From IMG/VR virus record IMGVR_UViG_3300045738_001973, positions 1-52,561 of that record: a stretch of DNA of 52,561 nucleotides; one strand, written 5' to 3'. Positions 1 through 52,561 of this stretch are shown in pieces. The position numbers and the translations under genes are program-made. Source of the stretch: a virus. Lineage: Duplodnaviria > Caudoviricetes. Every line of letters begins with the position of its first letter. Within the stretch, counting starts at the first letter, position 1. The notes beneath the pieces are model-generated. The model made no database searches. It was not told the origin of the DNA and saw only the letters and a program-made list of their open reading frames with translations.

Positions 1-106
1 CCAAGAAGCATCAACGAAAATGAAAACACATTGGCAATTGCCATTAAGTTGAAACTTCGTTAGAGTAGCCGCCCTTAAAACCAGCTCCACAATGGTTTTA
101 AGTAAA

Positions 107-191
107 GATTTTGGTGAGGTGTCCGAGTGGCTGATTCGGAGGCCTTGCCGGAGAAAACGCCCCTAGGGCGATAACGAGCACGCAGGCGTGT
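107..191 (+). pseudogene. Degenerate 5' copy of tRNA-Ser
   Basis: 107-134 is identical to 235-262 (28 bp). 176-191 GAGCACGC-AG-GCGTGT matches the anticodon stem with a collapsed loop. Confidence 0.6.
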
Positions 192-240
192 GATCCTGAC
201 GCTCGTAAAACCATCTAAAAAGCGCACAAAAAACGATTTT

Positions 241-330
241 GGTGAGGTGTCCGAGTGGCTGAAGGAGCACGCCTGGAAAGCGTGTAACGGGTTAAACTGT
301 TCGAGGGTTCGAATCCCTCCCTCACCGCCA
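241..330 (+). tRNA. tRNA-Ser (anticodon GGA)
   Basis: GGTGAGG/CCTCACC acceptor stem, CACGC-CTGGAAA-GCGTG anticodon arm, long variable arm, GGTTCGAATCC T-loop, encoded CCA. Confidence 0.97.
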
Positions 331-333
331 TTT
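304..333 (+). repeat. Prophage att core (tRNA side)
   Basis: AGGGTTCGAATCCCTCCCTCACCGCCATTT, identical to 41350-41379. Confidence 0.95.
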
Positions 334-407
334 AAACGATTGATAGTAAAGGGATTTATTTATAGCGGTATCGGTTTGGGTCTGTTTTGGGACTAAATCG
401 GGGACTG
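333..407. promoter_or_regulatory. IHF site and integrase arm-type sites next to att
   Basis: TAAACGATTGATA (333-345) fits YAANNNNTTGATW. TGGGTCTG/TGGGACTA/GGGGACTG lie at 377, 388 and 400, and the same motif recurs at 41261-41292. Confidence 0.7.
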
Positions 408-1571
408 TTAAAGGCCTAAGAGCTTGTTGGCTAGGTCTGCTTTGCTGATTCTTTCGTCTTCTCTTATATATTTTGAATACTTCCTGCGCAGCATTGCTTC
501 GGAGGTGTGCCCCATTTGGTCCATGATCCACGACAAATCTAATCCGGCTGTTAATGCTTGCGAGGCGAATGTGTGTCGGCAATTCACTGGGCCGCGAAAC
601 CTTACCTCTGCTTTTGCCAAATGACGTACCCAGAACCCCTGCCTATATAGCTGAATGTCGGTATACGGGCTGCCCGTTCTGGTGTTGATGAATACCGGCC
701 TAAATTGCTCTTTTCGCGTGGTGCGGTTGTCGCGCTGCAGCACGTCTATTGTTATGGGAGCCAAGTGGCCGGTAATTTGATATTGGCTGCGCAGGGCTTC
801 AAGTGCTGGCTTTAGCAAGTCGATTTTGCGTTTAGAGCGCTTGGTTTTGGTGGCTTTGTATTGCCCGGCCACTATGGCGCGTTGCAGTAATGCGTGAGCG
901 TTGTCTAGGTCTACATCATCCCAGCCCAGCGCCATAGATTCAGAAGGCCTTGGGCCGCTCCACATCGAAAACGCCGCAAAGTTAATTTCGCCCTGTCGGC
1001 TGGTTTTGGTTTTTAGAATGGCGTCGATCTCGGCGCGGGTGAACGGGTCTGGGTCTTCGTCGTCTGGCAGCGAAACCTTAATGCCCTCTACCGGGTTAAA
1101 CGCCGTTTTATTGCGCTGGCGGTAAAGGGTAAATACCTGGTTCATTAACGACACAATCTCTTTAATCGATTTGTTGGACAAGTGCTTCAAATCGTTAGCG
1201 ATCCAGTCTTCTACGTGAATAGAGTCTATTTTGTCGGCTTGGCTGTTGCCCCAGCGCGGCCGAATATGGCCATTTACCCAACGGCGGTAATTTAAAATGG
1301 TACTGGGCGCCACCTGTCTGGCTTTAATCTGCAGCCACGTATCTAGCCATACCGCAACCGTATTGCCTTTAAGCTTGGCGCTATTGGGAAAACGACGGGA
1401 ATAGTCGAAAGTACCGGCCTTAATCTCGTGCTTTATTGTGGCTACCAAACCCTCGGCATAGCGCTTATTCTCGGCCGTTGGGTCAATACCCAGCGATTCG
1501 CGGCACTTTTCGCCATTGAAGTAAAAATACACCCGCAGCGTACCGCCGTGGACTTCCCAACCCTTCGCCAT
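408..1571 (-). CDS. int: Tyrosine integrase with N-terminal arm-binding domain
   Basis: GPRPSE (catalytic R), NCRHTFAS, MGH and the C-terminal Tyr; adjacent to att. Confidence 0.95.
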   Translation of the reverse strand: MAKGWEVHGGTLRVYFYFNGEKCRESLGIDPTAENKRYAEGLVATIKHEIKAGTFDYSRRFPNSAKLKGNTVAVWLDTWLQIKARQVAPSTILNYRRWVNGHIRPRWGNSQADKIDSIHVEDWIANDLKHLSNKSIKEIVSLMNQVFTLYRQRNKTAFNPVEGIKVSLPDDEDPDPFTRAEIDAILKTKTSRQGEINFAAFSMWSGPRPSESMALGWDDVDLDNAHALLQRAIVAGQYKATKTKRSKRKIDLLKPALEALRSQYQITGHLAPITIDVLQRDNRTTRKEQFRPVFINTRTGSPYTDIQLYRQGFWVRHLAKAEVRFRGPVNCRHTFASQALTAGLDLSWIMDQMGHTSEAMLRRKYSKYIREDERISKADLANKLLGL

Positions 1572-1663
1572 TAATATCGCCCGTTAATCAAACCGAGTGT
1601 CCAAGGTGATACACCTGCCCTACCCGGTCAAGAAATGCCAATCACAGAACAGGGAGTTCGCCC

Positions 1664-2017
1664 ATGCGCCGCGCCATATTGTTATTTATATCTACCGTGA
1701 TAATTGCTTGCTCTGGCTCCTACGATGACCAGCTCGACGTTATAAACTACGCCTACGCAGAGCACGTACCCAACGCCAAAGGTGCTTGGTGCACCCACAA
1801 AACCATTAATAACCGCGAATACATTGGCTGCCCCTATCAAGTGTCAAAATACAAAAAAACTGCACTATGGATACTCCAAGGCAGCACGTATTACGCAGTA
1901 AACGGAACGGCCCGAGGCGACCGCGAAACAATTGGCACCTACACCGACTTTAAAGATATGCCCTTACCGCTGCCGGCCGATATCGACATACCGGCGGCGA
2001 TAAAAGCGTTTAATTGA
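1664..2017 (+). CDS. Putative lipoprotein moron
   Basis: Short signal peptide ending IIA-C; RBS GGGAG; transcribed opposite to its neighbours. Confidence 0.7.
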   Translation: MRRAILLFISTVIIACSGSYDDQLDVINYAYAEHVPNAKGAWCTHKTINNREYIGCPYQVSKYKKTALWILQGSTYYAVNGTARGDRETIGTYTDFKDMPLPLPADIDIPAAIKAFN

Positions 2018-2062
2018 TAACACTTGCATTGCGCGGGACCTAGCGGCCCGCGAATAGCGGCG

Positions 2063-2509
2063 TTAAATTTTGCGCCCGCGAGTGCCCCGAGCTTCGTTGA
2101 TAGCCATCTTGCGCAGTAGCTGGGCTTCGATGTCGATCCCCTGGGTTACGGTCAGGTCGAGTACTCGCAAGATAATGTCTGCCAGTTCTTCTCCCAGCTT
2201 GTCAGTGGGGTGGTCGCCTCGGCATTCGTTCACGGCTTCGCCCACTTCGCTAGCAATTAATGCAAGGGCTTCCAGCACGGTTTTGTTGTGCCAGCCCATG
2301 CGCTCCACCCAGTCATGTTGAGCATGGGCAATGCCAGAAATTGTCTGTGGCGGGGTGTCGCTGCTGACCTTGCTGGCACCTCTAAGGGCACCATCAAAGT
2401 TGTGCATCACTTCTGGAAAATCGTCATCTACTGGCGCGGTTTGGCGCAGAGCCATGCCTGTTCTGTAAACTTCTCTAAGTGCTTCAAGTTCGCTCATTTG
2501 AGCCTCCAA
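2063..2509 (-). CDS. MazG-like nucleotide pyrophosphohydrolase domain protein
   Basis: EVGEAVNE ... EELADI acidic motifs. Confidence 0.8.
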   Translation of the reverse strand: MEAQMSELEALREVYRTGMALRQTAPVDDDFPEVMHNFDGALRGASKVSSDTPPQTISGIAHAQHDWVERMGWHNKTVLEALALIASEVGEAVNECRGDHPTDKLGEELADIILRVLDLTVTQGIDIEAQLLRKMAINEARGTRGRKI

Positions 2510-2553
2510 AATTTAACAGTTCACGGCAGCGGATAAACCGCTGCATATTTGGG

Positions 2554-2889
2554 TTAAACGTCATACGATCGTAATTTCACCGACTGCCCCGATTGCATTT
2601 TTTTATGACAACCAGGGCAGGTGTAGTTTGATCCAATGGAACCATCACTGTGTATAAAATCTGCCGGATACGGTGCCTGCCACCACCCCGCCGCTAGCCG
2701 CCATAAAGGCGGCTCTCCATCTTCATCGGGGAGCACGGCTAGTGACTTTTTCCCGCAGCATTCGCAAATAGCTCTCACTTTCCCGTTGCTGGTTTTCGCG
2801 TAATTTATATATTCGCTGGGCACAACAATAGATCCGATGCTGGGCTTAAACTCACACAAATACTGCGTTTCAAATTCTTTTGGGGTCAT
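2554..2889 (-). CDS. Hypothetical Zn-finger phage protein
   Basis: CECC ... CPGC; overlaps the upstream ORF. Confidence 0.6.
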   Translation of the reverse strand: MTPKEFETQYLCEFKPSIGSIVVPSEYINYAKTSNGKVRAICECCGKKSLAVLPDEDGEPPLWRLAAGWWQAPYPADFIHSDGSIGSNYTCPGCHKKMQSGQSVKLRSYDV

Positions 2890-3140
2890 GACAGCAACTC
2901 CCGCTGGTAATGTTCAAGCAACTGTTCAGCGCTATTCATATAGCAATCATTGTTTGACTCTATACCTAGCGAGTAAAGAAATTGGCGCTCCCACGAACCG
3001 GGACGCCTTGCGCCGTCGATAATGCTGCTTACAAGGTATTGAACTAATCGTTGTGAATCGGGGTAACCGCTAAATTCAGCGAGCTTGTCTAGCACCTGCT
3101 GATTTACTTCGCTTACCTTTATTTCTAATGTATCTGGCAT
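2886..3140 (-). CDS. Hypothetical phage protein
   Basis: RBS AAGGAG; lies in the early operon. Confidence 0.6.
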   Translation of the reverse strand: MPDTLEIKVSEVNQQVLDKLAEFSGYPDSQRLVQYLVSSIIDGARRPGSWERQFLYSLGIESNNDCYMNSAEQLLEHYQRELLS

Positions 3141-3159
3141 GGCTGTATCTCCTTAAGCC

Positions 3160-3238
3160 TTAAATTTCTGAAAATTGACGTTAATTTTGTTAAACATCGC
3201 CGCCGCTGCTTTGTTGTGGTCCAGTTCAGCGCGGCTTT
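3160..3238 (-). repeat. Diverged 79-bp copy of 3719-3797 (gene 3'-end remnant)
   Basis: Translates KSRAELDHNKAAAAMFNKINVNFQKFKA* versus QSRAELDHKPEAAAMFNKININFQKFKGQL. Confidence 0.8.
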
Positions 3239-3709
3239 TTACTTCTTGGTTCGCAATATTGCTGCTAGCCGGTCGGCGGCTTGGTCTGTATCGGGCTGGT
3301 CGCTTCCGTTACAAATCACGCCGTAACCACATATAAGGCAGCCAAAAAGCTCTTGTTTTCCTACATTAAGGTGCCAAGGCCCAAGCGGCAGGCTGCACCG
3401 TGGACACTCACGTCCATCGAAAGCAAACCATCCAAACTCTTTCTTCTTTAACTCAGGATCTAAATCAGTAAACATCCCCGCCCTAGTACTTACGGCGACA
3501 TCTATCCGCACATTCTTTGCCCACGAGGTGCCATTAATCGCCATACTGGTAATAAAATAGCGGTTCTTTTTCTTGTTAACGATAATTTCTTCTCGGTCGG
3601 TTCCGGGGTTCAAAACCTGCTTTACGAGATATTTAACCGGCTTATCTTCGTATTCGCAGTAAACGGTATAGCCGACTTTAATTTGTCCGGCTGCAGTTAA
3701 ATTCTTCAT
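3239..3709 (-). CDS. Hypothetical protein with C-terminal CxxC..CxxC
   Basis: 156-aa ORF coupled to the upstream gene. Confidence 0.6.
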   Translation of the reverse strand: MKNLTAAGQIKVGYTVYCEYEDKPVKYLVKQVLNPGTDREEIIVNKKKNRYFITSMAINGTSWAKNVRIDVAVSTRAGMFTDLDPELKKKEFGWFAFDGRECPRCSLPLGPWHLNVGKQELFGCLICGYGVICNGSDQPDTDQAADRLAAILRTKK

Positions 3710-3963
3710 AATTGCCCCTTAAATTTCTGAAAATTAATATTGATCTTGTTAAACATCGCCGCCGCTTCGGGTTTGTGGTCCAGTTCAGCGCGGCTTTGTA
3801 CTTTGCAGGCATCCAAAAAGAAGTCGCGGGCGTCTTCTTCAGTATGGGTGCCGTCGGGTATGTCTATTGGGTATTTGGCGTTGCGCATGCGGTCTAGCCA
3901 AAGCCGAAACTTTGGGTTTTGGCAGAGCATGGCAGCGCGGCGCGAAAGCGCCCCGCCCTTCAT
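3706..3963 (-). CDS. Hypothetical phage protein
   Basis: AAMLC..PKF..W ... SRAELDH; start/stop overlaps with both neighbours. Confidence 0.7.
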   Translation of the reverse strand: MKGGALSRRAAMLCQNPKFRLWLDRMRNAKYPIDIPDGTHTEEDARDFFLDACKVQSRAELDHKPEAAAMFNKININFQKFKGQL

Positions 3964-4055
3964 GGCTTGCGACCTTGTTTAGCAATGCGGTGCCGATAGA
4001 TTAATACCAATAAAATCAGTAATACCTCGACAATAAGTAGCCACCAGCCATTCAT
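3960..4055 (-). CDS. 31-aa single-pass membrane peptide (not in ORF track)
   Basis: MNGWWLLIVEVLLILLVLIYRHRIAKQGRKP*; ATGA overlaps with both neighbours. Confidence 0.65.
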   Translation of the reverse strand: MNGWWLLIVEVLLILLVLIYRHRIAKQGRKP

Positions 4056-5524
4056 GCTGCACTCGCCTTGCGCAGCGCCTGCGCCATATTTACCCCCACT
4101 AAAGCAGCGGCAACCGGTGGGCAAACGCTATTCCCACATTTCGCTATTTGCTGAGTTTTAGTTACCGGTTTGCCACTCGCGTCGCGGTTAAATATGTAAT
4201 TAACCGGAAAGCCTTGGGCCGCGAATAGCTCGTGGGGTTGGAGCATACGCATACCAATATCAACGATCTGATATTGCTCACCGCGAACGGTAACCAGCCC
4301 AAAGCGATCGCGGGTTGAAATGGTATGGAGTGGATCGTCAAGGCTCATACCGTCTCGATCATTGCCGTAATACTTCAAAAGGAAGGCTCTCACCTCGCCG
4401 ACATGGTTTCCGCCAGAGGTAAGCGTAGGTATCGGGTCGGTAACGGCTTGGCCAAACTGGGTGTTGCGCAGCTTGACTAGGTGGCTAGTTACCAAGCTGT
4501 GGTGGTCTTGCTGGGTAATGGTGCCAATCGCCTGCTCTACCCCGTGGCCGGTAACGCCGCCGTAGTGCTTAGCCAAAAATGCCGACACCAAACCGATTGG
4601 GGCAGAACCACCGGGTCTTTGTACGTAGCTGGAAGCGGTTACGGTATGTAGTGGGCTTGCTATATCGTGGCCAATAGAACCACTACGAAATTTGGTAACG
4701 TGCGGCGATATCGCCAATGGATCTGCGCCGTTAACAATAAAGGGCTTAGGGTTATCGATGACAAAACGCTGCAAACCCTTAGCAATCCTTCTAAGGGTGT
4801 TCTCTGCCAAGGGCTTTTTACGGCCGAAAATACTTGGGCATGGCAATGTCCAATCGATAATGTCGGCGGCGGTACGGTACTTTTTTAAACCTGGGCCATG
4901 AGTTGGTTTTGGCCACAGAATGGGCTGGCCATCACACCGCGCCACCATAAAAAGGCGCTTTCTTATGGTTGGGGCTCCATAGTCGCAGGCCCGCAATGTT
5001 TTAAATTCCACCTTGTAGCCTTGCCGCCCCAGAGCATTTTTAAAGCTTTGAAACGTTTGCCCTTTGCGTTTAGGGCAGGGTCTTAGGTCGCCATTTTCAT
5101 CAGATATCAGAGGCCCCCACGTTGTGAATTCCTCTACATTTTCCAGCATGATCACACGGGGCTTTACCGTGGCCGCCCAGCGCAACACAACCCACGCCAG
5201 CCCTCGTACTCGAGGCGAAACCGGTGCGCCGCCTTTGGCTTTTGAGAAATGGCGACAATCCGGACTAAACCATGCCAGACCAACCGGCTGCCCTTGGCAG
5301 GCCTCGCGGGGGTCAACCTCCCACACGCTTTCGCAATAATGCTTAGTGCAAGGATGGTTGACCGTGTGCATGCTAATGGCTTGGGGGTCGTGGTTAATCG
5401 CGATATCTACTGGCCGCCCTAGCGCCATTTCAATCCCGGTAGACGCCCCGCCGCCACCGGCAAAGCTATCAATTAGTAGCTCGCCCATATTTAAACGGAG
5501 CTGTGGCACGGTTCGGTAATTCAT
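4052..5524 (-). CDS. DNA cytosine-C5 methyltransferase (orphan)
   Basis: DSFAGGGG (motif I), SPDC (IV), ENV (VI), RKR (VIII), GNSV (X). Confidence 0.93.
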   Translation of the reverse strand: MNYRTVPQLRLNMGELLIDSFAGGGGASTGIEMALGRPVDIAINHDPQAISMHTVNHPCTKHYCESVWEVDPREACQGQPVGLAWFSPDCRHFSKAKGGAPVSPRVRGLAWVVLRWAATVKPRVIMLENVEEFTTWGPLISDENGDLRPCPKRKGQTFQSFKNALGRQGYKVEFKTLRACDYGAPTIRKRLFMVARCDGQPILWPKPTHGPGLKKYRTAADIIDWTLPCPSIFGRKKPLAENTLRRIAKGLQRFVIDNPKPFIVNGADPLAISPHVTKFRSGSIGHDIASPLHTVTASSYVQRPGGSAPIGLVSAFLAKHYGGVTGHGVEQAIGTITQQDHHSLVTSHLVKLRNTQFGQAVTDPIPTLTSGGNHVGEVRAFLLKYYGNDRDGMSLDDPLHTISTRDRFGLVTVRGEQYQIVDIGMRMLQPHELFAAQGFPVNYIFNRDASGKPVTKTQQIAKCGNSVCPPVAAALVGVNMAQALRKASAA

Positions 5525-5994
5525 ACGCCCACCCCTTTCTCAGCAAAAACCAGCGCATTGCGCGCTACGCGGCCGCGGTCTTCCATTGCGTGCGTGGCAT
5601 CGCCGGTTTGCCAGCTGCTTTTGTAGCTGGCTTGGGCTGCGTAAAAGTGCACGGCCTGGGCTAATGCGGTGAGTTTGTGCTGTAGGCCTTCGGGCAGGCG
5701 GCGGGCTTCGGCTTTAACGAGACGCAGTTCGGCTGCGGTGATCAGTACCGGCATGTCGCTGCTCATTGAGTCGATGGGGTCGTTGCCGTTGCCCTGCCAA
5801 AACCACACAGGCGTGTCGCGGTCGCCGCGCAGGTGGTTGGCGAGTTCTTCCGACTTGGCCAGGCGACGCAGTAAATACTGGTTGGTTTCCTGCAGGCGTT
5901 GAATTTCGCCCAGGTAATCGGCCAGTTTGTCTTGTATTGGTTTAGTGGTAGCCTTGGCTGCGCTGCTGCTTTGGCGAGTGAGTGCTGTTTGCAT
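5521..5994 (-). CDS. Hypothetical phage protein
   Basis: RBS AAGGAG; overlaps the MTase start. Confidence 0.65.
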   Translation of the reverse strand: MQTALTRQSSSAAKATTKPIQDKLADYLGEIQRLQETNQYLLRRLAKSEELANHLRGDRDTPVWFWQGNGNDPIDSMSSDMPVLITAAELRLVKAEARRLPEGLQHKLTALAQAVHFYAAQASYKSSWQTGDATHAMEDRGRVARNALVFAEKGVGV

Positions 5995-6065
5995 GGTCTT
6001 TCTCCTTGAGTAGTGGCAGGCATCGGAAAGTTGGCGCTTTCCGGTGCCACATATAAAACATGTTG

Positions 6066-6296
6066 CTAGCTGTCTAATTTCTCCACTGTGATGCGATATT
6101 CAATTTTTCCAGTGTTGCCGTTCCGTATCTCAACTGGCTTGCCAAAAATTTCAACGTGCTGAGCAACGGCAACCAATGCCTGAATAGTCACGTCTTGTTT
6201 ATTTGCCGCCCAGGTCCGACCATCTTTAAGCACCCCGCCAGCAAAAATAGTGTTCGTTAATGGGCTGGTGCCAACGTGTAATTTTTTATTCATCAT
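6066..6296 (-). CDS. Hypothetical phage protein
   Basis: [15 protein letters not shown]; coupled to csrA. Confidence 0.65.
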
Positions 6297-6517
6297 AACG
6301 ACACTAAGCGCTGGCGCTTGTCGGTCATGGTGGCCACGTTGCTGCGCTGGGCTTGCTTGCGGCGGTAGATTTCTTCGCGGTCTACAGCTACATCGTTTTC
6401 TGCGGTTATGCCCAATCGCACTTGGTTGCCTTTAACGCCCAGCACGGTGACTTCGGTTAGTTTGCCGTTGTCGTCTACCATTAGGGTTTCGCCTATCCGT
6501 CTCGTTAATATCAGCAT
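6293..6517 (-). CDS. csrA: Carbon storage regulator CsrA/RsmA homolog (74 aa, start at 6517)
   Basis: [35 protein letters not shown]; RBS AAGGAG. Confidence 0.9.
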
Positions 6518-6545
6518 GGTGTTGCTCCTTGGTTTGTGTCGTCGT

Positions 6546-6686
6546 TTAAAAGGTAACGACGTAGGTAAGCCCTGCGGCAAATAGCCAGTAGAGCCCTTTT
6601 CGCCAGTCGCCAGACATCAAGTAAGGCATTGATGCTGCCGCCTGAATTACCAGCATGGTGGCTGGCAAAATCTTTTCTGCGCCCAT
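6546..6686 (-). CDS. 46-aa hydrophobic protein (not in ORF track)
   Basis: [46 protein letters not shown]; TAATG overlap with the upstream ORF. Confidence 0.65.
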
Positions 6687-6925
6687 TAGTTGGCCGCCTC
6701 GCTAGGTATTGGATCGCGCAGGTCGTGTGCCTGGGCAAATGCGGTGCGGTCGAGTAGCGCTTTCCAGTCGGCCAGCGGTTTTGCCTCGATGGGCATGCCG
6801 CCGTCGGCTGGGCAATCGGTTTTTGCTAAAAACACCACGTCGAGTAAGGCGGCGGCTAAGGCATTGCCGCCCGCGATTAACTCTTCATAGGTGGCCATGC
6901 CGGGGTCTTCTTTAAATTCGCTCAC
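6686..6925 (-). CDS. Hypothetical phage protein
   Basis: Coupled ORF in the early operon. Confidence 0.55.
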   Translation of the reverse strand: MSEFKEDPGMATYEELIAGGNALAAALLDVVFLAKTDCPADGGMPIEAKPLADWKALLDRTAFAQAHDLRDPIPSEAAN

Positions 6926-7152
6926 TGTGCATTCTCCTTTCTATACCAGCCCATTTGGTTCATATCGTCATCACTTAACGAGGTGATTGATTCGCCCGGT
7001 TTCATAAAAACAAACAAAGTTCCTTCGGGGTATTTGCTTGCTAATTCTTTAACCGCGCGCCGGTCAAAATCACGGTTGGTTCGAATCAGCACCACGCTAT
7101 GGTCTTTTCCGGCGGCCATATCCACGCCAATAATTTCTGGTTCTTCGGTCAC
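6922..7152 (-). CDS. Hypothetical phage protein
   Basis: Overlaps the primase stop. Confidence 0.55.
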   Translation of the reverse strand: MTEEPEIIGVDMAAGKDHSVVLIRTNRDFDRRAVKELASKYPEGTLFVFMKPGESITSLSDDDMNQMGWYRKENAQ

Positions 7153-9803
7153 GCTTTGCGCTCCTTGTTTTCAAATATCCAGCAGCGCACAGATTTGCCG
7201 CTGCCGTTTTCGCCATGAATGGCCGAATTAACGGTTTTGTAGTCGAGGTATTTGTAGCGACGGCTGGCTTTTAGCAGGCGCTTTAGGTCGGCCAGCGGCG
7301 GTACTTGCTGGCGGTGGTCGGCAGCGATTTCTATGTAATGGTTTAGGTTAATGGCAATTTGGCCGGGGTCTTTGCTGTGATTTAGTTTTTGGTTAAATTC
7401 GTCGCCATTTAAGAAGTCGTACTGCTCCCAAAATTCTTGAACTATGGGGTGGTCGGCACTAATGGCCACTTGGCGCTCTGCGGCCATAGCCAAAAGCTCT
7501 AATTGGGTTGCCTTTATCTGCTCTTTGGTTATGGGTAATACCAGTTCCAAGGCGCTTACCAGCGCGCAGAGCAAACCGTGGTTTTTAGCGATACGCACAT
7601 TTTTAATGGCTTCTTGAGCCATTAGGCGTTTTTCAAATTCGGGGGTTTTATCGGCAATAAAGGCCAGAATCTCCTTTTCTTTTTTGGCGGCCTCCACAAT
7701 AAAACTGCTTACATGCTCAAGGGGCATGTGCTCCAGTTCATTAGCCAGCACCTTGCTTTCGTCGGTGTGGGCTGCGCGGGTAAAGCGCAGGTGCACTATG
7801 CGCTGCAGTACGGCTTCACTGGCTTGCACCGCGGCGTTTTGGCTAATGGCAATGGCGCCCCTAAATGGCGGTTCGTAGGTTTCGTTGCCGCCGTTTTTCA
7901 TACCACGGCTACGCACTGAGCGGCCGTTGTAGGCGGTCTTTAGTTCGTCCCAATCAAATTTTTTACCGTTGGCGGTGTCTTCGTCGCGGTCGCCCTCAAT
8001 AAGCACCACCGGCATATTGGAAACCTGCCCCATGTTGCGAGCGCGGGCGGCGGCGGTAGATTTACTGGGGTCGAAACCTTCATAGTCGCGGCGGCCCAGA
8101 AGCTTCCACAAAAATTCGATAAGGGTAGTTTTACCCGCACCCGGCTCGCCGATTACCTCAATAAACGGGAATGACTTTTGCGCATCGCGGATCTGCTCGG
8201 CAAACAGCGAACCAAACCAAAACGCCAATGCCACCACACCGCGCTCACCAAAACAGGTGTGAATGTGGTTTATCCAGTCGTTGCGGTAGTTGTCGGCGTC
8301 TTTGGCAATGGTGAGGTGCACAGACTGGCCTAAGCTCTTAATGGCCAGTTTGCCAGTGTCGAAATAGTCTTCATCATTTAGCGCATAGGTGCGGCCATCT
8401 TTAATGGCAATGTCGTTAAGCACGTACACGCCAAACTCTTTGCTGTAGCCAATGTAGTCGATGGTGTTAACGGTTTTAATGTTATAGAGCTGGTGGCGCG
8501 CTATGGCGTCTAAATGCTGGCTGGTGCCGGTGAACACGCTACCCGCTGCCACCGACAGCAGGCGCTTTTTAAATTCGCTGGCGCTCGAAAGCTGGCCGCC
8601 GGTAAAGGTGTTTTTAACCGCTGCACCGCTGTGCGGAAAGGTAATGCGGGCGTAATACCAGCTTTCGTCCGTTATCGTGTTGGCCTGAAAATACAAAAAC
8701 TGAAAATAGCAGTTGGCAATTTCGATAATGCTGCCTGATTGCTTTAGCGCTTCGTCGCGGCGCTCTTTGTAGGTCATGCCCTCGGCTTCTAATAAGGTTT
8801 GGTAGGCCTTTTCGTATTTGTCTAAATTAAGGCTGAACCAATACAGGCGGTTTTTATATTCAAAATTAAATTCACGGCGGTTGGTTTTGTTGTAAATCAG
8901 CAATGACTTTTCGCTGGCGCTCTCGGCAATTAACAAGCTGCCGTGGTAGCGGTATTGCTCAAAATCTTTGTCGGTTAAACGGCCCTGCATGTGCAGGTCA
9001 TTCCAGTCGTTTTTGTATTTACCGCTCTGTTTGATGGTAACGGCAGCCGATTTTAAGCCCGCCTCTTTGGCGCGCTCGTGGTGCTTTATGGTCCATTTTC
9101 GGCCTGCGGTGTCGCCGTCTAGGCCCCACACCCAATTCACATTCTTAGCGTTGTGCTCGTCAAAAAATTTGGCTGGGTAGTTGGTACAGCCCAGTAGCGC
9201 GGCCGATTTATAGCCGTTTAAATAAAGGGCAATGGCATCAAGTATGCCCTCTACCAGAATTACCTCGTCGCCCGCCTCGACATCAACACCAGGGGGAAAC
9301 CACGCAAGGCCTTTGTAGTCGCCATTAAAATGGGCTTTGCGTTTTTTCTTTTCGCCGTTGTCGTTAATCCATAGCTCTTCTACAAAACGGTCGAAGTAAA
9401 CGCCGGGGGCGATCATAAACCGCACGGTGGCGGTGCCCGAGGCGCCAATACACTGTTGGCTCCACCAGCGGTCTTGCTCATACCAGCCAGCAATACGGGC
9501 AATATCAAAGCCCCGCGCCTGCATTAAGTAGGCGTCTGCCGTGGCCTTGGGGTTTGTATCGGTGGGCTGGTAACGCTCGTTGAATTTTTCAAAGGCGTCG
9601 GGGTAAAGCTCTTTTACGCTCTCTGACCAGGCACAGTTATTTTCACGCCCGCAGCGCACTACCCACGGTGATTCGGCTTTAGTGTACAGCTCTTTTTTAT
9701 TGCAGCTGGGGCAGCGCCCAGCCCGCAGCCAGCCCCCGCGCTCTTTAAAGTCAAAGTCGCGCAGCAGCCGGTTGGTTATGTCTTTATGTACTGCAGGAAT
9801 CAT
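7149..9803 (-). CDS. P4-alpha-like primase-helicase (Zn finger, Toprim, P-loop)
   Basis: CPSC..CGR..NC, VEGILDA, DGD and GEPGAGKT motifs. Confidence 0.88.
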   Translation of the reverse strand: MIPAVHKDITNRLLRDFDFKERGGWLRAGRCPSCNKKELYTKAESPWVVRCGRENNCAWSESVKELYPDAFEKFNERYQPTDTNPKATADAYLMQARGFDIARIAGWYEQDRWWSQQCIGASGTATVRFMIAPGVYFDRFVEELWINDNGEKKKRKAHFNGDYKGLAWFPPGVDVEAGDEVILVEGILDAIALYLNGYKSAALLGCTNYPAKFFDEHNAKNVNWVWGLDGDTAGRKWTIKHHERAKEAGLKSAAVTIKQSGKYKNDWNDLHMQGRLTDKDFEQYRYHGSLLIAESASEKSLLIYNKTNRREFNFEYKNRLYWFSLNLDKYEKAYQTLLEAEGMTYKERRDEALKQSGSIIEIANCYFQFLYFQANTITDESWYYARITFPHSGAAVKNTFTGGQLSSASEFKKRLLSVAAGSVFTGTSQHLDAIARHQLYNIKTVNTIDYIGYSKEFGVYVLNDIAIKDGRTYALNDEDYFDTGKLAIKSLGQSVHLTIAKDADNYRNDWINHIHTCFGERGVVALAFWFGSLFAEQIRDAQKSFPFIEVIGEPGAGKTTLIEFLWKLLGRRDYEGFDPSKSTAAARARNMGQVSNMPVVLIEGDRDEDTANGKKFDWDELKTAYNGRSVRSRGMKNGGNETYEPPFRGAIAISQNAAVQASEAVLQRIVHLRFTRAAHTDESKVLANELEHMPLEHVSSFIVEAAKKEKEILAFIADKTPEFEKRLMAQEAIKNVRIAKNHGLLCALVSALELVLPITKEQIKATQLELLAMAAERQVAISADHPIVQEFWEQYDFLNGDEFNQKLNHSKDPGQIAINLNHYIEIAADHRQQVPPLADLKRLLKASRRYKYLDYKTVNSAIHGENGSGKSVRCWIFENKERKA

Positions 9804-9813
9804 GGCGAGGCCT

Positions 9814-10143
9814 TTACAGATCGAGGTTGCGTTGAATTTGGTTGGCGCTGGCGCTTATCGATCTGGCGGCCAGATTAAAACTCTCAAAGGCGTCGCTAAT
9901 TTCATTGTTAAAGGTTTCTAGGCGGCGCAAGGCGGCGTGAATCCCTTTTTCCATGGTCTCGACCGTTTCTTTAATCTCGCAGGCTTCATAATTGATGTCG
10001 CTTTGGTCGATATCTGCGGGGGTTTCTTCAATTTCTTCTAGCACTGCGAGCACCGCCAAATGCGCGGGGCTATATGGCTCGGTAATCCACAAATGGCGCT
10101 CTAATTCGTCTGGGGTTAGGTTGCGTAACATTGCCTGATTCAT
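9814..10143 (-). CDS. Hypothetical coiled-coil protein
   Basis: RBS GAGG; lies in the operon. Confidence 0.6.
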   Translation of the reverse strand: MNQAMLRNLTPDELERHLWITEPYSPAHLAVLAVLEEIEETPADIDQSDINYEACEIKETVETMEKGIHAALRRLETFNNEISDAFESFNLAARSISASANQIQRNLDL

Positions 10144-10186
10144 GGTGGTGACCTCTAAAATTTTTTAATAATCCGGTTTAAGTCTG

Positions 10187-11233
10187 TTACAGCCGCATGG
10201 GTTGAATAATGTGCACAACGTCGTCGCCGCTAATAAACACTTGCTGGTTGAGGCCGCCGCTGTTTATCCATGTGAATGGCCCGCTCATGGCCGCGCACAA
10301 ATCAGCAAGGTAGGCGATGTTTAAGCCCACTTCAGGCCATTCCATGTTGATGCTGGCCGCGGCTTCGTCGGTGATTTCGTCGTTGGGGGCAATAAATAAG
10401 GTGTCTTTATTGGCAGTGACTTTTATGGCGCCAGCTTGGGTAACAAAGCTTTTTAAGCGCTGTAGCGATGGGGTGAGGTGTTCAGGCGTAATGGCGGCCT
10501 CGGCAGCACCTTGGGGCACGGTTAATAAGCGGCGGTAGTCTGGGTATTTGCCATCGACCAAGGTCGATCTAAACCGGCCCGTTGCGGTGTTAACTTGTAT
10601 AGCGCCCTCGCTGCCGACCACGGTTGCGCCGTCTTCTTTTAGCGCAGCGATTAATAATTTAATGCTGTCGGTGGGAATAATCATGGGCGGCATGTCGGCT
10701 TTAATGGTGGCGCAAGCCATGCGGTGGCCGTCGGTTGCTACTACGTCGCCCTCATTAAAATGCACTCCATTTAAATAGTATCTAACATCCATTTTGCCGC
10801 AGGCGTACTGCACGTGCTCCATGGCTTGGGCCAGTGCTCTTGGGTCGACTGCCAGCGGCGTTGGCTTGTCCATAGCACCGCAGTTTGGGTAATCGCTGGC
10901 CGCCAGCGACGGCACCACAAAGCGGCGGCGCTGTTGGCTTACCGTGGCTTTTTCGCGGTCTGCCAGCTTAATCACCACCGGCCCTACAAGCCCCATAATG
11001 GCCGCCTTTAATTTTCCAGCGTGGCAGGTAATGGCGCCCTCTTCGTCTACCCGCTCTACAGCAATAATCACCTCTAATTCGCGGGAACCGTCGCTGCTCA
11101 CAATGCTAAGCACGGGCGGGTTAGCGGTGGCCGTTAACAGTACGTGTTCAAATATATTTAAGGTGCTGCGGCGCTCGGCCAAGTTGTTTTTTAGGGCGGC
11201 AGCTAGCCCCTGTGCGTTCACAGTAATGTTCAT
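10187..11233 (-). CDS. dnaN: DNA polymerase III beta-clamp homolog
   Basis: DVRYYLNGV, VATDGHRMA, GKYPDYRR and C-terminal QPMRL. Confidence 0.9.
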   Translation of the reverse strand: MNITVNAQGLAAALKNNLAERRSTLNIFEHVLLTATANPPVLSIVSSDGSRELEVIIAVERVDEEGAITCHAGKLKAAIMGLVGPVVIKLADREKATVSQQRRRFVVPSLAASDYPNCGAMDKPTPLAVDPRALAQAMEHVQYACGKMDVRYYLNGVHFNEGDVVATDGHRMACATIKADMPPMIIPTDSIKLLIAALKEDGATVVGSEGAIQVNTATGRFRSTLVDGKYPDYRRLLTVPQGAAEAAITPEHLTPSLQRLKSFVTQAGAIKVTANKDTLFIAPNDEITDEAAASINMEWPEVGLNIAYLADLCAAMSGPFTWINSGGLNQQVFISGDDVVHIIQPMRL

Positions 11234-11242
11234 GGTGGGCCC

Positions 11243-11587
11243 TTATTTAAGTGAGAAAAAATCGGTGACGGCGTGCAAAATTTGGTCTGCCGACACAATA
11301 ATTTCGCGGTGGTCTTTGGTGCGCAAGGTGACGTGGTAAGCACTGGCGTTGCTAATGTCTAACCAAACATCACCGCTGTGGCTGGCTTGCGCTAATGCCA
11401 ATGCCGCCTCGCGCTGGGCGCGGTCTTGGCCAATATCAAAGGTGAGCATTAAATGGGTTGCGCAGCGGGTTTTAAGTGCCTCTGTGCCTTGCTCGTGGCT
11501 TAAATGCTCTGCGCGGTGGCGCAGCATATACACCAGCGCGGCATTGCTTACGGTGGTTTCGGGGTTAATCGGCAGTACATTGCTCAT
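11243..11587 (-). CDS. Hypothetical phage protein
   Basis: RBS GAGGTG; lies in the operon. Confidence 0.6.
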   Translation of the reverse strand: MSNVLPINPETTVSNAALVYMLRHRAEHLSHEQGTEALKTRCATHLMLTFDIGQDRAQREAALALAQASHSGDVWLDISNASAYHVTLRTKDHREIIVSADQILHAVTDFFSLK

Positions 11588-11615
11588 ACATCACCTCGCG
11601 GTTGGTTGTTTTAAA

Positions 11616-11876
11616 CTAGCTGTGCACAACGGCTAAATGGCCGCTTTGCGTAATGGCTGGGCTGCTTTCTGGGTAGACGCTTTGCTGCAAAGCTAAATAA
11701 TCTTCGCGCCAGTCTTCTGCCCATGCTTCGGCTTGGTCAGCCCGCATTTGCAGTTCTTTATTTTCGGTTTGCAGCGCGTCTATTTGGGCGCTAAGGCGCG
11801 CTAATTCGGCCTGCAACTGAGGCACCGCGCACAAATCAAATTTGTTTTTTAATCGCTTTAAAATGTCCATATTCAA
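11616..11876 (-). CDS. Hypothetical coiled-coil protein
   Basis: ORF in the operon; start uncertain. Confidence 0.55.
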   Translation of the reverse strand: MNMDILKRLKNKFDLCAVPQLQAELARLSAQIDALQTENKELQMRADQAEAWAEDWREDYLALQQSVYPESSPAITQSGHLAVVHS

Positions 11877-11899
11877 TGCCCCAGTAAGATGATTAAAAA

Positions 11900-12127
11900 T
11901 TAGTTATCGTTTGAAAAAAGGCCCTTGGTAAACGGCAAATTCACGCTGGGGTCTGGCGTGGCAGACTCAGACAGCGTGCGCACTGCAGACAAATAGGCCA
12001 CCCATGTGTGGCCACAGTGCGGGTTTTTACAGATCAGTTTTAACTCGCGGGTGGTGCGGGTCATTTGCTCGCTGTCGCGAATGTATGACTCGCACAAGCA
12101 ATGGGGGCATGGCACTAGGCGGCTCAT
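11900..12127 (-). CDS. ogr: Ogr/Delta-like zinc-finger late-gene activator
   Basis: CPHC..IRDS..C.NPHCGHTW.A. Confidence 0.88.
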   Translation of the reverse strand: MSRLVPCPHCLCESYIRDSEQMTRTTRELKLICKNPHCGHTWVAYLSAVRTLSESATPDPSVNLPFTKGLFSNDN

Positions 12128-12720
12128 TGGGCACCGCCTTCGCGTAAGGCTTTTACGTGGCTTAGGGCACTGGCGGTGGCGCCTAGGGCCTCGGTTAGTT
12201 CCCGCTCGGCGCGGTCTAGCTCGCCGGGGTCAATGCCATCTAGCAAGGCCGCAAGGCTTTTGGTGGCCTCGGCTTGCTCTTGTACTAAATGCTCAAAGGC
12301 CAGCAAGGTTTGCCCGGCATCTATTTTTAAGGCCACTTGTACGCTGGCGTTAGCGTAAACATCGTTTAAATACTGCAAGCGCATATCGGCAGGCATAGAG
12401 GCCACAATGGCTTGCTCTACATACCAAAGTTTGTCTGGTGCGGGTTTAACCTCTTCGTAGGCGCCCAACCAGCGCCACAGCTTTTGGGCGTGGGCCCGCA
12501 TGTCGCCGCAAAGGTCGTCGCTGTGGGAAAACTCCACCCCTGTGCCTGCCAAAAATTCTTGCATGGCCAGCTCGTTAAATTTTTCTACTACTATCTCGGC
12601 CACAATTTGGCGGTTGTGGCGCGGCATACCAGACCAGCGATCTAAGTAACGGCGAATCAGTGCAAGGCGGTTTTGTGTGGTGGTCATTTGTTGTTTTATC
12701 CCCTGTGACTTCGGTTTCAT
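12124..12720 (-). CDS. Phage regulatory protein (CII-position)
   Basis: Directly downstream of the cro-like gene; helical C-terminus. Confidence 0.5.
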   Translation of the reverse strand: MKPKSQGIKQQMTTTQNRLALIRRYLDRWSGMPRHNRQIVAEIVVEKFNELAMQEFLAGTGVEFSHSDDLCGDMRAHAQKLWRWLGAYEEVKPAPDKLWYVEQAIVASMPADMRLQYLNDVYANASVQVALKIDAGQTLLAFEHLVQEQAEATKSLAALLDGIDPGELDRAERELTEALGATASALSHVKALREGGAQ

Positions 12721-12745
12721 GACGGCTTACCCAAATAGCCGCACA

Positions 12746-13009
12746 CTAGGCGCCATGTTCTGAAAAAAACTTATTGAGGCCCGCAAGGGTTGGTGGATCG
12801 CTAAGCACGCGCGCTATGGCTTCGTTATAGGCCGCAACCAATTTGGGGCAGTGTTCTATAGGCACCGAACCACGGCGCCGCCAATTATCAACAGACTGGG
12901 TATTGGCGAGATTTGCAGCCAGGGCTACACCGCTACGACCCAAAATAGAAATGACTTTTTCTATATCGTTAGTGGCTTCCGAATTGGAGCAAGGCTTTTG
13001 CTGTGTCAT
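12746..13009 (-). CDS. Cro-like HTH regulator
   Basis: ALAANL..QSVDNWRRRGSVP; divergent from the repressor. Confidence 0.75.
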   Translation of the reverse strand: MTQQKPCSNSEATNDIEKVISILGRSGVALAANLANTQSVDNWRRRGSVPIEHCPKLVAAYNEAIARVLSDPPTLAGLNKFFSEHGA

Positions 13010-13130
13010 CTTTAAATATTCACTTTGTTTGTTTTGACGAACATATAGTTACGTGACAGCAAACAGAAAAGCAAACAAAATATTACTTTTAGCAAACAAT
13101 TTTTAGCTCACTACAAATCGGACTACAGCC
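13010..13130. promoter_or_regulatory. Immunity switch region with repeated operator-like motif
   Basis: AGCAAACA at 13058, 13070 and 13091, plus inverted TGTTTG at 13026, between divergent HTH genes. Confidence 0.55.
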
Positions 13131-13886
13131 ATGATTAGCGAAGAGATCACACGGATCGAAGAGCGGCTTAAGGATTTGGGTTTAACGAAAACGGAATTTG
13201 CAATAGCGCTAGGCGCGCCAGAAGACAATGCCAGCTCCTACTACAACAACTGGCGCCATAGAGACTTACCAAAATCACGACTAAGTGCCGCGGCAGATTT
13301 TTTAAATACCACCATTGAATGGATTACTAGGGGCGAGCGCAAACTAAGTGTGGCTACCGACAGCTGCCCACGGCAAGAAATTGCTATTGAATACACCCGA
13401 CGAATACACGCCGACGGCGGTATTACTGCCTGCGTCACCGTCAATGACCGAAACTTTTTTATTGTTGGCATGCACGAAGACATGGTGCAAGTCACCCTGT
13501 CTATTGTCACCGTGGCGGGCGGCATAAAAGCGGCGGCTATTAAAGAAATGATCGAGCTCGGCGTACTGTCTAGGCGCATCAAGTTAAGCGCTAACGAATA
13601 TGATCGGTTTATCCGGGGCATGGTGTCGATCGATGATTTGTTTAAGGGCGGCCGTGAAAGTTACTGGGGCCGTATAGAAATAATCACCCACGACAGTATT
13701 TACACGCCAGAAGTGAGGGACAGAGGCGGTAATTACGTAGAGCTGCCCAGCCAAATAGGGGTGATATTAGAGCTGTTTAAAACCCAGCAAATCGATTTAG
13801 ACGACTTAATAACCTTAGAACAAATTGCCTGTCGGCTGGCGGCTAAAGCGGATTACATTGCGGCCAAAAATTTAATTTCAAAGTAA
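13131..13886 (+). CDS. CI-like repressor (N-terminal XRE HTH, unrecognised C-terminal domain)
   Basis: GLTKTEFAIALG..NNW..AADFLNTTIEWITRG. Confidence 0.75.
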   Translation: MISEEITRIEERLKDLGLTKTEFAIALGAPEDNASSYYNNWRHRDLPKSRLSAAADFLNTTIEWITRGERKLSVATDSCPRQEIAIEYTRRIHADGGITACVTVNDRNFFIVGMHEDMVQVTLSIVTVAGGIKAAAIKEMIELGVLSRRIKLSANEYDRFIRGMVSIDDLFKGGRESYWGRIEIITHDSIYTPEVRDRGGNYVELPSQIGVILELFKTQQIDLDDLITLEQIACRLAAKADYIAAKNLISK

Positions 13887-13894
13887 ATTTTCGC

Positions 13895-13982
13895 TTGCAA
13901 TAACACTCAATGAGTGTATTATAGGAACTGTAGACAGCAATACCGCTGCTACGAAATCACGAATAGATAGGTGATAAAATGA
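13895..13982 (+). promoter_or_regulatory. Promoter/operator/leader copy 1
   Basis: TTGCAA-16-TATTAT with the palindrome ACACTCA-A-TGAGTGT (13903-13917) in the spacer; RBS AGGTG. Confidence 0.8.
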
Positions 13983-14260
13983 CTACTTACACAATCCCAC
14001 AAAAAATGTCTGGCACTGGCTCAATCCACGACATCGCCAGCGACATGCAAGACCGCGAAATCAAGTTTGGCAAAGGTTGCAAATACGCAGTGGTGCTGTC
14101 CAGCTACTACGGCGGCAAAGGCTACACCACCCACCAAACTGCCGAAGCGGCTGCCCGCGCAAGCCGTAAAAATAAAGACTATTCCCACGCCATTATCGAC
14201 ACAGATGGCAACCGGTACACCACTGACTATGACAATCAGCTGGTAAAGATTACCGAATAA
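13979..14260 (+). CDS. Small protein, anti-CRISPR candidate (93 aa)
   Basis: First gene after the operator-bearing promoter and directly upstream of the Aca-like HTH. The function is inferred from context only. Confidence 0.6.
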   Translation: MTTYTIPQKMSGTGSIHDIASDMQDREIKFGKGCKYAVVLSSYYGGKGYTTHQTAEAAARASRKNKDYSHAIIDTDGNRYTTDYDNQLVKITE

Positions 14261-14290
14261 ACCACCCCGCCGCCCACTAGGGCGGCAACC
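14260..14290 (+). repeat. 31-bp hairpin repeat copy 1
   Basis: GCCGCCC-ACTA-GGGCGGC; 29/31 identical to 14813-14843. Confidence 0.85.
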
Positions 14291-14302
14291 ACCGAGACCA
14301 CT

Positions 14303-14521
14303 ATGATCACCCAACCCACACCCGAACAAATCAAAGCCGCGCGCACTGCTGCTGGCGACTCGCAGGCCCAGGCGGCTGAGCGTATTTATGCGCCCAGCTA
14401 CCGCACTTGGCAAAATTGGGAGAAAGACGGCGCAGGGTCGCGCGCCATGCCGCTGGCCGCGTGGGAATTGTATTTAATCAAGACAGATCAAACCGATAAA
14501 ATTATTTTTCAAAAAGATTAA
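14303..14521 (+). CDS. Small HTH protein, Aca-like repressor
   Basis: TPEQIKAAR..SQAQAAERI..RTWQNWE..MP..WEL, a pattern resembling Aca3-type HTHs. Confidence 0.75.
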   Translation: MITQPTPEQIKAARTAAGDSQAQAAERIYAPSYRTWQNWEKDGAGSRAMPLAAWELYLIKTDQTDKIIFQKD

Positions 14522-14529
14522 GAAAGGGC

Positions 14530-14618
14530 TTGTTTTTACACTCAATGAGTGTATTATTGGAACTGTAGACAGCAATACCGCTGCTACGAAAATCACGAAT
14601 AGATAGGTGATAAAATGA
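14530..14618 (+). promoter_or_regulatory. Promoter/operator/leader copy 2
   Basis: 14538-14618 equals 13903-13982 except for one substitution and one indel. Confidence 0.8.
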
Positions 14619-14776
14619 AAATTGAAAAAATGTACATGAACATCGAGACCGGATCAGTTGATACCCGTGACGGCTGGGACTACGAGAACGAATCTGGCGA
14701 GACTGTGAACGCGGTTGATCTTGGCGAAGTTGTCGAGGTTAAAAAGGACGACAAAGGCGAGTGGGTCGAAGCATGA
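14615..14776 (+). CDS. 53-aa acidic protein, anti-CRISPR candidate (not in ORF track)
   Basis: MKIEKMYMNIETGSVDTRDGWDYENESGETVNAVDLGEVVEVKKDDKGEWVEA*; same RBS and ATG context as 13979. Confidence 0.7.
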   Translation: MKIEKMYMNIETGSVDTRDGWDYENESGETVNAVDLGEVVEVKKDDKGEWVEA

Positions 14777-14812
14777 CCCCAAGCGATAAATTCGAAGGCG
14801 TTTCACACCACT

Positions 14813-14843
14813 AACCACCTCGCCGCCCACCAGGGCGGCAACC
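14813..14843 (+). repeat. 31-bp hairpin repeat copy 2
   Basis: GCCGCCC-ACCA-GGGCGGC. Confidence 0.85.
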
Positions 14844-14865
14844 CTCCTCACCCAAGGCCACCAAC

Positions 14866-15813
14866 ATGCAGCCCACCGAGCACCTACACGCCCTAGGCCG
14901 TCGCTACCCCAGCGCATGGCAGCAGATTAACGATCTGCGCCGGGATAGGGGCAAAGACATACCAGACTGGCCAGCGTGGTGTTTTTTGCCGATGGGCGGG
15001 TTTTACGCGATTGTCAGTGCGCAGCATCAAACACAGCAGCTTGGTTTGCAGCAGATCCCCGACGTGTCGGCGCTGGCCGCACTGGGTACGTGGCGTTATA
15101 GCCAAGGTATTTACCGCTTTGATTCGCAAGCGCAGCAGGCGCTGGCGAGCACATTACTGCACGGCGAGATGCCGACGGACGTTTTGCTACGCCTGCCGGA
15201 GTGGTGTTTGTACATCGAGACGCCGGATCAGCAGTGGTTTGGCCAGCCGCTGCACGGCTTTTGGTGTCATTTAGAGAGCGACGCTAACACGCAGCGCCGT
15301 GAGTTACGCTTTTTGCTTAACCATGGCGACAGCCTCAGCCCGCAAATTTTGCACTTGGGCGGCTGGACAGTGACCGAGGCAGTAGATAGATACATAAGCG
15401 AGGCAAAACGCCAAGGCCGCGCCGCCGGCATAACGCTACCCGCCGACGCCAGCGAGGCCGTGGAGCACATCAGCGCGCAAATACAGCCGCTACTCGCGAT
15501 GATTTTGTACTTGTGCAGCGACGAGCCAGAGATTACAGACCGCGAGCACCCCGAGCAAAGGCCAAGCCGCCCACGCCCAACACGCACAAAAAAAGGTTGG
15601 AAGCTCTTTGCGCCAAAAGCCCCAAAAATTTGGCAAGTAGGCGAGCAACTCGGCGAGGCGCTGCGCAAAGACCACGGCGCAGACCCCACCGGACGCAGGG
15701 TAAAACCACACCTACGCCGCGCCCACTGGCACGGCTTTTGGAGCGGCCCCCGCGACGGCGAGCGGCGGTTTGGGTATAAATGGCTGCCGCCGACGGTGGT
15801 AGCCGCAGACTAG
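14866..15813 (+). CDS. acrVA2: AcrVA2-family anti-CRISPR protein
   Basis: WRYSQGIYRFD, LPEWCLYI, GFW, LYLCSDEPEI and PHLRRAHWHGFW match the AcrVA2 motifs in order; similar length. Confidence 0.85.
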   Translation: MQPTEHLHALGRRYPSAWQQINDLRRDRGKDIPDWPAWCFLPMGGFYAIVSAQHQTQQLGLQQIPDVSALAALGTWRYSQGIYRFDSQAQQALASTLLHGEMPTDVLLRLPEWCLYIETPDQQWFGQPLHGFWCHLESDANTQRRELRFLLNHGDSLSPQILHLGGWTVTEAVDRYISEAKRQGRAAGITLPADASEAVEHISAQIQPLLAMILYLCSDEPEITDREHPEQRPSRPRPTRTKKGWKLFAPKAPKIWQVGEQLGEALRKDHGADPTGRRVKPHLRRAHWHGFWSGPRDGERRFGYKWLPPTVVAAD

Positions 15814-15824
15814 ATTTTTAATTA

Positions 15825-16805
15825 TCACTTCTTGGTCACCAGCTCCACACTGGTGACCAAGCCCGCACTGCCCGCCGTATGATTTAAGTCATCAATCACC
15901 CAGTTGTGGGCGTTTATCTCTGCTTTAAATCCCGTTAATTCCACCGGTTGGCCATTGACCAGCCCCGGCATACCAGGCGCCACGCTTAGGCTCATGGTGG
16001 CGTCGCCGCGTTGTATTCTTGCCCATTCTGCTTTTGCTGCCTCGGTGGCTTGCTGCGCGTCTGGTAGTGGGTCGCGGATCTGTTTGGTGTAGCCTTCTGC
16101 GCCAGCGGTCACTTTTACGGTTTGGGCGGTGTCGGTGTTGTACCAGCTGGCGGTGGCGCCGGTGAATCGGCTATTGCGGTCGGCGGTTTTGTAGCGATGG
16201 TCTGTGCATTGGTTTTTGTTAATGCTGGCCTGTGGCAAGGCGGCGCCGCTGGCGGTGGCGCCCTGCCCCTTTGGGTAAAATAATAAATAGCCGTTTTTGC
16301 TGGTGGCCACGGCGTCGAATTGCTGGCCAATGCGGTTTAAAAAGGCGCTGTCTGATTCGGCGGTTTGGTTAAGTTGCTGCAGCGCCACGCTGGCAAGGTC
16401 TGGCGCCACTTTGGGTTTAAGTGCGTAACGCTCGGCAATGCTGGCCACTAAATTGCCAAGGGTTGTGCCCGGCTCCCAATGGGTAGAGCGCAGGGTTTTG
16501 AATTCGTCTCTAAAATTGGCGCTGCGAGCGGTAATAATCAGTTTGTCTGGGGCGCCAGAATGCTCTACATCGTCTACGGTAAAGGTGCCTTTGTTGTGCA
16601 GCCCCTGCCCCATAAAACCTAGCTGCAGGGTAAGTTTAGCGCCCTTGGGTGGAATATTTAGGCTGCCGTCGCTGTCGTCTAGCTCTAACACCAACTGGTC
16701 TGCGGTGGTGCCGCTGGCGTCGTGATAACTCACGCTTAAAATTCGCTTGTTAACCTCGCTCGCAAGGGCCACGCCGTTGGCGGTGATTTCATAAACGGGG
16801 GTCAT
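15825..16805 (-). CDS. P2 gpD-like late control/baseplate hub
   Basis: D.L.LELDDSDG..P.KGA.L..LG, QTAESD; position after gpU. Confidence 0.9.
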   Translation of the reverse strand: MTPVYEITANGVALASEVNKRILSVSYHDASGTTADQLVLELDDSDGSLNIPPKGAKLTLQLGFMGQGLHNKGTFTVDDVEHSGAPDKLIITARSANFRDEFKTLRSTHWEPGTTLGNLVASIAERYALKPKVAPDLASVALQQLNQTAESDSAFLNRIGQQFDAVATSKNGYLLFYPKGQGATASGAALPQASINKNQCTDHRYKTADRNSRFTGATASWYNTDTAQTVKVTAGAEGYTKQIRDPLPDAQQATEAAKAEWARIQRGDATMSLSVAPGMPGLVNGQPVELTGFKAEINAHNWVIDDLNHTAGSAGLVTSVELVTKK

Positions 16806-17248
16806 GCTATGTTTTCCGCAAACGAGCTGTTGTTGGTGTTCATGGCTAGGTCGCCAATGGTTTCTTTTTCGCCGGTGTCGTTGCGCACCAGCACCACGCT
16901 AAATTCTATTTTGCGGGGGCTGCCGTCGGGAAAGAAATAGCTGCCAGTTTCATCTACCGAATCAATAAACCAAAATCCCTGTGGTTCGCCGTTGCCTTGC
17001 ATTAGTACCCACGCTTTACCGCTGTCGGCTAGGTCGCGTAGATCTTGCAGGCTTTGGCCGCCACCGGTTAGCTCGGGTGCCAGTGTGCCGCTTAGGGTTA
17101 TACGGTCTTCGCCGGGGCCGTTAAATTGGTGGGCAGGCAGTTGGCCTAGGCGGTTATTGGCCGCCCAGCGCCATTGGGTGCTGCGCTGTTTACGCTCAAA
17201 TGGGAGGCTGCTAATGCTAAAAACAAACATGCCTAACGACATTAACAT
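16802..17248 (-). CDS. P2 gpU-like tail protein
   Basis: MLMSLGMFVFS..QF.GPGED.ITLSG. Confidence 0.9.
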   Translation of the reverse strand: MLMSLGMFVFSISSLPFERKQRSTQWRWAANNRLGQLPAHQFNGPGEDRITLSGTLAPELTGGGQSLQDLRDLADSGKAWVLMQGNGEPQGFWFIDSVDETGSYFFPDGSPRKIEFSVVLVRNDTGEKETIGDLAMNTNNSSFAENIA

Positions 17249-17257
17249 GGTAGCTCC

Positions 17258-19801
17258 TTAGCTGTGGTCGGCATACGACGCACCGCGGCGGCGAGACTTG
17301 CGGCGGTCTATTTCGTCTATGGTTTTTTTCACAAGCTGGTCGGCATTTTCGCCGGGTTGCTGCTGCACATTTATGGTGTATTGGCTGTTGTCGGCAAAGT
17401 GATTTTGGGGCTGCGCATTAGCCGTTATCGGCGGTGTGGCTTGCACCGGCACACTACTTGTTACCAGCGGCGCAGTGGTGTTGTTTGTCACATTATTAAT
17501 GGGGCCGGCAGCGGCAGGCATAGCCACAGCTTCGCGCGTTGCGGGGAAAATATTGCTGTTTTTTGGGTTCGCAAGCGTAGCAACTTGGCTCGGCTCAGCG
17601 CTTTTATCGTTAACTTTAAGCGGTGAGTCTTTAAAAAGTGCTGCGCCTACCTTGCCACCTAGCCAGTCGCCGCCCATGCTGCCAATAATCGAACCAACCA
17701 AGCCGCCAATGGCGGTACCAATAATGGGCACAACAGAGCCAAGGGCTGCGCCAGCGGCGGCACCAGTGAGCGCACCACCAATGCCGCCCACGTCTTGCGA
17801 TATGGCTGCGCCTTTGTTTAGGTTTGCGTCGTCGCTCATCAGTGTAGAGCCAATAGACAGCGCACCAAGGCCTGCACCGATCCACCCCGCTTTACCGCCT
17901 AGGCCTTTGGCTAAACGGCCTAGCTTACCCCCTTTGCCGCCGCCAGCAACAGCGCCGCCCAGCCCACCAGCGGCATTTTGCAGGGCTGCCCGTTTAGCGC
18001 TTACGCCCAAACCAGAAATGGCCACACGCAGCGCAGCAATGGCCATAAGCACCGGCGCCACGGCCAATGCCAAAGCGCCTAAACCGCCCACCAAAATCAT
18101 GGCCACTTTAGTTGCACCAGGGAATTTGTCGGTGAGCCAGTCTAGGGCGTCAATTAATTTTATGGCCGCGCCAGACAGCCAGTTAATAACGGGCAATAGC
18201 TGTTCGCCCAACTTGGTTTGAAAAGCGTCCCAGCGCTGGGCAAGTAGTTGGGTTTTGTTGGCGGAGGTATTGGCGCGGTTTTGAAATTCGCGCTCCATAC
18301 TGCCCGCAAATTTAGAACTGTCGGCCACGGTGTCTAGGGCCTTTTTGTAAACTTCTAAATTACCCGCCAGCAAAGAGATATCGTCGGCATATTCTAGGCC
18401 AAATAGATCGGTAAGCACGCCCGCACGGTTCTGTTTATCTAGCTGGCCTAAGGTGTTTAAAAACTCATCGAGTGCGCCTTGGCCGTTCTGCGCAACCATG
18501 TATTCCATGTCGCCAGCGGATATGCCAATTTCGTCGAGGGCATCTTGAAACTTAGCGCCCTGCTTTGTGGCGGTTTGCAGTTTGTTAAGCATGGCATTAA
18601 TGGCTGTACCGGCGACCTCGGGTTTTTTGCCCAGGGCAATAAACGCATCACCCAGCGCAGCGGTTTGCACGGTAGTTAAACCAAACTGGGTGGCCGTACC
18701 GCCCACACGCATTAGCACGTCGACAATTTCTTTGGCTTTAGCGGCGGTGTTGTCTGAAAGGTGATTTACCGCGTCGCCTAAATTGGTCATTTGAGCAATG
18801 GGAATTTTATACACGTTGCTCAGCTTGGCCATTGATTCGCCCGCTTGCTCCGGCGCCATGTCAAAGGCGGTAGACATTTTGGCGGCTACTTGCACAAACT
18901 CGGGCAAGTCGCTGCGACCAATACCCAGCTGCCCGCCTTGGGCTGCAATGGCGGCCAAACCCTCTTTTACAATGGGTATGCTGCGGGTCATGTCCAGTAG
19001 CGTTAGGCTAAATTCTTTGAACTGCAGTGGCGAATCAAACTCCACCACTTTTTTAACATCGGCCATGGCCGACTCAAACGCGACCGCCTCGGCTAGTGGG
19101 TTTTTTAAGAAATTAAGCGCCTTACTGCCTACGTTACTTAAGCCCGCCGCCACAATGGTGGTGTTAGCTGCTTTTTGCAGGGTTTCATTGTGGGCAGATT
19201 GCGCCGCTGCCAGCTTGCCGTGGGCTTGCGACACCGCCTTAATTTTGGCTTGGGTGCGGGCGTAGGCTTCACCAAGCCGGTTTTGTGCCCCAGTTAAATC
19301 GCGGGTTTCTATGCCTTCGGCTTTAAGTTTGGTGCGCAGCTGTGCGGCCCGCTCAATGGCTAGGCGGCGTTGTTTGGTGGTTTTTTCTAGGGCTTTTTCG
19401 GCGCGCTCGTGCTCGCGTATAAGGGTTTTATTCTCTTTGGCTTGGGCCTTGAGGTTGTTAATGGTTTTGGCGTCTACCTTTACCCCGCTGGCTTTTAGAT
19501 CTTGCAGGGTTTTAAGGTTGGCTTGGGTGATTTTGAGCTGGTCGGCCTCCTTCTCCCGCGCTAGGCGCAGCATTTTTACTTTTTCTGCGGCTTGGCTTGA
19601 GGCGTCTTTGGCCTTTTTAGAGGTCAGTTCGTATTCTTGCAGGCGCGCAACGGCGCGGCGCTGATTACCAATATTTTTTAATTCGTTGCCGGTGGCCGAA
19701 AGCTTTTGGGCAAGCTCGTTGCTTATGCCTGCTAGTCTCTGAGCTGGACCGCTCCACTTATCAACAAGGCTGAGGGTTAGCGCTGTATTAAGATTACTCA
19801 T
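17258..19801 (-). CDS. Tail tape measure protein
   Basis: FESAMADVKKVV; Ala/Gly-rich; expected position. Confidence 0.92.
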   Translation of the reverse strand: MSNLNTALTLSLVDKWSGPAQRLAGISNELAQKLSATGNELKNIGNQRRAVARLQEYELTSKKAKDASSQAAEKVKMLRLAREKEADQLKITQANLKTLQDLKASGVKVDAKTINNLKAQAKENKTLIREHERAEKALEKTTKQRRLAIERAAQLRTKLKAEGIETRDLTGAQNRLGEAYARTQAKIKAVSQAHGKLAAAQSAHNETLQKAANTTIVAAGLSNVGSKALNFLKNPLAEAVAFESAMADVKKVVEFDSPLQFKEFSLTLLDMTRSIPIVKEGLAAIAAQGGQLGIGRSDLPEFVQVAAKMSTAFDMAPEQAGESMAKLSNVYKIPIAQMTNLGDAVNHLSDNTAAKAKEIVDVLMRVGGTATQFGLTTVQTAALGDAFIALGKKPEVAGTAINAMLNKLQTATKQGAKFQDALDEIGISAGDMEYMVAQNGQGALDEFLNTLGQLDKQNRAGVLTDLFGLEYADDISLLAGNLEVYKKALDTVADSSKFAGSMEREFQNRANTSANKTQLLAQRWDAFQTKLGEQLLPVINWLSGAAIKLIDALDWLTDKFPGATKVAMILVGGLGALALAVAPVLMAIAALRVAISGLGVSAKRAALQNAAGGLGGAVAGGGKGGKLGRLAKGLGGKAGWIGAGLGALSIGSTLMSDDANLNKGAAISQDVGGIGGALTGAAAGAALGSVVPIIGTAIGGLVGSIIGSMGGDWLGGKVGAALFKDSPLKVNDKSAEPSQVATLANPKNSNIFPATREAVAMPAAAGPINNVTNNTTAPLVTSSVPVQATPPITANAQPQNHFADNSQYTINVQQQPGENADQLVKKTIDEIDRRKSRRRGASYADHS

Positions 19802-19816
19802 GTGCGGTACCGGGGT

Positions 19817-19999
19817 TTAGGTTGGTGGTTTGCTGCCAGATCGTTCCCGCGCTTTTTGTTCCCACATCACTAAATCAGTTAGCGCCATGGTGTTAAATTC
19901 AGAGGGTGGCCAGTGGAAGATCGTTGCAATATTGGCTATGGCGTCTTCCACTTCGTCGGGCAATGGCGCCGCGGCGCACTGCCCTATTCGGTTAAAAAA
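19817..19999 (-). CDS. gpE' extension reached by a programmed -1 frameshift
   Basis: GGTTTTTTA slippery run (19994-19999); the -1 frame encodes AIANIATIFHWPPSEFNTMALTDLVMWEQKARER. Confidence 0.85.
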   Translation of the reverse strand, partial: FFNRIGQCAAAPLPDEVEDAIANIATIFHWPPSEFNTMALTDLVMWEQKARERSGSKPPT

Positions 20000-20253
20000 C
20001 CCACCACCTCACTGGCGCAGCTCACCAAGTCTTTTACATCCATTTGCGCTATGTCTTGCTCAGTTAGCGCGGGCTCGGTAATGCGTGGCAGCAACACCAC
20101 CAAGCTGTCTACGTCTGAATTAACCAGCATAGACAAACGACAACCGCGCAATGATCCGGTGTCTGGCTTGCGCAGTTTTAGTTCTGCAATTTCTTGCTCA
20201 CCCCGCTTAAGCGGTTTTTTAAGCGTGATTGTTGCTGATGTGTCTTGTGTCAT
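19984..20253 (-). CDS. Tail assembly chaperone gpE
   Basis: LRKP..GSLRG..LLPRITEPALT..VVGFL. Confidence 0.9.
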   Translation of the reverse strand: MTQDTSATITLKKPLKRGEQEIAELKLRKPDTGSLRGCRLSMLVNSDVDSLVVLLPRITEPALTEQDIAQMDVKDLVSCASEVVGFLTE

Positions 20254-20287
20254 GATTCGCCCCGTTATTGCTATTAATTAAAACCAA

Positions 20288-20800
20288 TTACAAACCCAGC
20301 GCAGCGCGTTGCTGTGCAAGGCGATCTACACCGCCCACGTTTTCGATCATGTTAATAACGTCGATCTCGATTAGGGTTTCGCCGTTTACCACGTATTTAA
20401 AATACGCGAGGCTCACATTGCAGGTCAGCATGGCGCTTTCACCGGCTTTGTAGCCGCTGGGCAGTTCTAAACCGCTGTAGCGGCCGCGCATAACTACCTC
20501 AATGGCGTCGGTAGTGCCTGCGGCGCCGTCGCTTACTGCAGCGCCTAAAAAGCGCAGTGGTACGCCGTCGATTTCGCTTATGCCAAATTTACGCAATACG
20601 ATGGCGGCCATTTCGTGCAATTTAAAAGAGGACGTGAGTTTATTCATGCCCATGTCGGTGTCGACCGGCGCATTAAACCCGCCGGGGCGGTACTCTTCCA
20701 TTTTGCGTTCTAGGTTTGGCAGAGTGATTTCGTCAACGATGCCAACAAAGTTTTCACCGTCGGCAAACAGGTTAAAATTCTTAAGCTTTTTGGGCAGCAT
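20288..20800 (-). CDS. Major tail tube (FII)
   Basis: LPKKLKNFNLF..EID..N..GVDRLA. Confidence 0.93.
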   Translation of the reverse strand: MLPKKLKNFNLFADGENFVGIVDEITLPNLERKMEEYRPGGFNAPVDTDMGMNKLTSSFKLHEMAAIVLRKFGISEIDGVPLRFLGAAVSDGAAGTTDAIEVVMRGRYSGLELPSGYKAGESAMLTCNVSLAYFKYVVNGETLIEIDVINMIENVGGVDRLAQQRAALGL

Positions 20801-20855
20801 GGTGTTGCTCTCCGGTGAGGTTTAAAAGGTTTGTGCGCGCCTTAGCGCGCAGTCA

Positions 20856-22361
20856 TCACGCTACTAATTGCACCAAGTAACGGTCGGTAATGGTTTGTAT
20901 AAACGTGAGGTCTTCGAGCGGTGGCACCGGCGTGTAGTCGTAGCTAATGGTGAGTTTGCCAGCGGCTAGCGTCTCGGTGGTGTTTAGCTCTTCGTCAACG
21001 TAGGCCTGTGCATCAACAATGTAGCCGCTGGCTTTTAGGCTGCGGAATTTTGCGTTTATGCCCTCGACAATTTCTTTAATCAGCACTTTGCTCATGGGCT
21101 TGTCCATTGCCCACATGTGCGCGTCAGCAATGGTGTCGGCCAGTATGTCGCCAGTACGGGCGGCCGATTCAAAGGCAAACACGGGGTCATTAGAGCATGT
21201 GCGCGAACCCCAGAACCGAAACCCTGCATTACGAATAATGGTGGTGATTTCGTTCCCGTTTAGGTAGTTGGCGTCGGTGTTGACGTTGGTAAGGTCAAAG
21301 TGCACCGACTTAGAAATGCCGGTAACCCCGTTCACTTCTATGTTTGAGATTGTTTTGTGCCAACCCACTTCGTTGTCTGCCCGGGCGCGAACACCAAGCG
21401 CGCGGGCGGTGGCGGTAATAACCACCTCGGCATTGGCGGTGGTGCTCCAGGCAATAAATTCTGGCCACAACAACATAAGGCGTTTTGAGCCGTAGCTGTC
21501 GCGCGCGGTTACGGCGTCTTCCATGGTGGCGGCGTTAATGTAAGCGTAAGCAAAGGCGCGTAAATCATCGGCCACGCTCACCAGCGCGGGAACCACACCT
21601 GTTAGGGCGTCTAAGCCCGGCACACCTAATATGCGGGGTTTTACGCCCAGCTGGGCTTGGGCGTCTTTTAGCGCTAGCAAGCCAGTGGCTTTACCACCGG
21701 TTACGGTGCCAATCACATTGCTGGCGGTGGCTGCGTCGTCGATGCCCTCGGCCACGCGTACCACCACAACCATGGCGCCAATCTGTTCAAATATCGCGGT
21801 CATGGCAGCGGGTAATGTGCCTAAGCCTTTGCCGGTGCTGTCGAGCTTGGCGGCCTTAGTGCGGTTGCCTAACACCAGCACGGGCGTGTTGAGCGGGAAC
21901 GGTTCTGCTACGCCGCCAGTGAGCGTTACTTTGGCTTCGGCAATCATAATGCCCGAACCGTCTGAACCCGTTGCGTTGGCCGCTGTAATGAGCGTTGAGG
22001 CGTCGCTGGTGAGTATGGCAATAACGTCGGCAGCGGTGCTGCTAATGTCGCCAACGCCGTCGGTGGCTAGGGTAACGGTAATGTCGTTGCCGTCTAGGGC
22101 TACTGCTAGCGCTTCGTCTACGTCGCCGGTATCGACCAGGGTAATGGTAATGCTGTTGCCAGCGGTGCCCGCTGTAGCAGCGGTAATGGTAATGCCGGTG
22201 TCGCTGGCAATAACGCCCACTTGGCCGGTGGCGGCAACAGCCGGTGTGGAATCTGGCGCAGTGCCCACCAGACCAATCACGGCGGTATTGACTGTGCGAA
22301 TAGGCCGCGAGCCCTCGGTTTTTTCAATAATGCGGACGCCGTGGTGGTAGGTGTCTGACAT
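20856..22361 (-). CDS. Tail sheath (FI) with ~100-aa N-terminal insert
   Basis: YHHGVR, GVKPRILGVPGLD, GFRFWGSRTCS, DYTPVPPLEDL. Confidence 0.95.
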   Translation of the reverse strand: MSDTYHHGVRIIEKTEGSRPIRTVNTAVIGLVGTAPDSTPAVAATGQVGVIASDTGITITAATAGTAGNSITITLVDTGDVDEALAVALDGNDITVTLATDGVGDISSTAADVIAILTSDASTLITAANATGSDGSGIMIAEAKVTLTGGVAEPFPLNTPVLVLGNRTKAAKLDSTGKGLGTLPAAMTAIFEQIGAMVVVVRVAEGIDDAATASNVIGTVTGGKATGLLALKDAQAQLGVKPRILGVPGLDALTGVVPALVSVADDLRAFAYAYINAATMEDAVTARDSYGSKRLMLLWPEFIAWSTTANAEVVITATARALGVRARADNEVGWHKTISNIEVNGVTGISKSVHFDLTNVNTDANYLNGNEITTIIRNAGFRFWGSRTCSNDPVFAFESAARTGDILADTIADAHMWAMDKPMSKVLIKEIVEGINAKFRSLKASGYIVDAQAYVDEELNTTETLAAGKLTISYDYTPVPPLEDLTFIQTITDRYLVQLVA

Positions 22362-22451
22362 GGTTACTCTCCAGCGATTTGTGTGTGCAATTTAATCCGG
22401 TGTTATACCCATTTTTGGCTTAATGCCATGCGGGTTAAAGCGAATAGCAGA

Positions 22452-22468
22452 GTAAAGCGGCGCTCTAC
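22452..22468. promoter_or_regulatory. Late-promoter activator site upstream of sheath
   Basis: GTAAAGCGGCGCTCTAC (GTA-N11-TAC). Confidence 0.65.
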
Positions 22469-22487
22469 AGACAGGGCCGCTGGTTGC

Positions 22488-22769
22488 TTAGGCCGAAATT
22501 AGCGCAGCCACGTCGGGGTTTTGCGCTAAAAATTCTTGCAGCTTTACAATTGGGTCTTCGGGCAAAGAAATATCTGGCGAAAGCCTTGGCGCATTAACAA
22601 GGTCCCAGCGCGATCCGTTCCAGCGCGGGTGTTTGCCCTCGGGGATTTCTGGCGGCGGCACAGTAACGCAGCGAGCGGGGATTAAATATTTGCCCGGCTC
22701 TAGCGGTGATTCGTCGGCTGTGGCCTCACCTTGGTACAGCCCTGCGGCATCGTATTGATAAACAATCAT
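22488..22769 (-). CDS. Tail fibre assembly-like protein
   Basis: YQYD..ADESPLEPG.YLIPA; follows the fibre gene. Confidence 0.75.
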   Translation of the reverse strand: MIVYQYDAAGLYQGEATADESPLEPGKYLIPARCVTVPPPEIPEGKHPRWNGSRWDLVNAPRLSPDISLPEDPIVKLQEFLAQNPDVAALISA

Positions 22770-22779
22770 GACTGACTCC

Positions 22780-24174
22780 TTAATATTTAATGCACGCGAG
22801 CAAGGCGACGTTGCGGGGGTGCCCTTCTTGAAAGCCGGAAATTGATGTTAAACCTACATTTGCAGCACCAGAAACCCCGGCTATATGCACCGCATGATCA
22901 CCACCAGTAGTGCTTAATACCGCGGGCTGGTTTGTTGCTGTGAGCGGGTTGGTTTGTGGGTTTGGTTCGCCGCTGTTGTTATTAAATGTGTAGTGCGCGT
23001 GCTCAAGTAAATGCTCTGTTTGAAATGAGCCAAATGGACGACCAACATCAACTCCACGAAAATCATTCCAGCAGCGAATAAATTCCCCCCGCAGCTCTGG
23101 CAAATTAAATGTATTGAAGCCGTCGCCAGCACCAAAGGTAGTGCCAATGGCTGCATACAAGTTGGCATAAGCTGTTCGGCTCACTTGTGCACCGTTGGCT
23201 TTTAGCCAGCCCGTTGGTGCTGTAGCGCGGGCAAAATACGCAACCATGCCCGACGGGGCTTTTTGGTCTGCCTCGGTTTTACTGTATACACCCAAGTTGG
23301 CACGCGACAGCGCAGCATCGTCTACATCTGACAAGTTCTTGCTGGCATCTAGCGGCCGCTCAACAAATCCGGTGGGCTCATTTTGTGCGCCAATAATTTT
23401 GGTGCCCGCGGGGTAGCTTTGACCAAGTATGATGCGCGCAAGGTCGTCTGGCGGGTCTGCCTTTTGCCATTGATCTGCGCCGGGGCCAGGGTAAAGTCGT
23501 TGCTTATCTACATACACAACCAATCCGTTGGTATTTACAGTGACAAAATCCACTTGGGTTTGGCTGTCGGCCAGCGTCTGCTCTTCTTCCACGGTGTTTA
23601 CCGTGACATTAGCGGTGTCGGGGTCTTCCCACTCGGCATCGCCGTCGCCATTTGATTGTTTGCGCAACACTTGGCCCGTGATGCCCCCGGGCGCAACATA
23701 GCCCAAAGTTACATTGTTTAATATCCATGTTTGTGTGGCTACCACCACGCTAGGGTCTACTTGCAGCGTTATAACAGCGGTATTTCGCACCGCAAATTCT
23801 ACCCGCACCACCGTATCCGCAAAGGCGCCGTCGGCGTCGGTAGGTTTGTAAGTGGTGGGTAAATTGCCCACCACCACCAGCCCGCCTTGGTCGTCAAAAA
23901 CCCCCACCTCGCGGAGTGTAAACCCGCCCTCTGTGGCGGGAATAATTAGCTCTACCGTATAGCGCGAGTTATCGTCTGGGTCTTGATACACGCGGTTAAC
24001 CGTGTCGCGGAAACGCTCCCGCACCAAACCGGTTTGGCCCTCTTCTGGGTAAACGTCGTTGCCGTTGCCGTCGCCTACCGCAACCTCAATTAAATTAATT
24101 GGCTCGCCGCTAGCCTCGGCAGCAGCTAAGCGCTCTAAGCCATAGGCGGTGTGAATGGTCATAAAATTGGGCAT
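22780..24174 (-). CDS. Tail fibre protein (gpH-like N-terminus, tail-collar domain)
   Basis: AVGDGNG, GGFTLREVG, GWLKANG..FNLPELRGEFIR, PRNVALLACIKY. Confidence 0.9.
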   Translation of the reverse strand: MPNFMTIHTAYGLERLAAAEASGEPINLIEVAVGDGNGNDVYPEEGQTGLVRERFRDTVNRVYQDPDDNSRYTVELIIPATEGGFTLREVGVFDDQGGLVVVGNLPTTYKPTDADGAFADTVVRVEFAVRNTAVITLQVDPSVVVATQTWILNNVTLGYVAPGGITGQVLRKQSNGDGDAEWEDPDTANVTVNTVEEEQTLADSQTQVDFVTVNTNGLVVYVDKQRLYPGPGADQWQKADPPDDLARIILGQSYPAGTKIIGAQNEPTGFVERPLDASKNLSDVDDAALSRANLGVYSKTEADQKAPSGMVAYFARATAPTGWLKANGAQVSRTAYANLYAAIGTTFGAGDGFNTFNLPELRGEFIRCWNDFRGVDVGRPFGSFQTEHLLEHAHYTFNNNSGEPNPQTNPLTATNQPAVLSTTGGDHAVHIAGVSGAANVGLTSISGFQEGHPRNVALLACIKY

Positions 24175-24250
24175 GAGGTGGCCTCGGTGTAAGCGGTTTA
24201 AATGCTTGTATGGTTACACCTAGCCGCCAATCCGGTGGGGTTTTAGCAGA

Positions 24251-24267
24251 GTAAGTAGTGGCTTTAC
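24251..24267. promoter_or_regulatory. Extra late-promoter activator site upstream of the fibre gene
   Basis: GTAAGTAGTGGCTTTAC; shares TAGCAGAGTAA with the sheath site. Confidence 0.6.
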
Positions 24268-24351
24268 TGGTAAACTATGTTCACACAGCGCGGTTTGGGT
24301 GCGGGCTAACACCGCCAGCGCGGTTTATATGAAACAGGGACGACCACAAAC

Positions 24352-25014
24352 ATGCTGCTATACAAATTCAGATCACTTGAAAACTTAGAATTTGTTTTAG
24401 ATATCATCATAAACGAGCGGCTATATTGCGCACGATATAAGGATCTAAACGACCCGTTTGAAGGGCAGCTGTTGCATGCGACCGAGAATATAAAAATGCC
24501 CGGCTTATTAGGTCCAACTACAATCCGCACCACTAAAGAGCGACGGCTAATCACTGCTGATGATATTAGCCCGGTATTTGAGCCTAAGCGGGTGTGTAGT
24601 TTGTCTAGGACTGCGAACGATGTTCGCATGTGGTCGCTCTACGCCGATAGCCACAAAGGCGTTGCCATAGAAATTGATTTGGATATTGATCACGATCCGG
24701 GCGTTGTCGCTGCATTGCGCGCAGTAACCTACACCAAAACCCTAAGTGAGCGCGGGGGCATAATAGGGATTTACGACGAAGACAACCTGCTTACGATAAA
24801 AACCGACCATTGGCGCTATGAAGACGAATACCGCCTGCTGTGGCATGAGCCCTTATTTTCTATTACCGGCTGTGTAAAACGATTGGTTTTTGGGCCTAGA
24901 GCAGATCAATCTAGGATTGACCTGCTCCGCAAGATGGTGCCTGAACACATAGAATTTGTGCAGGCTAAGCTTGATTATGATGATGTGGCGGTGGTTTTTC
25001 CCTCGTGTGAATAA
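24352..25014 (+). CDS. DUF2971-like protein (moron)
   Basis: LYKFR, LNDPFEG, CSLS, MWSLYADSHKGVAIE, K..HWRYEDEYRL. Confidence 0.8.
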   Translation: MLLYKFRSLENLEFVLDIIINERLYCARYKDLNDPFEGQLLHATENIKMPGLLGPTTIRTTKERRLITADDISPVFEPKRVCSLSRTANDVRMWSLYADSHKGVAIEIDLDIDHDPGVVAALRAVTYTKTLSERGGIIGIYDEDNLLTIKTDHWRYEDEYRLLWHEPLFSITGCVKRLVFGPRADQSRIDLLRKMVPEHIEFVQAKLDYDDVAVVFPSCE

Positions 25015-25255
25015 AAATAAGTCCGCCCCCATTAATCTTATAGAAAAATTGACTGGCGAAGTCACTTTAAAAATAGAGACCGATAAGGCGCTGACGATGG
25101 ATGATATCAATCACCCCACTAATCCGCAGGATTCGAACCTGTACCGACATGCGTTCACAAGCTCGCGCCATCTTGGCCTGATGTGGTGGAAAGTGTGCAA
25201 AAGCCTCCAGCAAACGCATTGCAGCCCTTAATTAGCAAGATTTAGCCGGTACGTG

Positions 25256-25283
25256 TTGCCATTGGCCTGCATGACACTATAAT
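25256..25283 (+). promoter_or_regulatory. Sigma70-like promoter of the Wzy-like moron
   Basis: TTGCCA-16-TATAAT. Confidence 0.55.
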
Positions 25284-25316
25284 CATTCCGATAAAACTTC
25301 CACCTTAGAGATACAC

Positions 25317-26595
25317 ATGACCAAATTAGTCCTGCTGCTTTTTTTGCTTCCGTTAGCGCTTGACTATAAAACTACCGGTGGGCTGCCTCATGGCCCACAG
25401 TACATTCTTGTTGCTTTAACGACCTTAATCGGGCTCGCATCGCTCGTACCTCGCCCCAAGGCTGGCCTTAAACTTGACGCTTCCCCTGCTACACTTGTAA
25501 TTCTACTAACGATTCTAGGCAGCATAATCTCCTGTCGAATTAACGAAATCCCGCTGGATCGCTACATTCGAGTTGCTTTGCCATTCCTCCTTTTCGCGCT
25601 GGGGTATTTTGTCGCACTAAAGATAATGAAGACGCGCTACCGCGAGACGATGATTAGAACTGCAATCACGGGCTGTTTTATTTTCCTTCGCCTACGGCCT
25701 AATCACTACAGGGTCTCTGTCCGAAATGCGCTACCAAATTGTATCTCCCGTTCACCTCCTCGCCCAGTCAGCGGTGTTTTACTACTTACTCATTGAACGG
25801 CGATGGTCAAAGAGCAATATATTCATGTTGATATTTACGCTTTCAGTGACGCTGATAAGCGTTACTAGAAGTCTTTTCCTTGCCACTATGGCGATCACTT
25901 TGCTGGCGGCTTTATTACGAAAAGGAACCTTGCGGAACTTCTTAAAATCAGTCAATGGGCTAACAATAACGTCTGCGATTGCCGGCGCACTGCTAGTAAC
26001 TTACTTTGCCTTCCCGGAGGTTGCGCTACGCTGGGTTGAGAGGCTAACGATGGCCAGGTCTGATAACGGAATGGACCTTACCACCCTAACCCGTCTAGCC
26101 GAGATCGATAACCAGCTAGCCCAATGGTCGGCCAGCACAACTACGATATTTTTTGGGAAAGGGCTGGGAGCGACCTATGAATTGTCGGCACTAGCAGGCC
26201 TGGAAGGCCTGCTATCAACGGACGCATACGACGGGAGAATGGATTGGTTCGCTGGTCACAACTTTTGGGTGTATTCGCTCTTTTCGGGTGGACTGCTTTT
26301 CGGCATCGCGCTGCCATTGGCCATCCTTTATTACTTTATTCGATCTGCCTTCTTTTGCAGACGCACTCTCAGTGCAAGCTCATCATCTGAGATTAAGGAG
26401 CTTGCGCTCGGCACAATTGCAACATCCTCCATGATCCTTGCAACAATAGGGGGAAACCCTCTGGGCGCTCGCTATAGCGGTCTGCTTTACGGAGTATTCT
26501 TCGCCGTCATGGTATATCGCTATAAAACATGCTCGCGTACTCGCGACCACCGCTCCAGTGGACACCCAAACACGCTGACCGACAACCTAACCTAA
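25317..26595 (+). pseudogene. Frameshifted polytopic membrane protein, Wzy/O-antigen-ligase-like
   Basis: Two overlapping hydrophobic ORFs join across 25654-25683; SVTRS, periplasmic loop, FFGKGLG and HN motifs. Confidence 0.7.
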
Positions 26596-26626
26596 TCAGT
26601 AAAAGAGCTTACACCATTCCCTTGCA

Positions 26627-28825
26627 TTACTTCAGCATTATGGTGCCAGTAAACTCCACGTCATAAGTCACAGCCTTGTTAGCACCTGCCGATGCGACCG
26701 CAACCTGTATATTATTTCCAGACATAACGGGGGCGGTCATAGATATAGTCGGCGCATCTGTAGCTAGTGTGGTTAGTGTTAGAGTGGTTCCGTTCCATTC
26801 TACTCGCCACGTTCTCGCACCCTGCGCTACGCCGTCAACTGTTCTCGCTGTGGCGTAAAGTATACCGCTGGCGCCTTTACCTAAGTTGAAAGCGGTTGTT
26901 GCTGGCGTTGCGCCAGTGCCGTCTGCAAATAAAGTCAGCGTTGTAGATACATCCTCAACGGGGATTGGAATTATTGCGGTTGTGGTATAGTTACCACCTG
27001 CATTGGCCTCAGTCCTGTTTCCCTTGATTTTAAGTCTTGGTCGATACTGATCAATGCTTATGCCTGCACCGCCGTTGTTGTAGATTATATTCCCCTCTAT
27101 TTCTCCAGCCGACCGCTGACCAATACTAATGCCGTCGCCAACACTATCTCGAATTGTGTTTTTGTGCGCCTTGCTCAATCTTACTTTTCCGTACGTGCTA
27201 GCGTTCCAGCGTATGCCGTGTGTGCCTGACCCAACAATATCATTATTGGAGACGTTAACACCATTTGGTGATGCTACTTTTCTTGAGGCCACGGCAGTTG
27301 CTCCTGTTCCGTCACCGCTAATGGTCACGGCAGGGCTAGAAGTGTAACCACTACCGGCATTGGTAAGGGTGATTGATGTGACCTGCCCGCTAGTTACTGT
27401 GGCAGTAGCAGCAGCCCCAGTACCACCACCGCCCGAAAAACTTACTGTAGCAGACGTGTAGCCAGCACCAGCCACAAGAATATCGACGTAAGAGAGACGA
27501 CCGTACGGAGCGCCAGCTACAAGGTGTATTCCTGCGTCCGCTGCATTAAGCACCTGATTACCAGATACAACTATATCGTTGCCCCCCAAAATATGAATAC
27601 CATCATTGTCCGTCTCACTAGACGTTACTGTTCCATCAATAATATTACCCACCACAGTTACATTACTGGCGTCATCTTCGATGTGGATACCTCGCCCCCT
27701 AGTCCCACGAACAGTATTAGACGTAATAGCTACGTTTGTAGCACCAGCGACACCGATACCTAGTGATAAATCTTCGAGGGAAGCACTATCCATGTTAATA
27801 ATATTACCGTTTACAACGAAGCCTCGCCCTGCTTGAAATACAGGGAATGGTCGAGGCGTTGTGCCTAAAATTAAGTTGATAGGGAAGTTAAGCTCCACCC
27901 CATCAGCCTTGATACCGCTCATAATGTTGTTAGATATAAGTACATCTTCGGAATCGTACGCCTCTGCATTAAAAAGGACTCCGTAGAGCGCGTCGTCCAT
28001 GCGATTGCTTTCGATTCTAATCCTCTTTATGCCGAGGCGGTTGGCAGATATAGCTTGCATCCTGAAGCCAGAATCAGAGCTGATTTTGTTGCGAATAATA
28101 TCTACATCAACCGCATTGGCTGCGAGGGTTATGCCAGTACAACCTGAGGTGTGATTATTGACAATTCCTGAGCCTTCGATCCGGTTATTCCCAGTGAGTG
28201 TTATGAAATCCACAACTCCTGGCGTTGCTTTAAGGGTTGCGCCTGTGGACGCAATGCTTTTGCCAACAGGAACGCTCAAGGCGCCACATAAGTACGTTTT
28301 TGACTCATCCAGCATGTGAAGTGTGCGTACTCTTGGGTCAGCGAAAGCCTCAACTATTGCTGCTGTATCATTAGCCGCGCCATCGCCTACGCCTCCGTAC
28401 ATTTCAGGAGTAACTAGATAGTCGATTGCGCGCCACAAACTCCCTGACCATTGAAAATTCCCCACTCCGGGGACATAACGTACATCTTCAGTAGAAGTCC
28501 CAGTGATCGTGATCAACTCCGCCAGCGTCGCGACGGTTTTGATAGTCCCACTAACCGCATCAACCACCTCATCTACATCAATAATGCTGATCCGAATTCG
28601 ATAATCGCGCAGTAATGATTTAAACCTTAAGTCGTAACTCCCCGTTGGCCCGGTAAACTGCACCAAGCCATTCCCGTCTGCCTTAAACGGGTTATCAATA
28701 TCATTCCCGTCTTTGTCTTTTACGCCAGTCGCTAATGTTTCCGTACCAGCCAAATACAAGTATACGTCGCAAAATGGAATGAGTTTCTGTTCCTTTGTAA
28801 ACGCAAAATAATTTTTAACTTCCAT
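26627..28825 (-). CDS. Tailspike/depolymerase (parallel beta-helix)
   Basis: [20 protein letters not shown] plus many 'V.I..N.I' beta-helix repeats; follows gpI. Confidence 0.85.
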
Positions 28826-28835
28826 TGCGGGCCTC

Positions 28836-29414
28836 TTAAATCGGTATGACGAGTTCGTTTATTACAACGATGGGGTCGAGGTATTGGTCCACAGTCACTT
28901 CTGTGCCGCTGTTGCTGGCGGTGGCCATGCTGGGCTGGTTGCGGGTGGTGACGATGGGCACAATTTCTGTAAGGTGCGACCGCAGGTTTTTGGCGTTGTC
29001 GACCAGTTCTAAAATCACGGCGATGTCGTCGAATTGAATGCCGGTTTGGTCAGTTTCAAAAATCAATTTAAACGTGAATGGGTCGCCTGGTGGGTCTTGA
29101 TTGAACCACTCTTGTACTTTTACGCCTAGGCCTATGGCGGCGAGTGCGCGCTTTACTGCGCCTATGGTGCCTTTGCGCTGGTGTATGGCTAATGAGGCTT
29201 TAATAGCGCCACGCTTTTGGGCGTCGGTCCAGTCGGCCTGCCATGTGTCTACTGAGCTGGCGCTGGCCAGCCATGGCAATAGCTTGTATGGGCAGGTGTC
29301 GGGGTTCCAGACTTCGCGCACTATTACGGGCACATTGCCAATGCGGGCTGTTGTGGCTTCTAACGCCAACTCAAACGCGCTGGCGTTTTTGGGTAGTAGG
29401 CTAGTTTCAGACAC
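28836..29414 (-). CDS. P2 tail protein I
   Basis: SLLP.NA, W.PDTCP..LLPWLA, HQRKGT.GA. Confidence 0.93.
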
Positions 29415-30309
29415 TTGGGCTGCCCTCTACTGTGACGACTACGCTGGTGCAGTACGGGGCTTCGCCGTCGGTAATGCTGATATCTGCAACTGGCTGGGTA
29501 AGCGCTACCGATTGCACACCGGGCTGGTGGAGCGCGGCATACACTGCCGATAGTTTTACGTCGAAACCCAGTTTATGAATGGCATCTGCATAGGCTTGGG
29601 CGGCGGCAATGGCGTTGTCGCGCACGGTATTGGCGTCGGGCCCTGGGTAAACGGTGAGCACGGCCTCTATGGTGTAGTTGCTAATGCTGGCCGACAGTAC
29701 GTTTACGGTGTCGGTCATTGGGCGTTTGTCTTCGTCGTTTAGGGCGGTGTCTACGGTGGTTAGTAAAGGTTCGTCGGCAGTGCCGTCGCCGGTGCGGCTA
29801 AGCACATACACGGTTACCTCGCCTTCTATCGCGCTAATGGCGTCGGCGTCTTTTACCTGGGGATCGGCACTTAGGGTGAGCGCAATATAGCTGCCACGGC
29901 TACCGGCGGTGGTTAGGGCTTCGTCGGCGAGCTGTACGCGGCGGCGCAGGTCGTTGTCGGTTTCGTAAACGGCAGGCACTGGCGGTATGGCGTTGGGGTT
30001 GCCGGGGTCGAGCACAAAGCGCGTTAAGTTTTTGTTGGCGGCCAGTTGGTCTAGGTCGCTGCCGCTCGCGTAGGCCAGCATGACGGCGCGGGCGCCGTCG
30101 TTTACGCGCTGGCGAATGCCGAGTTCACGAAACGCCGCCACCTCTAAAATTTTATACGCGGGGTCGGATTCTAGTGGTGCATCAAAATTAGGGTCGCGGC
30201 TGCGAAAGTCACTTAGTATTTCTTGCAGTATGGTTTCGTAGTCCAGCGGTTCTACCACGTTGGGTGCAGGCAGTTGCGATAAGTCGATTGCGGTAAAGGT
30301 GCCGGCCAT
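29407..30309 (-). CDS. Baseplate protein J
   Basis: IDLSQLPAP.VVE.LDYE, ESDP, DLDQL, RP.TD.V.V. Confidence 0.94.
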   Translation of the reverse strand: MAGTFTAIDLSQLPAPNVVEPLDYETILQEILSDFRSRDPNFDAPLESDPAYKILEVAAFRELGIRQRVNDGARAVMLAYASGSDLDQLAANKNLTRFVLDPGNPNAIPPVPAVYETDNDLRRRVQLADEALTTAGSRGSYIALTLSADPQVKDADAISAIEGEVTVYVLSRTGDGTADEPLLTTVDTALNDEDKRPMTDTVNVLSASISNYTIEAVLTVYPGPDANTVRDNAIAAAQAYADAIHKLGFDVKLSAVYAALHQPGVQSVALTQPVADISITDGEAPYCTSVVVTVEGSPSV

Positions 30310-30638
30310 TAGATTTTTACTCCCGTCGACACAAATTTGCCCAGTTCATCTACCCCGTTTATTTCCAGTTGGTATTTACCGGCTTCGCTTGTGCTTACTA
30401 TTGCGCGCTGCAGCGTTAGCCGCGGTTCCCACTTGGCAATGGCATGGGCGGTGGCGGCATACAAGCGCAGTTTGGTGGCGGGGTTTAGGGGTTGGTCTAT
30501 GAGCATGGGCACCAGGCTGCCGTAGTCGCGGCGCATCACCCTCGAACCCAGTGGCGTGCTAATGATGTCGGCAAGGGATTGCTGCAGGTGCGCTGCGCCT
30601 TCTAGGTGTTTGCCTGTGTTTGCGTTTACGCCCTTCAT
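30309..30638 (-). CDS. Baseplate protein W (gp25-like)
   Basis: TPLGSRVMRRDYGS, WEPR. Confidence 0.94.
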   Translation of the reverse strand: MKGVNANTGKHLEGAAHLQQSLADIISTPLGSRVMRRDYGSLVPMLIDQPLNPATKLRLYAATAHAIAKWEPRLTLQRAIVSTSEAGKYQLEINGVDELGKFVSTGVKI

Positions 30639-31276
30639 TGCGGTTGATTCGGTATTGCGGTATTGGGCATACCATTGGCATGGTCGTGGCCGTTGTAAAT
30701 AGTGCGGTCGCCAGCCATTGAGCGGGTGCCGTCGCTTACTTCGCCGTCGGCGTGTATGTCACCTGCTGCGGCCATGTCAGCGTCGGTGGTAATGCTGTCG
30801 GTGCTGTGGGTAGTGCCGTTTATGGTTACGTTTCCGTCTATTTCGGTGTCGCCAACAATATGCAATCCGCCGTCGGTAATAATCTCGGTGGTGGCGCCTG
30901 CGGGTAAATTAATAAGCAGTTCTTGGCTGGCGTGGTTGTAACTAAACACCGCGCCGTCGGGCATGTTCTTTACGGTAAGGTCTGGGTCTGTGCTGGGCGC
31001 TGGGTTGGCGGTGCTGTAAAACCCCAGCAAAGCGACGGCATTGCCGATAATACCCGAGGGGCACAACAGCAATACTTGTTCGCCCACGTCGGCTTGCGAC
31101 CAGTAGCTTTCTGTTGCGGCCCGGCCCGCTTGCCATTTAATGGGCGGGGTTAAATTGTTTTCGTCGCCGCCAATGGCCACGCGGCACAGCGCGCCGTCAA
31201 CCGAATGGACTGTGCCCAGGTTGATCATGTTGGCGATACGACGCTGCAGGTCGCTGATGATTTCGAGTTCGTTCAT
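30635..31276 (-). CDS. Baseplate spike protein V
   Basis: VGEQVLLLCPSG, PDGA.F.Y, C-terminal HDH. Confidence 0.92.
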   Translation of the reverse strand: MNELEIISDLQRRIANMINLGTVHSVDGALCRVAIGGDENNLTPPIKWQAGRAATESYWSQADVGEQVLLLCPSGIIGNAVALLGFYSTANPAPSTDPDLTVKNMPDGAVFSYNHASQELLINLPAGATTEIITDGGLHIVGDTEIDGNVTINGTTHSTDSITTDADMAAAGDIHADGEVSDGTRSMAGDRTIYNGHDHANGMPNTAIPNQPQ

Positions 31277-31324
31277 AGCCTTGATTGTTTATTATTTCTG
31301 CGCGCGCGTAGTGGTTGTGGCGGT

Positions 31325-31341
31325 GTAAAGCGGGGGCTTAC
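31325..31341. promoter_or_regulatory. Late-promoter activator site upstream of V
   Basis: GTAAAGCGGGGGCTTAC. Confidence 0.6.
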
Positions 31342-31352
31342 TGCTGGCGGGG

Positions 31353-31805
31353 CTATCGCGCCGTTAGGTGCTGGCTTACTAGGGTTTCGATTGCGCTTAG
31401 GTCGGCGTCGGACAAACCCAGCAATTCACGTTTGGCGTATTTCACCAGCGGGCCGCCCTTTTCTACTTCGGCAATTAAGCCGCGCTGGTGCACATTGGCA
31501 ATTTGCGCAATGCGACCGCTAAAGCCCACGGCGGCCTCACTTGGGCTGCTGCGGTATTTAAGGTGTTTGCGGTTGCGAATGCGGGCAAACATAGCGCGCT
31601 GACGAATGCCCTTTTGTTTTTGGCGGGGTTTTCTGGCTTCAAAGGCGCTGCCGTCGGGGTTTTGCTGGGCGGCAATGCGTTGGCCTTGGGACTTTTGCAA
31701 ATGCTGGGCAATGGCCCGAAATAAGCGGTGACGCTGTGCAGGCCCTAGGGGTGCTAGGGCCGCGTTTAACCAGTCGTTTATGCTTTGGTCGGTGTATTGC
31801 GCCAC
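31353..31805 (-). CDS. Tail completion/virion morphogenesis protein S
   Basis: RIAAQQNPDGS, VHQ.G, RELLG. Confidence 0.92.
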   Translation of the reverse strand: MAQYTDQSINDWLNAALAPLGPAQRHRLFRAIAQHLQKSQGQRIAAQQNPDGSAFEARKPRQKQKGIRQRAMFARIRNRKHLKYRSSPSEAAVGFSGRIAQIANVHQRGLIAEVEKGGPLVKYAKRELLGLSDADLSAIETLVSQHLTAR

Positions 31806-31808
31806 GGC

Positions 31809-32276
31809 CTACTCGCCTGACTCTAGCCAGCTTGCCACTGGGTCTGGGTCTGGGTGTATATACAGTTCCCAATTTGTTGCACTAAGCGGGCAGATATCGA
31901 TAGGTTTTACGCCGTTGTGCACTAGCTGCATGCCGCCTTCTACCAGGTTGGCGCCAACGTTTTCTTCTAGGGTTAAGATCAGCTCTACATCGGCGGTTTT
32001 GTGGTCGATTATGTCGGCATTAAACCTTATTGGGGTGGTTGCGTGGTTGGCATTATTGGCGGCCAGCCATTGCAGCACAATAAAAAACAGCATGTCGGCG
32101 TGGTCTGTGTAGTCGGTAACAATGATTTTGGCGTCGTAGCGAATACTAAAATGGCCGTTTAAGTCGCCTTGGTGGCTGGTAATTTGGCCGTCGTTGGCAA
32201 AGGTTAAAAGGTTGTCTGCCTTAATTTTTAACGGGCTGTTTAGTATGTGCTTGCGCAGCTCTGCTAGCAGTTCCAT
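31809..32276 (-). CDS. Tail completion protein R
   Basis: Position and F.ADI.D...D....LTL.E.V motif. Confidence 0.85.
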   Translation of the reverse strand: MELLAELRKHILNSPLKIKADNLLTFANDGQITSHQGDLNGHFSIRYDAKIIVTDYTDHADMLFFIVLQWLAANNANHATTPIRFNADIIDHKTADVELILTLEENVGANLVEGGMQLVHNGVKPIDICPLSATNWELYIHPDPDPVASWLESGE

Positions 32277-32546
32277 TTATGGCCCCAACAGCTCTTTTAG
32301 GCCTTGGACAATGCCAATGCCTAGGGTCGATATAATGCCGGTCACAATGGCGCCCCACACTGCCATGCGCGTGTATTTGGCCACGGCTTCGCTGGCGCGG
32401 CGCTGGCTGTCGAGGTACAGCATGTTGCGCTGTATATCGATAGGGTTGCCGGTATCAAATCCTAATGAGGTGAGCGTGTCTTTAACCGCTTTGCTGGCCG
32501 TTTTGTCGACAAGCTCTTGCACCTCTTCTTTGGACATTTGCTGCAT
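32277..32546 (-). CDS. Putative holin / single-TM membrane protein
   Basis: C-terminal TM helix; lies in the lysis cassette. Confidence 0.5.
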   Translation of the reverse strand: MQQMSKEEVQELVDKTASKAVKDTLTSLGFDTGNPIDIQRNMLYLDSQRRASEAVAKYTRMAVWGAIVTGIISTLGIGIVQGLKELLGP

Positions 32547-32554
32547 AAAAACCC

Positions 32555-33109
32555 CTATCGCATTACCGCCGCCATTTTGGCAACGGTTAAGGCGGTATTG
32601 AATATGGCGTTGAGTTGTTCCATGTCAGCCGCCCCGCTGCTTATTCGCTCGCGTAAATTATGGTACGCGGCATTGGCGGCAAGGGCTTGGCGGTTGAGGG
32701 CCATTAATTTTTGTTGCACCGGCGCGGGGTAGTCTGGCCAGTGGTCTACGGCCAAGGTGCGCAAAGTGAAATACGCAGTGTAGAGCTGCCAGTATTCGGT
32801 ATCGACATTGGCAATGGCCGACAGCAGTTTTTCGGGGTCGTCGGCCAGTGCTTGGTATTGGGCGCGCTTGGCTTCCAGTTGATGCACCACCATTTTAAAT
32901 TTGGCTTTTTCGTCGTCGGTAAAAAACGTGGCCATGGTGTCGGCACTGTTTAAGCCTTGGTCTACGGTAACAATAAACTCAGTGAGCGCGGCCACGTCGG
33001 CGGCGGTGCTTAGGGCTTTGTTACTGCTGCAGGCGGGCAAAATTAACATTACCGCCAGCGCGATAATTGAATAAAACAGGGGTTTTATGCTGATTCGGGC
33101 ATTAAACAT
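32555..33109 (-). CDS. Helical lipoprotein (184 aa, start MFNARI)
   Basis: Lipobox LPA-C after a hydrophobic stretch; overlaps the lipase stop. Confidence 0.7.
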   Translation of the reverse strand: MFNARISIKPLFYSIIALAVMLILPACSSNKALSTAADVAALTEFIVTVDQGLNSADTMATFFTDDEKAKFKMVVHQLEAKRAQYQALADDPEKLLSAIANVDTEYWQLYTAYFTLRTLAVDHWPDYPAPVQQKLMALNRQALAANAAYHNLRERISSGAADMEQLNAIFNTALTVAKMAAVMR

Positions 33110-33743
33110 GGGCTTTTTTCTCCAAATTATGAATATAAGTGCTAATGCTGTGGCCTTTGGCACCACTTAGTTGGGTGCGGGGCACAGTTGGGTGGTCCCA
33201 CGGCGGCGTGAATTTAATCCAGTCGCGTGGGTTGATGTAGCTAACAGTGGGAATACACAGCGTTTGAAAATAGTCGCGGCTTGTTTTTGAGCGGCTAGCA
33301 GGCTCGCCAAACATAACGAGCTGGTTAATGATTTTGCCGCGCTCGACCAGCATTTGGGCAATGTGGCTGGCTTCGGCTGCGCCTTTGCTGTGGCCGCTTA
33401 GGTAAATGGGCTTGTCTGGCAGCGCGCCACTAAAGGTGGTTACCCAGCGCAGCGCACTTAGGTAAAAGCCACGGTGCACTCGGCCACGGCGGGTTTGCAT
33501 GCGGTAAAAACGCAGGTCGCGGAATATGTCGCGCAGGTTTAAGGCCGCGCCGATCACCGCGCGCAGTGACCACGAGGCGGGCTTAAGGTCGGCTATTTCG
33601 GTTCCGCGCACAGCCAAGTGAATGGCGTGGCCAACGTCGACCATGAGCACGTCCACTTCTGAAATGCTAAACGTGGTGCGGGTGTAGCTTATTTCGCAGA
33701 GCTCGGCCACTGCCTGGTGGTTGCATGAGTTATTTACAGACAT
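33102..33743 (-). CDS. Class-3 lipase (alpha/beta hydrolase)
   Basis: AVRGTE, VHRGF, SGHSKG nucleophile elbow, FGEP, and a late His. Confidence 0.85.
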   Translation of the reverse strand: MSVNNSCNHQAVAELCEISYTRTTFSISEVDVLMVDVGHAIHLAVRGTEIADLKPASWSLRAVIGAALNLRDIFRDLRFYRMQTRRGRVHRGFYLSALRWVTTFSGALPDKPIYLSGHSKGAAEASHIAQMLVERGKIINQLVMFGEPASRSKTSRDYFQTLCIPTVSYINPRDWIKFTPPWDHPTVPRTQLSGAKGHSISTYIHNLEKKAHV

Positions 33744-34257
33744 TGGCGCCGCCCTCTACTTTAGCCATGGCAAGCGAATAGCAATCTAGGGCGCGGCCAA
33801 ACCAGCCAGCGCCAAAGCGTGGGTAGGTTTTTAAGCGGGCGTAGTGTTGTTGGCGGCTGATGGTAATAGCGCGAATTATCGGCTCGGGCCGGACCTTGCT
33901 GGCGGCTAATAATGTTTTTGAGCCTATAACCCCGTCTACTTTTACCTTGAGCGCGGCTTGCAGCCAGCGGGCGGCGTCGTCTATGCCACTGGGTATGGCT
34001 GCGTCGAATACGGCAATGTCTAGGCCGCTGGGGAGTTCTGGGCAGCGGCATTTATCCCAAAATTGAGCGCGGTAAAACTCGCGGGCTTGATCCCAACTTG
34101 GCGGGCCGTTTTGCCACATTTTGGGGTGGTAAACACTGCTAATGCCGTAACGGGTTTTACCGCCGGCGTCGGCTGGGTCGTCTGATTCGCAGCCTTCTTT
34201 TTTCATGGAAAATTCAAAGGCGGTATTAAAATTGTCCATGGCATTAATCCCACACAT
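33730..34257 (-). CDS. Endolysin, GH108-like with PG-binding domain
   Basis: EG..DDPAD.GG.T.YGI, LQ.AL.VKVDGVIG.KT, FG.GW..R. Confidence 0.88.
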   Translation of the reverse strand: MCGINAMDNFNTAFEFSMKKEGCESDDPADAGGKTRYGISSVYHPKMWQNGPPSWDQAREFYRAQFWDKCRCPELPSGLDIAVFDAAIPSGIDDAARWLQAALKVKVDGVIGSKTLLAASKVRPEPIIRAITISRQQHYARLKTYPRFGAGWFGRALDCYSLAMAKVEGGANVCK

Positions 34258-34450
34258 TGAGCGTTTTGGCGGTTTGCTGCGCGGGGATCTCGGGCAGTGT
34301 TACCAGCAAACCACTGGGCAAAATGGGGCCTAAATCGGCTAGGCGCGGGTTTAATTCAAACAGTTGCTCGGTAACGCCAGCGGTGCGGCCTAGTTCGCGA
34401 TGACAAATAAGGTCGGCGGTGTCACCTTGCACGGTGCGAATTTGGCGCAT
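34244..34450 (-). CDS. Tail protein X
   Basis: QGDT.DLIC.R..NP.LADLGPILP.G..VWD. Confidence 0.93.
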   Translation of the reverse strand: MRQIRTVQGDTADLICHRELGRTAGVTEQLFELNPRLADLGPILPSGLLVTLPEIPAQQTAKTLNVWD

Positions 34451-34932
34451 TAGATAAGCTCCACCACGGTGCCGGCCTGCCCCATGATGGCTCGCACTGC
34501 GCGACGGGCTTCACGCTTAAAGTCGTCTATTGGCTGGCTAAGTTCGTCGGCTTTGTTGTGGCCTGCGCCGGTACTATCGAAGTTGCGCAGGTGTTCTATA
34601 ACGCGGGATTTCCCTAGGTGAAACACGGCAGATTGATAGAGTTTTTCTTGGTGGTTTACGGCGGTTTCGCCGCTGCCATACTCTATGTAGGTCGTTTCTG
34701 CCAGTGTGGCTATGCCGTCGGCCATTTGCGCCATAGCCCAATCGTTAAGGCTGCGATTAACTTCCATGAGTGATAATTGCAGCGCAAGGCGCAAGCGCTC
34801 GGTAGACACGGTTGTGTCTACATCCATGGCGCTGCGAAATTCGGCAGGCACAATGGCTGGGTAAAAATCCAGATTGGGCAGTTCAGCTTCTTCGGCTGGT
34901 GTGGCCTCGCCACTTGGGATAAAACCGCCCAT
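34450..34932 (-). CDS. Head completion protein L
   Basis: Position; D.TGAG..KA ... TVVELI. Start at 34932 chosen by the AGGA RBS. Confidence 0.88.
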   Translation of the reverse strand: MGGFIPSGEATPAEEAELPNLDFYPAIVPAEFRSAMDVDTTVSTERLRLALQLSLMEVNRSLNDWAMAQMADGIATLAETTYIEYGSGETAVNHQEKLYQSAVFHLGKSRVIEHLRNFDSTGAGHNKADELSQPIDDFKREARRAVRAIMGQAGTVVELI

Positions 34933-35037
34933 TGGTACTTCCTTTTTAAATTTGCCCAAATCGCTTAAGAAGGCCCCGACTTTCAGCTTTGACCAATTTC
35001 AAAACCTCCAGCCGGGTCTTCCGTCGGCGGGGCGACC

Positions 35038-35688
35038 CTATTGACTGGCGGCGGCTTTAATTTCCCGCTCCAGCTTTTCAATGTCTTTTTTCACGCCAAC
35101 GGCGTTGTTTAGCTCTAAGGCGCGCTGCAATTCCGTCAATGCGGTGGACTTATCGGTTTCGCGCAGCAGGTAACCAATAGCCTTGTGCAATTTGGCCCGC
35201 ACTTGGTCTGGCATGTCTGATTCTTTGGTTAAATCAGCTACCTCCTCTAGCATTTCTAATGTTATGCCTTCGGTGCCCTTTAGGCTGTAGTCGGCAAACT
35301 CTTCGGCAATCACCGTACCCATTGTGCGCTGGTGCGCGTCTGGGGTTGGCAGCTTGTGCCGCAGGCAATAATCTGCAATCGACAAGGCGCTTTCGTAGTC
35401 GCCGGCATCGATACACCACAACAGCAAGGTGGTTACCACTTCGTCGGCGCCACCGGCATTGGCTTCTAATACGCCGCTTAAGTAGGCGGTGTATTCCGGG
35501 ATAATTTGCTTTTTAAGCTCGATCTTTTTTTCAATACTCTGAATACTTTTTAACTGGCGCTTATGCTCGGCCAGTTGCACCAACTGCCGCTCGTAAGCGG
35601 TGTGGTTTTTAGACTGCGACGGGTCGCTGTTGCGCTCTGCCTCTTGTTTTGCCGCCATGCGCTGGCGGTGCTTTTCTGCTGGTGTCAT
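35038..35688 (-). CDS. Terminase endonuclease subunit M
   Basis: DMPDQVRAKLHKA, GVKKDIEKL. Confidence 0.93.
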   Translation of the reverse strand: MTPAEKHRQRMAAKQEAERNSDPSQSKNHTAYERQLVQLAEHKRQLKSIQSIEKKIELKKQIIPEYTAYLSGVLEANAGGADEVVTTLLLWCIDAGDYESALSIADYCLRHKLPTPDAHQRTMGTVIAEEFADYSLKGTEGITLEMLEEVADLTKESDMPDQVRAKLHKAIGYLLRETDKSTALTELQRALELNNAVGVKKDIEKLEREIKAAASQ

Positions 35689-35734
35689 GTTCGCCCCTTG
35701 TGCTTTATTCGACTGGTGCAGGACTACTAACGCT

Positions 35735-36778
35735 TTACGCGTAAGCAGTGCCGTTCCACAGTTTGATATTTTCCACCGCGCAGAATGCGCCAGTGTCTTC
35801 TACTACGTAGTCTTCGTTGATTGACTGATAATCTTCTACGCGGTCGCGCTTGGCGTTGTCGACAATCGTGCGGCGGTTGGTGCTTTCCTGCCAGTAGATA
35901 GACAGGTTTTCAAGCGTGGTTACCACAATGCTGCGCGCGGGGAAGAATGGCACCCGCACTGCTGGTAAGCCGCCTACCCGCTTAGACGAAACAATAATGT
36001 CGCTGGCGATTTTCTCGGTGGGCGTGTTGTTGTCGTCAATGATTGGGAAGTATTTATCCGCCAACAGCTGGCGGCCCATAATGGCGACTAAGCCGGTGTC
36101 TTCGGCGTGCCACTCGTCAAGCAAATTGCCCACAATGTCGAATACTAGGGAGTCTAAATTCTGGTAGTCATAGCCAGCCTCGGTGCCAACTTTTACCGCA
36201 TCTGATGCAGGCACCACTTCGCTCATAATGCGGGCTGGGTCATTGTCGCGCACATACTGCAACCAGCCTTTGTTAACGTCTTGCAGTAGCGGGTAGGTGG
36301 CGCGGTCTGACGTGGCGGCGCGGCTGGTGCCGTTCCAGCCGATCATCAGGCGATCGCGGGCAATTTGGCGCACAATCGCGTCGCGCAAACGGGTTTGAAA
36401 ATCGGGAAATTTTGCCCACATATCCAATTTGGCATACTTAAGGTGGGTGTCGAAATTGGTTTGCTCACAGCGGTAGCCAAAGGCGTTAAGGCTGGTGGGG
36501 TCTGTGGTTGCGCGGTCTTGGGCGTCGGTGTCGGTGGTGCCCGCAACCGTCGCGCTGGTGCCTAGCCCGAGGTTTTCACCCTCTTGTTCTGTGACCGGGT
36601 AAAAGCCGATTTTTTGTAAAAACGCAGATGACTCTTGTATGCGGTCTTCCAAGGTTTGGGCAATGGTTGGCACTACAGTAAATTTTGCACCGCCGCGAAT
36701 GGTGTCTTCTGCCACACCGTTTAGCGTCGCCTGGTGGCCCAAGTAGCTGTTAAATTTGACGCGGGTTTCATTACGCAT
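35735..36778 (-). CDS. Major capsid protein N
   Basis: MRNETR, LDMWAKFPDFQ, PLLQDVNKGWLQ, YVVED. Confidence 0.96.
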   Translation of the reverse strand: MRNETRVKFNSYLGHQATLNGVAEDTIRGGAKFTVVPTIAQTLEDRIQESSAFLQKIGFYPVTEQEGENLGLGTSATVAGTTDTDAQDRATTDPTSLNAFGYRCEQTNFDTHLKYAKLDMWAKFPDFQTRLRDAIVRQIARDRLMIGWNGTSRAATSDRATYPLLQDVNKGWLQYVRDNDPARIMSEVVPASDAVKVGTEAGYDYQNLDSLVFDIVGNLLDEWHAEDTGLVAIMGRQLLADKYFPIIDDNNTPTEKIASDIIVSSKRVGGLPAVRVPFFPARSIVVTTLENLSIYWQESTNRRTIVDNAKRDRVEDYQSINEDYVVEDTGAFCAVENIKLWNGTAYA

Positions 36779-36836
36779 GGGTGGTGCTCCTAATAAAAAT
36801 ATGCAAAACGTGCTGGTGTTTGTTCGGGTTTTGGCC

Positions 36837-37697
36837 TTAGCAGTCGGCTAAAATTTCGCCGTCGCCGCCGCTGGCGGGTGGCCGCTGGTTGTAGTTGCTC
36901 TGCCCTGCCAATGTTTTTTGCAGGGCGGTAAATTCCGCTTGCAGCGCCGTGAATTTTTCAGTGAGTTCGGTTAATTCGGTTTTGTCGTCGGTGTTGCTCA
37001 GCGTTTCAATCTGCGCAGATAGCCTTACGACTCCTTCGGCAATGAGGGTGATGGCCTTATTTTGCTCGTCGATTGCCGCGTTAAATTCGGTTTTGTTTTC
37101 TGCTTTGTCGCGCTTAAGCATGTCTTTGATTTTGGTGAAAAAACCCTCGCCAGTGGTTTTGTCGTCGGGCTTTTGCTCGCTTTCCATTTCAATTTCTGCC
37201 TCTAGGGCAGCGCTGAATAGGTTTTCTGGGCGGGCTTTGCGGCTGGCTAGCAGCTTTTCGGCGGCTGGCTTTTCCGCTGAAAATTGCAGGGCTTCGGTGC
37301 CCAAGCTGGCTGGCGAGTCGGTAATGGCTAGGCCGTACATATAGGCTTGGCCGCTGTCTGAAAACTGGGTGTCCATTTCAATAGAGGTGTAAATTTTTTG
37401 GCTCTTTTGATTAATCGCCAATAATTCTGGTGTGGGGATAATGCTGGCGTACAAGCCAAGCTTGCCTTTCAGCTCGCCGTCTTTAATTTCTTCGGCTTTC
37501 AATTCTGCTACGTCGCCCAGGGCAGGAAATGAACTGTCGGCATACAGGCCACGAATATGCTCTAGCCAAATGCGGGCGCCGTATTTTTCGGGGTTGTAGT
37601 TGGCGGCCATTTCGGCGATTTGCTCGCGGGTAATTTTGCGGCCATCAGTGGTTTGGCCTTCTACGGCAACTCGGAAAAATTTGGATTTAATTTTCAT
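36837..37697 (-). CDS. Capsid scaffolding protein/protease O
   Basis: FFRVAVEG.TTDGR, LAITDSPASLGTE.L.F. Confidence 0.95.
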   Translation of the reverse strand: MKIKSKFFRVAVEGQTTDGRKITREQIAEMAANYNPEKYGARIWLEHIRGLYADSSFPALGDVAELKAEEIKDGELKGKLGLYASIIPTPELLAINQKSQKIYTSIEMDTQFSDSGQAYMYGLAITDSPASLGTEALQFSAEKPAAEKLLASRKARPENLFSAALEAEIEMESEQKPDDKTTGEGFFTKIKDMLKRDKAENKTEFNAAIDEQNKAITLIAEGVVRLSAQIETLSNTDDKTELTELTEKFTALQAEFTALQKTLAGQSNYNQRPPASGGDGEILADC

Positions 37698-37788
37698 TTC
37701 GGCATCCGCTAGTGTGTGTTTTCGGCAATTCAGCGCTATTGATCCGTAGCGTTGCGGAATTGCTTTAGTCAGACAATGCGGTACAGGG

Positions 37789-37805
37789 GTAAAGAGCGTG
37801 TTTAC
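37789..37805. promoter_or_regulatory. Late-promoter activator site between divergent O and P
   Basis: GTAAAGAGCGTGTTTAC. Confidence 0.65.
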
Positions 37806-37852
37806 TGTTGCGCTGATTCATGGGGGTTTGGGTTTGCACGTAATCTGGGCGC

Positions 37853-39601
37853 ATGAAAACAGCACAAGACGACAGAACAGAAGCGCGGCTACTTTACTGG
37901 CAGGGTTACCGCATACCCGAGATCACCAAGGCCCTTGGTGTGCTTGGCCCTACCCTGCACAGTTGGAAGCGTCGCGACGATTGGGACTCGGCACCGGTGG
38001 TGCAGCGGGTTGAACAATCTATCGACGCGAGACTGTGCCAGTTATTGAAGAAAAATGAAAAGACCGACCAAGATTTAAAGGAGGTTGAAGCCCTCACTAA
38101 AGCCCTTGAGCGCACTGCCCGCATTCGTCGATACAACGACGGCGGCAACGAGGCAGATTTAAACCCTAATGTGAAAAATCGCAATAGAGGCCCGCGCAAG
38201 TCTAATAAAAAAGTTAAAAACGAGATTTCACCAGAAGCCTTAGACCGTATCAAAGAAGGCTTTATGGATGAAATATTTGGCTATCAAAAAGAGTGGCTCC
38301 ACAAAAAAACACTGCACCGTATTCGCAATATTTTAAAAAGCCGCCAAATTGGGGCCACTTATTATTTCTCTAACGAGGCGTTAGTAGACGCGGCCACCAC
38401 TGGCGACAATCAAATTTTCATCTCCGCTTCTAAAGCGCAGGCCCACGTTTTTAGAAATTATGTGGTGCAGGCCGCGAAAAAGTGGGCCGACGTTGAGTTA
38501 ACCGGCGACCCTATTGTGCTGCCCAACGGCGCAGAGCTGATTTTTCTGTCGACCAACTCTAATACTGCGCAGAGCTACCACGGCCATCTGTATGTGGATG
38601 AATACTTTTGGATCCAGCGCTTTCAGAATTTACGCAAAGTGGCGTCCGGCATGGCGGCACACAAGAAGTGGCGGCAAACCTATTTTTCTACCCCCAGCAG
38701 CGTTAACCACGAGGCCTACCCCTTCTGGACCGGCTCACTGTTTAACCGTGGTCGTAAAAAAGACGACCAGATCCAGCTTGATGTAAGCCACAAAAAGCTG
38801 GCTGCAGGCCGCATGTGCGAAGACGGCCAGTGGCGGCAAATAGTGACTTTGCTGGACGCAGAGGCCAAGGGCTGCGACCTGTTCGACATTGAGCAACTAA
38901 AGCTCGAGTACAGCCCGGAAGAAATGGCAAACCTGTTTATGTGCGAGTTTGTCGACGATACCTTCTCGGTTTTCAGTTTTGCAGAGCTCACCGCCTGCAT
39001 GGTGGACAGCTGGGTGGTGTGGGACGACTACAAACCATTAGCCCCCCGCCCACTGGGCAGTCGCGAGGTTTGGATCGGCTATGATCCATCACGGACCAGC
39101 GATAATGCCAGCTGTGTGGTGGTGGCGCCGTCGCCGGTGCCGGGCGGCAAACATCGCATTCTTGAAAAGCTCAACTGGGTAGGCATGGACTTTGTAGACC
39201 AGGCGGCCCGCATGAAAACCCTCACCGAAATTTACAACGTGACCCACATAGGCATCGACAAAACATCGATAGGCTTGGGCGTTTTCGACATGGTAAAGCG
39301 GTTTTTCCCGCGCGCGGTGGGTTACGACTACAACCCCTCGATCAAATCCCAAATGGTGCTCAAGGCAAAAGACATTATCAGCCACGGCCGCCTCGAATTT
39401 GATAACGGTTGGACCGACATGGTGCACGCCATGCTGATGATCAAACGCGCCATGACCGCTGGCGGTGGCCAAATGACTTACCAAGCCGGACGCACCAACG
39501 ACGGCGGCCATGCTGATTTGGCATGGGCGCTAATGCACGCACTCGACAACGCCCCGCTTCACGAAAGCATGGCAAATACAGGAATATTGGAGATTTTCTA
39601 A
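37853..39601 (+). CDS. Terminase ATPase subunit P
   Basis: LKSRQIGAT, YVDEYFW, GYDPS, HADLAWA. Confidence 0.96.
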   Translation: MKTAQDDRTEARLLYWQGYRIPEITKALGVLGPTLHSWKRRDDWDSAPVVQRVEQSIDARLCQLLKKNEKTDQDLKEVEALTKALERTARIRRYNDGGNEADLNPNVKNRNRGPRKSNKKVKNEISPEALDRIKEGFMDEIFGYQKEWLHKKTLHRIRNILKSRQIGATYYFSNEALVDAATTGDNQIFISASKAQAHVFRNYVVQAAKKWADVELTGDPIVLPNGAELIFLSTNSNTAQSYHGHLYVDEYFWIQRFQNLRKVASGMAAHKKWRQTYFSTPSSVNHEAYPFWTGSLFNRGRKKDDQIQLDVSHKKLAAGRMCEDGQWRQIVTLLDAEAKGCDLFDIEQLKLEYSPEEMANLFMCEFVDDTFSVFSFAELTACMVDSWVVWDDYKPLAPRPLGSREVWIGYDPSRTSDNASCVVVAPSPVPGGKHRILEKLNWVGMDFVDQAARMKTLTEIYNVTHIGIDKTSIGLGVFDMVKRFFPRAVGYDYNPSIKSQMVLKAKDIISHGRLEFDNGWTDMVHAMLMIKRAMTAGGGQMTYQAGRTNDGGHADLAWALMHALDNAPLHESMANTGILEIF

Positions 39602-40599
39602 TGACCACAAAAACCAAAAAAGCCCCAAAAACAGAGGCCTTTACCTTTGGTGAGCCTGAGCCGGTCATGGCCGCGCGCGACATTATGGGCTATGCCGAAT
39701 CGTGGTTTAGTGGCAAATGGTACGAGCCGCCTATTTCACTGCCTGGGCTAGCCAAGACCTATGGCGCCAGCCCTTACCATTCCAGCCCTATTCAGGTAAA
39801 AAAGAATATTCTGGTCAAAACCTTTAAGCCCCACCCGCTGCTTAGCCGCCAGACTTTTGCAGGGTTTGTGCTCGATGACCTTATTTTTGGCAATGCCTAT
39901 TTAGAGCGGGTAGACAATCGCCTGGGCAAACCCATGGAGCTAAAGCACAGCTTGGCCAAATACACCCGCCGCGCCAAAGAAGACAAATACTGGTTTGCTC
40001 ACAGCTACGCCAACCCCCATGAATTTAAAGCCGATTCGGTATTTCATCTTATACAGCCGGACATAAACCAAGAAATTTACGGCGTGCCCGAATACCTATC
40101 TAGCCTGCAGTCGGCATGGCTAAACGAAAGTGCCACCATATTTCGGCGCCGCTACTACGACAACGGTAGCCACGCTGGCTTTATCCTGTATATGAATGAC
40201 GCTGGCCAAAGCAGTGAAGATATCGACGCGATCCGCAAGGCCATGAAAGAAAGCAAAGGCCCCGGCAACTTCAAAAACCTGTTTATGTATGCCCCCAACG
40301 GCAAAAAAGACGGCCTGCAAATTATCCCCATTAGCGAAGTCAGCGCCAAAGACGAATTTTTCAACATTAAAAACGTCACCCGCGACGACCTAATGGCAGG
40401 CCACCGCGTACCCGCGCAAATGATGGGCATCATACCCACCAACACCACCGGCCTAGGCGACCCAGAAAAAGCCGCCCGCGTCTTCGCCGCCAACGAAATT
40501 GAACCAATGCAAGAACGCTACCGCGCCCTAAACGACTGGATGGGCGACGAAATCATCACCTTTAATAAATACGAAATCGAAGGACTGGGCACCACCTAG
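39601..40599 (+). CDS. Portal protein Q (PBSX family; start 39601)
   Basis: AFTFGEP, DINQEIYG.PEY, NGSHAGFI, GPGNFKNLF. Confidence 0.96.
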   Translation: MTTKTKKAPKTEAFTFGEPEPVMAARDIMGYAESWFSGKWYEPPISLPGLAKTYGASPYHSSPIQVKKNILVKTFKPHPLLSRQTFAGFVLDDLIFGNAYLERVDNRLGKPMELKHSLAKYTRRAKEDKYWFAHSYANPHEFKADSVFHLIQPDINQEIYGVPEYLSSLQSAWLNESATIFRRRYYDNGSHAGFILYMNDAGQSSEDIDAIRKAMKESKGPGNFKNLFMYAPNGKKDGLQIIPISEVSAKDEFFNIKNVTRDDLMAGHRVPAQMMGIIPTNTTGLGDPEKAARVFAANEIEPMQERYRALNDWMGDEIITFNKYEIEGLGTT

Positions 40600-40627
40600 C
40601 CAGCCACCAACCAGCCACCCAGTACCT

Positions 40628-40652
40628 AGCCCGCAGCCGCGGGCTTTTTTTT
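40628..40652 (+). terminator. Rho-independent terminator after portal
   Basis: AGCCCGC-AGCC-GCGGGCT followed by a T-run. Confidence 0.85.
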
Positions 40653-40699
40653 GCACCAAAATCGACCACCCCACCCCGGCCAGCCCGCCACCACCTGGC

Positions 40700-40732
40700 G
40701 CGCGCAATTCGCCCCCCGCCGCGCCTGCGCGC
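40700..40732. other. Predicted cos site (19-nt cohesive end 40707-40725)
   Basis: GCGCGCA|ATTCGCCCCCCGCCGCGCC|TGCGCGC resembles P2 cos in sequence, length and position downstream of portal. Confidence 0.75.
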
Positions 40733-40890
40733 TTTATGACATGGTTTTTTTGCGTATGCACAAACGAGCTAAGCCCAATGCCGCCACGGCTTGCGATATA
40801 GACGGTAAACCATTGATTTATTGCGGTTTTACGCGGCTTTGCAATGAAATAGCAGGGTTTGAACGGTTGCCCTACTGTCTGAGGTATAGG

Positions 40891-41192
40891 GGGGGGTTCG
40901 GAAAATAGTAATTAGTGTAATCGATACCGCAAATACTATGTAAGCTGTTGTTTTAAAAGGGTTTAAAGATTACAAAATAGGGTAATTTTTTGTAATCGTA
41001 TTTGTAATTATTTTCTAAGCTGTTGATTTATATACTATTTATAATATCGTTAAATTACAAAATATAGTGTAATCGAATTACTCTTTAGTTACTCAATAAT
41101 TACACTTTGCAAAAACACCAAACCCTTACAGTTCGGGGCTTTCAGGGCTGTTTTAAAAATAATTACACTAATTACTATTTTCCGAACCCCCC
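40891..41192. repeat. 302-bp AT-rich element with 31-bp perfect terminal inverted repeats
   Basis: 40891-40921 is the reverse complement of 41162-41192; about a dozen GTAAT/ATTAC motifs. Confidence 0.85.
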
Positions 41193-41260
41193 ACCTATTC
41201 TGGCAAAAAGGCTCTAAATAGGCGGTTTTACACTCCCGCCCGAATGTAATGCTAATATCG

Positions 41261-41324
41261 TGGGACTAACCTGGGACTGAATAACAGTCCCAAATCGACA
41301 CAAAAAATACCTAAGTCATTGATT
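41261..41324. promoter_or_regulatory. Integrase arm-type sites and IHF site next to att
   Basis: TGGGACTA 41261, TGGGACTG 41272, inverted CAGTCCCA 41285; TAAGTCATTGATT 41312-41324. Confidence 0.7.
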
Positions 41325-41349
41325 TATATAGGCGATAAGTACAGGTTGC

Positions 41350-41379
41350 AGGGTTCGAATCCCTCCCTCACCGCCATTT
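41350..41379 (+). repeat. Prophage att core (distal copy of tRNA 3' end)
   Basis: Identical to 304-333. Confidence 0.95.
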
Positions 41380-42951
41380 TGATATGAATATGGGCACTTG
41401 CAAAGAGGTGCCCATATTTCTATCTACCCTCGATATAATTGCTGCAAGGGGCAGAAGCCCTCCGCTAAACTTCAGCTTTGTCGGATAGACGACAATCTCT
41501 TTCACAATCGCGACTAATAGCGCTTTAGTAGCCTCATTGTCATCTCCTAGTAGTATATTCCTTGCCGCTTGCGCAAATAGCGAGATATGGCTTTGACCAA
41601 ATTTTTTAATTGGCAACTGCATGCGCTCCTTTAAACTTCTCGCCTCCATCTGAAGCCCATCTTGACTTCGCTTTAACCGACCAATTGTGTCTTTTGCCGT
41701 ACTGTCTAGCTCCAGCTCACCTTTTGCAATGTGCATGATTAGCTTTTCGTATTGATCCGTCACTTTCGAGGATTTAGCCTGAACAGCTAATAGACGCTGC
41801 CGATCCGCCCTAAACACTTCTTTGTGCTTCACTTTTAACGTCTGTACATACTCAGACAGGGCCTCCTCCGGCATTACTAGCTCCGCAATCAATTCTTTAA
41901 CCTTATTTTCTAGCGGTACTTTTGGAAGATTGGGGCACGTACATACGTTAATATTTTCCTTTATTCTTCGAACACATCTGTAATACCAATAATGTCCGCT
42001 TTTTCCGGAAGATAAGACAAGGTTTTTCCTACAGGAAGAACATTTAAGTAAGCCGGTCAAAATAGAGGGGCTACGGATTCCTTTTTCTTCTGTATTTTTT
42101 TGGGGGGCTCGCTGTTTAAGCTCCGCCTGAACTCTATTGAATACTTCCACATCCAAAATTTGAGGATTTTTATAATATATGGGCTTATAGTCCGCTCGTT
42201 TAATACGGCGATCAGCTGCGTATTCTCGTTGAGCGATGTAAATTGGGTCGGTGAGCACTCTATGAACCTTCATTGTCGTCCAATTCGAAACGTTTGCAGG
42301 GATCCCTGAAGTATTAAGGTAAGTCGCAATTTTTTTAACACCGTAGGGCCGCCCACAATTACCTTCAATTGCTAATCGGTAGATATCCCTTACAATTTCG
42401 GCTTGCTCACTGTTAACTACCAAGATTTTTTTGCTTTTATCCGAGTCTGGCGCAGGAACGGATTTGTACCCATAGGGGACTGCACCACCGACAAAGAAAC
42501 CTTTCTCTACCGCCTCAGCTTTACGATCTGAAACGACTTTACTATTTTGTCGGCTTTGATGCTCATTAACTGTCCCTAATAAACTTTTAACCAAATGCGC
42601 TAATGCGGGATCTGTGGGAAATGATTCCGTCACTGAAAAAAATTCAAAACCTAGGTCAGCAATTAAGCTGTCGGAAACTAACCGCTTCTGCTCATTCCGC
42701 GCGAAGCGACTAAGGGAATAGACGACTACTCCCTGGTACTCAACATCACTAGACTGAATATCACTAAGCATTTGTTCCAGCGCTGGTCGTTTCCCCTTGA
42801 AGGCTGAATATCCACCCTCAACATAATGCTTGACCACTACATGATCGTTTTGCGAAGCCCATTTTGTAATAGCCAATTTCTGGCCATCTAGGGAGTCGCT
42901 CTCTGTTGCCTGACGAGAAGTAGAAACCCTAATATAAGCTGCTAATTTCAT
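41368..42951 (-). CDS. Large serine recombinase (integrase)
   Basis: YIRVST catalytic Ser, SLSRFAR, recombinase domain, Zn-ribbon C..C/C..C and coiled coil. Confidence 0.93.
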   Translation of the reverse strand: MKLAAYIRVSTSRQATESDSLDGQKLAITKWASQNDHVVVKHYVEGGYSAFKGKRPALEQMLSDIQSSDVEYQGVVVYSLSRFARNEQKRLVSDSLIADLGFEFFSVTESFPTDPALAHLVKSLLGTVNEHQSRQNSKVVSDRKAEAVEKGFFVGGAVPYGYKSVPAPDSDKSKKILVVNSEQAEIVRDIYRLAIEGNCGRPYGVKKIATYLNTSGIPANVSNWTTMKVHRVLTDPIYIAQREYAADRRIKRADYKPIYYKNPQILDVEVFNRVQAELKQRAPQKNTEEKGIRSPSILTGLLKCSSCRKNLVLSSGKSGHYWYYRCVRRIKENINVCTCPNLPKVPLENKVKELIAELVMPEEALSEYVQTLKVKHKEVFRADRQRLLAVQAKSSKVTDQYEKLIMHIAKGELELDSTAKDTIGRLKRSQDGLQMEARSLKERMQLPIKKFGQSHISLFAQAARNILLGDDNEATKALLVAIVKEIVVYPTKLKFSGGLLPLAAIISRVDRNMGTSLQVPIFISKWR

Positions 42952-42952
42952 C

Positions 42953-43153
42953 TCACTGCTCCTTTTTATCTTGTTTTAAGGCCAGTAAATCTTGATTTGT
43001 TCTTGCCTCAAATTGGAGACTATTAAACTCATGAACGATTGCATTGAGATTAAGATCAAGCAATTTACAGATAGTCTCGTGGGTGAAAGCCAGATGAATC
43101 TCTGCACTAACATCTTGAGCGACCCTTAAATGCACCTTTTTGTTCATGGTCAC
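42953..43153 (-). CDS. Small protein abutting the recombinase
   Basis: RBS AGGAG; the stop is 1 nt from the recombinase ATG. Confidence 0.55.
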   Translation of the reverse strand: MTMNKKVHLRVAQDVSAEIHLAFTHETICKLLDLNLNAIVHEFNSLQFEARTNQDLLALKQDKKEQ

Positions 43154-43477
43154 TCTCCTGATATGAATCTGCTAACAGATGATCAAAAAGTATCCAATTA
43201 CAGAAGGTTAATCAAGGGGGGATATTAATAAATTCTTTTTAAATTCAACAAGTTAGGATCTAAAAAATAAAAACATTGCATTAACTTTCCTAAAGATCAT
43301 TAGTAATCAGAAGGTTAAACCAAGTTAATCTATTAACTGATATTACGAATGGATATAGATTTATAATTAAAATAAAGGTTGTCGGCTGTGTATATAGAAA
43401 ACTTGTATAAGAATCTATTGCTACCGCCTATATTCAAAGCCCTTTAGTGCCGATTTAAAACATTGTTGTTGCCTCGG

Positions 43478-43774
43478 TTACGGCCACCAAGGGTCTCCTA
43501 CCCATTTTTGTACGACTTTCAAATACCTGCCCTCAAGACAGGAAACCGCATCAAATAGATCAAAAGTAATTCGATTTTCGTGTAGCCATACACCCACTAA
43601 AAAACATAGCATAATTCCCTCTGTCTTCGAACAAGTGTAAAGGTAGGCATCTACTCTATCGAGCAAACACTCCCGACTAGAAAGATCCCAGAATGGCAGA
43701 AATTCAGGCAGGTCGTCTTCCAGTAACACAGCAAATCTAGCCTGACCCAAGCTTAAATTAATATTTAGCTCCAC
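43478..43774 (-). CDS. Hypothetical protein
   Basis: RBS GAGG; ends W..DPWWP. Confidence 0.6.
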   Translation of the reverse strand: MELNINLSLGQARFAVLLEDDLPEFLPFWDLSSRECLLDRVDAYLYTCSKTEGIMLCFLVGVWLHENRITFDLFDAVSCLEGRYLKVVQKWVGDPWWP

Positions 43775-43833
43775 AATGCACCTCTTTCAGGTCACTAAGA
43801 TACTGCCCAGCAGGTCGGAATTTAAAGACTTCG

Positions 43834-44238
43834 TTATCTCGTCTCGGGAAATAAAAACGTATTCATGTCTAGATCCTCTGGAGTTAATTTATAACCATCA
43901 GAAGTAAGCATGATCGTCTTACCAACTTCAATGTCATAGGACGCTGGGCGTTCACTAGAGAATCGACCTGGGCCTTGGAGTTTGTAGCAAGTATTTTGGG
44001 TCTCAACGGTTAATGTATCGATATCAAGAGATATTATCAGCGAAGACCGCATTGCAGCTCCCGGCTTCCATCGCCCTAATCTATCGTCAACAACGGAGCC
44101 AGTAAAAAATCGGGGACTAAAGCTAGAGTCTTTTTCGAGCTGTTGAACGATGAAATCTACTGGTAGGTGATCACGTACATCGTGTACACACCAGGACTCA
44201 ATTATCCCCCCAAAAGGCTTTGTGCTCTCCTGCGCCAT
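43834..44238 (-). CDS. Hypothetical protein
   Basis: D.LGRW.PG..MRSS..ETQNT.Y.L.GPG. Confidence 0.6.
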   Translation of the reverse strand: MAQESTKPFGGIIESWCVHDVRDHLPVDFIVQQLEKDSSFSPRFFTGSVVDDRLGRWKPGAAMRSSLIISLDIDTLTVETQNTCYKLQGPGRFSSERPASYDIEVGKTIMLTSDGYKLTPEDLDMNTFLFPETR

Positions 44239-44380
44239 TTTTTTGACTCACGAAAATTAGTTACGAATGTTATATGCTAAAAAACCGAAAATGTCAAAAA
44301 AATGAATAAAAACAATAATTTACGGAATAATAACTCACAGCATTTACTCGTACCAAGGTAAGCGCTCAATTAACCACGCC

Positions 44381-45913
44381 CTATACGAGGGACACATTCC
44401 AGGGTAGCAATGCCTGCAATTCGTCATCACTGGATATGCTTGGCAGTCTTGCAAACACCTCACGCAAATACGCGTAAGGTTCAAGGCCATTCGCTTTCGC
44501 GGTTTCGATCAAGCTATAAATAGCGGCGCTGGCGTGGGCACCTCTGGGCGTCGCGCTGAACAGCCAATTTTTGCGGCCAATAACGAAGGGGCGGATGGCG
44601 TTCTCCGCAAGGTTATTGTCGATGTTGACGTCGCCGTCTTCTGTGTAGGCTACGAGCTTTTCCCAGTTCTTATTGAGATAACCCAGCGCCGTACCGAGTA
44701 GGCCTTTGGGCAAGGTGCTGTGTAGTGTTTTGTCCAGCCACTCCCTAAGGGCGCTGAAGATCGGAACACTTTTCTCTTGGCGTAGCTGGCGGCGAGTTTC
44801 GCTGCTCGCGTCTTTCGCCTGCTTTTCGATGGCGTACAGCTTGGCAATATAACTGATCGCCACATCGGCTTTGCCGATGCGGGTAGTCTTTTTGTCTTTA
44901 GATGTCCCTGCCTTTTGAGCATCAACGAATTTACGGCGTGCGTGTGCCCAGCACCCCACATGGCTAATGTCGTCTTTGCGTCCAACGGCATGGTAGCCCG
45001 CATAGTCATCGGTTTGCAGGTAACCACTAAAGTCCTTTAGTAATTTTTCCGCCACGCTGCCAGCGCGGCTCGGCGCATAATCATATAACACGATGGAGTG
45101 ATCGGGGGCGCCACTGCGCCTGACCCACATATACGATTGGCTACTTGCGGGCCTGTCCGGTTCGTTTAGCACCTGAAGCGGCGTTTCGTCGCACTGGATG
45201 ATTTTGCCGCTGCGAAGTTCGCTATCAAGCTGGGCGATAAGTGGCGCGATCAATTCACCGCTGCGCATCATCCAATTGGCGAGGGTGTTGCGGGGGATAT
45301 CAATCTCCATCCGTTTGAAGATGGCTTCTTGGCGGTGCAGTGGCAGCGCATCATGGTATTTCGCGGTAGCGATATACGCCAGTAGGCCTGCACTCGCATT
45401 GCTTTTTGGAATGGGCTGCGCCGGTAATGCGGCGGTACGTACCGTCGATTCACACGCTTTGCAGGCGTATTTCAGGCGGGCGTGTACTAAGACGTGGACG
45501 GTTGCAGGAATGATATCCAGCTGCTCGCTGGTGTCTTCGCCAATATGCGTTAACGCACAACCGCATTCACAGACTTTGTCGGCATCAGCCAGATCATGTT
45601 CGATACGAACGTGCGGCAAGTCAGCGGGTAACGATTTACGACCACGGGATTTGCGACGCTCATACTGGATTGTTTCGGTTTCGGCGTCATCCGTGTTTTC
45701 GTCAAGGTCGTCTTCGGGAACAGGCTCAGCGGCTTCGGCTTCATTAAACAGCTCGGCCTGCCCATCCGACTTCTCGCTGCTGGCCGCAAAGCGTTTATGC
45801 CTGAGTAAACGCACTTGTGCTTCGAGTAACGAGATGCGTTTATCCTTCTCCAAAAGCAAAGCTTTGAGGCTGTGGATATCGTCAGAAGAAGGGGTTGATG
45901 GTCGCGTCGTCAT
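44381..45913 (-). CDS. tnpC: IS66 transposase
   Basis: DET, LQTD.YAGY, CWAHARRKF, IDNN.AENAIRP, LLPWN. Confidence 0.96.
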   Translation of the reverse strand: MTTRPSTPSSDDIHSLKALLLEKDKRISLLEAQVRLLRHKRFAASSEKSDGQAELFNEAEAAEPVPEDDLDENTDDAETETIQYERRKSRGRKSLPADLPHVRIEHDLADADKVCECGCALTHIGEDTSEQLDIIPATVHVLVHARLKYACKACESTVRTAALPAQPIPKSNASAGLLAYIATAKYHDALPLHRQEAIFKRMEIDIPRNTLANWMMRSGELIAPLIAQLDSELRSGKIIQCDETPLQVLNEPDRPASSQSYMWVRRSGAPDHSIVLYDYAPSRAGSVAEKLLKDFSGYLQTDDYAGYHAVGRKDDISHVGCWAHARRKFVDAQKAGTSKDKKTTRIGKADVAISYIAKLYAIEKQAKDASSETRRQLRQEKSVPIFSALREWLDKTLHSTLPKGLLGTALGYLNKNWEKLVAYTEDGDVNIDNNLAENAIRPFVIGRKNWLFSATPRGAHASAAIYSLIETAKANGLEPYAYLREVFARLPSISSDDELQALLPWNVSLV

Positions 45914-45937
45914 GACGCGTATTATACCAAAAGACCG

Positions 45938-46294
45938 TTAGCTAACCGAGTCAAAATACAAGGTTTCATGCGGTTTATTGCGCCAAATATCCAAGCCATC
46001 GAGCAAGAGGTTTAAGTCGCGGCCATCGCGTAATTCATAGCCTGACTCGCACTGGCGAGGCCATTTAAAGCGCTGCTTTTCTAGGCGCTTATACCAGACC
46101 ACAAAACCATTTCGCTCCCAATACAGGAGTTTGATTTTATCTCGGCCACGATTGCAAAACACAAACAAGACTTCCATCATCGGCGAGAGCGCCAGCTCGT
46201 TTTCAACCAGCGCGGCCAAGCCATTGATGGACTTGCGCATATCTACCGGGGCCATGTACAAATAGACCTCAATATTGGATGTCGGCCGCAGCAT
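45938..46294 (-). CDS. tnpB: IS66 accessory protein TnpB (start 46294)
   Basis: PVDMRKSINGL, KLLYWERNGF..YKRLE; TGATG overlap with tnpA. Confidence 0.93.
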   Translation of the reverse strand: MLRPTSNIEVYLYMAPVDMRKSINGLAALVENELALSPMMEVLFVFCNRGRDKIKLLYWERNGFVVWYKRLEKQRFKWPRQCESGYELRDGRDLNLLLDGLDIWRNKPHETLYFDSVS

Positions 46295-46593
46295 CAGTTC
46301 GATTCCCGAAGGAGTTGCAGCACGGCGGGCAACACGACAGGCAAATCGCTGGCGGATAATTCCAATCGAACGCCGAGCGGTAAATTCATTATCATACGAG
46401 ATGAGGCTGGCATGCCGCCCAGTTTTAATAATTTTGCTGAGGGCGCTTTTGCGGGGCTCAATCGATTGCGCCAATACGCGAAGTTATGAAATTTGATCTC
46501 ATGCTGCTTGCAATACGCGGCTTGGGATAGTCCGCTGCCTTGCCAGGCGGTGACATGGTCTTGCCAGAATTGGGCTTTGTTGATGGTGGTCAT
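46294..46593 (-). CDS. tnpA: IS66 accessory protein TnpA
   Basis: W..SGLSQAAYC....F.YWR. Confidence 0.9.
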   Translation of the reverse strand: MTTINKAQFWQDHVTAWQGSGLSQAAYCKQHEIKFHNFAYWRNRLSPAKAPSAKLLKLGGMPASSRMIMNLPLGVRLELSASDLPVVLPAVLQLLRESN

Positions 46594-46777
46594 GAATAGC
46601 TCCTCAGTTAAAAATTGAAGAGTAAAGCCGTAGTGGGAAGATTATTAGATGTGGTTTATTGAGCGCTTACGTACCAAGGACATATTGCCAAGATTACTCG
46701 TTCCTTAAATTAGATCGGTAAAACAGAAAGATACCAAGGGGGGGAGCCTTCAAATCGGCAATCCTCCCGTGAAAGCA

Positions 46778-46846
46778 AAATCCATGAGATCTTAATCGCT
46801 AAATCCATGAGGTCTGAATCGCTAAATCCATAAAGACTGAAGCGAG
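46778..46846 (+). repeat. Three tandem 23-bp imperfect repeats
   Basis: AAATCCATGAGATCTTAATCGCT / AAATCCATGAGGTCTGAATCGCT / AAATCCATAAAGACTGAAGCGAG. Confidence 0.85.
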
Positions 46847-47205
46847 TGCTTGCGACGCGGTGGCGTGCTTGGAGAGGGAAGTAATCCTTGAGTGTTCATA
46901 ATAGGTGTCCACTTGAAATGAGGTGGACACCAAGGCTACTAGCTTAAAATCGAATGGAAAGGTGAGTTCGCCGGACGGTTACATACTAAGTTCGGGAAGG
47001 CGTACTTTGGAGCCTGTAGGAAAAATGAACGAACCGTGTCTTTACCGACAACCTCGCAATGACACTGGTTTTTTTAGACTCAGTAATGAGCGAAATTATA
47101 GCTGAGTGTGTCTGCACAATAGCTTCTTCCGGAAGACCTAGATCTGCACTAACTAGATCAACTGTCCCTGGATTCGACCAACATGCGCTTGTAGGATTTC
47201 CAGAT

Positions 47206-49464
47206 TTAAGATCTATCGAAAAGATCATCGATGACGTCGGTCGCTGACCCCATACTATATTTCTGGTCTCGATATCCTTCGAAATGTTGATCTTCGTGCA
47301 TTGCCGACTTCATGTTGTATTGAATTATCTCGTCAATATCACAGCTTTCTGCTACAACTTCCACATCGACATCATCGAAGGCAACTCCGAGGTCTGCAAA
47401 CCTATCATGCACGTAATCGAATATTTCAGAGTGATCACAACTTTCACTGTGATACGCACTACTCATGACACCTTCTTCAATAACATCCCTTGTTATGTCT
47501 TCAGACAAATACTCAATGTAAATCTCTTTAAATTTTTCGGTCAAATTAGATGGAGGTACATCTACGGCAGCTACGAGATTTGAGAGTGGAACAAACTCAT
47601 CCATGTCCTTTTCGTAATCATAAACCCAACCCTTCAGCTTTTCCTTAAAGACCGGGTCACCCGAACTGATTAGACCCAATGTGAATGACCAATAAATAAA
47701 CTCGAAATAATCGATCCCATAGGAACAAGGATCAGAAGATAATGCTGACCTTATTAGGGTTTTAATATAATCAAGAACTATACCTTTTGGTGATAGTAAA
47801 AAAGCACCACAAGACAGTAGTCGAAGCTTATAACCATCTATTTCGCTTCCATTTTTTAATATAGATAACCTAGTAAGCTGCGATTCAAGAAGGTTGCAGT
47901 AATATTCTTGGTCAATTACAGAAGATACCTTCAAACTTTTTAAGTTGGAAATCGATTCAGGTGTTTTTAAACTAAAAAGTAATTCATCGATATAATTAAA
48001 GTCACTTAAATAATTAGAAATGACAAAATCTGCAATTGACGGATTAAATAGATCATATGAAATTTTATCACTGCTAAATACACTTCTGTTCAGTAGTGCG
48101 CCAACCAATAGCCTTTCGACAGAATCAAAACTTCTATTTTTAATTCCTATTAAATTACTTGACAATATCCCTGCGTAGACATCTCTTAATCTTGACTCTA
48201 ATAAAGATGTTCCATTTAGAGATACTGCGACAACAACATGCTTACATATGTCATCAACCTGAACCTCAAGAACATTCTTCCATATATCTTTAGGATTAGA
48301 TAACGTTGTGTGTATATAGTCCCAATACTCACTAGATCTTATACCCGGAAGGCGATGATGGTCAGTAATGAAAGATATAAGTCGAGGGTTGAAATTTTTG
48401 TGCTGAATGATTTTAAGGTATCTCTTTCCTTCATAGAGCTGATCTATATAGTCTTCCTCTAGATCACCGAACCAAATGTGGTTATATAGAATTTTGGCTT
48501 TATCGATATCAGTCAAAGAGGAAATTGATAATTCATATTCATTCCTATCCACCTTCTTGATATCAAAAAGATCACTAAGCCTCTTACCTTGATTCAAGAT
48601 GTTTGATCGCGACGTAAGAATAAATCTCTTCTTCTTATCTTTTTCGATTCTCTTAATGAAATTTATTACATGAGAATCTTGATGCGAACCAAGAGATAAT
48701 AAAAAATTTCTTCCTAAAAAATCATCAAAATAGAAAATCTGTTTTGACTCTTCACTATATAGTTGTTCAGCCTCATTCAATGAGTTTTCTATAAAACAAA
48801 ACTCGTACCCATTAGCCGTGTAGTACTGGCAAAGTTGATCAGCCAAGGATGTTTTACCAACACCAGGAGAGCCTGTAATTATTACAGAGTGAACTTTTTC
48901 AAGTTTTTCCATGGCTTCGGTATGACTTTTAGTTACTACATACCGATTTGATTCTTCAATGATCTCTTCTAGCTTATACTTACTTCTACCAATAATCGCA
49001 GAGCTCAATATCGTTGCAAGAACATTGGTGCTCGAAATCCATAACTTATAATGTTTTCTTTCTACTTCCATATTTTTCGATAGAATATCATTAAGATCTT
49101 CGTTTCCAAAAATATCTGATTCAATTAATATGTATGGAGATAGCAGCGTCTTAATTTTGATCTTATTTTCTCTTGATAACTCCAAAGATGTTACAAATAT
49201 ATAGCGCTTCGGACTAAGCTTTTTTACTTTTTCTAATTCGGTATTCTCTATAGACCTGATTAGCGCGGAAATCCCAGACTTTATCCAATGCTTACATTGG
49301 ATAACAACCTCTTCCCCTTCTGAAGAAAAAAAGCGTCCGTCCACGCCGCCGTCTCGTCCAACTTTAAATCGCTCAACCTTTGAACCTAAATGGCATGTCA
49401 ACAGATCTACTGAAAGATTCTCAAATTCTTTATCGTTCAAGCTACTAAAATCATAATCTGACAT
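47206..49464 (-). CDS. Mrr-like restriction endonuclease fused to a STAND-type NTPase
   Basis: EFE..DGGVD..IQCKH nuclease motif; GSPGVGKT, FDDFLG, TSR, FNPR. Confidence 0.8.
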   Translation of the reverse strand: MSDYDFSSLNDKEFENLSVDLLTCHLGSKVERFKVGRDGGVDGRFFSSEGEEVVIQCKHWIKSGISALIRSIENTELEKVKKLSPKRYIFVTSLELSRENKIKIKTLLSPYILIESDIFGNEDLNDILSKNMEVERKHYKLWISSTNVLATILSSAIIGRSKYKLEEIIEESNRYVVTKSHTEAMEKLEKVHSVIITGSPGVGKTSLADQLCQYYTANGYEFCFIENSLNEAEQLYSEESKQIFYFDDFLGRNFLLSLGSHQDSHVINFIKRIEKDKKKRFILTSRSNILNQGKRLSDLFDIKKVDRNEYELSISSLTDIDKAKILYNHIWFGDLEEDYIDQLYEGKRYLKIIQHKNFNPRLISFITDHHRLPGIRSSEYWDYIHTTLSNPKDIWKNVLEVQVDDICKHVVVAVSLNGTSLLESRLRDVYAGILSSNLIGIKNRSFDSVERLLVGALLNRSVFSSDKISYDLFNPSIADFVISNYLSDFNYIDELLFSLKTPESISNLKSLKVSSVIDQEYYCNLLESQLTRLSILKNGSEIDGYKLRLLSCGAFLLSPKGIVLDYIKTLIRSALSSDPCSYGIDYFEFIYWSFTLGLISSGDPVFKEKLKGWVYDYEKDMDEFVPLSNLVAAVDVPPSNLTEKFKEIYIEYLSEDITRDVIEEGVMSSAYHSESCDHSEIFDYVHDRFADLGVAFDDVDVEVVAESCDIDEIIQYNMKSAMHEDQHFEGYRDQKYSMGSATDVIDDLFDRS

Positions 49465-49575
49465 TGATATGCTGGCCTTAATATTGGATTATGCTTGCAA
49501 TCGAACCCGGAGCGAAAGGGCGAAGTGCACACCACGTTGCCTCGATTGCACGTTTTGTTATGTGCCGCTCTTCGC

Positions 49576-51468
49576 TCATGCTATAAACCTTTTAATTTCA
49601 CGAAGCCAAGTGGTTAAATCTTCATAACCACCTCGTGCTTTAATTCTTTCAATAGTCATTTTTTCAATCGCCTGAGTATTCAGGGATTTTTTCTTGTCAC
49701 TGCTCTGATCTTTTTTCTTCTCAGGAGCCAGATCATTCCAGTTATTATTTACTGCTCTGTTAGTTGCTTCTGCAACCAGCATAGGAACGTCATCTTCATC
49801 GCCAAATTCCGCTAGTTGAATGATTGTCCCATTTTCTGCGTAAGCTTCCATTATAGCTTCATGATGTAGATAGTTTTCCAGCTCCAATTTCGATGTATTA
49901 AACGCGACTTTCCTATCATTTCCTGCCGCATTTATTCGCTCCACGGCTGTACGATATGCTGCAACGTCGCTGTCATATATATGAACCTCAGGCTTGCCAA
50001 GCCCATCAAGATGTTTTTGCTCTATATAGTGCTTTAGCGCTGACCCACCAGTTATGACATAACCGACCTCAGTGGAACTCATCAAATTGATAAAATCCGA
50101 GTCATCTTCGCTTATGATTTGACTGTATCTTTTGAGAGCATTTACGTCGTGATTACCCTCTACGTACAGTAATACTTTAACGCGATCTGATGGATTTGGT
50201 AGAATACCAAGAGTAGATATCACTTTAGATATCACGCCCTCGTCAGCTTCGCCACTGATTGGATTAACACCATAATCAATTTTTATATTGTTATCATGAT
50301 CAGATGATATAAACCGTAACGATTCAACCGGAATTTCCCTGACAAGATTTGCACTATGGGTTGTAAAGAAAACTTGAACATCATCTTGCTGGCTTAACTC
50401 AGACAAGGCGTCAATAATCATGGTTTGATGATTAGGATGCTGTGATGTTTCGGGCTCTTCAATAGCGTATATTATTGAAGGAGCATTCTTTTCAACCTTC
50501 CTCTTTTCCGCTTGAGCTTGAAAAAAACTTAATACTACAAGCCTTCTTATCCCACTTCCCCTTTTGTTCAAAGGTATGTTTTGCTCGTTCAGCAACGTTA
50601 AGTCAAACACCTTGCTATAGTTGGGATCTTTGTTGAATTCAGATTTAAGTCGTTCAGATATATCTTTGTCGAACTTCTTAAGCTTCTCTATCGTTCGATC
50701 TGCTATATCTGTTGAATACTCCTTTACCTTTCTTTCTATACTTTCTAAAAGAACAAGAACTTCCGGTAAAGCAAGTGCTTCATTTATTGCTGATTGAAGA
50801 GGATCTTTGATATCTCCGTCTTTATCATCAAATGTTTTATCCGACTTAAACAGCGAGAAGATAGGAAGTAATTTTTTAAGAGCACCCCAGACAGCTTTCA
50901 AATTATCTTCATTGTCGACGTTACCGTCAACTTTTAGTATTTTAAGTGCTCTCCCTCCACCGATGTGATCTCTTATTGCAGCCCTTATTGGAGCGTTCTT
51001 ACTTTTAATAACCCCATCTAGATTTACATTAAACTCCTCTGCCGCGGCCTTAAGCGGGGTATTTTTCATGCTTAAAAGGTTTGAGAGTCGAGGGTCTGAT
51101 GGATGGTTTGCAATTAGATATACGGCTGTAGTCTTTCGGCCGGCGAAGGTGAACACCTTCATTACTTCTAATTGATTATTAGCATTTAATATACCCTCTT
51201 CGACAGGAGAAGATGCAACTGTAGTATCTAAAATCACCTCGTCAGGAATACCATCAAAATAACAAGTTAGCTCTATTGAGCTTCCGTCAGCATTATTTGA
51301 TAAATCGCTCTGATCTACAGAGTCGTTAAAAAAACCATTTATGGCCTCCAGGATTGCTGATTTCCCGATATCATTTTTTCCGATTATGGCGGTTAAATCC
51401 TCGAGAAAGAACTCCTGTTCAGCTTGGTAGCACCTGAAGTTTTTTAGCTTTATCTTTTTAAGTCTCAT
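49576..51468 (-). CDS. OLD-like ABC ATPase with C-terminal Toprim
   Basis: KNFR, GKNDIGKS, GSG, IEEPE..HP, TTHS, VEG..D, DSD. Confidence 0.82.
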   Translation of the reverse strand: MRLKKIKLKNFRCYQAEQEFFLEDLTAIIGKNDIGKSAILEAINGFFNDSVDQSDLSNNADGSSIELTCYFDGIPDEVILDTTVASSPVEEGILNANNQLEVMKVFTFAGRKTTAVYLIANHPSDPRLSNLLSMKNTPLKAAAEEFNVNLDGVIKSKNAPIRAAIRDHIGGGRALKILKVDGNVDNEDNLKAVWGALKKLLPIFSLFKSDKTFDDKDGDIKDPLQSAINEALALPEVLVLLESIERKVKEYSTDIADRTIEKLKKFDKDISERLKSEFNKDPNYSKVFDLTLLNEQNIPLNKRGSGIRRLVVLSFFQAQAEKRKVEKNAPSIIYAIEEPETSQHPNHQTMIIDALSELSQQDDVQVFFTTHSANLVREIPVESLRFISSDHDNNIKIDYGVNPISGEADEGVISKVISTLGILPNPSDRVKVLLYVEGNHDVNALKRYSQIISEDDSDFINLMSSTEVGYVITGGSALKHYIEQKHLDGLGKPEVHIYDSDVAAYRTAVERINAAGNDRKVAFNTSKLELENYLHHEAIMEAYAENGTIIQLAEFGDEDDVPMLVAEATNRAVNNNWNDLAPEKKKDQSSDKKKSLNTQAIEKMTIERIKARGGYEDLTTWLREIKRFIA

Positions 51469-51885
51469 GCAAACATCCTTATTCTGATTGTTGTGCTATC
51501 TCTCAGCTTTATTTATATAAATAACATTATTAAAAAGACTCGCGCCATATATCGATTTAGCCCACCTATCAAAGAAAGGGCTTTGGCATGAGATAAAGAT
51601 ATCAGGAGGATACAATGAATTAGCTTCTTCGCCATTAGCGAGAGCCAGATAAACGAAGACCAATTCCCTTTATGTCTGTCAAATATACCTTTCCGCTGAT
51701 CATAGCGCATTTTTCATAAATTTCAATGAGTTAAGTGACTCGTAACGAAGTTAATACGAATAACCCTACAAACATACTCTAAAGTAGCGGGAGCAGCAGA
51801 AACTGCTGGGTTGATAGCTCCTTTTGCTGAGTTAATGGAGAAGCGCTTCAATACGATCAGACAGGCCCAAAATAAAACAGGATCC

Positions 51886-51902
51886 GTACCTTTTTTGGGT
51901 AC
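51886..51902. promoter_or_regulatory. Palindromic operator candidate upstream of the XRE gene
   Basis: GTACC-N7-GGTAC. Confidence 0.4.
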
Positions 51903-51922
51903 AAAAGCGCCTTGTACCGATA

Positions 51923-52177
51923 ATGATACACATGATCAAAACGATATCTTCAAAGAAATATCTACAGTTAGCTGCTTGGCTTAAAGATGCGCGAACGATG
52001 CGAGGCTATAGTATGCGGGATCTGGCAGATATTTTAGGTGAACCGCATAGTCTTGTTCAAAAAACAGAAAGCCTAGAGCGCAGGCTCGATATATTCGAAT
52101 ATGTCCAATACTGTAAGGCTTTGGGTATAGATCCAAAACAGGGGTTAGCTATACTCGAAAGTAAAGATAACCCATAA
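51923..52177 (+). CDS. XRE-family HTH regulator
   Basis: LKDAR..GYSMRDLA..LG....V.K.E..ERRLD. Confidence 0.85.
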   Translation: MIHMIKTISSKKYLQLAAWLKDARTMRGYSMRDLADILGEPHSLVQKTESLERRLDIFEYVQYCKALGIDPKQGLAILESKDNP

Positions 52178-52264
52178 TATTCAAAGAGCTAGCAACCAAT
52201 GAATTATACGTTTAGTGGTAAATCTAACTCAAACTCCCAGTGCCCATATTCATCCCACTCGGCC

Positions 52265-52320
52265 CGCCATTACAAAAAAAGGCCCTAGTCGCGAGACTAG
52301 GGCCTTTTTTTGTAATGGCG
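52265..52320 (+). terminator. Bidirectional hairpin terminator (probably the original tRNA-Ser terminator)
   Basis: CGCCATTACAAAAAAAGGCCCTAGTC-GCGA-GACTAGGGCCTTTTTTTGTAATGGCG. Confidence 0.85.
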
Positions 52321-52561
52321 CGGCGGCATTTTCTTCCGCTAATACTAGCATTCAACGCCTTAACCCTTAACTTGAATATCTAGCCGCGCTACATTACACC
52401 GTCGTCGCCAACAAGCGTGACGGCACATCATAAACAGCGGTGAACAATGGCGTTATTTAAAAAAATCTCTGTAGGCCAATTCACTTTTCTGCGAATTATC
52501 GCGGCCCTTGCTTTACTAACCGCCACGCAGGCCTGCCACCTTTACTGGGACATGGCCTGGG

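What the first reader, a model, noticed from the sequence alone, without database searches (positions are those of the whole stretch)
13895..15813. Prophage anti-CRISPR/anti-defence locus: unknown gene - aca - unknown gene - acrVA2
Seen: between the repressor and gpD lie four same-strand genes. The last carries AcrVA2 motifs, the second is a 72-aa HTH, and a perfect palindrome (ACACTCA-A-TGAGTGT) sits between -35 and -10 of both promoters. Established: acr genes cluster with aca HTH repressors that bind inverted repeats in the acr promoter. Inference: one Aca controls two promoters, and the two unknown lead genes are anti-defence genes.
Basis: partly seen in the sequence, partly recalled or inferred. 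Interest (0 to 1): 0.88.

Follow-up and report, generated by a model that had tools for sequence, protein, structure and literature searches.

The report
Aca10-controlled two-operon prophage anti-defence locus
A marine P2-like prophage carries a small accessory cassette in which one Aca10-type repressor probably shuts off two near-identical promoters that drive two unknown small proteins and a relative of the anti-CRISPR AcrVA2; it is a recognisable kind of phage counter-defence locus that offers new candidate inhibitors.

Summary
Window 13895-15813 holds two tandem modules. Each has a promoter with the palindrome ACACTCA-A-TGAGTGT in its spacer, a structured leader, a small lead gene (93 aa; 53 aa), a GC hairpin and a second gene.

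The 72-aa HTH belongs to the Aca10 family (PDB 7XI5, E 3e-9). Its promoter and operator resemble the EMSA-proven Aca10 site. The 315-aa protein belongs to the AcrVA2/FinQ family (PDB 7CI1, E 3.6e-23), and all five functionally important residues are kept.

A contig from another metagenome joins the repressor gene to gpD without these 2 kb, so the locus is an accessory cassette.

Eight related loci share the leader and carry an AcrVA2-like gene. Their 18 leader-preceded ORFs fall into 15 unrelated, mostly acidic families of unknown function.

Several points are not shown:
- that the HTH binds or represses;
- that either lead protein is an anti-defence protein;
- that the AcrVA2 relative targets Cas12a. 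This is unlikely: Cas12a was in 1 of 401 sampled Gammaproteobacteria and in 0 of 2 genomes with close homologs.

A 2026 paper already predicts that Aca proteins control neighbouring operons and reports 5'UTR RNA motifs in aca10 operons. The scan noted an AcrVA2/FinQ relative in another genome. I class this as a new member of a known kind, with useful leads.

The parts
13131..13886 (+). CI-like repressor gene (251 aa, N-terminal HTH, no peptidase domain found); upstream neighbour. No terminator-like site lies between it and the locus on the + strand.
   Evidence: (HTH_26 E 1.4e-3; phrog_8, phrog_4)
13811..15823 (.). Extent of the accessory cassette. A contig of another marine metagenome joins 13810 to 15824 with 128 other letters in place of these 2013 bases.
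   Evidence: table 5 and record 6
13895..13922 (+). Promoter A: TTGCAA-16 nt-TATTAT.
   Evidence: Same -35 hexamer and spacer length as the Aca10 promoter in PMC9410881.
13903..13917 (.). Operator A: ACACTCA-A-TGAGTGT, in the promoter spacer; its last base is the first base of the -10.
13929..13978 (+). Leader A: hairpin 13929-13953, then hairpin 13956-13975 (AUCAC-N10-GUGAU) whose 3' arm is part of the Shine-Dalgarno AGGUGAU.
   Evidence: (-15 kcal/mol, z -3.96)
13979..14260 (+). Lead gene A, 93 aa. Conserved family of unknown function; candidate anti-defence protein.
   Evidence: (407 clusters); no hit
14269..14286 (+). Intercistronic hairpin A: GCCGCCC-ACUA-GGGCGGC, no U-tract.
   Evidence: -16.5 kcal/mol, z -4.5
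14303..14521 (+). aca10-like gene, 72-aa HTH repressor; weak Shine-Dalgarno.
   Evidence: 7XI5 E 3.1e-9; phrog_7950
14530..14557 (+). Promoter B: TTGTTT-16 nt-TATTAT; a copy of promoter A with a weaker -35.
   Evidence: not flagged by the scan
14538..14552 (.). Operator B, identical to operator A.
14564..14614 (+). Leader B: hairpin 14564-14588 and Shine-Dalgarno hairpin 14592-14611.
   Evidence: -15 kcal/mol, z -4.61
14615..14776 (+). Lead gene B, 53 aa, acidic (pI 4.1). Conserved family of unknown function; candidate anti-defence protein.
   Evidence: 56 clusters; pLDDT 91.5
14822..14839 (+). Intercistronic hairpin B: GCCGCCC-ACCA-GGGCGGC.
14866..15813 (+). AcrVA2/FinQ-family gene, 315 aa. 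W76, D86, H282, R284 and H287 align with AcrVA2 W79, D89, H286, R288 and H291.
   Evidence: (phrog_6160 E 1.7e-63)
15825..16805 (-). gpD-like tail gene, convergent; downstream boundary of the locus.
   Evidence: phrog_52 E 5.9e-118

Best explanation
This is an accessory counter-defence or MGE-conflict cassette of a P2-like temperate phage, built as two tandem expression modules under one Aca10-family autorepressor.

**Proposed mechanism (inferred)**
1. On entry or induction, two sigma-70 promoters fire.
2. Each transcript starts with a roughly 50-nt structured leader. Its second hairpin pairs part of a strong Shine-Dalgarno.
3. A small lead protein is made first (93 aa in module A, 53 aa in module B).
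4. A 7-bp GC hairpin follows each lead gene. The downstream gene has a weak ribosome site, so the repressor (module A) and the AcrVA2/FinQ-like protein (module B) are made at lower levels.
5. The 72-aa HTH accumulates, dimerises and binds the palindrome in the spacer of both promoters. It shuts both off by excluding RNA polymerase, as shown for Aca10, Aca1 and Aca2.
6. In a lysogen, read-through from the adjacent repressor gene could keep enough Aca present to hold both promoters off.
7. By homology, the 315-aa protein lowers the mRNA of a target whose nascent N-terminus it recognises. The target is unknown and probably not Cas12a.
8. The two lead proteins are the variable cargo and the best candidates for inhibitors of host defences.

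**Shown:** sequence anatomy, family memberships, conservation of the architecture, accessory status.
**Inferred:** binding, repression, attenuation, and every protein function.
For: **Aca10 membership**
- HTH72 matches solved Aca10 (7XI5) at E 3.1e-9. The next solved Aca, Aca3, scores only E 0.056. 7XI5 is Aca10 of P. citronellolis.
- HTH72 R47 aligns with Aca10 R44, the residue critical for DNA binding.

**Operator**
- Aca10's promoter is TTGCAA-N16-TATTCT, with the EMSA-proven site ATACGCTCA-T-TGAGCGTAT.
- Here the promoter is TTGCAA-N16-TATTAT with ACACTCA-A-TGAGTGTAT in the same place.
- In L102 a homolog 66% identical to HTH72 hits Aca10 at E 3.7e-15. Its operator ATACGCTCA-A-TGAGCGTAT differs from the Aca10 minimal site only at the central base.
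- 7 of 11 distinct loci with an HTH72 homolog have a palindrome in a promoter-like context. The sequences vary with the protein: L004 TATATATCCA-T-TGGATATATA, L008 ATACAGACA-T-TGTCTGTAT, L024 three TACAC-N7-GTGTA sites, L086 ACGCA-A-TGCGT.

**Two operons per locus**
- L004, L102 and L114 each have two operator/leader copies and one aca. L114 has the same order as the window.
- Most Aca families are predicted to regulate neighbouring operons (PMC13551039 section 22).

**AcrVA2 family**
- 7CI1 at E 3.6e-23 over residues 67-312. All five residues important in AcrVA2 are conserved.

**Accessory status**
- A contig of another run joins 13810 to 15824 without the locus.

**Cargo slot**
- 18 leader-preceded ORFs in 9 loci fall into 15 unrelated families. 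14 of the 18 have pI below 5.2.
- 10 of them were tested and none matched a family of known function.

**Leader and hairpins**
- Fold z-scores are -3.96 and -4.61.
- The Shine-Dalgarno helix is 99% paired over 20 sequences, and 2 of 5 pairs show compensatory changes, including U-G.
- The hairpins after the lead genes fold at -16.5 and -17.2 kcal/mol.
Against: - There is no experiment, and no RNA run holds this DNA.
- Promoter B has a poor -35 and was not called by the scan. The scan as a whole was not above its shuffles.
- 4 of 11 HTH72-homolog loci showed no palindrome: L025, L026, L035 and L036. L036 has only about 100 nt of upstream sequence.
- The window's two hairpins lack a U-tract, so termination there is uncertain.
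- The two copies of the regulatory region could be similar through recent duplication rather than selection.
- The covariation alignment was fitted to the model, and 13 of its 20 rows were found with a pattern that fixes the helix.
- Most homologs of the lead proteins do not sit beside an Aca10 or AcrVA2 relative. For the 53-aa family this is 0 of 37 loci. For the 93-aa family it is 5 of 30 distinct loci: HTH72 homolog in L035, L036, L086; AcrVA2 homolog in L092/L094 and L098.
- The neighbours of those homologs are ordinary early-region genes.
- Purified Aca10 has so far not bound its predicted RNA motif (PMC13551039 section 21).
Confidence: 0.7

Rival explanations
1. The cassette serves the prophage in competition with other mobile elements (fertility inhibition or superinfection exclusion) rather than counter-defence against the host. 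On this reading the AcrVA2/FinQ-like protein knocks down a gene of an incoming plasmid or phage. The cassette would be expressed from the lysogen by read-through from the repressor gene.
For: - FinQ, a family member, inhibits F-plasmid transfer, and the family is mostly found without Cas12a.
- 509 of 559 plasmid records with a homolog are conjugative.
- No + strand terminator-like site lies between the repressor gene and promoter A.
- P2-like prophage hotspots usually carry defence systems. Known anti-defence genes were detected in only 28 P2-like prophages in a large survey (PMC13586616 passages).
Against: - None of the four proteins hits a PADLOC defence model at E up to 0.1.
- Tight autorepression by an Aca-type regulator, a strong early-type promoter and hypervariable small acidic cargo are the hallmarks of acr-aca loci.
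Confidence: 0.18
2. Module A is a HigBA-like toxin-antitoxin pair: the 93-aa protein is the toxin and the 72-aa HTH is the antitoxin and autorepressor. Module B would be a second addiction-type pair.
For: - Aca10 resembles HigA2 antitoxins, whose toxin gene comes first (PMC9410906 passages).
- The gene order small protein then HTH fits.
- One MqsA-antitoxin-like ORF and five HTH ORFs are among 52 ORFs flanking 93-aa homologs.
Against: - The 93-aa protein has no Pfam hit at E up to 1 (so none to any toxin family), no PHROG hit at E up to 0.01, and no NCBIfam or PADLOC hit at E up to 0.1.
- It has no Foldseek match in the PDB at E 1e-3 or better.
- Only 3 of its 30 other distinct loci have an HTH72 homolog nearby.
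- In L003/L005 it precedes the AcrVA2-like gene, not an HTH.
- The lead position is filled by 15 unrelated families.
Confidence: 0.05
3. The lead proteins are antirepressors or other lysis-lysogeny switch factors for the adjacent CI-like repressor. That repressor shows no autocleavage domain. The HTH would set the induction threshold.
For: - The 251-aa repressor has only an HTH hit and no peptidase domain.
- The locus lies directly downstream of it.
- From my own recollection, not from any call: phage 186 keeps its antirepressor Tum in a comparable position.
Against: - A related phage lacks the whole locus while keeping the repressor and gpD.
- The lead slot is hypervariable.
- The palindrome is an Aca10-type site. 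By my recollection of the gammaproteobacterial LexA-box consensus, it is also not a LexA box.
Confidence: 0.05

Closest known systems
Aca10 and the acrIC7-acrIC6-aca10 operon of Pseudomonas citronellolis (PDB 7XI5; PMC9410881, PMC7913775)
   Same: - A small single-HTH protein: 72 aa here against 65 aa, E 3.1e-9.
- The DNA-binding arginine is conserved.
- A TTGCAA-N16 promoter.
- A palindrome with a 1-bp centre and a CTCA-N-TGAG core in the promoter spacer.
- Small unknown or Acr genes lie upstream of aca.
   Different: - The operator has 7-bp perfect half-sites (ACACTCA) instead of 10.
- There are two operator-bearing promoters, not one.
- aca is followed by a second module rather than ending the locus.
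- The partner genes are a 93-aa and a 53-aa unknown and an AcrVA2 relative, not AcrIC6/IC7.
- The host is a marine P2-like phage.
AcrVA2 of Moraxella bovoculi (PDB 7CI1) and FinQ of E. coli plasmids (bioRxiv 10.1101/2022.11.29.518452)
   Same: - Similar length: 315 aa against 322 aa.
- Collinear match over residues 67-312.
- W, D and the PHxRRxHWH motif are conserved.
- It is carried on a mobile element.
   Different: - The match is remote: no phage-database relative exceeds 30% identity.
- The first 66 residues are not aligned. The preprint reports that the N-terminal part differs between AcrVA2 and FinQ.
- The host is unknown and no Cas12a link was found.
- The closest annotated relatives are 'hypothetical proteins' on Methylococcales plasmids, 47-57% identical.
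Aca-regulated multi-operon anti-defence loci and Aca-associated 5'UTR RNA motifs (Feussner et al. 2026, PMC13551039; sections 21-23 and abstract read)
   Same: - One Aca with binding sites in front of its own and a neighbouring operon.
- A DNA motif in the promoter, a transcription start 10-15 nt downstream, then a structured RNA at the start of the 5'UTR.
- Many regulated genes are of unknown function.
   Different: - The paper's main text never mentions AcrVA2 (0 occurrences).
- Here the Shine-Dalgarno hairpin leader also occurs in 5 loci that have other operators and no Aca10 homolog (L006, L031, L109, L118, L122). It therefore tracks the AcrVA2-like gene rather than the regulator.
- I could not compare it with the paper's Aca10 RNA motif, which is in Supplementary Fig. 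S6, because supplements are closed.
Aca2 translational repression through 5'UTR hairpins at the ribosome-binding site (summarised in PMC13551039)
   Same: A conserved hairpin involving the ribosome-binding site of the first gene of an acr-type operon.
   Different: - The hairpin here bears no likeness to the DNA operator.
- It is shared by loci with different regulators.
- No binding protein is known for it.

Membership tests
Aca10 (anti-CRISPR-associated HTH repressor) | Sequence similarity to the founding, solved Aca10 protein that is better than to other Aca families | tested here: met
   7XI5 E 3.1e-9 over residues 4-62. The only other solved Aca hit is Aca3 at E 0.056. The bridging homolog in L102 scores E 3.7e-15.
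Aca10 (anti-CRISPR-associated HTH repressor) | Residues needed for function: R44 (DNA binding) and a small residue at G49 (dimer interface) | tested here: inconclusive
   R47 aligns with R44. A52 aligns with G49, small but not glycine. This rests on alignment only.
Aca10 (anti-CRISPR-associated HTH repressor) | Palindromic operator with a 1-bp centre overlapping the core promoter of its own operon | tested here: met
   ACACTCA-A-TGAGTGT lies in the spacer of TTGCAA-16-TATTAT. It shares the CTCA-N-TGAG core with the EMSA-proven site.
Aca10 (anti-CRISPR-associated HTH repressor) | Binds that operator as a dimer and represses transcription | not testable with these tools
   Needs EMSA and a reporter assay.
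AcrVA2/FinQ family | Full-length sequence similarity to AcrVA2 | tested here: met
   7CI1 E 3.6e-23, residues 67-312 against 71-316. phrog_6160 E 1.7e-63 over residues 13-314. The first 66 residues are not aligned to AcrVA2.
AcrVA2/FinQ family | Conserved residues W79, D89, H286, R288, H291 | tested here: met
   W76, D86, H282, R284 and H287 align with them. The PDB chain numbering is offset by one.
AcrVA2/FinQ family | Inhibits Cas12a by translation-dependent loss of cas12a mRNA | not testable with these tools
   The host is unknown. Indirect evidence: Cas12a (TIGR04330) was in 0 of 2 genomes with close homologs and in 1 of 401 sampled Gammaproteobacteria.
acr-aca operon (as a kind of locus) | Small genes of mobile-element origin directly upstream of an aca gene, on an accessory stretch, under an Aca-controlled promoter | tested here: met
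acr-aca operon (as a kind of locus) | At least one gene with demonstrated anti-CRISPR activity | not testable with these tools
   There is only homology of the 315-aa protein to AcrVA2. The 93-aa and 53-aa proteins match no Pfam, PHROG, NCBIfam or PADLOC family and no solved structure.
Type II toxin-antitoxin (HigBA-like) | Upstream protein with a RelE/HigB-type toxin family or fold | tested here: not met
   No Pfam hit at E up to 1. 0 Foldseek PDB matches at E 1e-3 or better.
Any described RNA family (Rfam 15) for the leader | Match to a covariance model | tested here: not met
   0 matches at E up to 1 in 13800-14900.

The most novel reading that the evidence does not exclude
The invariant leader (AUCAC-GAAUAGAUAG-GUGAU plus start codon) and the hairpin after the first gene may define a plug-and-play expression cassette. 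It would travel with AcrVA2/FinQ-like genes whichever repressor controls the promoter.

Two consequences would follow.
- The leader would be a functional RNA element recognised by something other than Aca10. The most interesting candidate is the AcrVA2-like protein itself, which acts on translating mRNAs.
- The 15 unrelated small, mostly acidic proteins found behind the leader would be new families of defence inhibitors. These include the widespread 93-aa family (407 clusters) and the 53-aa family (56 clusters). The leader could then serve as a search handle for more.
Probability: 0.25. Interest if true: 0.75.

Novelty: new member of a known kind. Interest (0 to 1): 0.48.

Why it matters
- **Test case.** This is a clean natural example of one Aca repressor wired to two operons. 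That arrangement was predicted at scale in 2026 and shown for only a few Aca families (Aca14, and Aca11/Aca13 as cited there).
- **New link.** It joins the Aca10 family to the AcrVA2/FinQ family, whose targets outside Cas12a are unknown.
- **Candidates.** It offers two conserved, structurally unmatched small protein families as candidate defence inhibitors.
- **Search handle.** The 19-nt leader core retrieved eight further loci and 16 more cargo ORFs. Regulatory sequence may therefore find counter-defence genes that protein homology cannot.
- **Scarcity.** Known anti-defence genes were detected in only 28 P2-like prophages in a large survey (PMC13586616), so this class may be under-detected there.

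Tried and rejected
- **Family scans.** Pfam, PHROGs, NCBIfam and PADLOC gave nothing for the 93-aa protein. For the 53-aa protein they gave only a sub-threshold Peptidase_M23 hit (E 0.022, 15 bits against a cut-off of 28.7), which I treat as chance.
- **Fold searches.** Foldseek against the PDB gave 0 matches at E 1e-3 or better for either model. BFVD gave only an uncharacterised 280-aa protein for the 93-aa model, at E 6.9e-3.
- **ESM Atlas.** Only unnamed clusters below the 0.9 lead level were returned.
- **DNA search.** blastn of the locus against phage records found no match.
- **CTCA-N-TGAG search.** This pattern was absent from the first 20 related loci, because the operators differ. Palindrome searches later found them.
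- **Flanking ORFs.** ORFs beside homologs of the two lead proteins showed no consistent partner.
  - I dropped duplicate contigs before the scans.
  - I also left out the 1148-aa ORF downstream in L098 and the 680-aa ORF upstream in L035.
  - A4 and A5 are not true alignments. They are containers for 52 and 57 unrelated ORFs, so that one family scan could cover them.
- **Sequencing runs.** No RNA holder was listed, so nothing can be said on expression. Small-share holders were not used to name a habitat.
- **Leader model.** R1 found nothing in the Methylotuvimicrobium plasmid locus or in the two genome loci L124 and L125.
- **Cas12a search.** The family search had no hit in the tool's 14 control genomes. 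I therefore ran it on 401 Gammaproteobacteria as my own positive control, which gave 1 hit.
- **Not sent.**
  - Complex prediction, because I claim no protein-protein binding.
  - The search of protein representatives.
  - The third homologous-protein search.
- **Supplements closed.** Supplementary Fig. S6 of PMC13551039 (the Aca10 RNA motif) and Supplementary Tables 2 and 3 of the AcrVA2 preprint could bear on whether the leader and this protein are already catalogued.


Full report
**What is there**

The window is a whole 52.5-kb IMG/VR virus record with no host genome attached. It is a P2-like temperate phage. The evidence is:
- an integrase next to tRNA-Ser;
- a primase;
- a CII-like and an Ogr-like regulator;
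- a tape measure and gpU- and gpD-like tail proteins;
- a large terminase.

Four + strand genes of 93, 72, 53 and 315 aa lie between a CI-like HTH gene (13131-13886, +) and the convergent gpD-like gene (15825-16805, -).

The region consists of two tandem modules.
- **Shared start.** Both modules begin with the same 106-107 bp, split by the repeat finder into 64 nt at 92% identity and 42 nt at 86%. This stretch holds four elements:
  - a promoter (TTGCAA-16-TATTAT at 13895-13922; TTGTTT-16-TATTAT at 14530-14557);
  - the perfect palindrome ACACTCA-A-TGAGTGT in the spacer;
  - a leader of about 50 nt;
  - the start codon of a small lead gene.
- **Shared middle.** After each lead gene comes a repeated 31-nt stretch (94% identity) with a 7-bp GC hairpin. 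A second gene with a weak ribosome site follows.
- **Palindrome statistics.** It occurs only at these two places in the record. Chance expectation is 0.07, and 0 of 100 shuffles gave two.
- **Promoter scan.** The generic scan called promoter A but not promoter B, and overall it was not above its shuffles. The promoters therefore rest on the comparison below, not on the scan.

**The regulator**

- The 72-aa protein matches one solved structure well: 7XI5, E 3.1e-9. The next is Aca3 at E 0.056.
- 7XI5 is Aca10 of Pseudomonas citronellolis.
- The Aca10 paper (passages read) gives that operon's promoter as TTGCAA-N16-TATTCT. It shows by EMSA that Aca10 binds ATACGCTCA-T-TGAGCGTAT inside the promoter, as a dimer, with R44 critical.
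- The window has the same -35 hexamer, the same spacer length and a palindrome at the same place. The palindrome has the same 1-bp centre and the same CTCA-N-TGAG core. R47 aligns with R44.
- A bridging case is L102. Its 60-aa homolog is 66% identical to the window's protein and hits Aca10 at E 3.7e-15. Its operator, ATACGCTCA-A-TGAGCGTAT, differs from the Aca10 minimal site only in the central base.
- 7 of 11 distinct loci with a homolog have a palindrome in a promoter-like context: the window, L004, L008/L011, L024, L086, L102/L108 and L114. The sequences differ with the protein.
- In L025, L026, L035 and L036 I found none. L036 has only about 100 nt of upstream sequence.
- I conclude that the protein is an Aca10-family member and that the palindrome is its operator. 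Binding itself is inferred.

**Two promoters, one repressor**

- The duplicated promoter and leader is not peculiar to this phage.
  - L004 has two copies, 117 nt at 88% identity.
  - L003 has two copies, 170 nt at 85%, with a different small regulator.
  - L102 and L114 each have two copies.
- L114 has the window's layout exactly: [promoter/operator - 112-aa gene - hairpin - aca] followed by [promoter/operator - 102-aa gene - hairpin - AcrVA2-like gene]. L102 and L004 have the two modules in the other order.
- A September 2026 paper (PMC13551039; abstract and sections 21-23 read) predicts such control of neighbouring operons for all Aca families except Aca5 and Aca7. It demonstrates it for Aca14.

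**The 315-aa protein**

- It matches AcrVA2 (7CI1) at E 3.6e-23 over residues 67-312, and phrog_6160 at E 1.7e-63.
- The preprint on AcrVA2 (passages read) reports several things.
  - AcrVA2 binds the nascent N-terminus of Cas12a and triggers loss of its mRNA.
  - W79 and D89, and above all H286, R288 and H291, matter for this.
  - About 1800 homologs occur on mobile elements, 'typically in the absence of Cas12a'.
  - FinQ, a plasmid fertility inhibitor, is a homolog.
- All five residues are conserved here as W76, D86, H282, R284 and H287.
- The first 66 residues did not align. The preprint says AcrVA2 and FinQ diverge near the N-terminus.
- Relatives in phage records are below 30% identity (70 records).
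- The closest annotated relatives are hypothetical proteins on Methylococcales plasmids, 47-57% identical. 509 of the 559 plasmid records with a hit are conjugative.
- In a sample of 401 Gammaproteobacteria, 2 genomes had a close homolog and neither had Cas12a. Cas12a itself was found in 1 of the 401, which also shows that the search works.
- Family membership therefore holds. 'Anti-Cas12a' is improbable, and the target is unknown.

**The lead genes**

- Both are real, conserved protein families: 407 clusters for the 93-aa protein and 56 for the 53-aa one. All are unnamed or 'hypothetical'.
- The gene caller's 84-aa version of the first is too short. Homologs align from the ATG at 13979.
- AlphaFold models are fair for the 93-aa protein (pLDDT 78.8) and good for the 53-aa protein (91.5, an all-beta mini-domain). 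Neither has a match among solved structures. The best viral match for the 93-aa fold is an uncharacterised protein.
- Elsewhere the 93-aa family sits next to an HTH72 homolog in 3 distinct loci and next to an AcrVA2 homolog in 2. The 53-aa family does so in 0 of 37 loci.
- Flanking ORFs of the 93-aa family include HTH proteins, RadC, two DNA methyltransferases and a SprT-like protein. Those of the 53-aa family are phage early and replication genes.
- This is compatible with accessory early genes. It does not prove anything about function.

**The cassette is accessory and its cargo is swappable**

- A contig in another marine metagenome run joins position 13810 to 15824, with 128 other letters in place of the 2013 bases. 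A relative thus keeps the repressor gene and gpD but lacks the locus.
- I searched public contigs for the 19-nt leader core and found 27 stretches.
  - 11 are true leaders: promoter, leader, start codon and ORF. They come from 8 distinct loci besides the window.
  - 16 are unrelated occurrences, for instance inside coding regions.
- Every one of the 9 leader-bearing loci has an AcrVA2 homolog, 47-57% identical. In L118 only a fragment was matched.
- Only 4 of the 9 have an Aca10 homolog. L006, L109 and L122 have a different operator, TTTTGTTTTGTATATACAAAACAAAA, and L031 and L118 differ again.
- The 18 ORFs preceded by a leader fall into 15 families unrelated at BLASTP E 1e-3. 14 of the 18 have pI below 5.2.
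- Ten were scanned and none matched a family of known function.
- Read by eye from the printed flanks, most first ORFs are followed by a GC-rich hairpin. This was not scored with a terminator program.
  - In L004, L006, L031, L102, L109, L114 and L122 the hairpin has a U-tract, like an intrinsic terminator.
  - In the window it has none.
- The pattern across these loci is:
  - a constant AcrVA2-like gene;
  - an exchangeable regulator and operator;
  - a constant leader;
  - hypervariable small acidic first genes.

**The leader**

- Both window leaders fold into two hairpins (-15 kcal/mol; z -3.96 and -4.61).
- The second hairpin, AUCAC-N10-GUGAU, includes part of the Shine-Dalgarno AGGUGAU.
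- The AcrVA2-like genes of these loci are only 55-58% identical at the DNA level, yet the 19-nt core is identical.
  - Caveat: most loci were found with that very pattern.
  - L004 and L006 were found through the protein, and they carry the identical core.
  - L003 has a diverged form, and L008 has none.
- A covariance model found seven more matches beyond its 13 training sequences, several of them diverged copies in front of second and third genes.
- Over the 20 sequences the helix is 99% paired. 2 of 5 pairs show compensatory changes, including U-G, which favours RNA over DNA pairing. The alignment was fitted to the model, so this is modest support.
- Rfam has no match.
- PMC13551039 reports a covarying 5'UTR motif in aca10 operons, finds no co-evolution with the protein, and has seen no Aca10 binding so far.
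- My finding that the leader also serves loci without Aca10 fits that result. It suggests the leader's role does not depend on Aca10.
- I could not check whether the two motifs are the same, because supplements are closed.

**How it most likely works, and how sure**

- I put 0.7 on an Aca10-autoregulated, two-operon counter-defence or MGE-conflict cassette, as described under Best explanation.
- Within that, operator binding by the HTH is the most secure step.
- Unequal expression caused by the hairpins is plausible.
- The functions of the three other proteins are open.
- The rivals are prophage-serving competition with other elements (0.18), a HigBA-like toxin-antitoxin pair (0.05) and a switch or antirepressor module (0.05).

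**Novelty**

- Aca10, the AcrVA2 family and multi-operon control by Aca proteins are all in print.
- In what I could read, these points are new:
  - the pairing of Aca10-type control with an AcrVA2/FinQ-like gene;
  - the two lead-gene families;
  - the regulator-independent leader with its hairpin-bounded cargo slot.
- I searched for '7XI5', 'AcrVA2', 'Aca10', Aca2 with RNA terms, and P2-like hotspots.
- In those papers I read only the passages and sections named above.
- I cannot exclude that supplements or subscription papers cover these points.
- The scan itself had already noted the cassette architecture on this window (e1-6310143) and an AcrVA2/FinQ relative in another genome (e1-6102651).

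Noticed in passing
window 13131-13886: The CI-like repressor (251 aa) has an N-terminal HTH but no recognisable autocleavage (S24) domain, so induction may need an antirepressor. Its last ~25 codons differ in the relative seen in run X2, whose contig leaves the window's sequence at 13810.
   Followed up: partly
P0108, P0115, P0119: Three 161-162-aa relatives of the 93-aa protein carry a conserved ~70-aa N-terminal extension. The 93-aa unit therefore also occurs as the C-terminal domain of a larger protein.
   Followed up: no
L024 700-840: The closest viral-contig homolog of the HTH (59%) has three TACAC-N7-GTGTA sites in tandem directly upstream of its own gene, one inside TTGCAA-N17-TATCAA. 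These sites share the outer CACATA half-site with the window's operator while the inner 7 nt differ.
   Followed up: partly
L006 2735-2760; also L109, L122: These leader-bearing loci use a different 26-nt palindrome (TTTTGTTTTGTATATACAAAACAAAA) in the promoter and have no Aca10 homolog. A 63-aa ORF after the AcrVA2-like gene of L006 (4950-5141) may be their regulator.
   Followed up: no
L123 (Methylotuvimicrobium alcaliphilum 20Z plasmid) 1-4496: The closest annotated relative of the 315-aa protein (56.6%) follows a very large strawberry-notch-like NTPase gene on a conjugative plasmid. This is a plasmid context of its own, without the leader.
   Followed up: partly
window 14265-14301 and 14585-14636: Short contigs of an ice-metagenome run (X10) match only the hairpin stretch and only the leader stretch, at 80-85% likeness and with unrelated flanks. 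These two elements therefore occur in other contexts.
   Followed up: no
window 41368-52271: The low-GC right end (35-43% GC against about 52%) carries large - strand ORFs of 527, 752 and 630 aa. I did not examine them.
   Followed up: no
window 15831-15861: A perfect 12-bp inverted repeat (CTTGGTCACCAG/CTGGTGACCAAG) lies inside the last codons of the gpD-like gene, just after the stop of the 315-aa gene. It could act as a stop for the converging transcripts, although it has no U-tract.
   Followed up: no

Follow-up and report, generated by a model that had tools for sequence, protein, structure and literature searches.

ORF93, a conserved protein of 93 amino acids encoded in the phage genome analysed here (the whole stretch of 52,561 nucleotides, hereafter the window), is probably the leading effector in an anti-defence operon under Aca10-type repression, carried by a P2-like temperate phage, a reading to which I assign a probability of about 0.6. 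The argument for an anti-defence function is one of guilt by association throughout. It is preferred because homologues of ORF93 repeatedly stand first in operons that are closed by unrelated repressors, two established Aca families among them, and because their neighbours include AcrVA2/FinQ-like, DarA/ParB and ArdC genes and orphan methylases.

Guilt by association anchored on aca genes has led to more new anti-CRISPRs than any other approach and, lately, also to other anti-defence genes. The ORF93 family stands out among such candidates in several respects: it is found with at least three unrelated regulators and in AcrVA2/FinQ-like and anti-restriction company, it is unusually conserved, it is very widespread in environmental phages but was not found in the collections of GenBank phages and of plasmids that were searched, and it has a high-confidence predicted fold with no solved match. 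If active, ORF93 would bring a new inhibitor fold and perhaps also a new target, and it is an Aca-regulated anti-defence candidate of above-average quality for experiment.

The locus, its promoters and its regulator

The window is a 52.5-kb virus record from IMG/VR, rated complete by CheckV. It is a P2-like temperate phage, in which an integrase gene is accompanied by Ogr/Delta zinc-finger, CII-like and Cro/CI-like genes (Pfam, PHROGs), and the open reading frames at 15825-19801 look by eye like gpD, gpU and a tape-measure protein. Its large terminase is less than 60% identical to those of all GenBank phages save one record, which falls in the 60-80% band. ORF93 is placed between the CI-like repressor gene and the gpD-like gene, a slot that in P2-like phages also forms a hotspot of defence genes carried as cargo, which counts against the favoured reading. 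The features of this anti-defence locus are collected in Table 1; a search of positions 13000-16000 against Rfam returned 0 matches.

Table 1. Features of the window discussed in the text, in order of position.
Feature	Position	Strand	Description
Integrase gene	408-1571		
CI-like repressor gene	13131-13886		HTH_26, E 0.0014
Promoter P1	13895-13922	+	sigma-70; -35 TTGCAA, 16-nt spacer, -10 TATTAT; called independently by consensus scan
Operator O1	13903-13917		ACACTCAATGAGTGT (ACACTCA-A-TGAGTGT), perfect palindrome, 15 bp, between -35 and -10
5'UTR of ORF93	13929-13978	+	two hairpins (13929-13953, 13956-13975)
ORF93	13979-14260	+	93 aa, ATG start, TAA stop; conserved protein, candidate anti-defence effector
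GC-rich hairpin	14269-14286	+	GCCGCCC-ACUA-GGGCGGC, without U-tract, between ORF93 and aca
Aca10-family HTH repressor gene	14303-14521	+	72 aa; phmmer against PDB 7xi5
Promoter P2	14530-14557	+	-35 TTGTTT, -10 TATTAT; within direct repeat
Operator O2	14538-14552		identical to O1, inside P2
Duplicated 5'UTR	14564-14614	+	same two hairpins, before ORF53; z -4.85, 0/200 shuffles as stable
ORF53	14615-14776	+	53 aa, acidic; second candidate effector, driven by P2 copy
GC-rich hairpin, second copy	14822-14839	+	after ORF53
AcrVA2/FinQ-family gene	14866-15813	+	315 aa

ORF93 is a genuine gene, on which purifying selection acts. dS could be computed for 38 of 85 homologue pairs, and in these the median dN/dS relative to the window copy is 0.19; in the remaining 47 dS was saturated. 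Inspection of the sequence places a Shine-Dalgarno motif (AGGTGA) 6 nt upstream of the ATG. Although a shorter, 84-aa form from a gene caller is present in the database (P0001), the 93-aa start is preferred because residues 1-9 are kept in the homologues. The charge of the protein, as counted by hand from the translation, is roughly neutral, and ORF93 is therefore presumably not a DNA mimic.

The preliminary description had ORF93 as the first gene behind an operator-controlled promoter, and P1 with its embedded palindrome has the architecture of such a promoter. Exactly two exact copies of the operator occur in the window, and the operator pattern with up to 3 mismatches is matched 7 times over both strands of the window, against 0.59 matches expected; no further copy of the exact operator combined with the -10 pattern was found in IMG/VR. 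The local Aca would be expected to bind O1. The ORF93 5'UTR, as set by the presumed transcription start, folds at -14.8 kcal/mol (z -4.64; none of 200 shuffles was equally stable), and the Shine-Dalgarno sequence, AGGUGA in the transcript, is paired by its second hairpin. The GC-rich hairpin that follows ORF93 folds at -16.5 kcal/mol (z -4.68), and the 23-nt element that it represents has only 2 copies in the window, one after each small open reading frame.

The entire stretch from 13893 to 13995, comprising promoter, operator, 5'UTR and start codon, is copied at 14528-14631 in two pieces of 92% and 86% identity. The direct repeat of 14528-14591 against 13893-13956 has 92% identity, and the cassette is offset 635 bp downstream. 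The -35 hexamer of P2 is weaker than that of P1, and P2 was not called by the consensus scan. ORF53, which follows the copied cassette, had no Pfam match above cut-off and no PHROG or NCBIfam match; it was judged acidic from a count, by eye, of the charges in its translation. Downstream of it, the 315-aa protein matches AcrVA2 (PDB 7ci1) with an E-value of 3.6e-23 over residues 67-312 and phrog_6160 with an E-value of 1.7e-63. It also retains the C-terminal H-x-R-x-x-H stretch (PHLRRAHWHG), which in AcrVA2 is described as including functionally important residues (bioRxiv 10.1101/2022.11.29.518452).

The gene directly 3' of ORF93 had been called Aca-like, and it can now be assigned to the Aca10 family. 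Its 72-aa HTH product has no Pfam match, but phmmer aligns residues 4-62 with PDB 7xi5 at an E-value of 3.1e-9; the E-value against Aca3 (9vt3) is 0.056. PDB 7xi5 is the Aca10 of P. citronellolis, for which R44 is reported as critical for DNA binding (PMC9410881). R47 of the window protein aligns with this residue and is invariant in 4/4 local homologues.

The likeness extends to the promoter. The Aca10 promoter is given as TTGCAA-N16-TATTCT, with the bound site ATACGCTCA-T-TGAGCGTAT inside it (PMC9410881). Both this promoter and P1 fit TTGCAA-N16-TATT(A/C)T with a palindrome between the hexamers and a core of CTCA-N-TGAG, whereas the palindrome arms, 9-10 bp long for Aca10 and 7 bp in the window, differ outside the core. 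The acrIC7-acrIC6-aca10 operon of Pseudomonas citronellolis ends, like the window operon, in an HTH gene, and the two HTH proteins are identical in 28 of 59 aligned columns by hand count. However, that operon contains two effector genes to the window's one, and it is in the window that the cassette is duplicated.

Furthermore, aca10 operons are predicted to combine a promoter DNA motif with an RNA hairpin right behind the start of transcription (PMC13551039), and the 5'UTR hairpin of the window begins about where that paper puts its aca10-associated RNA motif. The same work predicts that Aca proteins control neighbouring anti-defence operons (Feussner et al. 2026). The window resembles its multi-operon Aca systems in having one aca, two operator-bearing promoters and conserved 5'UTRs, but differs from the operons described there in that the ~100-bp promoter, operator and 5'UTR, together with the hairpin, are near-identical direct repeats, as if copied. 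The window is a compact natural example of one predicted Aca repressor with two copied regulatory cassettes. With an Aca10-type promoter and operator and an AcrVA2/FinQ homologue in the sister operon, the guilt by association is stronger than could be known from the sequence alone.

The ORF93 family and its predicted structure

ORF93 has 407 matches among 90%-identity protein clusters. The 119 relatives listed, with the window's own protein left out, are 62-79% identical to it and mostly 88-100 aa long. An exhaustive HMMER search of 1.84 billion 50%-identity cluster representatives gave 231 matches at E<=1e-3, 107 of them at E<=1e-10. All 26 of the 26 cluster members listed are unnamed or annotated as 'hypothetical protein'.

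No known Acr had been recognised in ORF93, which was suggested to belong to an undescribed family, and the profile and structure searches since run agree with this. The comparison with known families covers those with a solved structure or with an HMM in Pfam, PHROGs or NCBIfam. ORF93 matches 0 Pfam and 0 NCBIfam families, and its sole match in PHROGs is the uncharacterised phrog_21696 (E 0.039). Against PDB, the best E-value is 0.19 for the single sequence and 0.0055 for the profile, where the match is a designed repeat protein. A tblastn search found nothing in 50,697 GenBank phage records or 72,556 PLSDB plasmids, the best ESM Atlas result (0.87) is an unnamed cluster, and the ORF93 motif YYGGKGY is absent from the literature searched. 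The family has no name, described family or structural match, although it may sit in some unannotated candidate list.

Several other identities were considered and put aside. AcrIF17 is Aca10-associated (PMC9410906) and is described as enriched on conjugative plasmids (PMC7648647), whereas ORF93 has no PLSDB match; the two were set apart by description only. Two long proteins among the HMMER matches were discarded as spurious: P0240, an NHL/beta-propeller repeat protein, and P0217, which has 7 matched stretches and an FBPase_C hit only below cut-off, were both taken as local matches. DUF5633 was matched weakly in one homologue and not in the window.

The best-kept positions in an alignment of 106 sequences are I6, I16, R26, I28, A37, Y44 and G77 (all at least 0.86), followed by H52, S21, D25 and D18 (0.80-0.84). 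Within the close subfamily His, Asp, Ser, Arg and Lys residues are invariant, which had raised the idea of an enzyme; that idea is weakened because H17 and K47 reach only 0.65 and 0.38, respectively, in the same alignment. One homologue (P0138) is a natural fusion of an HTH_3 domain (E 7e-8) with an ORF93 domain. This arrangement recalls the self-regulating Acr fusions AcrIIA1 and AcrIF24 (PMC9410881).

Two AlphaFold models were made, one from 26 sequences (pLDDT 79.9) and one from 106 sequences (pLDDT 95.8, pTM 0.86), and the secondary structure is alike in both, with seven strands and one helix. Foldseek against PDB gave best E-values of 0.47 and 1.7 for the first and second model, respectively, and VIA-align against 48,161 chains gave best Z-scores of 4.1 and 4.0, where the program's own note states that models without a clear match typically reach Z 7-8. 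AcrIF9 (Z 2.7) and Dmd (Z 3.0) are both at noise level against the second model in VIA-align. RelE-, ParE- and MqsR-type chains are absent from the rows of the ORF93 fold searches, in which the matches are weak throughout. The best BFVD entry for the first model is A0A8S5PK41, an uncharacterised phage protein of 280 aa (E 6.7e-3, TMq 0.59). Judged from the predicted models, no resemblance of ORF93 to a solved Acr, sponge or toxin could be detected, which does not of itself prove a new fold.

A separate observation is that several of the top weak VIA-align rows for the second model are ZnF-UBP domains (Z 2.2-3.7). The splicing-factor chains 6ah0_W (Z 4.0) and 4msx_A (Z 3.4) I also take to carry this domain. 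The zinc-ligand pattern is absent from ORF93, and the ZnF-UBP similarity is a lead only.

Genomic neighbourhoods of ORF93 homologues

Homologue loci were taken from species genomes (8 of 30 pattern matches), IMG/VR (28 of 62) and metagenomes (129 of 239, cut down to the best 80). Together with the window these gave 90 unique loci, in which open reading frames were called by a crude longest-ORF rule and the neighbour lists are noisy. The GC content of the loci ranges from 36 to 66%, and Haemophilus, Rhodocyclales and Gemmatimonadales records are included.

The preliminary description had proposed looking for other aca or acr genes beside the homologues, and such genes were found. The clearest case is L013, in which the homologue is followed, with a 4-bp overlap, by an Aca1 gene (PDB 7vjn, E 3.6e-23) whose product aligns to the solved Aca1 over residues 2-68 of 70. 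The promoter of this locus (TTGACT-N17-TATAGT) carries GGCACACTGTGCC, which is the Aca1 inverted repeat as given in PMC9410881. Compared with JBD30-type Aca1 acr operons (PDB 7vjn, 7c0g), the homologue in L013 takes the Acr slot, but ORF93 itself matches none of the solved Acr proteins. Aca10-like genes also flank homologues, downstream in L004 and L019 and upstream in L005. NikA-like RHH genes overlap the stop codon of the homologue in L011, L015, L016 and L041; the two members scanned scored 30.0 and 28.2 bits in Pfam against a cut-off of 27.

AcrVA2-like genes are neighbours in 4 of the 90 unique loci, the window included. They lie directly downstream of the homologue in L025 (8 nt) and L111 (77 nt) and divergently upstream of it in L031. 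Neither L025 nor L111 has a small regulator inside the operon, and in L025 an open reading frame that looks by eye like an HTH gene lies upstream. L031 also encodes, 128 nt downstream of the homologue, a protein of 1148 aa with DarA_N and ddrB-ParB domains. Other genes near homologues encode a Dam methylase (L023), a DUF3560-methyltransferase protein (L004) and a Toprim/DUF3991 protein (L102). Further neighbours comprise an ArdC-N protein with MPTase-PolyVal, two RadC proteins, C5 and N6 methylases and a PAPS reductase; this tally is drawn from 61 downstream and 58 upstream open reading frames at 32 loci, with L018, L021 and L027 (duplicates) and L036 (partial) left out. The homologue in L007, 846 nt away from a gene for VgrG, has no obvious anti-defence setting, which counts against the favoured reading.

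Taken over the 84 unique loci with downstream sequence, a regulator or AcrVA2-like gene that could be identified robustly adjoins the homologue in only about 13, another point against that reading. A further 17 loci have one of three recurrent partners, C0 (124 aa, 7 Haemophilus-type loci), C2 (122 aa, 6 loci) and C3 (60 aa, 4 loci), for which a DNA-binding nature is suggested by weak hits or by reading, all DNA-binding Pfam hits being sub-threshold. An hhalign comparison of partner clusters C2 and C1 with the NikA-like RHH cluster found nothing, and their putative RHH nature is suggested by weak Pfam hits and by reading. Many homologues have no identifiable adjacent DNA-binding gene, small regulators being hard to recognise and the ORF calls crude, and most of the other neighbours are unique, uncharacterised small open reading frames.

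A near-consensus sigma-70 promoter lies within 150 nt upstream at 23 of 83 homologue loci, as against 46 of 608 random windows and 64 of 678 other open reading frames. For promoters overlapped by a palindrome, within the same distance, the corresponding counts are 10/83, 5/608 and 8/678. The distance from the -10 hexamer to the ATG at homologue loci is mostly 43-57 nt.

Of 5 host genomes of homologue loci searched for Cas1 (PF01867), only 1 gave a match; the 2.0-Mb Haemophilus genome, of uncertain completeness like the others, gave none. This count is weak evidence because the genomes are incomplete and because the host of a prophage need not be its usual prey.

Candidate functions of ORF93

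If ORF93 is the lead effector of an Aca10-repressed operon, a plausible course of events can be drawn. Going by work on Aca1, Aca2 and Aca10, P1 would fire upon DNA entry or induction, and ORF93 and Aca would be produced together. Aca would then accumulate as a dimer, bind the palindromes of both P1 and P2 and silence both operons, and this dual shut-off would mean that ORF93, ORF53 and the AcrVA2-like protein are emitted as a single early pulse. The computed pairing of the hairpin with the Shine-Dalgarno sequence may add a layer of translational control. ORF93 itself would be a compact, roughly neutral alpha/beta domain that neutralises a component of defence.

Which component is a separate question, and it is here that the preliminary description, which called ORF93 a candidate new Acr, stands in part. 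Its arguments from position and association hold, whereas the word anti-CRISPR is not supported, given the conservation of the family, the presence of Cas1 in only one of five hosts and the anti-restriction neighbours, and because of these an anti-defence effector of unspecified target appears to fit the evidence better. That ORF93 is a classical anti-CRISPR, binding a Cas effector (I-C, I-E, I-F or V-A) stoichiometrically, is a narrower proposal nested within the favoured one, and I consider it doubtful. It would agree with the canonical first position of the gene in Aca10- and Aca1-closed operons, with the AcrVA2-family gene nearby and with the AcrIC7 and AcrIC6 content of the known Aca10 operon (PMC7913775). 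However, identities of 62-79% among 119 listed relatives, from loci of 36-66% GC, are unusual for proteins that bind fast-evolving Cas surfaces. Cas1 is scarce in the five host genomes, whose completeness is uncertain, and no solved Acr matches in sequence or fold. AcrVA2 homologues are themselves described as mostly occurring without Cas12a (bioRxiv 10.1101/2022.11.29.518452), and the ~1900 Aca-regulated genes reported in PMC13551039 include ~420 acr genes, or about a fifth.

Since the family is conserved across very different hosts, a conserved target, such as a shared node, cofactor or signal, is favoured over a variant Cas surface. I tentatively suggest that the family may target an immunity node that is conserved across Proteobacteria, for example a signalling molecule, a cofactor or a housekeeping protein, and no particular Cas. 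This would explain both the 60-79% identity across phages of hosts from Haemophilus to Rhodocyclales and the association with at least three unrelated repressor families.

The regulatory architecture also invites comparison with toxin-first type II toxin-antitoxin systems of the HigBA or MqsRA kind, where ORF93 would be the toxin and the downstream HTH or RHH protein both antitoxin and autorepressor. I regard this as very improbable. Gene order, sizes and an autoregulated palindromic promoter are indeed alike in HigBA2, MqsRA and the window, with a small conserved protein beside a small DNA-binding one. The partner families of ORF93 homologues vary, as partner families do in toxin-antitoxin systems. 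Aca10, moreover, is reported to be similar to HigA2, an antitoxin whose gene lies behind that of its toxin (PMC9410906). Yet the identical operator is found on a sister operon with an AcrVA2-family gene, the partner in L013 is a full-length Aca1 of a family characterised as acr repressors, and in L025 and L111 the homologue is followed by an AcrVA2-like gene with no small regulator within the operon; it is for these reasons, and for want of a toxin signature, that the probability is kept low. ORF93 has no match to a Pfam toxin family and, unlike the toxins of HigBA2 and MqsRA, shows no toxin fold among the weak rows of the fold searches, its context is one of anti-defence genes, and the natural HTH-ORF93 fusion is a further point against a toxin.

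It is unlikely, if less so, that ORF93 is some other accessory protein that shares early, tightly repressed expression, whether in host takeover, superinfection exclusion or inter-element conflict, or as a modulator of the lysis-lysogeny decision. Such a role would suit a gene that adjoins the cI-like repressor in a variable stretch of a P2-like genome, and one homologue (L007) lies near a VgrG gene. FinQ, an AcrVA2 homologue, is likewise described as inhibiting F-plasmid conjugation, which is not a defence system (bioRxiv 10.1101/2022.11.29.518452). Against this, the association runs, in unrelated elements, to operons closed by Aca1, Aca10 and RHH regulators and to anti-restriction genes, and it is not tied to one phage lineage or regulatory circuit.

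Returning to the anti-defence reading, clustering of anti-defence genes of this kind has been described by Pinilla-Redondo et al. (PMC7648647). AcrVA2/FinQ (PDB 7ci1), the recurrent neighbour, offers a parallel to ORF93: although it has ~320 aa and is unrelated to ORF93, it is likewise widespread and is described as usually found without its known target.

Duplicated cassette and the second operon

The regulatory cassette (promoter, palindromic operator and 5'UTR) that precedes ORF93, the conserved 93-aa candidate anti-defence effector at the head of the Aca10-type operon, recurs as a near-identical direct repeat (13893-13995 vs 14528-14631), as does a GC hairpin found after each of the two small ORFs (14260-14290 vs 14813-14843). 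This pattern resembles what the copying of an effector cassette would leave behind. The hairpin itself could possibly act as an attenuator, a processing site or an mRNA stabiliser.

The second small ORF encodes a 53-aa protein with no family match above the cut-off in Pfam, PHROG or NCBIfam. I regard it as a second anti-defence candidate of the window, possibly of the DNA-mimic type. Relatives of the AcrVA2/FinQ-family gene are carried by phages of Lactobacillus, Leptospira, Moraxella, Erwinia and Shewanella.

Features of the window outside the ORF93 gene
Feature	Position	Strand	Remarks
C-5 cytosine DNA methylase gene	4052-5524	-	Inside the phage part
53-aa ORF	14615-14776	+	Strongly acidic; preceded by duplicated promoter, operator and 5'UTR
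AcrVA2/FinQ-family gene	14866-15813	+	PDB 7ci1, E 3.6e-23; phrog_6160
Low-GC stretch	41368-51468	-	GC 36-51%; past putative portal ORF (39523-40599), beyond phage end, both assigned by eye from ORFs
Serine recombinase and IS66 genes	within 41368-51468		Low-GC stretch content
Mrr_cat + nSTAND3 NTPase	47206-49464		Within low-GC stretch
AAA_15 ATPase	49576-51468		Within low-GC stretch

Settings and fusions of ORF93 homologs

A fixed operon is common to seven Haemophilus-type loci (L006, L074, L079, L082, L087, L097 and L112), in which the ORF93 homolog is followed by the recurrent partner C0 (124 aa), a 220-240-aa protein that is cysteine-rich in four loci and a different, HTH-like protein in the other three, a 205-aa protein (four loci), and lastly a protein of 65 aa that gives weak RHH matches. 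The ORF93 domain also occurs in fused form: domain search confirmed an HTH_3 fusion in P0138, P0132 adds a C-terminal stretch that is RHH-like by eye only, and P0208 carries a diverged domain in tandem duplication.

Locus L031 (3618-9895) is a compact anti-defence island, running from a divergent AcrVA2-like gene through a promoter containing the palindrome GGGTAAAATTACCC to the ORF93 homolog and a 1148-aa polyvalent protein (DarA_N + ddrB-ParB). The setting in L007 (5522-9432), from a Rhizobacter MAG, is at odds with the picture of a phage anti-defence gene: 846 nt downstream of the homolog lies a VgrG-type gene with Phage_GPD, T6SS_Vgr and DUF2345 domains.

Methylase and low-GC stretch

Elsewhere in the window, the methylase may be an orphan enzyme guarding against restriction, and the low-GC stretch has the look of either defence cargo or a defence island of the host.

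Follow-up and report, generated by a model that had tools for sequence, protein, structure and literature searches.

The window, by which we mean the whole stretch of DNA that was analysed, consists of the 52,561 bases of a virus record that is rated 100% complete. The large terminase shares 58–59% identity with its counterparts in P2-like phages of Klebsiella, Escherichia, Salmonella and Ralstonia, an integrase gene lies at 408–1571, and the phage is a P2-like marine (pro)phage; nearly all of its DNA is also present in a seawater metagenome, which may be its source. The locus described here lies between a cI-like gene and the tail genes. On its left the cI-like gene, which encodes a 251-aa helix-turn-helix (HTH) protein on the plus strand, faces a divergent Cro/YdaS-like gene and a CII-like gene; immediately on its right are the gpD, gpU and tape-measure genes, on the minus strand. 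The P2-like terminase, the tail genes and the integrase place the locus on a mobile element, as is expected of an anti-CRISPR gene. Both cassettes of the locus lie downstream of the cI-like repressor gene and in its orientation; exclusion genes such as lambda rexAB sit in that position, a point that counts against the anti-defence reading proposed below.

Two tandem cassettes are present, and both are built on one plan, in which an Aca10-type operator/promoter and a leader precede a small gene, and a GC hairpin separates this gene from a second one. Cassette 1 carries ORF93 and then the gene of an Aca10-like HTH protein, and cassette 2 carries ORF53 and then the gene of an AcrVA2/FinQ-family protein. 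The features, all on the plus strand, are:

13895–13922, plus strand: promoter 1 (−35 TTGCAA, 16-nt spacer, −10 TATTAT; found by promoter scan)
13923–13978, plus strand: leader 1 (5' UTR), near-identical to leader 2; predicted fold −15 kcal/mol, z −4.7
13979–14260, plus strand: ORF93, first gene of cassette 1; member of a large uncharacterised family of conserved small proteins
14268–14290, plus strand: inter-gene GC hairpin 1 (7-bp stem, 4-nt loop); predicted fold −16.5 kcal/mol, z −4.6
14303–14521, plus strand: 72-aa HTH protein, Aca10-like putative repressor of both promoters
14530–14557, plus strand: promoter 2 (degenerate −35 TTGTTT at the equivalent place, −10 TATTAT; read from the sequence)
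14558–14614, plus strand: leader 2; predicted fold −15 kcal/mol, z −4.95
14615–14776, plus strand: ORF53, 53-aa acidic, predicted mostly beta-strand protein of an uncharacterised phage family
14821–14843, plus strand: inter-gene GC hairpin 2, a copy of hairpin 1
14866–15813, plus strand: AcrVA2/FinQ-family protein of 315 aa, second gene of cassette 2

The control regions of the two cassettes are copies of one another. Positions 13893–13956 match 14528–14591 with 92% identity, and a second duplicated stretch pairs 13954–13995 with 14590–14631. An earlier note on this DNA had placed the start of ORF53 at the exactly equivalent ATG of the duplicated leader, and this is borne out, since the ATGs of ORF93 and ORF53 fall in the same columns of a pairwise alignment of the leader copies. 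Both start codons are also preceded, with a gap of 4 nt, by AGGTGA (at 14605–14610 in the case of ORF53; read from the sequence). The perfect palindrome ACACTCAATGAGTGT is found at just two places in the window, one per promoter copy: copy 1 (13903–13917) lies in the spacer of promoter 1 and overlaps its −10 element, and copy 2 (14538–14552) lies in promoter 2, which the promoter scan did not list. None of 100 shuffled sequences contained two or more matches to the palindrome. RNA folding predicts two hairpins in each leader, with the Shine-Dalgarno sequence paired in the second. Both inter-gene hairpins are predicted to be stable and lack a U-tract on the plus strand; their motif is likewise found exactly twice in the window, and none of 100 shuffles gave two matches. 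The exact promoter/operator patterns were absent from the viral contigs and GTDB genome contigs searched, and Rfam gave no match over 13700–15000.

The 72-aa HTH protein matches the structure of Aca10 (PDB 7xi5) with E 3.1e-9 (40 bits), as against E 0.056 for Aca3, and matches phrog_7950, "transcriptional repressor", with E 1.8e-5. According to the accessible part of the published account (PMC9410881), 7XI5 is Aca10 of Pseudomonas citronellolis, which binds a 19-bp palindrome inside the TTGCAA-N16-TATTCT promoter of acrIC7-acrIC6-aca10 and in which R44 is critical for DNA binding. An arginine of the 72-aa protein aligns with R44, and an alanine replaces G49. In our own comparison, 14 of the 19 bases centred on the palindrome of the window are identical to the Aca10 site. 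In addition, three ACAC-N7-GTGT palindromes lie in front of the gene of a 59%-identical HTH protein at another IMG/VR locus (L201), which fits the idea that palindromes of this type are the operator of this HTH family. The best NCBIfam match of the 72-aa protein is to a different HTH family and lies below the cut-off, so that we label the protein "Aca10-like". Homology, the critical arginine and a palindromic putative operator inside a promoter are thus all found together, and they indicate that an aca-type HTH gene with its putative operator is present at the ORF53 locus.

The other two neighbours of ORF53 differ in how much can be said of them. ORF93 belongs to a family of 407 proteins at E≤1e-3, and it had no match in Pfam, NCBIfam or the PDB and none in phage records. 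The 315-aa protein encoded 89 nt downstream of ORF53 is a homologue of AcrVA2 (PDB 7ci1; E 3.6e-23, aligned over residues 67–312) and matches phrog_6160 with E 1.7e-63, in agreement with the earlier note, which had put ORF53 before acrVA2. Using a numbering offset worked out in this analysis, we find that it keeps the residues aligned with W79, D89, H286, R288 and H291, which the accessible part of a preprint describes as functionally important in AcrVA2, and the C-terminal PH.RR.HWHG.W block is conserved. Distant homologues occur in Moraxella, Shewanella (annotated "AcrVA2"), Erwinia and other phages. The same part of the preprint states that AcrVA2 homologues mostly occur where Cas12a is absent, that they include the plasmid fertility inhibitor FinQ, and that they may act in conflicts between mobile elements. 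We therefore use the name AcrVA2/FinQ-family for the 315-aa protein, which is not a proven Cas12a inhibitor, and a neighbour of this family is no proof of an anti-CRISPR locus.

ORF53 itself runs on the plus strand from the ATG at 14615 to the TGA at 14774–14776, a frame of 53 codons, as the earlier note had read it. The note's count of 15 D/E against 6 K/R is correct (D6 E9 K5 R1), and gives a net charge of −9 and a pI of 4.13. It had also suggested that homologues be sought by a motif beginning YMNxxTGSVD, and such homologues are abundant. A set of 5.8 billion proteins contains ORF53 itself as a called gene (P0001) and 55 homologues with 60–84% identity (E≤2.3e-4), mostly 48–64 aa long. Among 1.84 billion representative clusters, a profile built from an alignment of 40 of these 56 proteins matches 333 at E≤1e-3, of which 184 reach E≤1e-10. 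Ten columns of the 40-sequence alignment are invariant (M8 N9 G13 W21 Y23 V31 A33 V34 V39 V42) and a further twelve show conservation of 90% or more; the motif of the note is the conserved core of the family, YMNxxTGSVD..W.Y....G..VNAVDLGEVVEV. When ORF53 was compared with family loci, pN was smaller than pS in all 51 distinct gapless alignments (median pN 0.24, median pS 0.77), the latter value indicating that synonymous sites are saturated. Of 88 homologues, 61 have a Shine-Dalgarno-like motif in front of the gene. For 16 of the 88 the upstream sequence contains inverted repeats with arms of at least 7, compared with 30 of 400 windows taken at random from these loci, a control that is not matched for intergenic position. 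Acidity is also a family trait, with a median net charge of −10 (range −14 to −6; 52 members of at most 66 aa), so that ORF53 and its family have the strong acidity that is expected of DNA-mimic anti-CRISPRs. By these sequence comparisons ORF53 is evidently a genuine, widely conserved small acidic phage gene. An ORF listing with a 60-aa minimum would hide it. Four DNA read runs yielded a few 151-base contigs over 13165–13989 and a 35-base partial match at 15636–15670, and none over ORF53.

No described family or fold accounts for ORF53. Its only Pfam match was to Peptidase_M23 (E 0.022), which we attribute to chance; PHROGs and NCBIfam gave none, and the best E values against the PDB in sequence and profile searches were 0.47–0.68. 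An AF2 model made with the 40-sequence alignment has a mean pLDDT of 91.7 and predicts six short strands and one short helix. The best matches of this model in the PDB (Foldseek, E 2.0) and in a wide VIA-align search (Z 2.5) were not significant; its sole match in BFVD was an uncharacterised 51-aa member of the family (E 6.6e-3), and in the ESM Atlas it matched unnamed clusters at 0.75. A scan of GTDB genome contigs for the family gave 10 pattern matches and no relatives. INPHARED phages and PLSDB plasmids gave weak full-length matches alone (E 0.03–0.7), and those that were examined (H3, H6, H46) are proteins in which an HTH-like part is joined to a variant of the domain. Family members that are named in any source are annotated as hypothetical protein throughout, and the family, which has no name to search by, is not described in the accessible parts of the literature on AcrVA2, AcrIC5, Aca10 and 7XI5. 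The identification of ORF53 as AcrIC5 (PF22147) was considered and ruled out, as Pfam gave it no AcrIC5 match and hhalign of the family profile gave a probability of 0.12 against the AcrIC5-type protein P0203.

We compared the surroundings of family members at 37 IMG/VR loci and the best 80 of 140 JGI metagenome loci (some contigs are in both sets), with flanks no longer than 5 kb and ORFs called by a crude program. Within these flanks an AcrVA2, ORF93 or AcrIC5-type gene was near a family member at none of the 117 loci. An HTH gene like that of the 72-aa protein was found only at L009, L079 and L080, which represent one lineage; at L009 two family copies flank this gene, another HTH-type ORF follows the second copy, and the ACAC-N7-GTGT pattern is absent. 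Two copies are also present in the phages of L039 and L041. For 32 viral loci, after five near-duplicates had been dropped, the two ORFs on each side were compared with PHROGs and Pfam (116 ORFs). The recurrent neighbour families are replication initiators, DnaC/IstB-like loaders, ParB-like proteins, MazG and methyltransferases; helicases and recombination or nin-type genes are also among them, NinG, RusA, SSB and an anti-repressor occur once each, and HTH_3 matched two of the 116. These neighbours indicate that the family usually resides in early or replication-side accessory regions and not consistently in acr-aca operons. Members retain 60–80% identity across phages of 35–60% GC.

Association with anti-CRISPRs is seen at 0 of 117 loci by neighbourhood; by domain fusion, there are five distinct forms with AcrIC5. 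Since many profile matches exceed the length of the domain, 68 of 150 listed representatives were scanned with Pfam, and in two of them the ORF53-type domain is followed by PF22147, AcrIC5 (P0092, 81.4 bits, and P0085, 49.9 bits; cut-off 27). Residues 42–96 of P0092 match the solved structure of AcrIC5 (7yhr) with E 6.3e-13 over nearly the whole 60-residue chain. P0092 as a query retrieved two more full-length fusions, P0201 and P0202, and the cluster of the latter has 11 members from separate contigs and sources. The alignment shows the ORF53-type domain to be intact in all four, the AcrIC5 part starting where the last hairpin of ORF53 would be. In the fifth form, at the IMG/VR locus L142, a variant of the domain is joined to AcrIC5 directly after an HTH-type ORF. 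Such fusions are rare, at 2 of the 68 representatives scanned and 1 of the 80 AcrIC5 loci kept. Given the probability of 0.12 between them, the ORF53 family and AcrIC5 are not homologous, and the fusions are true two-domain proteins. AcrIC5 is described, in the parts of the literature accessible to us, as a validated acidic, broadly distributed inhibitor of type I-C systems that prevents target-DNA binding and is placed by AlphaFold-type prediction on the PAM site of Cas8c.

A second kind of fusion involves HTH-like parts. The variant domain forms the C-terminal half of proteins of about 124 aa in three records, namely Klebsiella phage BUCT541 (annotated "MerR family"; hhalign probability 97.0 to the ORF53 profile), Edwardsiella phage EPP-1 (hhalign probability 96.4) and an Enterobacter IncFII plasmid (annotated "helix-turn-helix domain-containing"); by the curated Pfam cut-offs the HTH matches of their N-terminal halves are all sub-threshold. 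P0069 has a C-terminal stretch that resembles an HTH, an HTH_17 match being assigned to it by inference, and HTH-AcrIC5 fusions are present at L136 and L137. Precedents for both kinds of chain are known: AcrIE4-F7 is a natural Acr-Acr fusion, and the accessible part of the Aca10 study gives AcrIIA1 and AcrIF24 as Acr-HTH fusions (PMC9410881).

We propose, with a probability of roughly one half, that ORF53 represents a new anti-defence, anti-CRISPR-like family; the proposal draws on relatives fused to the validated AcrIC5, on the Aca10-type operator and on the AcrVA2-family neighbour. The family is thus a candidate anti-defence family, found by association and domain fusion, for which the curated libraries hold no entry. 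The earlier note had also seen in ORF53 a candidate anti-defence protein, and this part of it is strengthened by the Aca10-like HTH/operator locus, the AcrVA2-family neighbour and the AcrIC5 fusions, and weakened by the finding that neither AcrVA2 nor ORF93 lies beside the family at any of the 117 loci. If the proposal is right, both cassettes would be transcribed early, ORF53 being made in an early burst from the Aca10-type repressible promoter, and the Aca10-like HTH protein from cassette 1 would then shut off both. The structured leader with its strong ribosome-binding site would serve the small first gene, the second gene of each cassette being weakly initiated. ORF53 would be an inhibitor that binds a host immune protein directly, and its acidic surface may occupy a nucleic-acid-binding site; DNA mimicry is a reasonable guess from the charge of the protein. 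A wider version, which we advance only tentatively, is that YMNxxTGSVD marks a new module directed against CRISPR or other defences and very widespread among aquatic and enteric phages. The module would occur as a free protein, as tandem copies, as one half of a two-headed inhibitor with AcrIC5, or joined to an HTH as a self-regulating inhibitor. Its conservation would then reflect binding to an invariant site of a common immune effector and a broad spectrum, and the present locus would be a modular Aca10-controlled landing pad whose shared promoter and hairpin sequences let anti-defence genes be exchanged by recombination.

Several other explanations of ORF53 were weighed against this one. 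It is quite possible, though not the reading we prefer, that the role of ORF53 lies outside anti-defence and that it is one of the conserved accessory proteins of the early (nin-type) region, captured here under an accessory-gene promoter; its target might be a host replication, recombination or transcription factor, or it might take part in competition between mobile elements. The DnaC-like loaders, replication initiators, SSB, RusA, NinG, helicases, methylases, MazG and ParB around it in the 32 viral loci agree with this, as do the two family copies in the phages of L009, L039 and L041 and the role in mobile-element conflicts that the accessible text of the preprint gives AcrVA2 homologues such as FinQ. 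An identity of 60–80% across such a range of GC content is also unusually high for an anti-CRISPR and could mean a conserved housekeeping target. However, early regions house anti-defence genes as well, so that the neighbourhoods do not discriminate between the two, and an accessory role leaves unexplained both the repeated fusions to AcrIC5 and the placement of an Aca10-type operator beside an AcrVA2-family gene. We think it improbable that the ORF53 domain is instead a regulatory or partner-binding module of HTH regulators, the free protein modulating the Aca10-like repressor or the lysis-lysogeny switch in the manner of an anti-repressor. Such a role would suit the HTH-like proteins of BUCT541, EPP-1 and the IncFII plasmid (hhalign 96–97), the HTH-resembling stretch of P0069 and a locus that adjoins a cI/cro-like switch, but the Pfam matches of the HTH parts lie below the curated cut-offs, most of the family stands alone, with no HTH gene next to it, and, as far as the accessible literature goes, Acr-HTH fusions are equally to be expected of self-regulating anti-CRISPRs.

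Cassette 2 probably yields one transcript, and ORF53 could in principle be an accessory subunit of the AcrVA2-family protein encoded after it, or a device for translational coupling. This we hold to be very improbable, as none of the 117 family loci has an AcrVA2 homologue, the 89-nt spacer with its hairpin makes coupling unlikely, and the accessible part of the preprint describes activity of AcrVA2 expressed from a plasmid and mentions no partner protein. A role as leader peptide or AcrVA2 cofactor was rejected, the family occurring without AcrVA2 at those loci. Finally, an ORF below the usual 60-aa threshold in a duplicated leader might be a non-functional product of chance, to which we give next to no weight: the 333 clusters that match the profile, the ten invariant columns in 40 sequences and the uniform excess of pS over pN at saturated synonymous sites refute it by conservation.

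Known systems offer partial parallels to ORF53 and its locus. AcrIC5 (PF22147; PDB 7yhr) is, like ORF53, small, highly acidic and broadly distributed, and is found covalently fused to an ORF53-type domain; the two differ in that ORF53 has no sequence or profile similarity to it and is predicted to be mostly beta strand. The acrIC7-acrIC6-aca10 operon of Pseudomonas citronellolis has a homologous HTH repressor (E 3.1e-9), and both loci have a TTGCAA-N16-TATTNT promoter that encloses a palindrome with a ...CTCA-N-TGAG... core. In the window, however, the promoter, leader and inter-gene hairpin are duplicated to give two cassettes, ORF93 and ORF53 are unrelated to AcrIC6 and AcrIC7 by Pfam and PDB searches, and the carrier is a marine P2-like phage. 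At the AcrVA2 loci of Moraxella phages, in the accessible descriptions, an AcrVA2-family gene of a prophage likewise has other small acr genes, known or candidate, grouped with it; the 315-aa protein, in contrast, is only about 26–28% identical to the Moraxella phage homologues and aligns with AcrVA2 only over residues 67–312. In AcrIE4-F7, AcrIIA1 and AcrIF24, as in the fusions described above, two inhibitor domains or an inhibitor and an HTH share one chain, but there both parts have demonstrated functions, whereas the ORF53-type domain is a candidate.

Should ORF53 prove to be anti-defence, it would represent a family of inhibitors of about 50 aa, compact and highly conserved, that is missing from current libraries, and the family could be used as an off-switch or probe for the immune system it targets. 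The AcrIC5 fusions suggest a search clue, namely that domains attached to known anti-CRISPRs may lead to new ones. The twin cassettes, in which different genes are set within one and the same frame of promoter, leader and hairpin, are a noteworthy variant of acr-aca organisation, and suggest that one Aca-type repressor can control several anti-defence operons by way of duplicated operator/leader units. Should ORF53 not be anti-defence, gene status and a family description would still have been gained for an ORF that a 60-aa threshold drops.

Two further reading frames were seen at the ORF53 region: a minus-strand ORF of 87 aa (14654–14917) overlaps it, and a mini-ORF of 13 codons, joined by an ATGA overlap, follows ORF53.

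Copies of the acidic 53-aa ORF53 domain recur in several arrangements outside the window. Locus L009 has two family members (1024-1176 and 4998-5162), as do the phage contigs L039 and L041, and three proteins matched by the ORF53-family profile (P0110, P0071 and P0102) contain two or three matches to the domain within a single chain. A related variant of the domain occurs in a two-gene unit, which was located at the following positions in the variant-domain records:

L119, 2592-3171: two-gene unit
L120, 2258-2964: two-gene unit
L204, 2597-3174: two-gene unit

This unit is conserved: Klebsiella phage BUCT541 has it, as does an Enterobacter IncFII plasmid, and Edwardsiella phage EPP-1 carries it in similar form. 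The product of its first gene is a hypothetical protein whose length is about 66-68 aa, except in EPP-1, where it is 103 aa; the second gene encodes a protein of roughly 124 aa in which an HTH-like half is joined to the variant ORF53-like half. At the AcrIC5 loci L136 (1176-1622) and L137 (665-1111) one reading frame encodes an Xre-type HTH and an AcrIC5 domain, an arrangement that looks like an AcrIC5 that regulates itself. In IMG/VR locus L201 (700-840), three 15-bp palindromes, each ACAC-N7-GTGT, lie ahead of a relative of the window's 72-aa Aca10-like HTH (59% identity); an integrase lies in the vicinity of this relative, which has no obvious acr-like gene upstream.

Cassette 1 opens with ORF93 (13979-14260), which gave 407 protein matches at E≤1e-3, with relatives at 62-79% identity among the matches listed, and no match in Pfam, NCBIfam or PDB. 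By sequence comparison it is a member of an uncharacterised family that is conserved and very large. In the public gene call, ORF93 begins at a later ATG and is 84 aa long.

The AcrVA2-family protein of cassette 2 (14866-15813) is probably active against some target, since the residues aligned with AcrVA2 W79, D89, H286, R288 and H291 are all retained; its N-terminal 66 residues lie outside the alignment. RNA folding predicts the same two hairpins in both leaders, 13925-13985 and 14560-14621 (z about -4.7 and -4.95). Pairing of AUCAC with GUGAU in the second hairpin would cover the Shine-Dalgarno sequence in both copies, and this masking may add a layer of control at translation. A 13-codon mini-ORF (14773-14814), whose start codon overlaps the stop codon of ORF53 in an ATGA, can be read 5' of hairpin 2; it may be the leftover of a replaced gene.

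Two further parts of the window have the following contents:

4052-5524 and 7149-9803: C-5 cytosine DNA methylase and large Toprim-domain protein, phage early region
41368-51468: large serine recombinase; IS66 transposase; Mrr_cat + nSTAND3 NTPase protein; AAA_15 ATPase

The latter region, at the right end, is low in GC (parts at about 34-43%) and not P2-like; it has the look of either a defence island or another mobile element adjoining the prophage.
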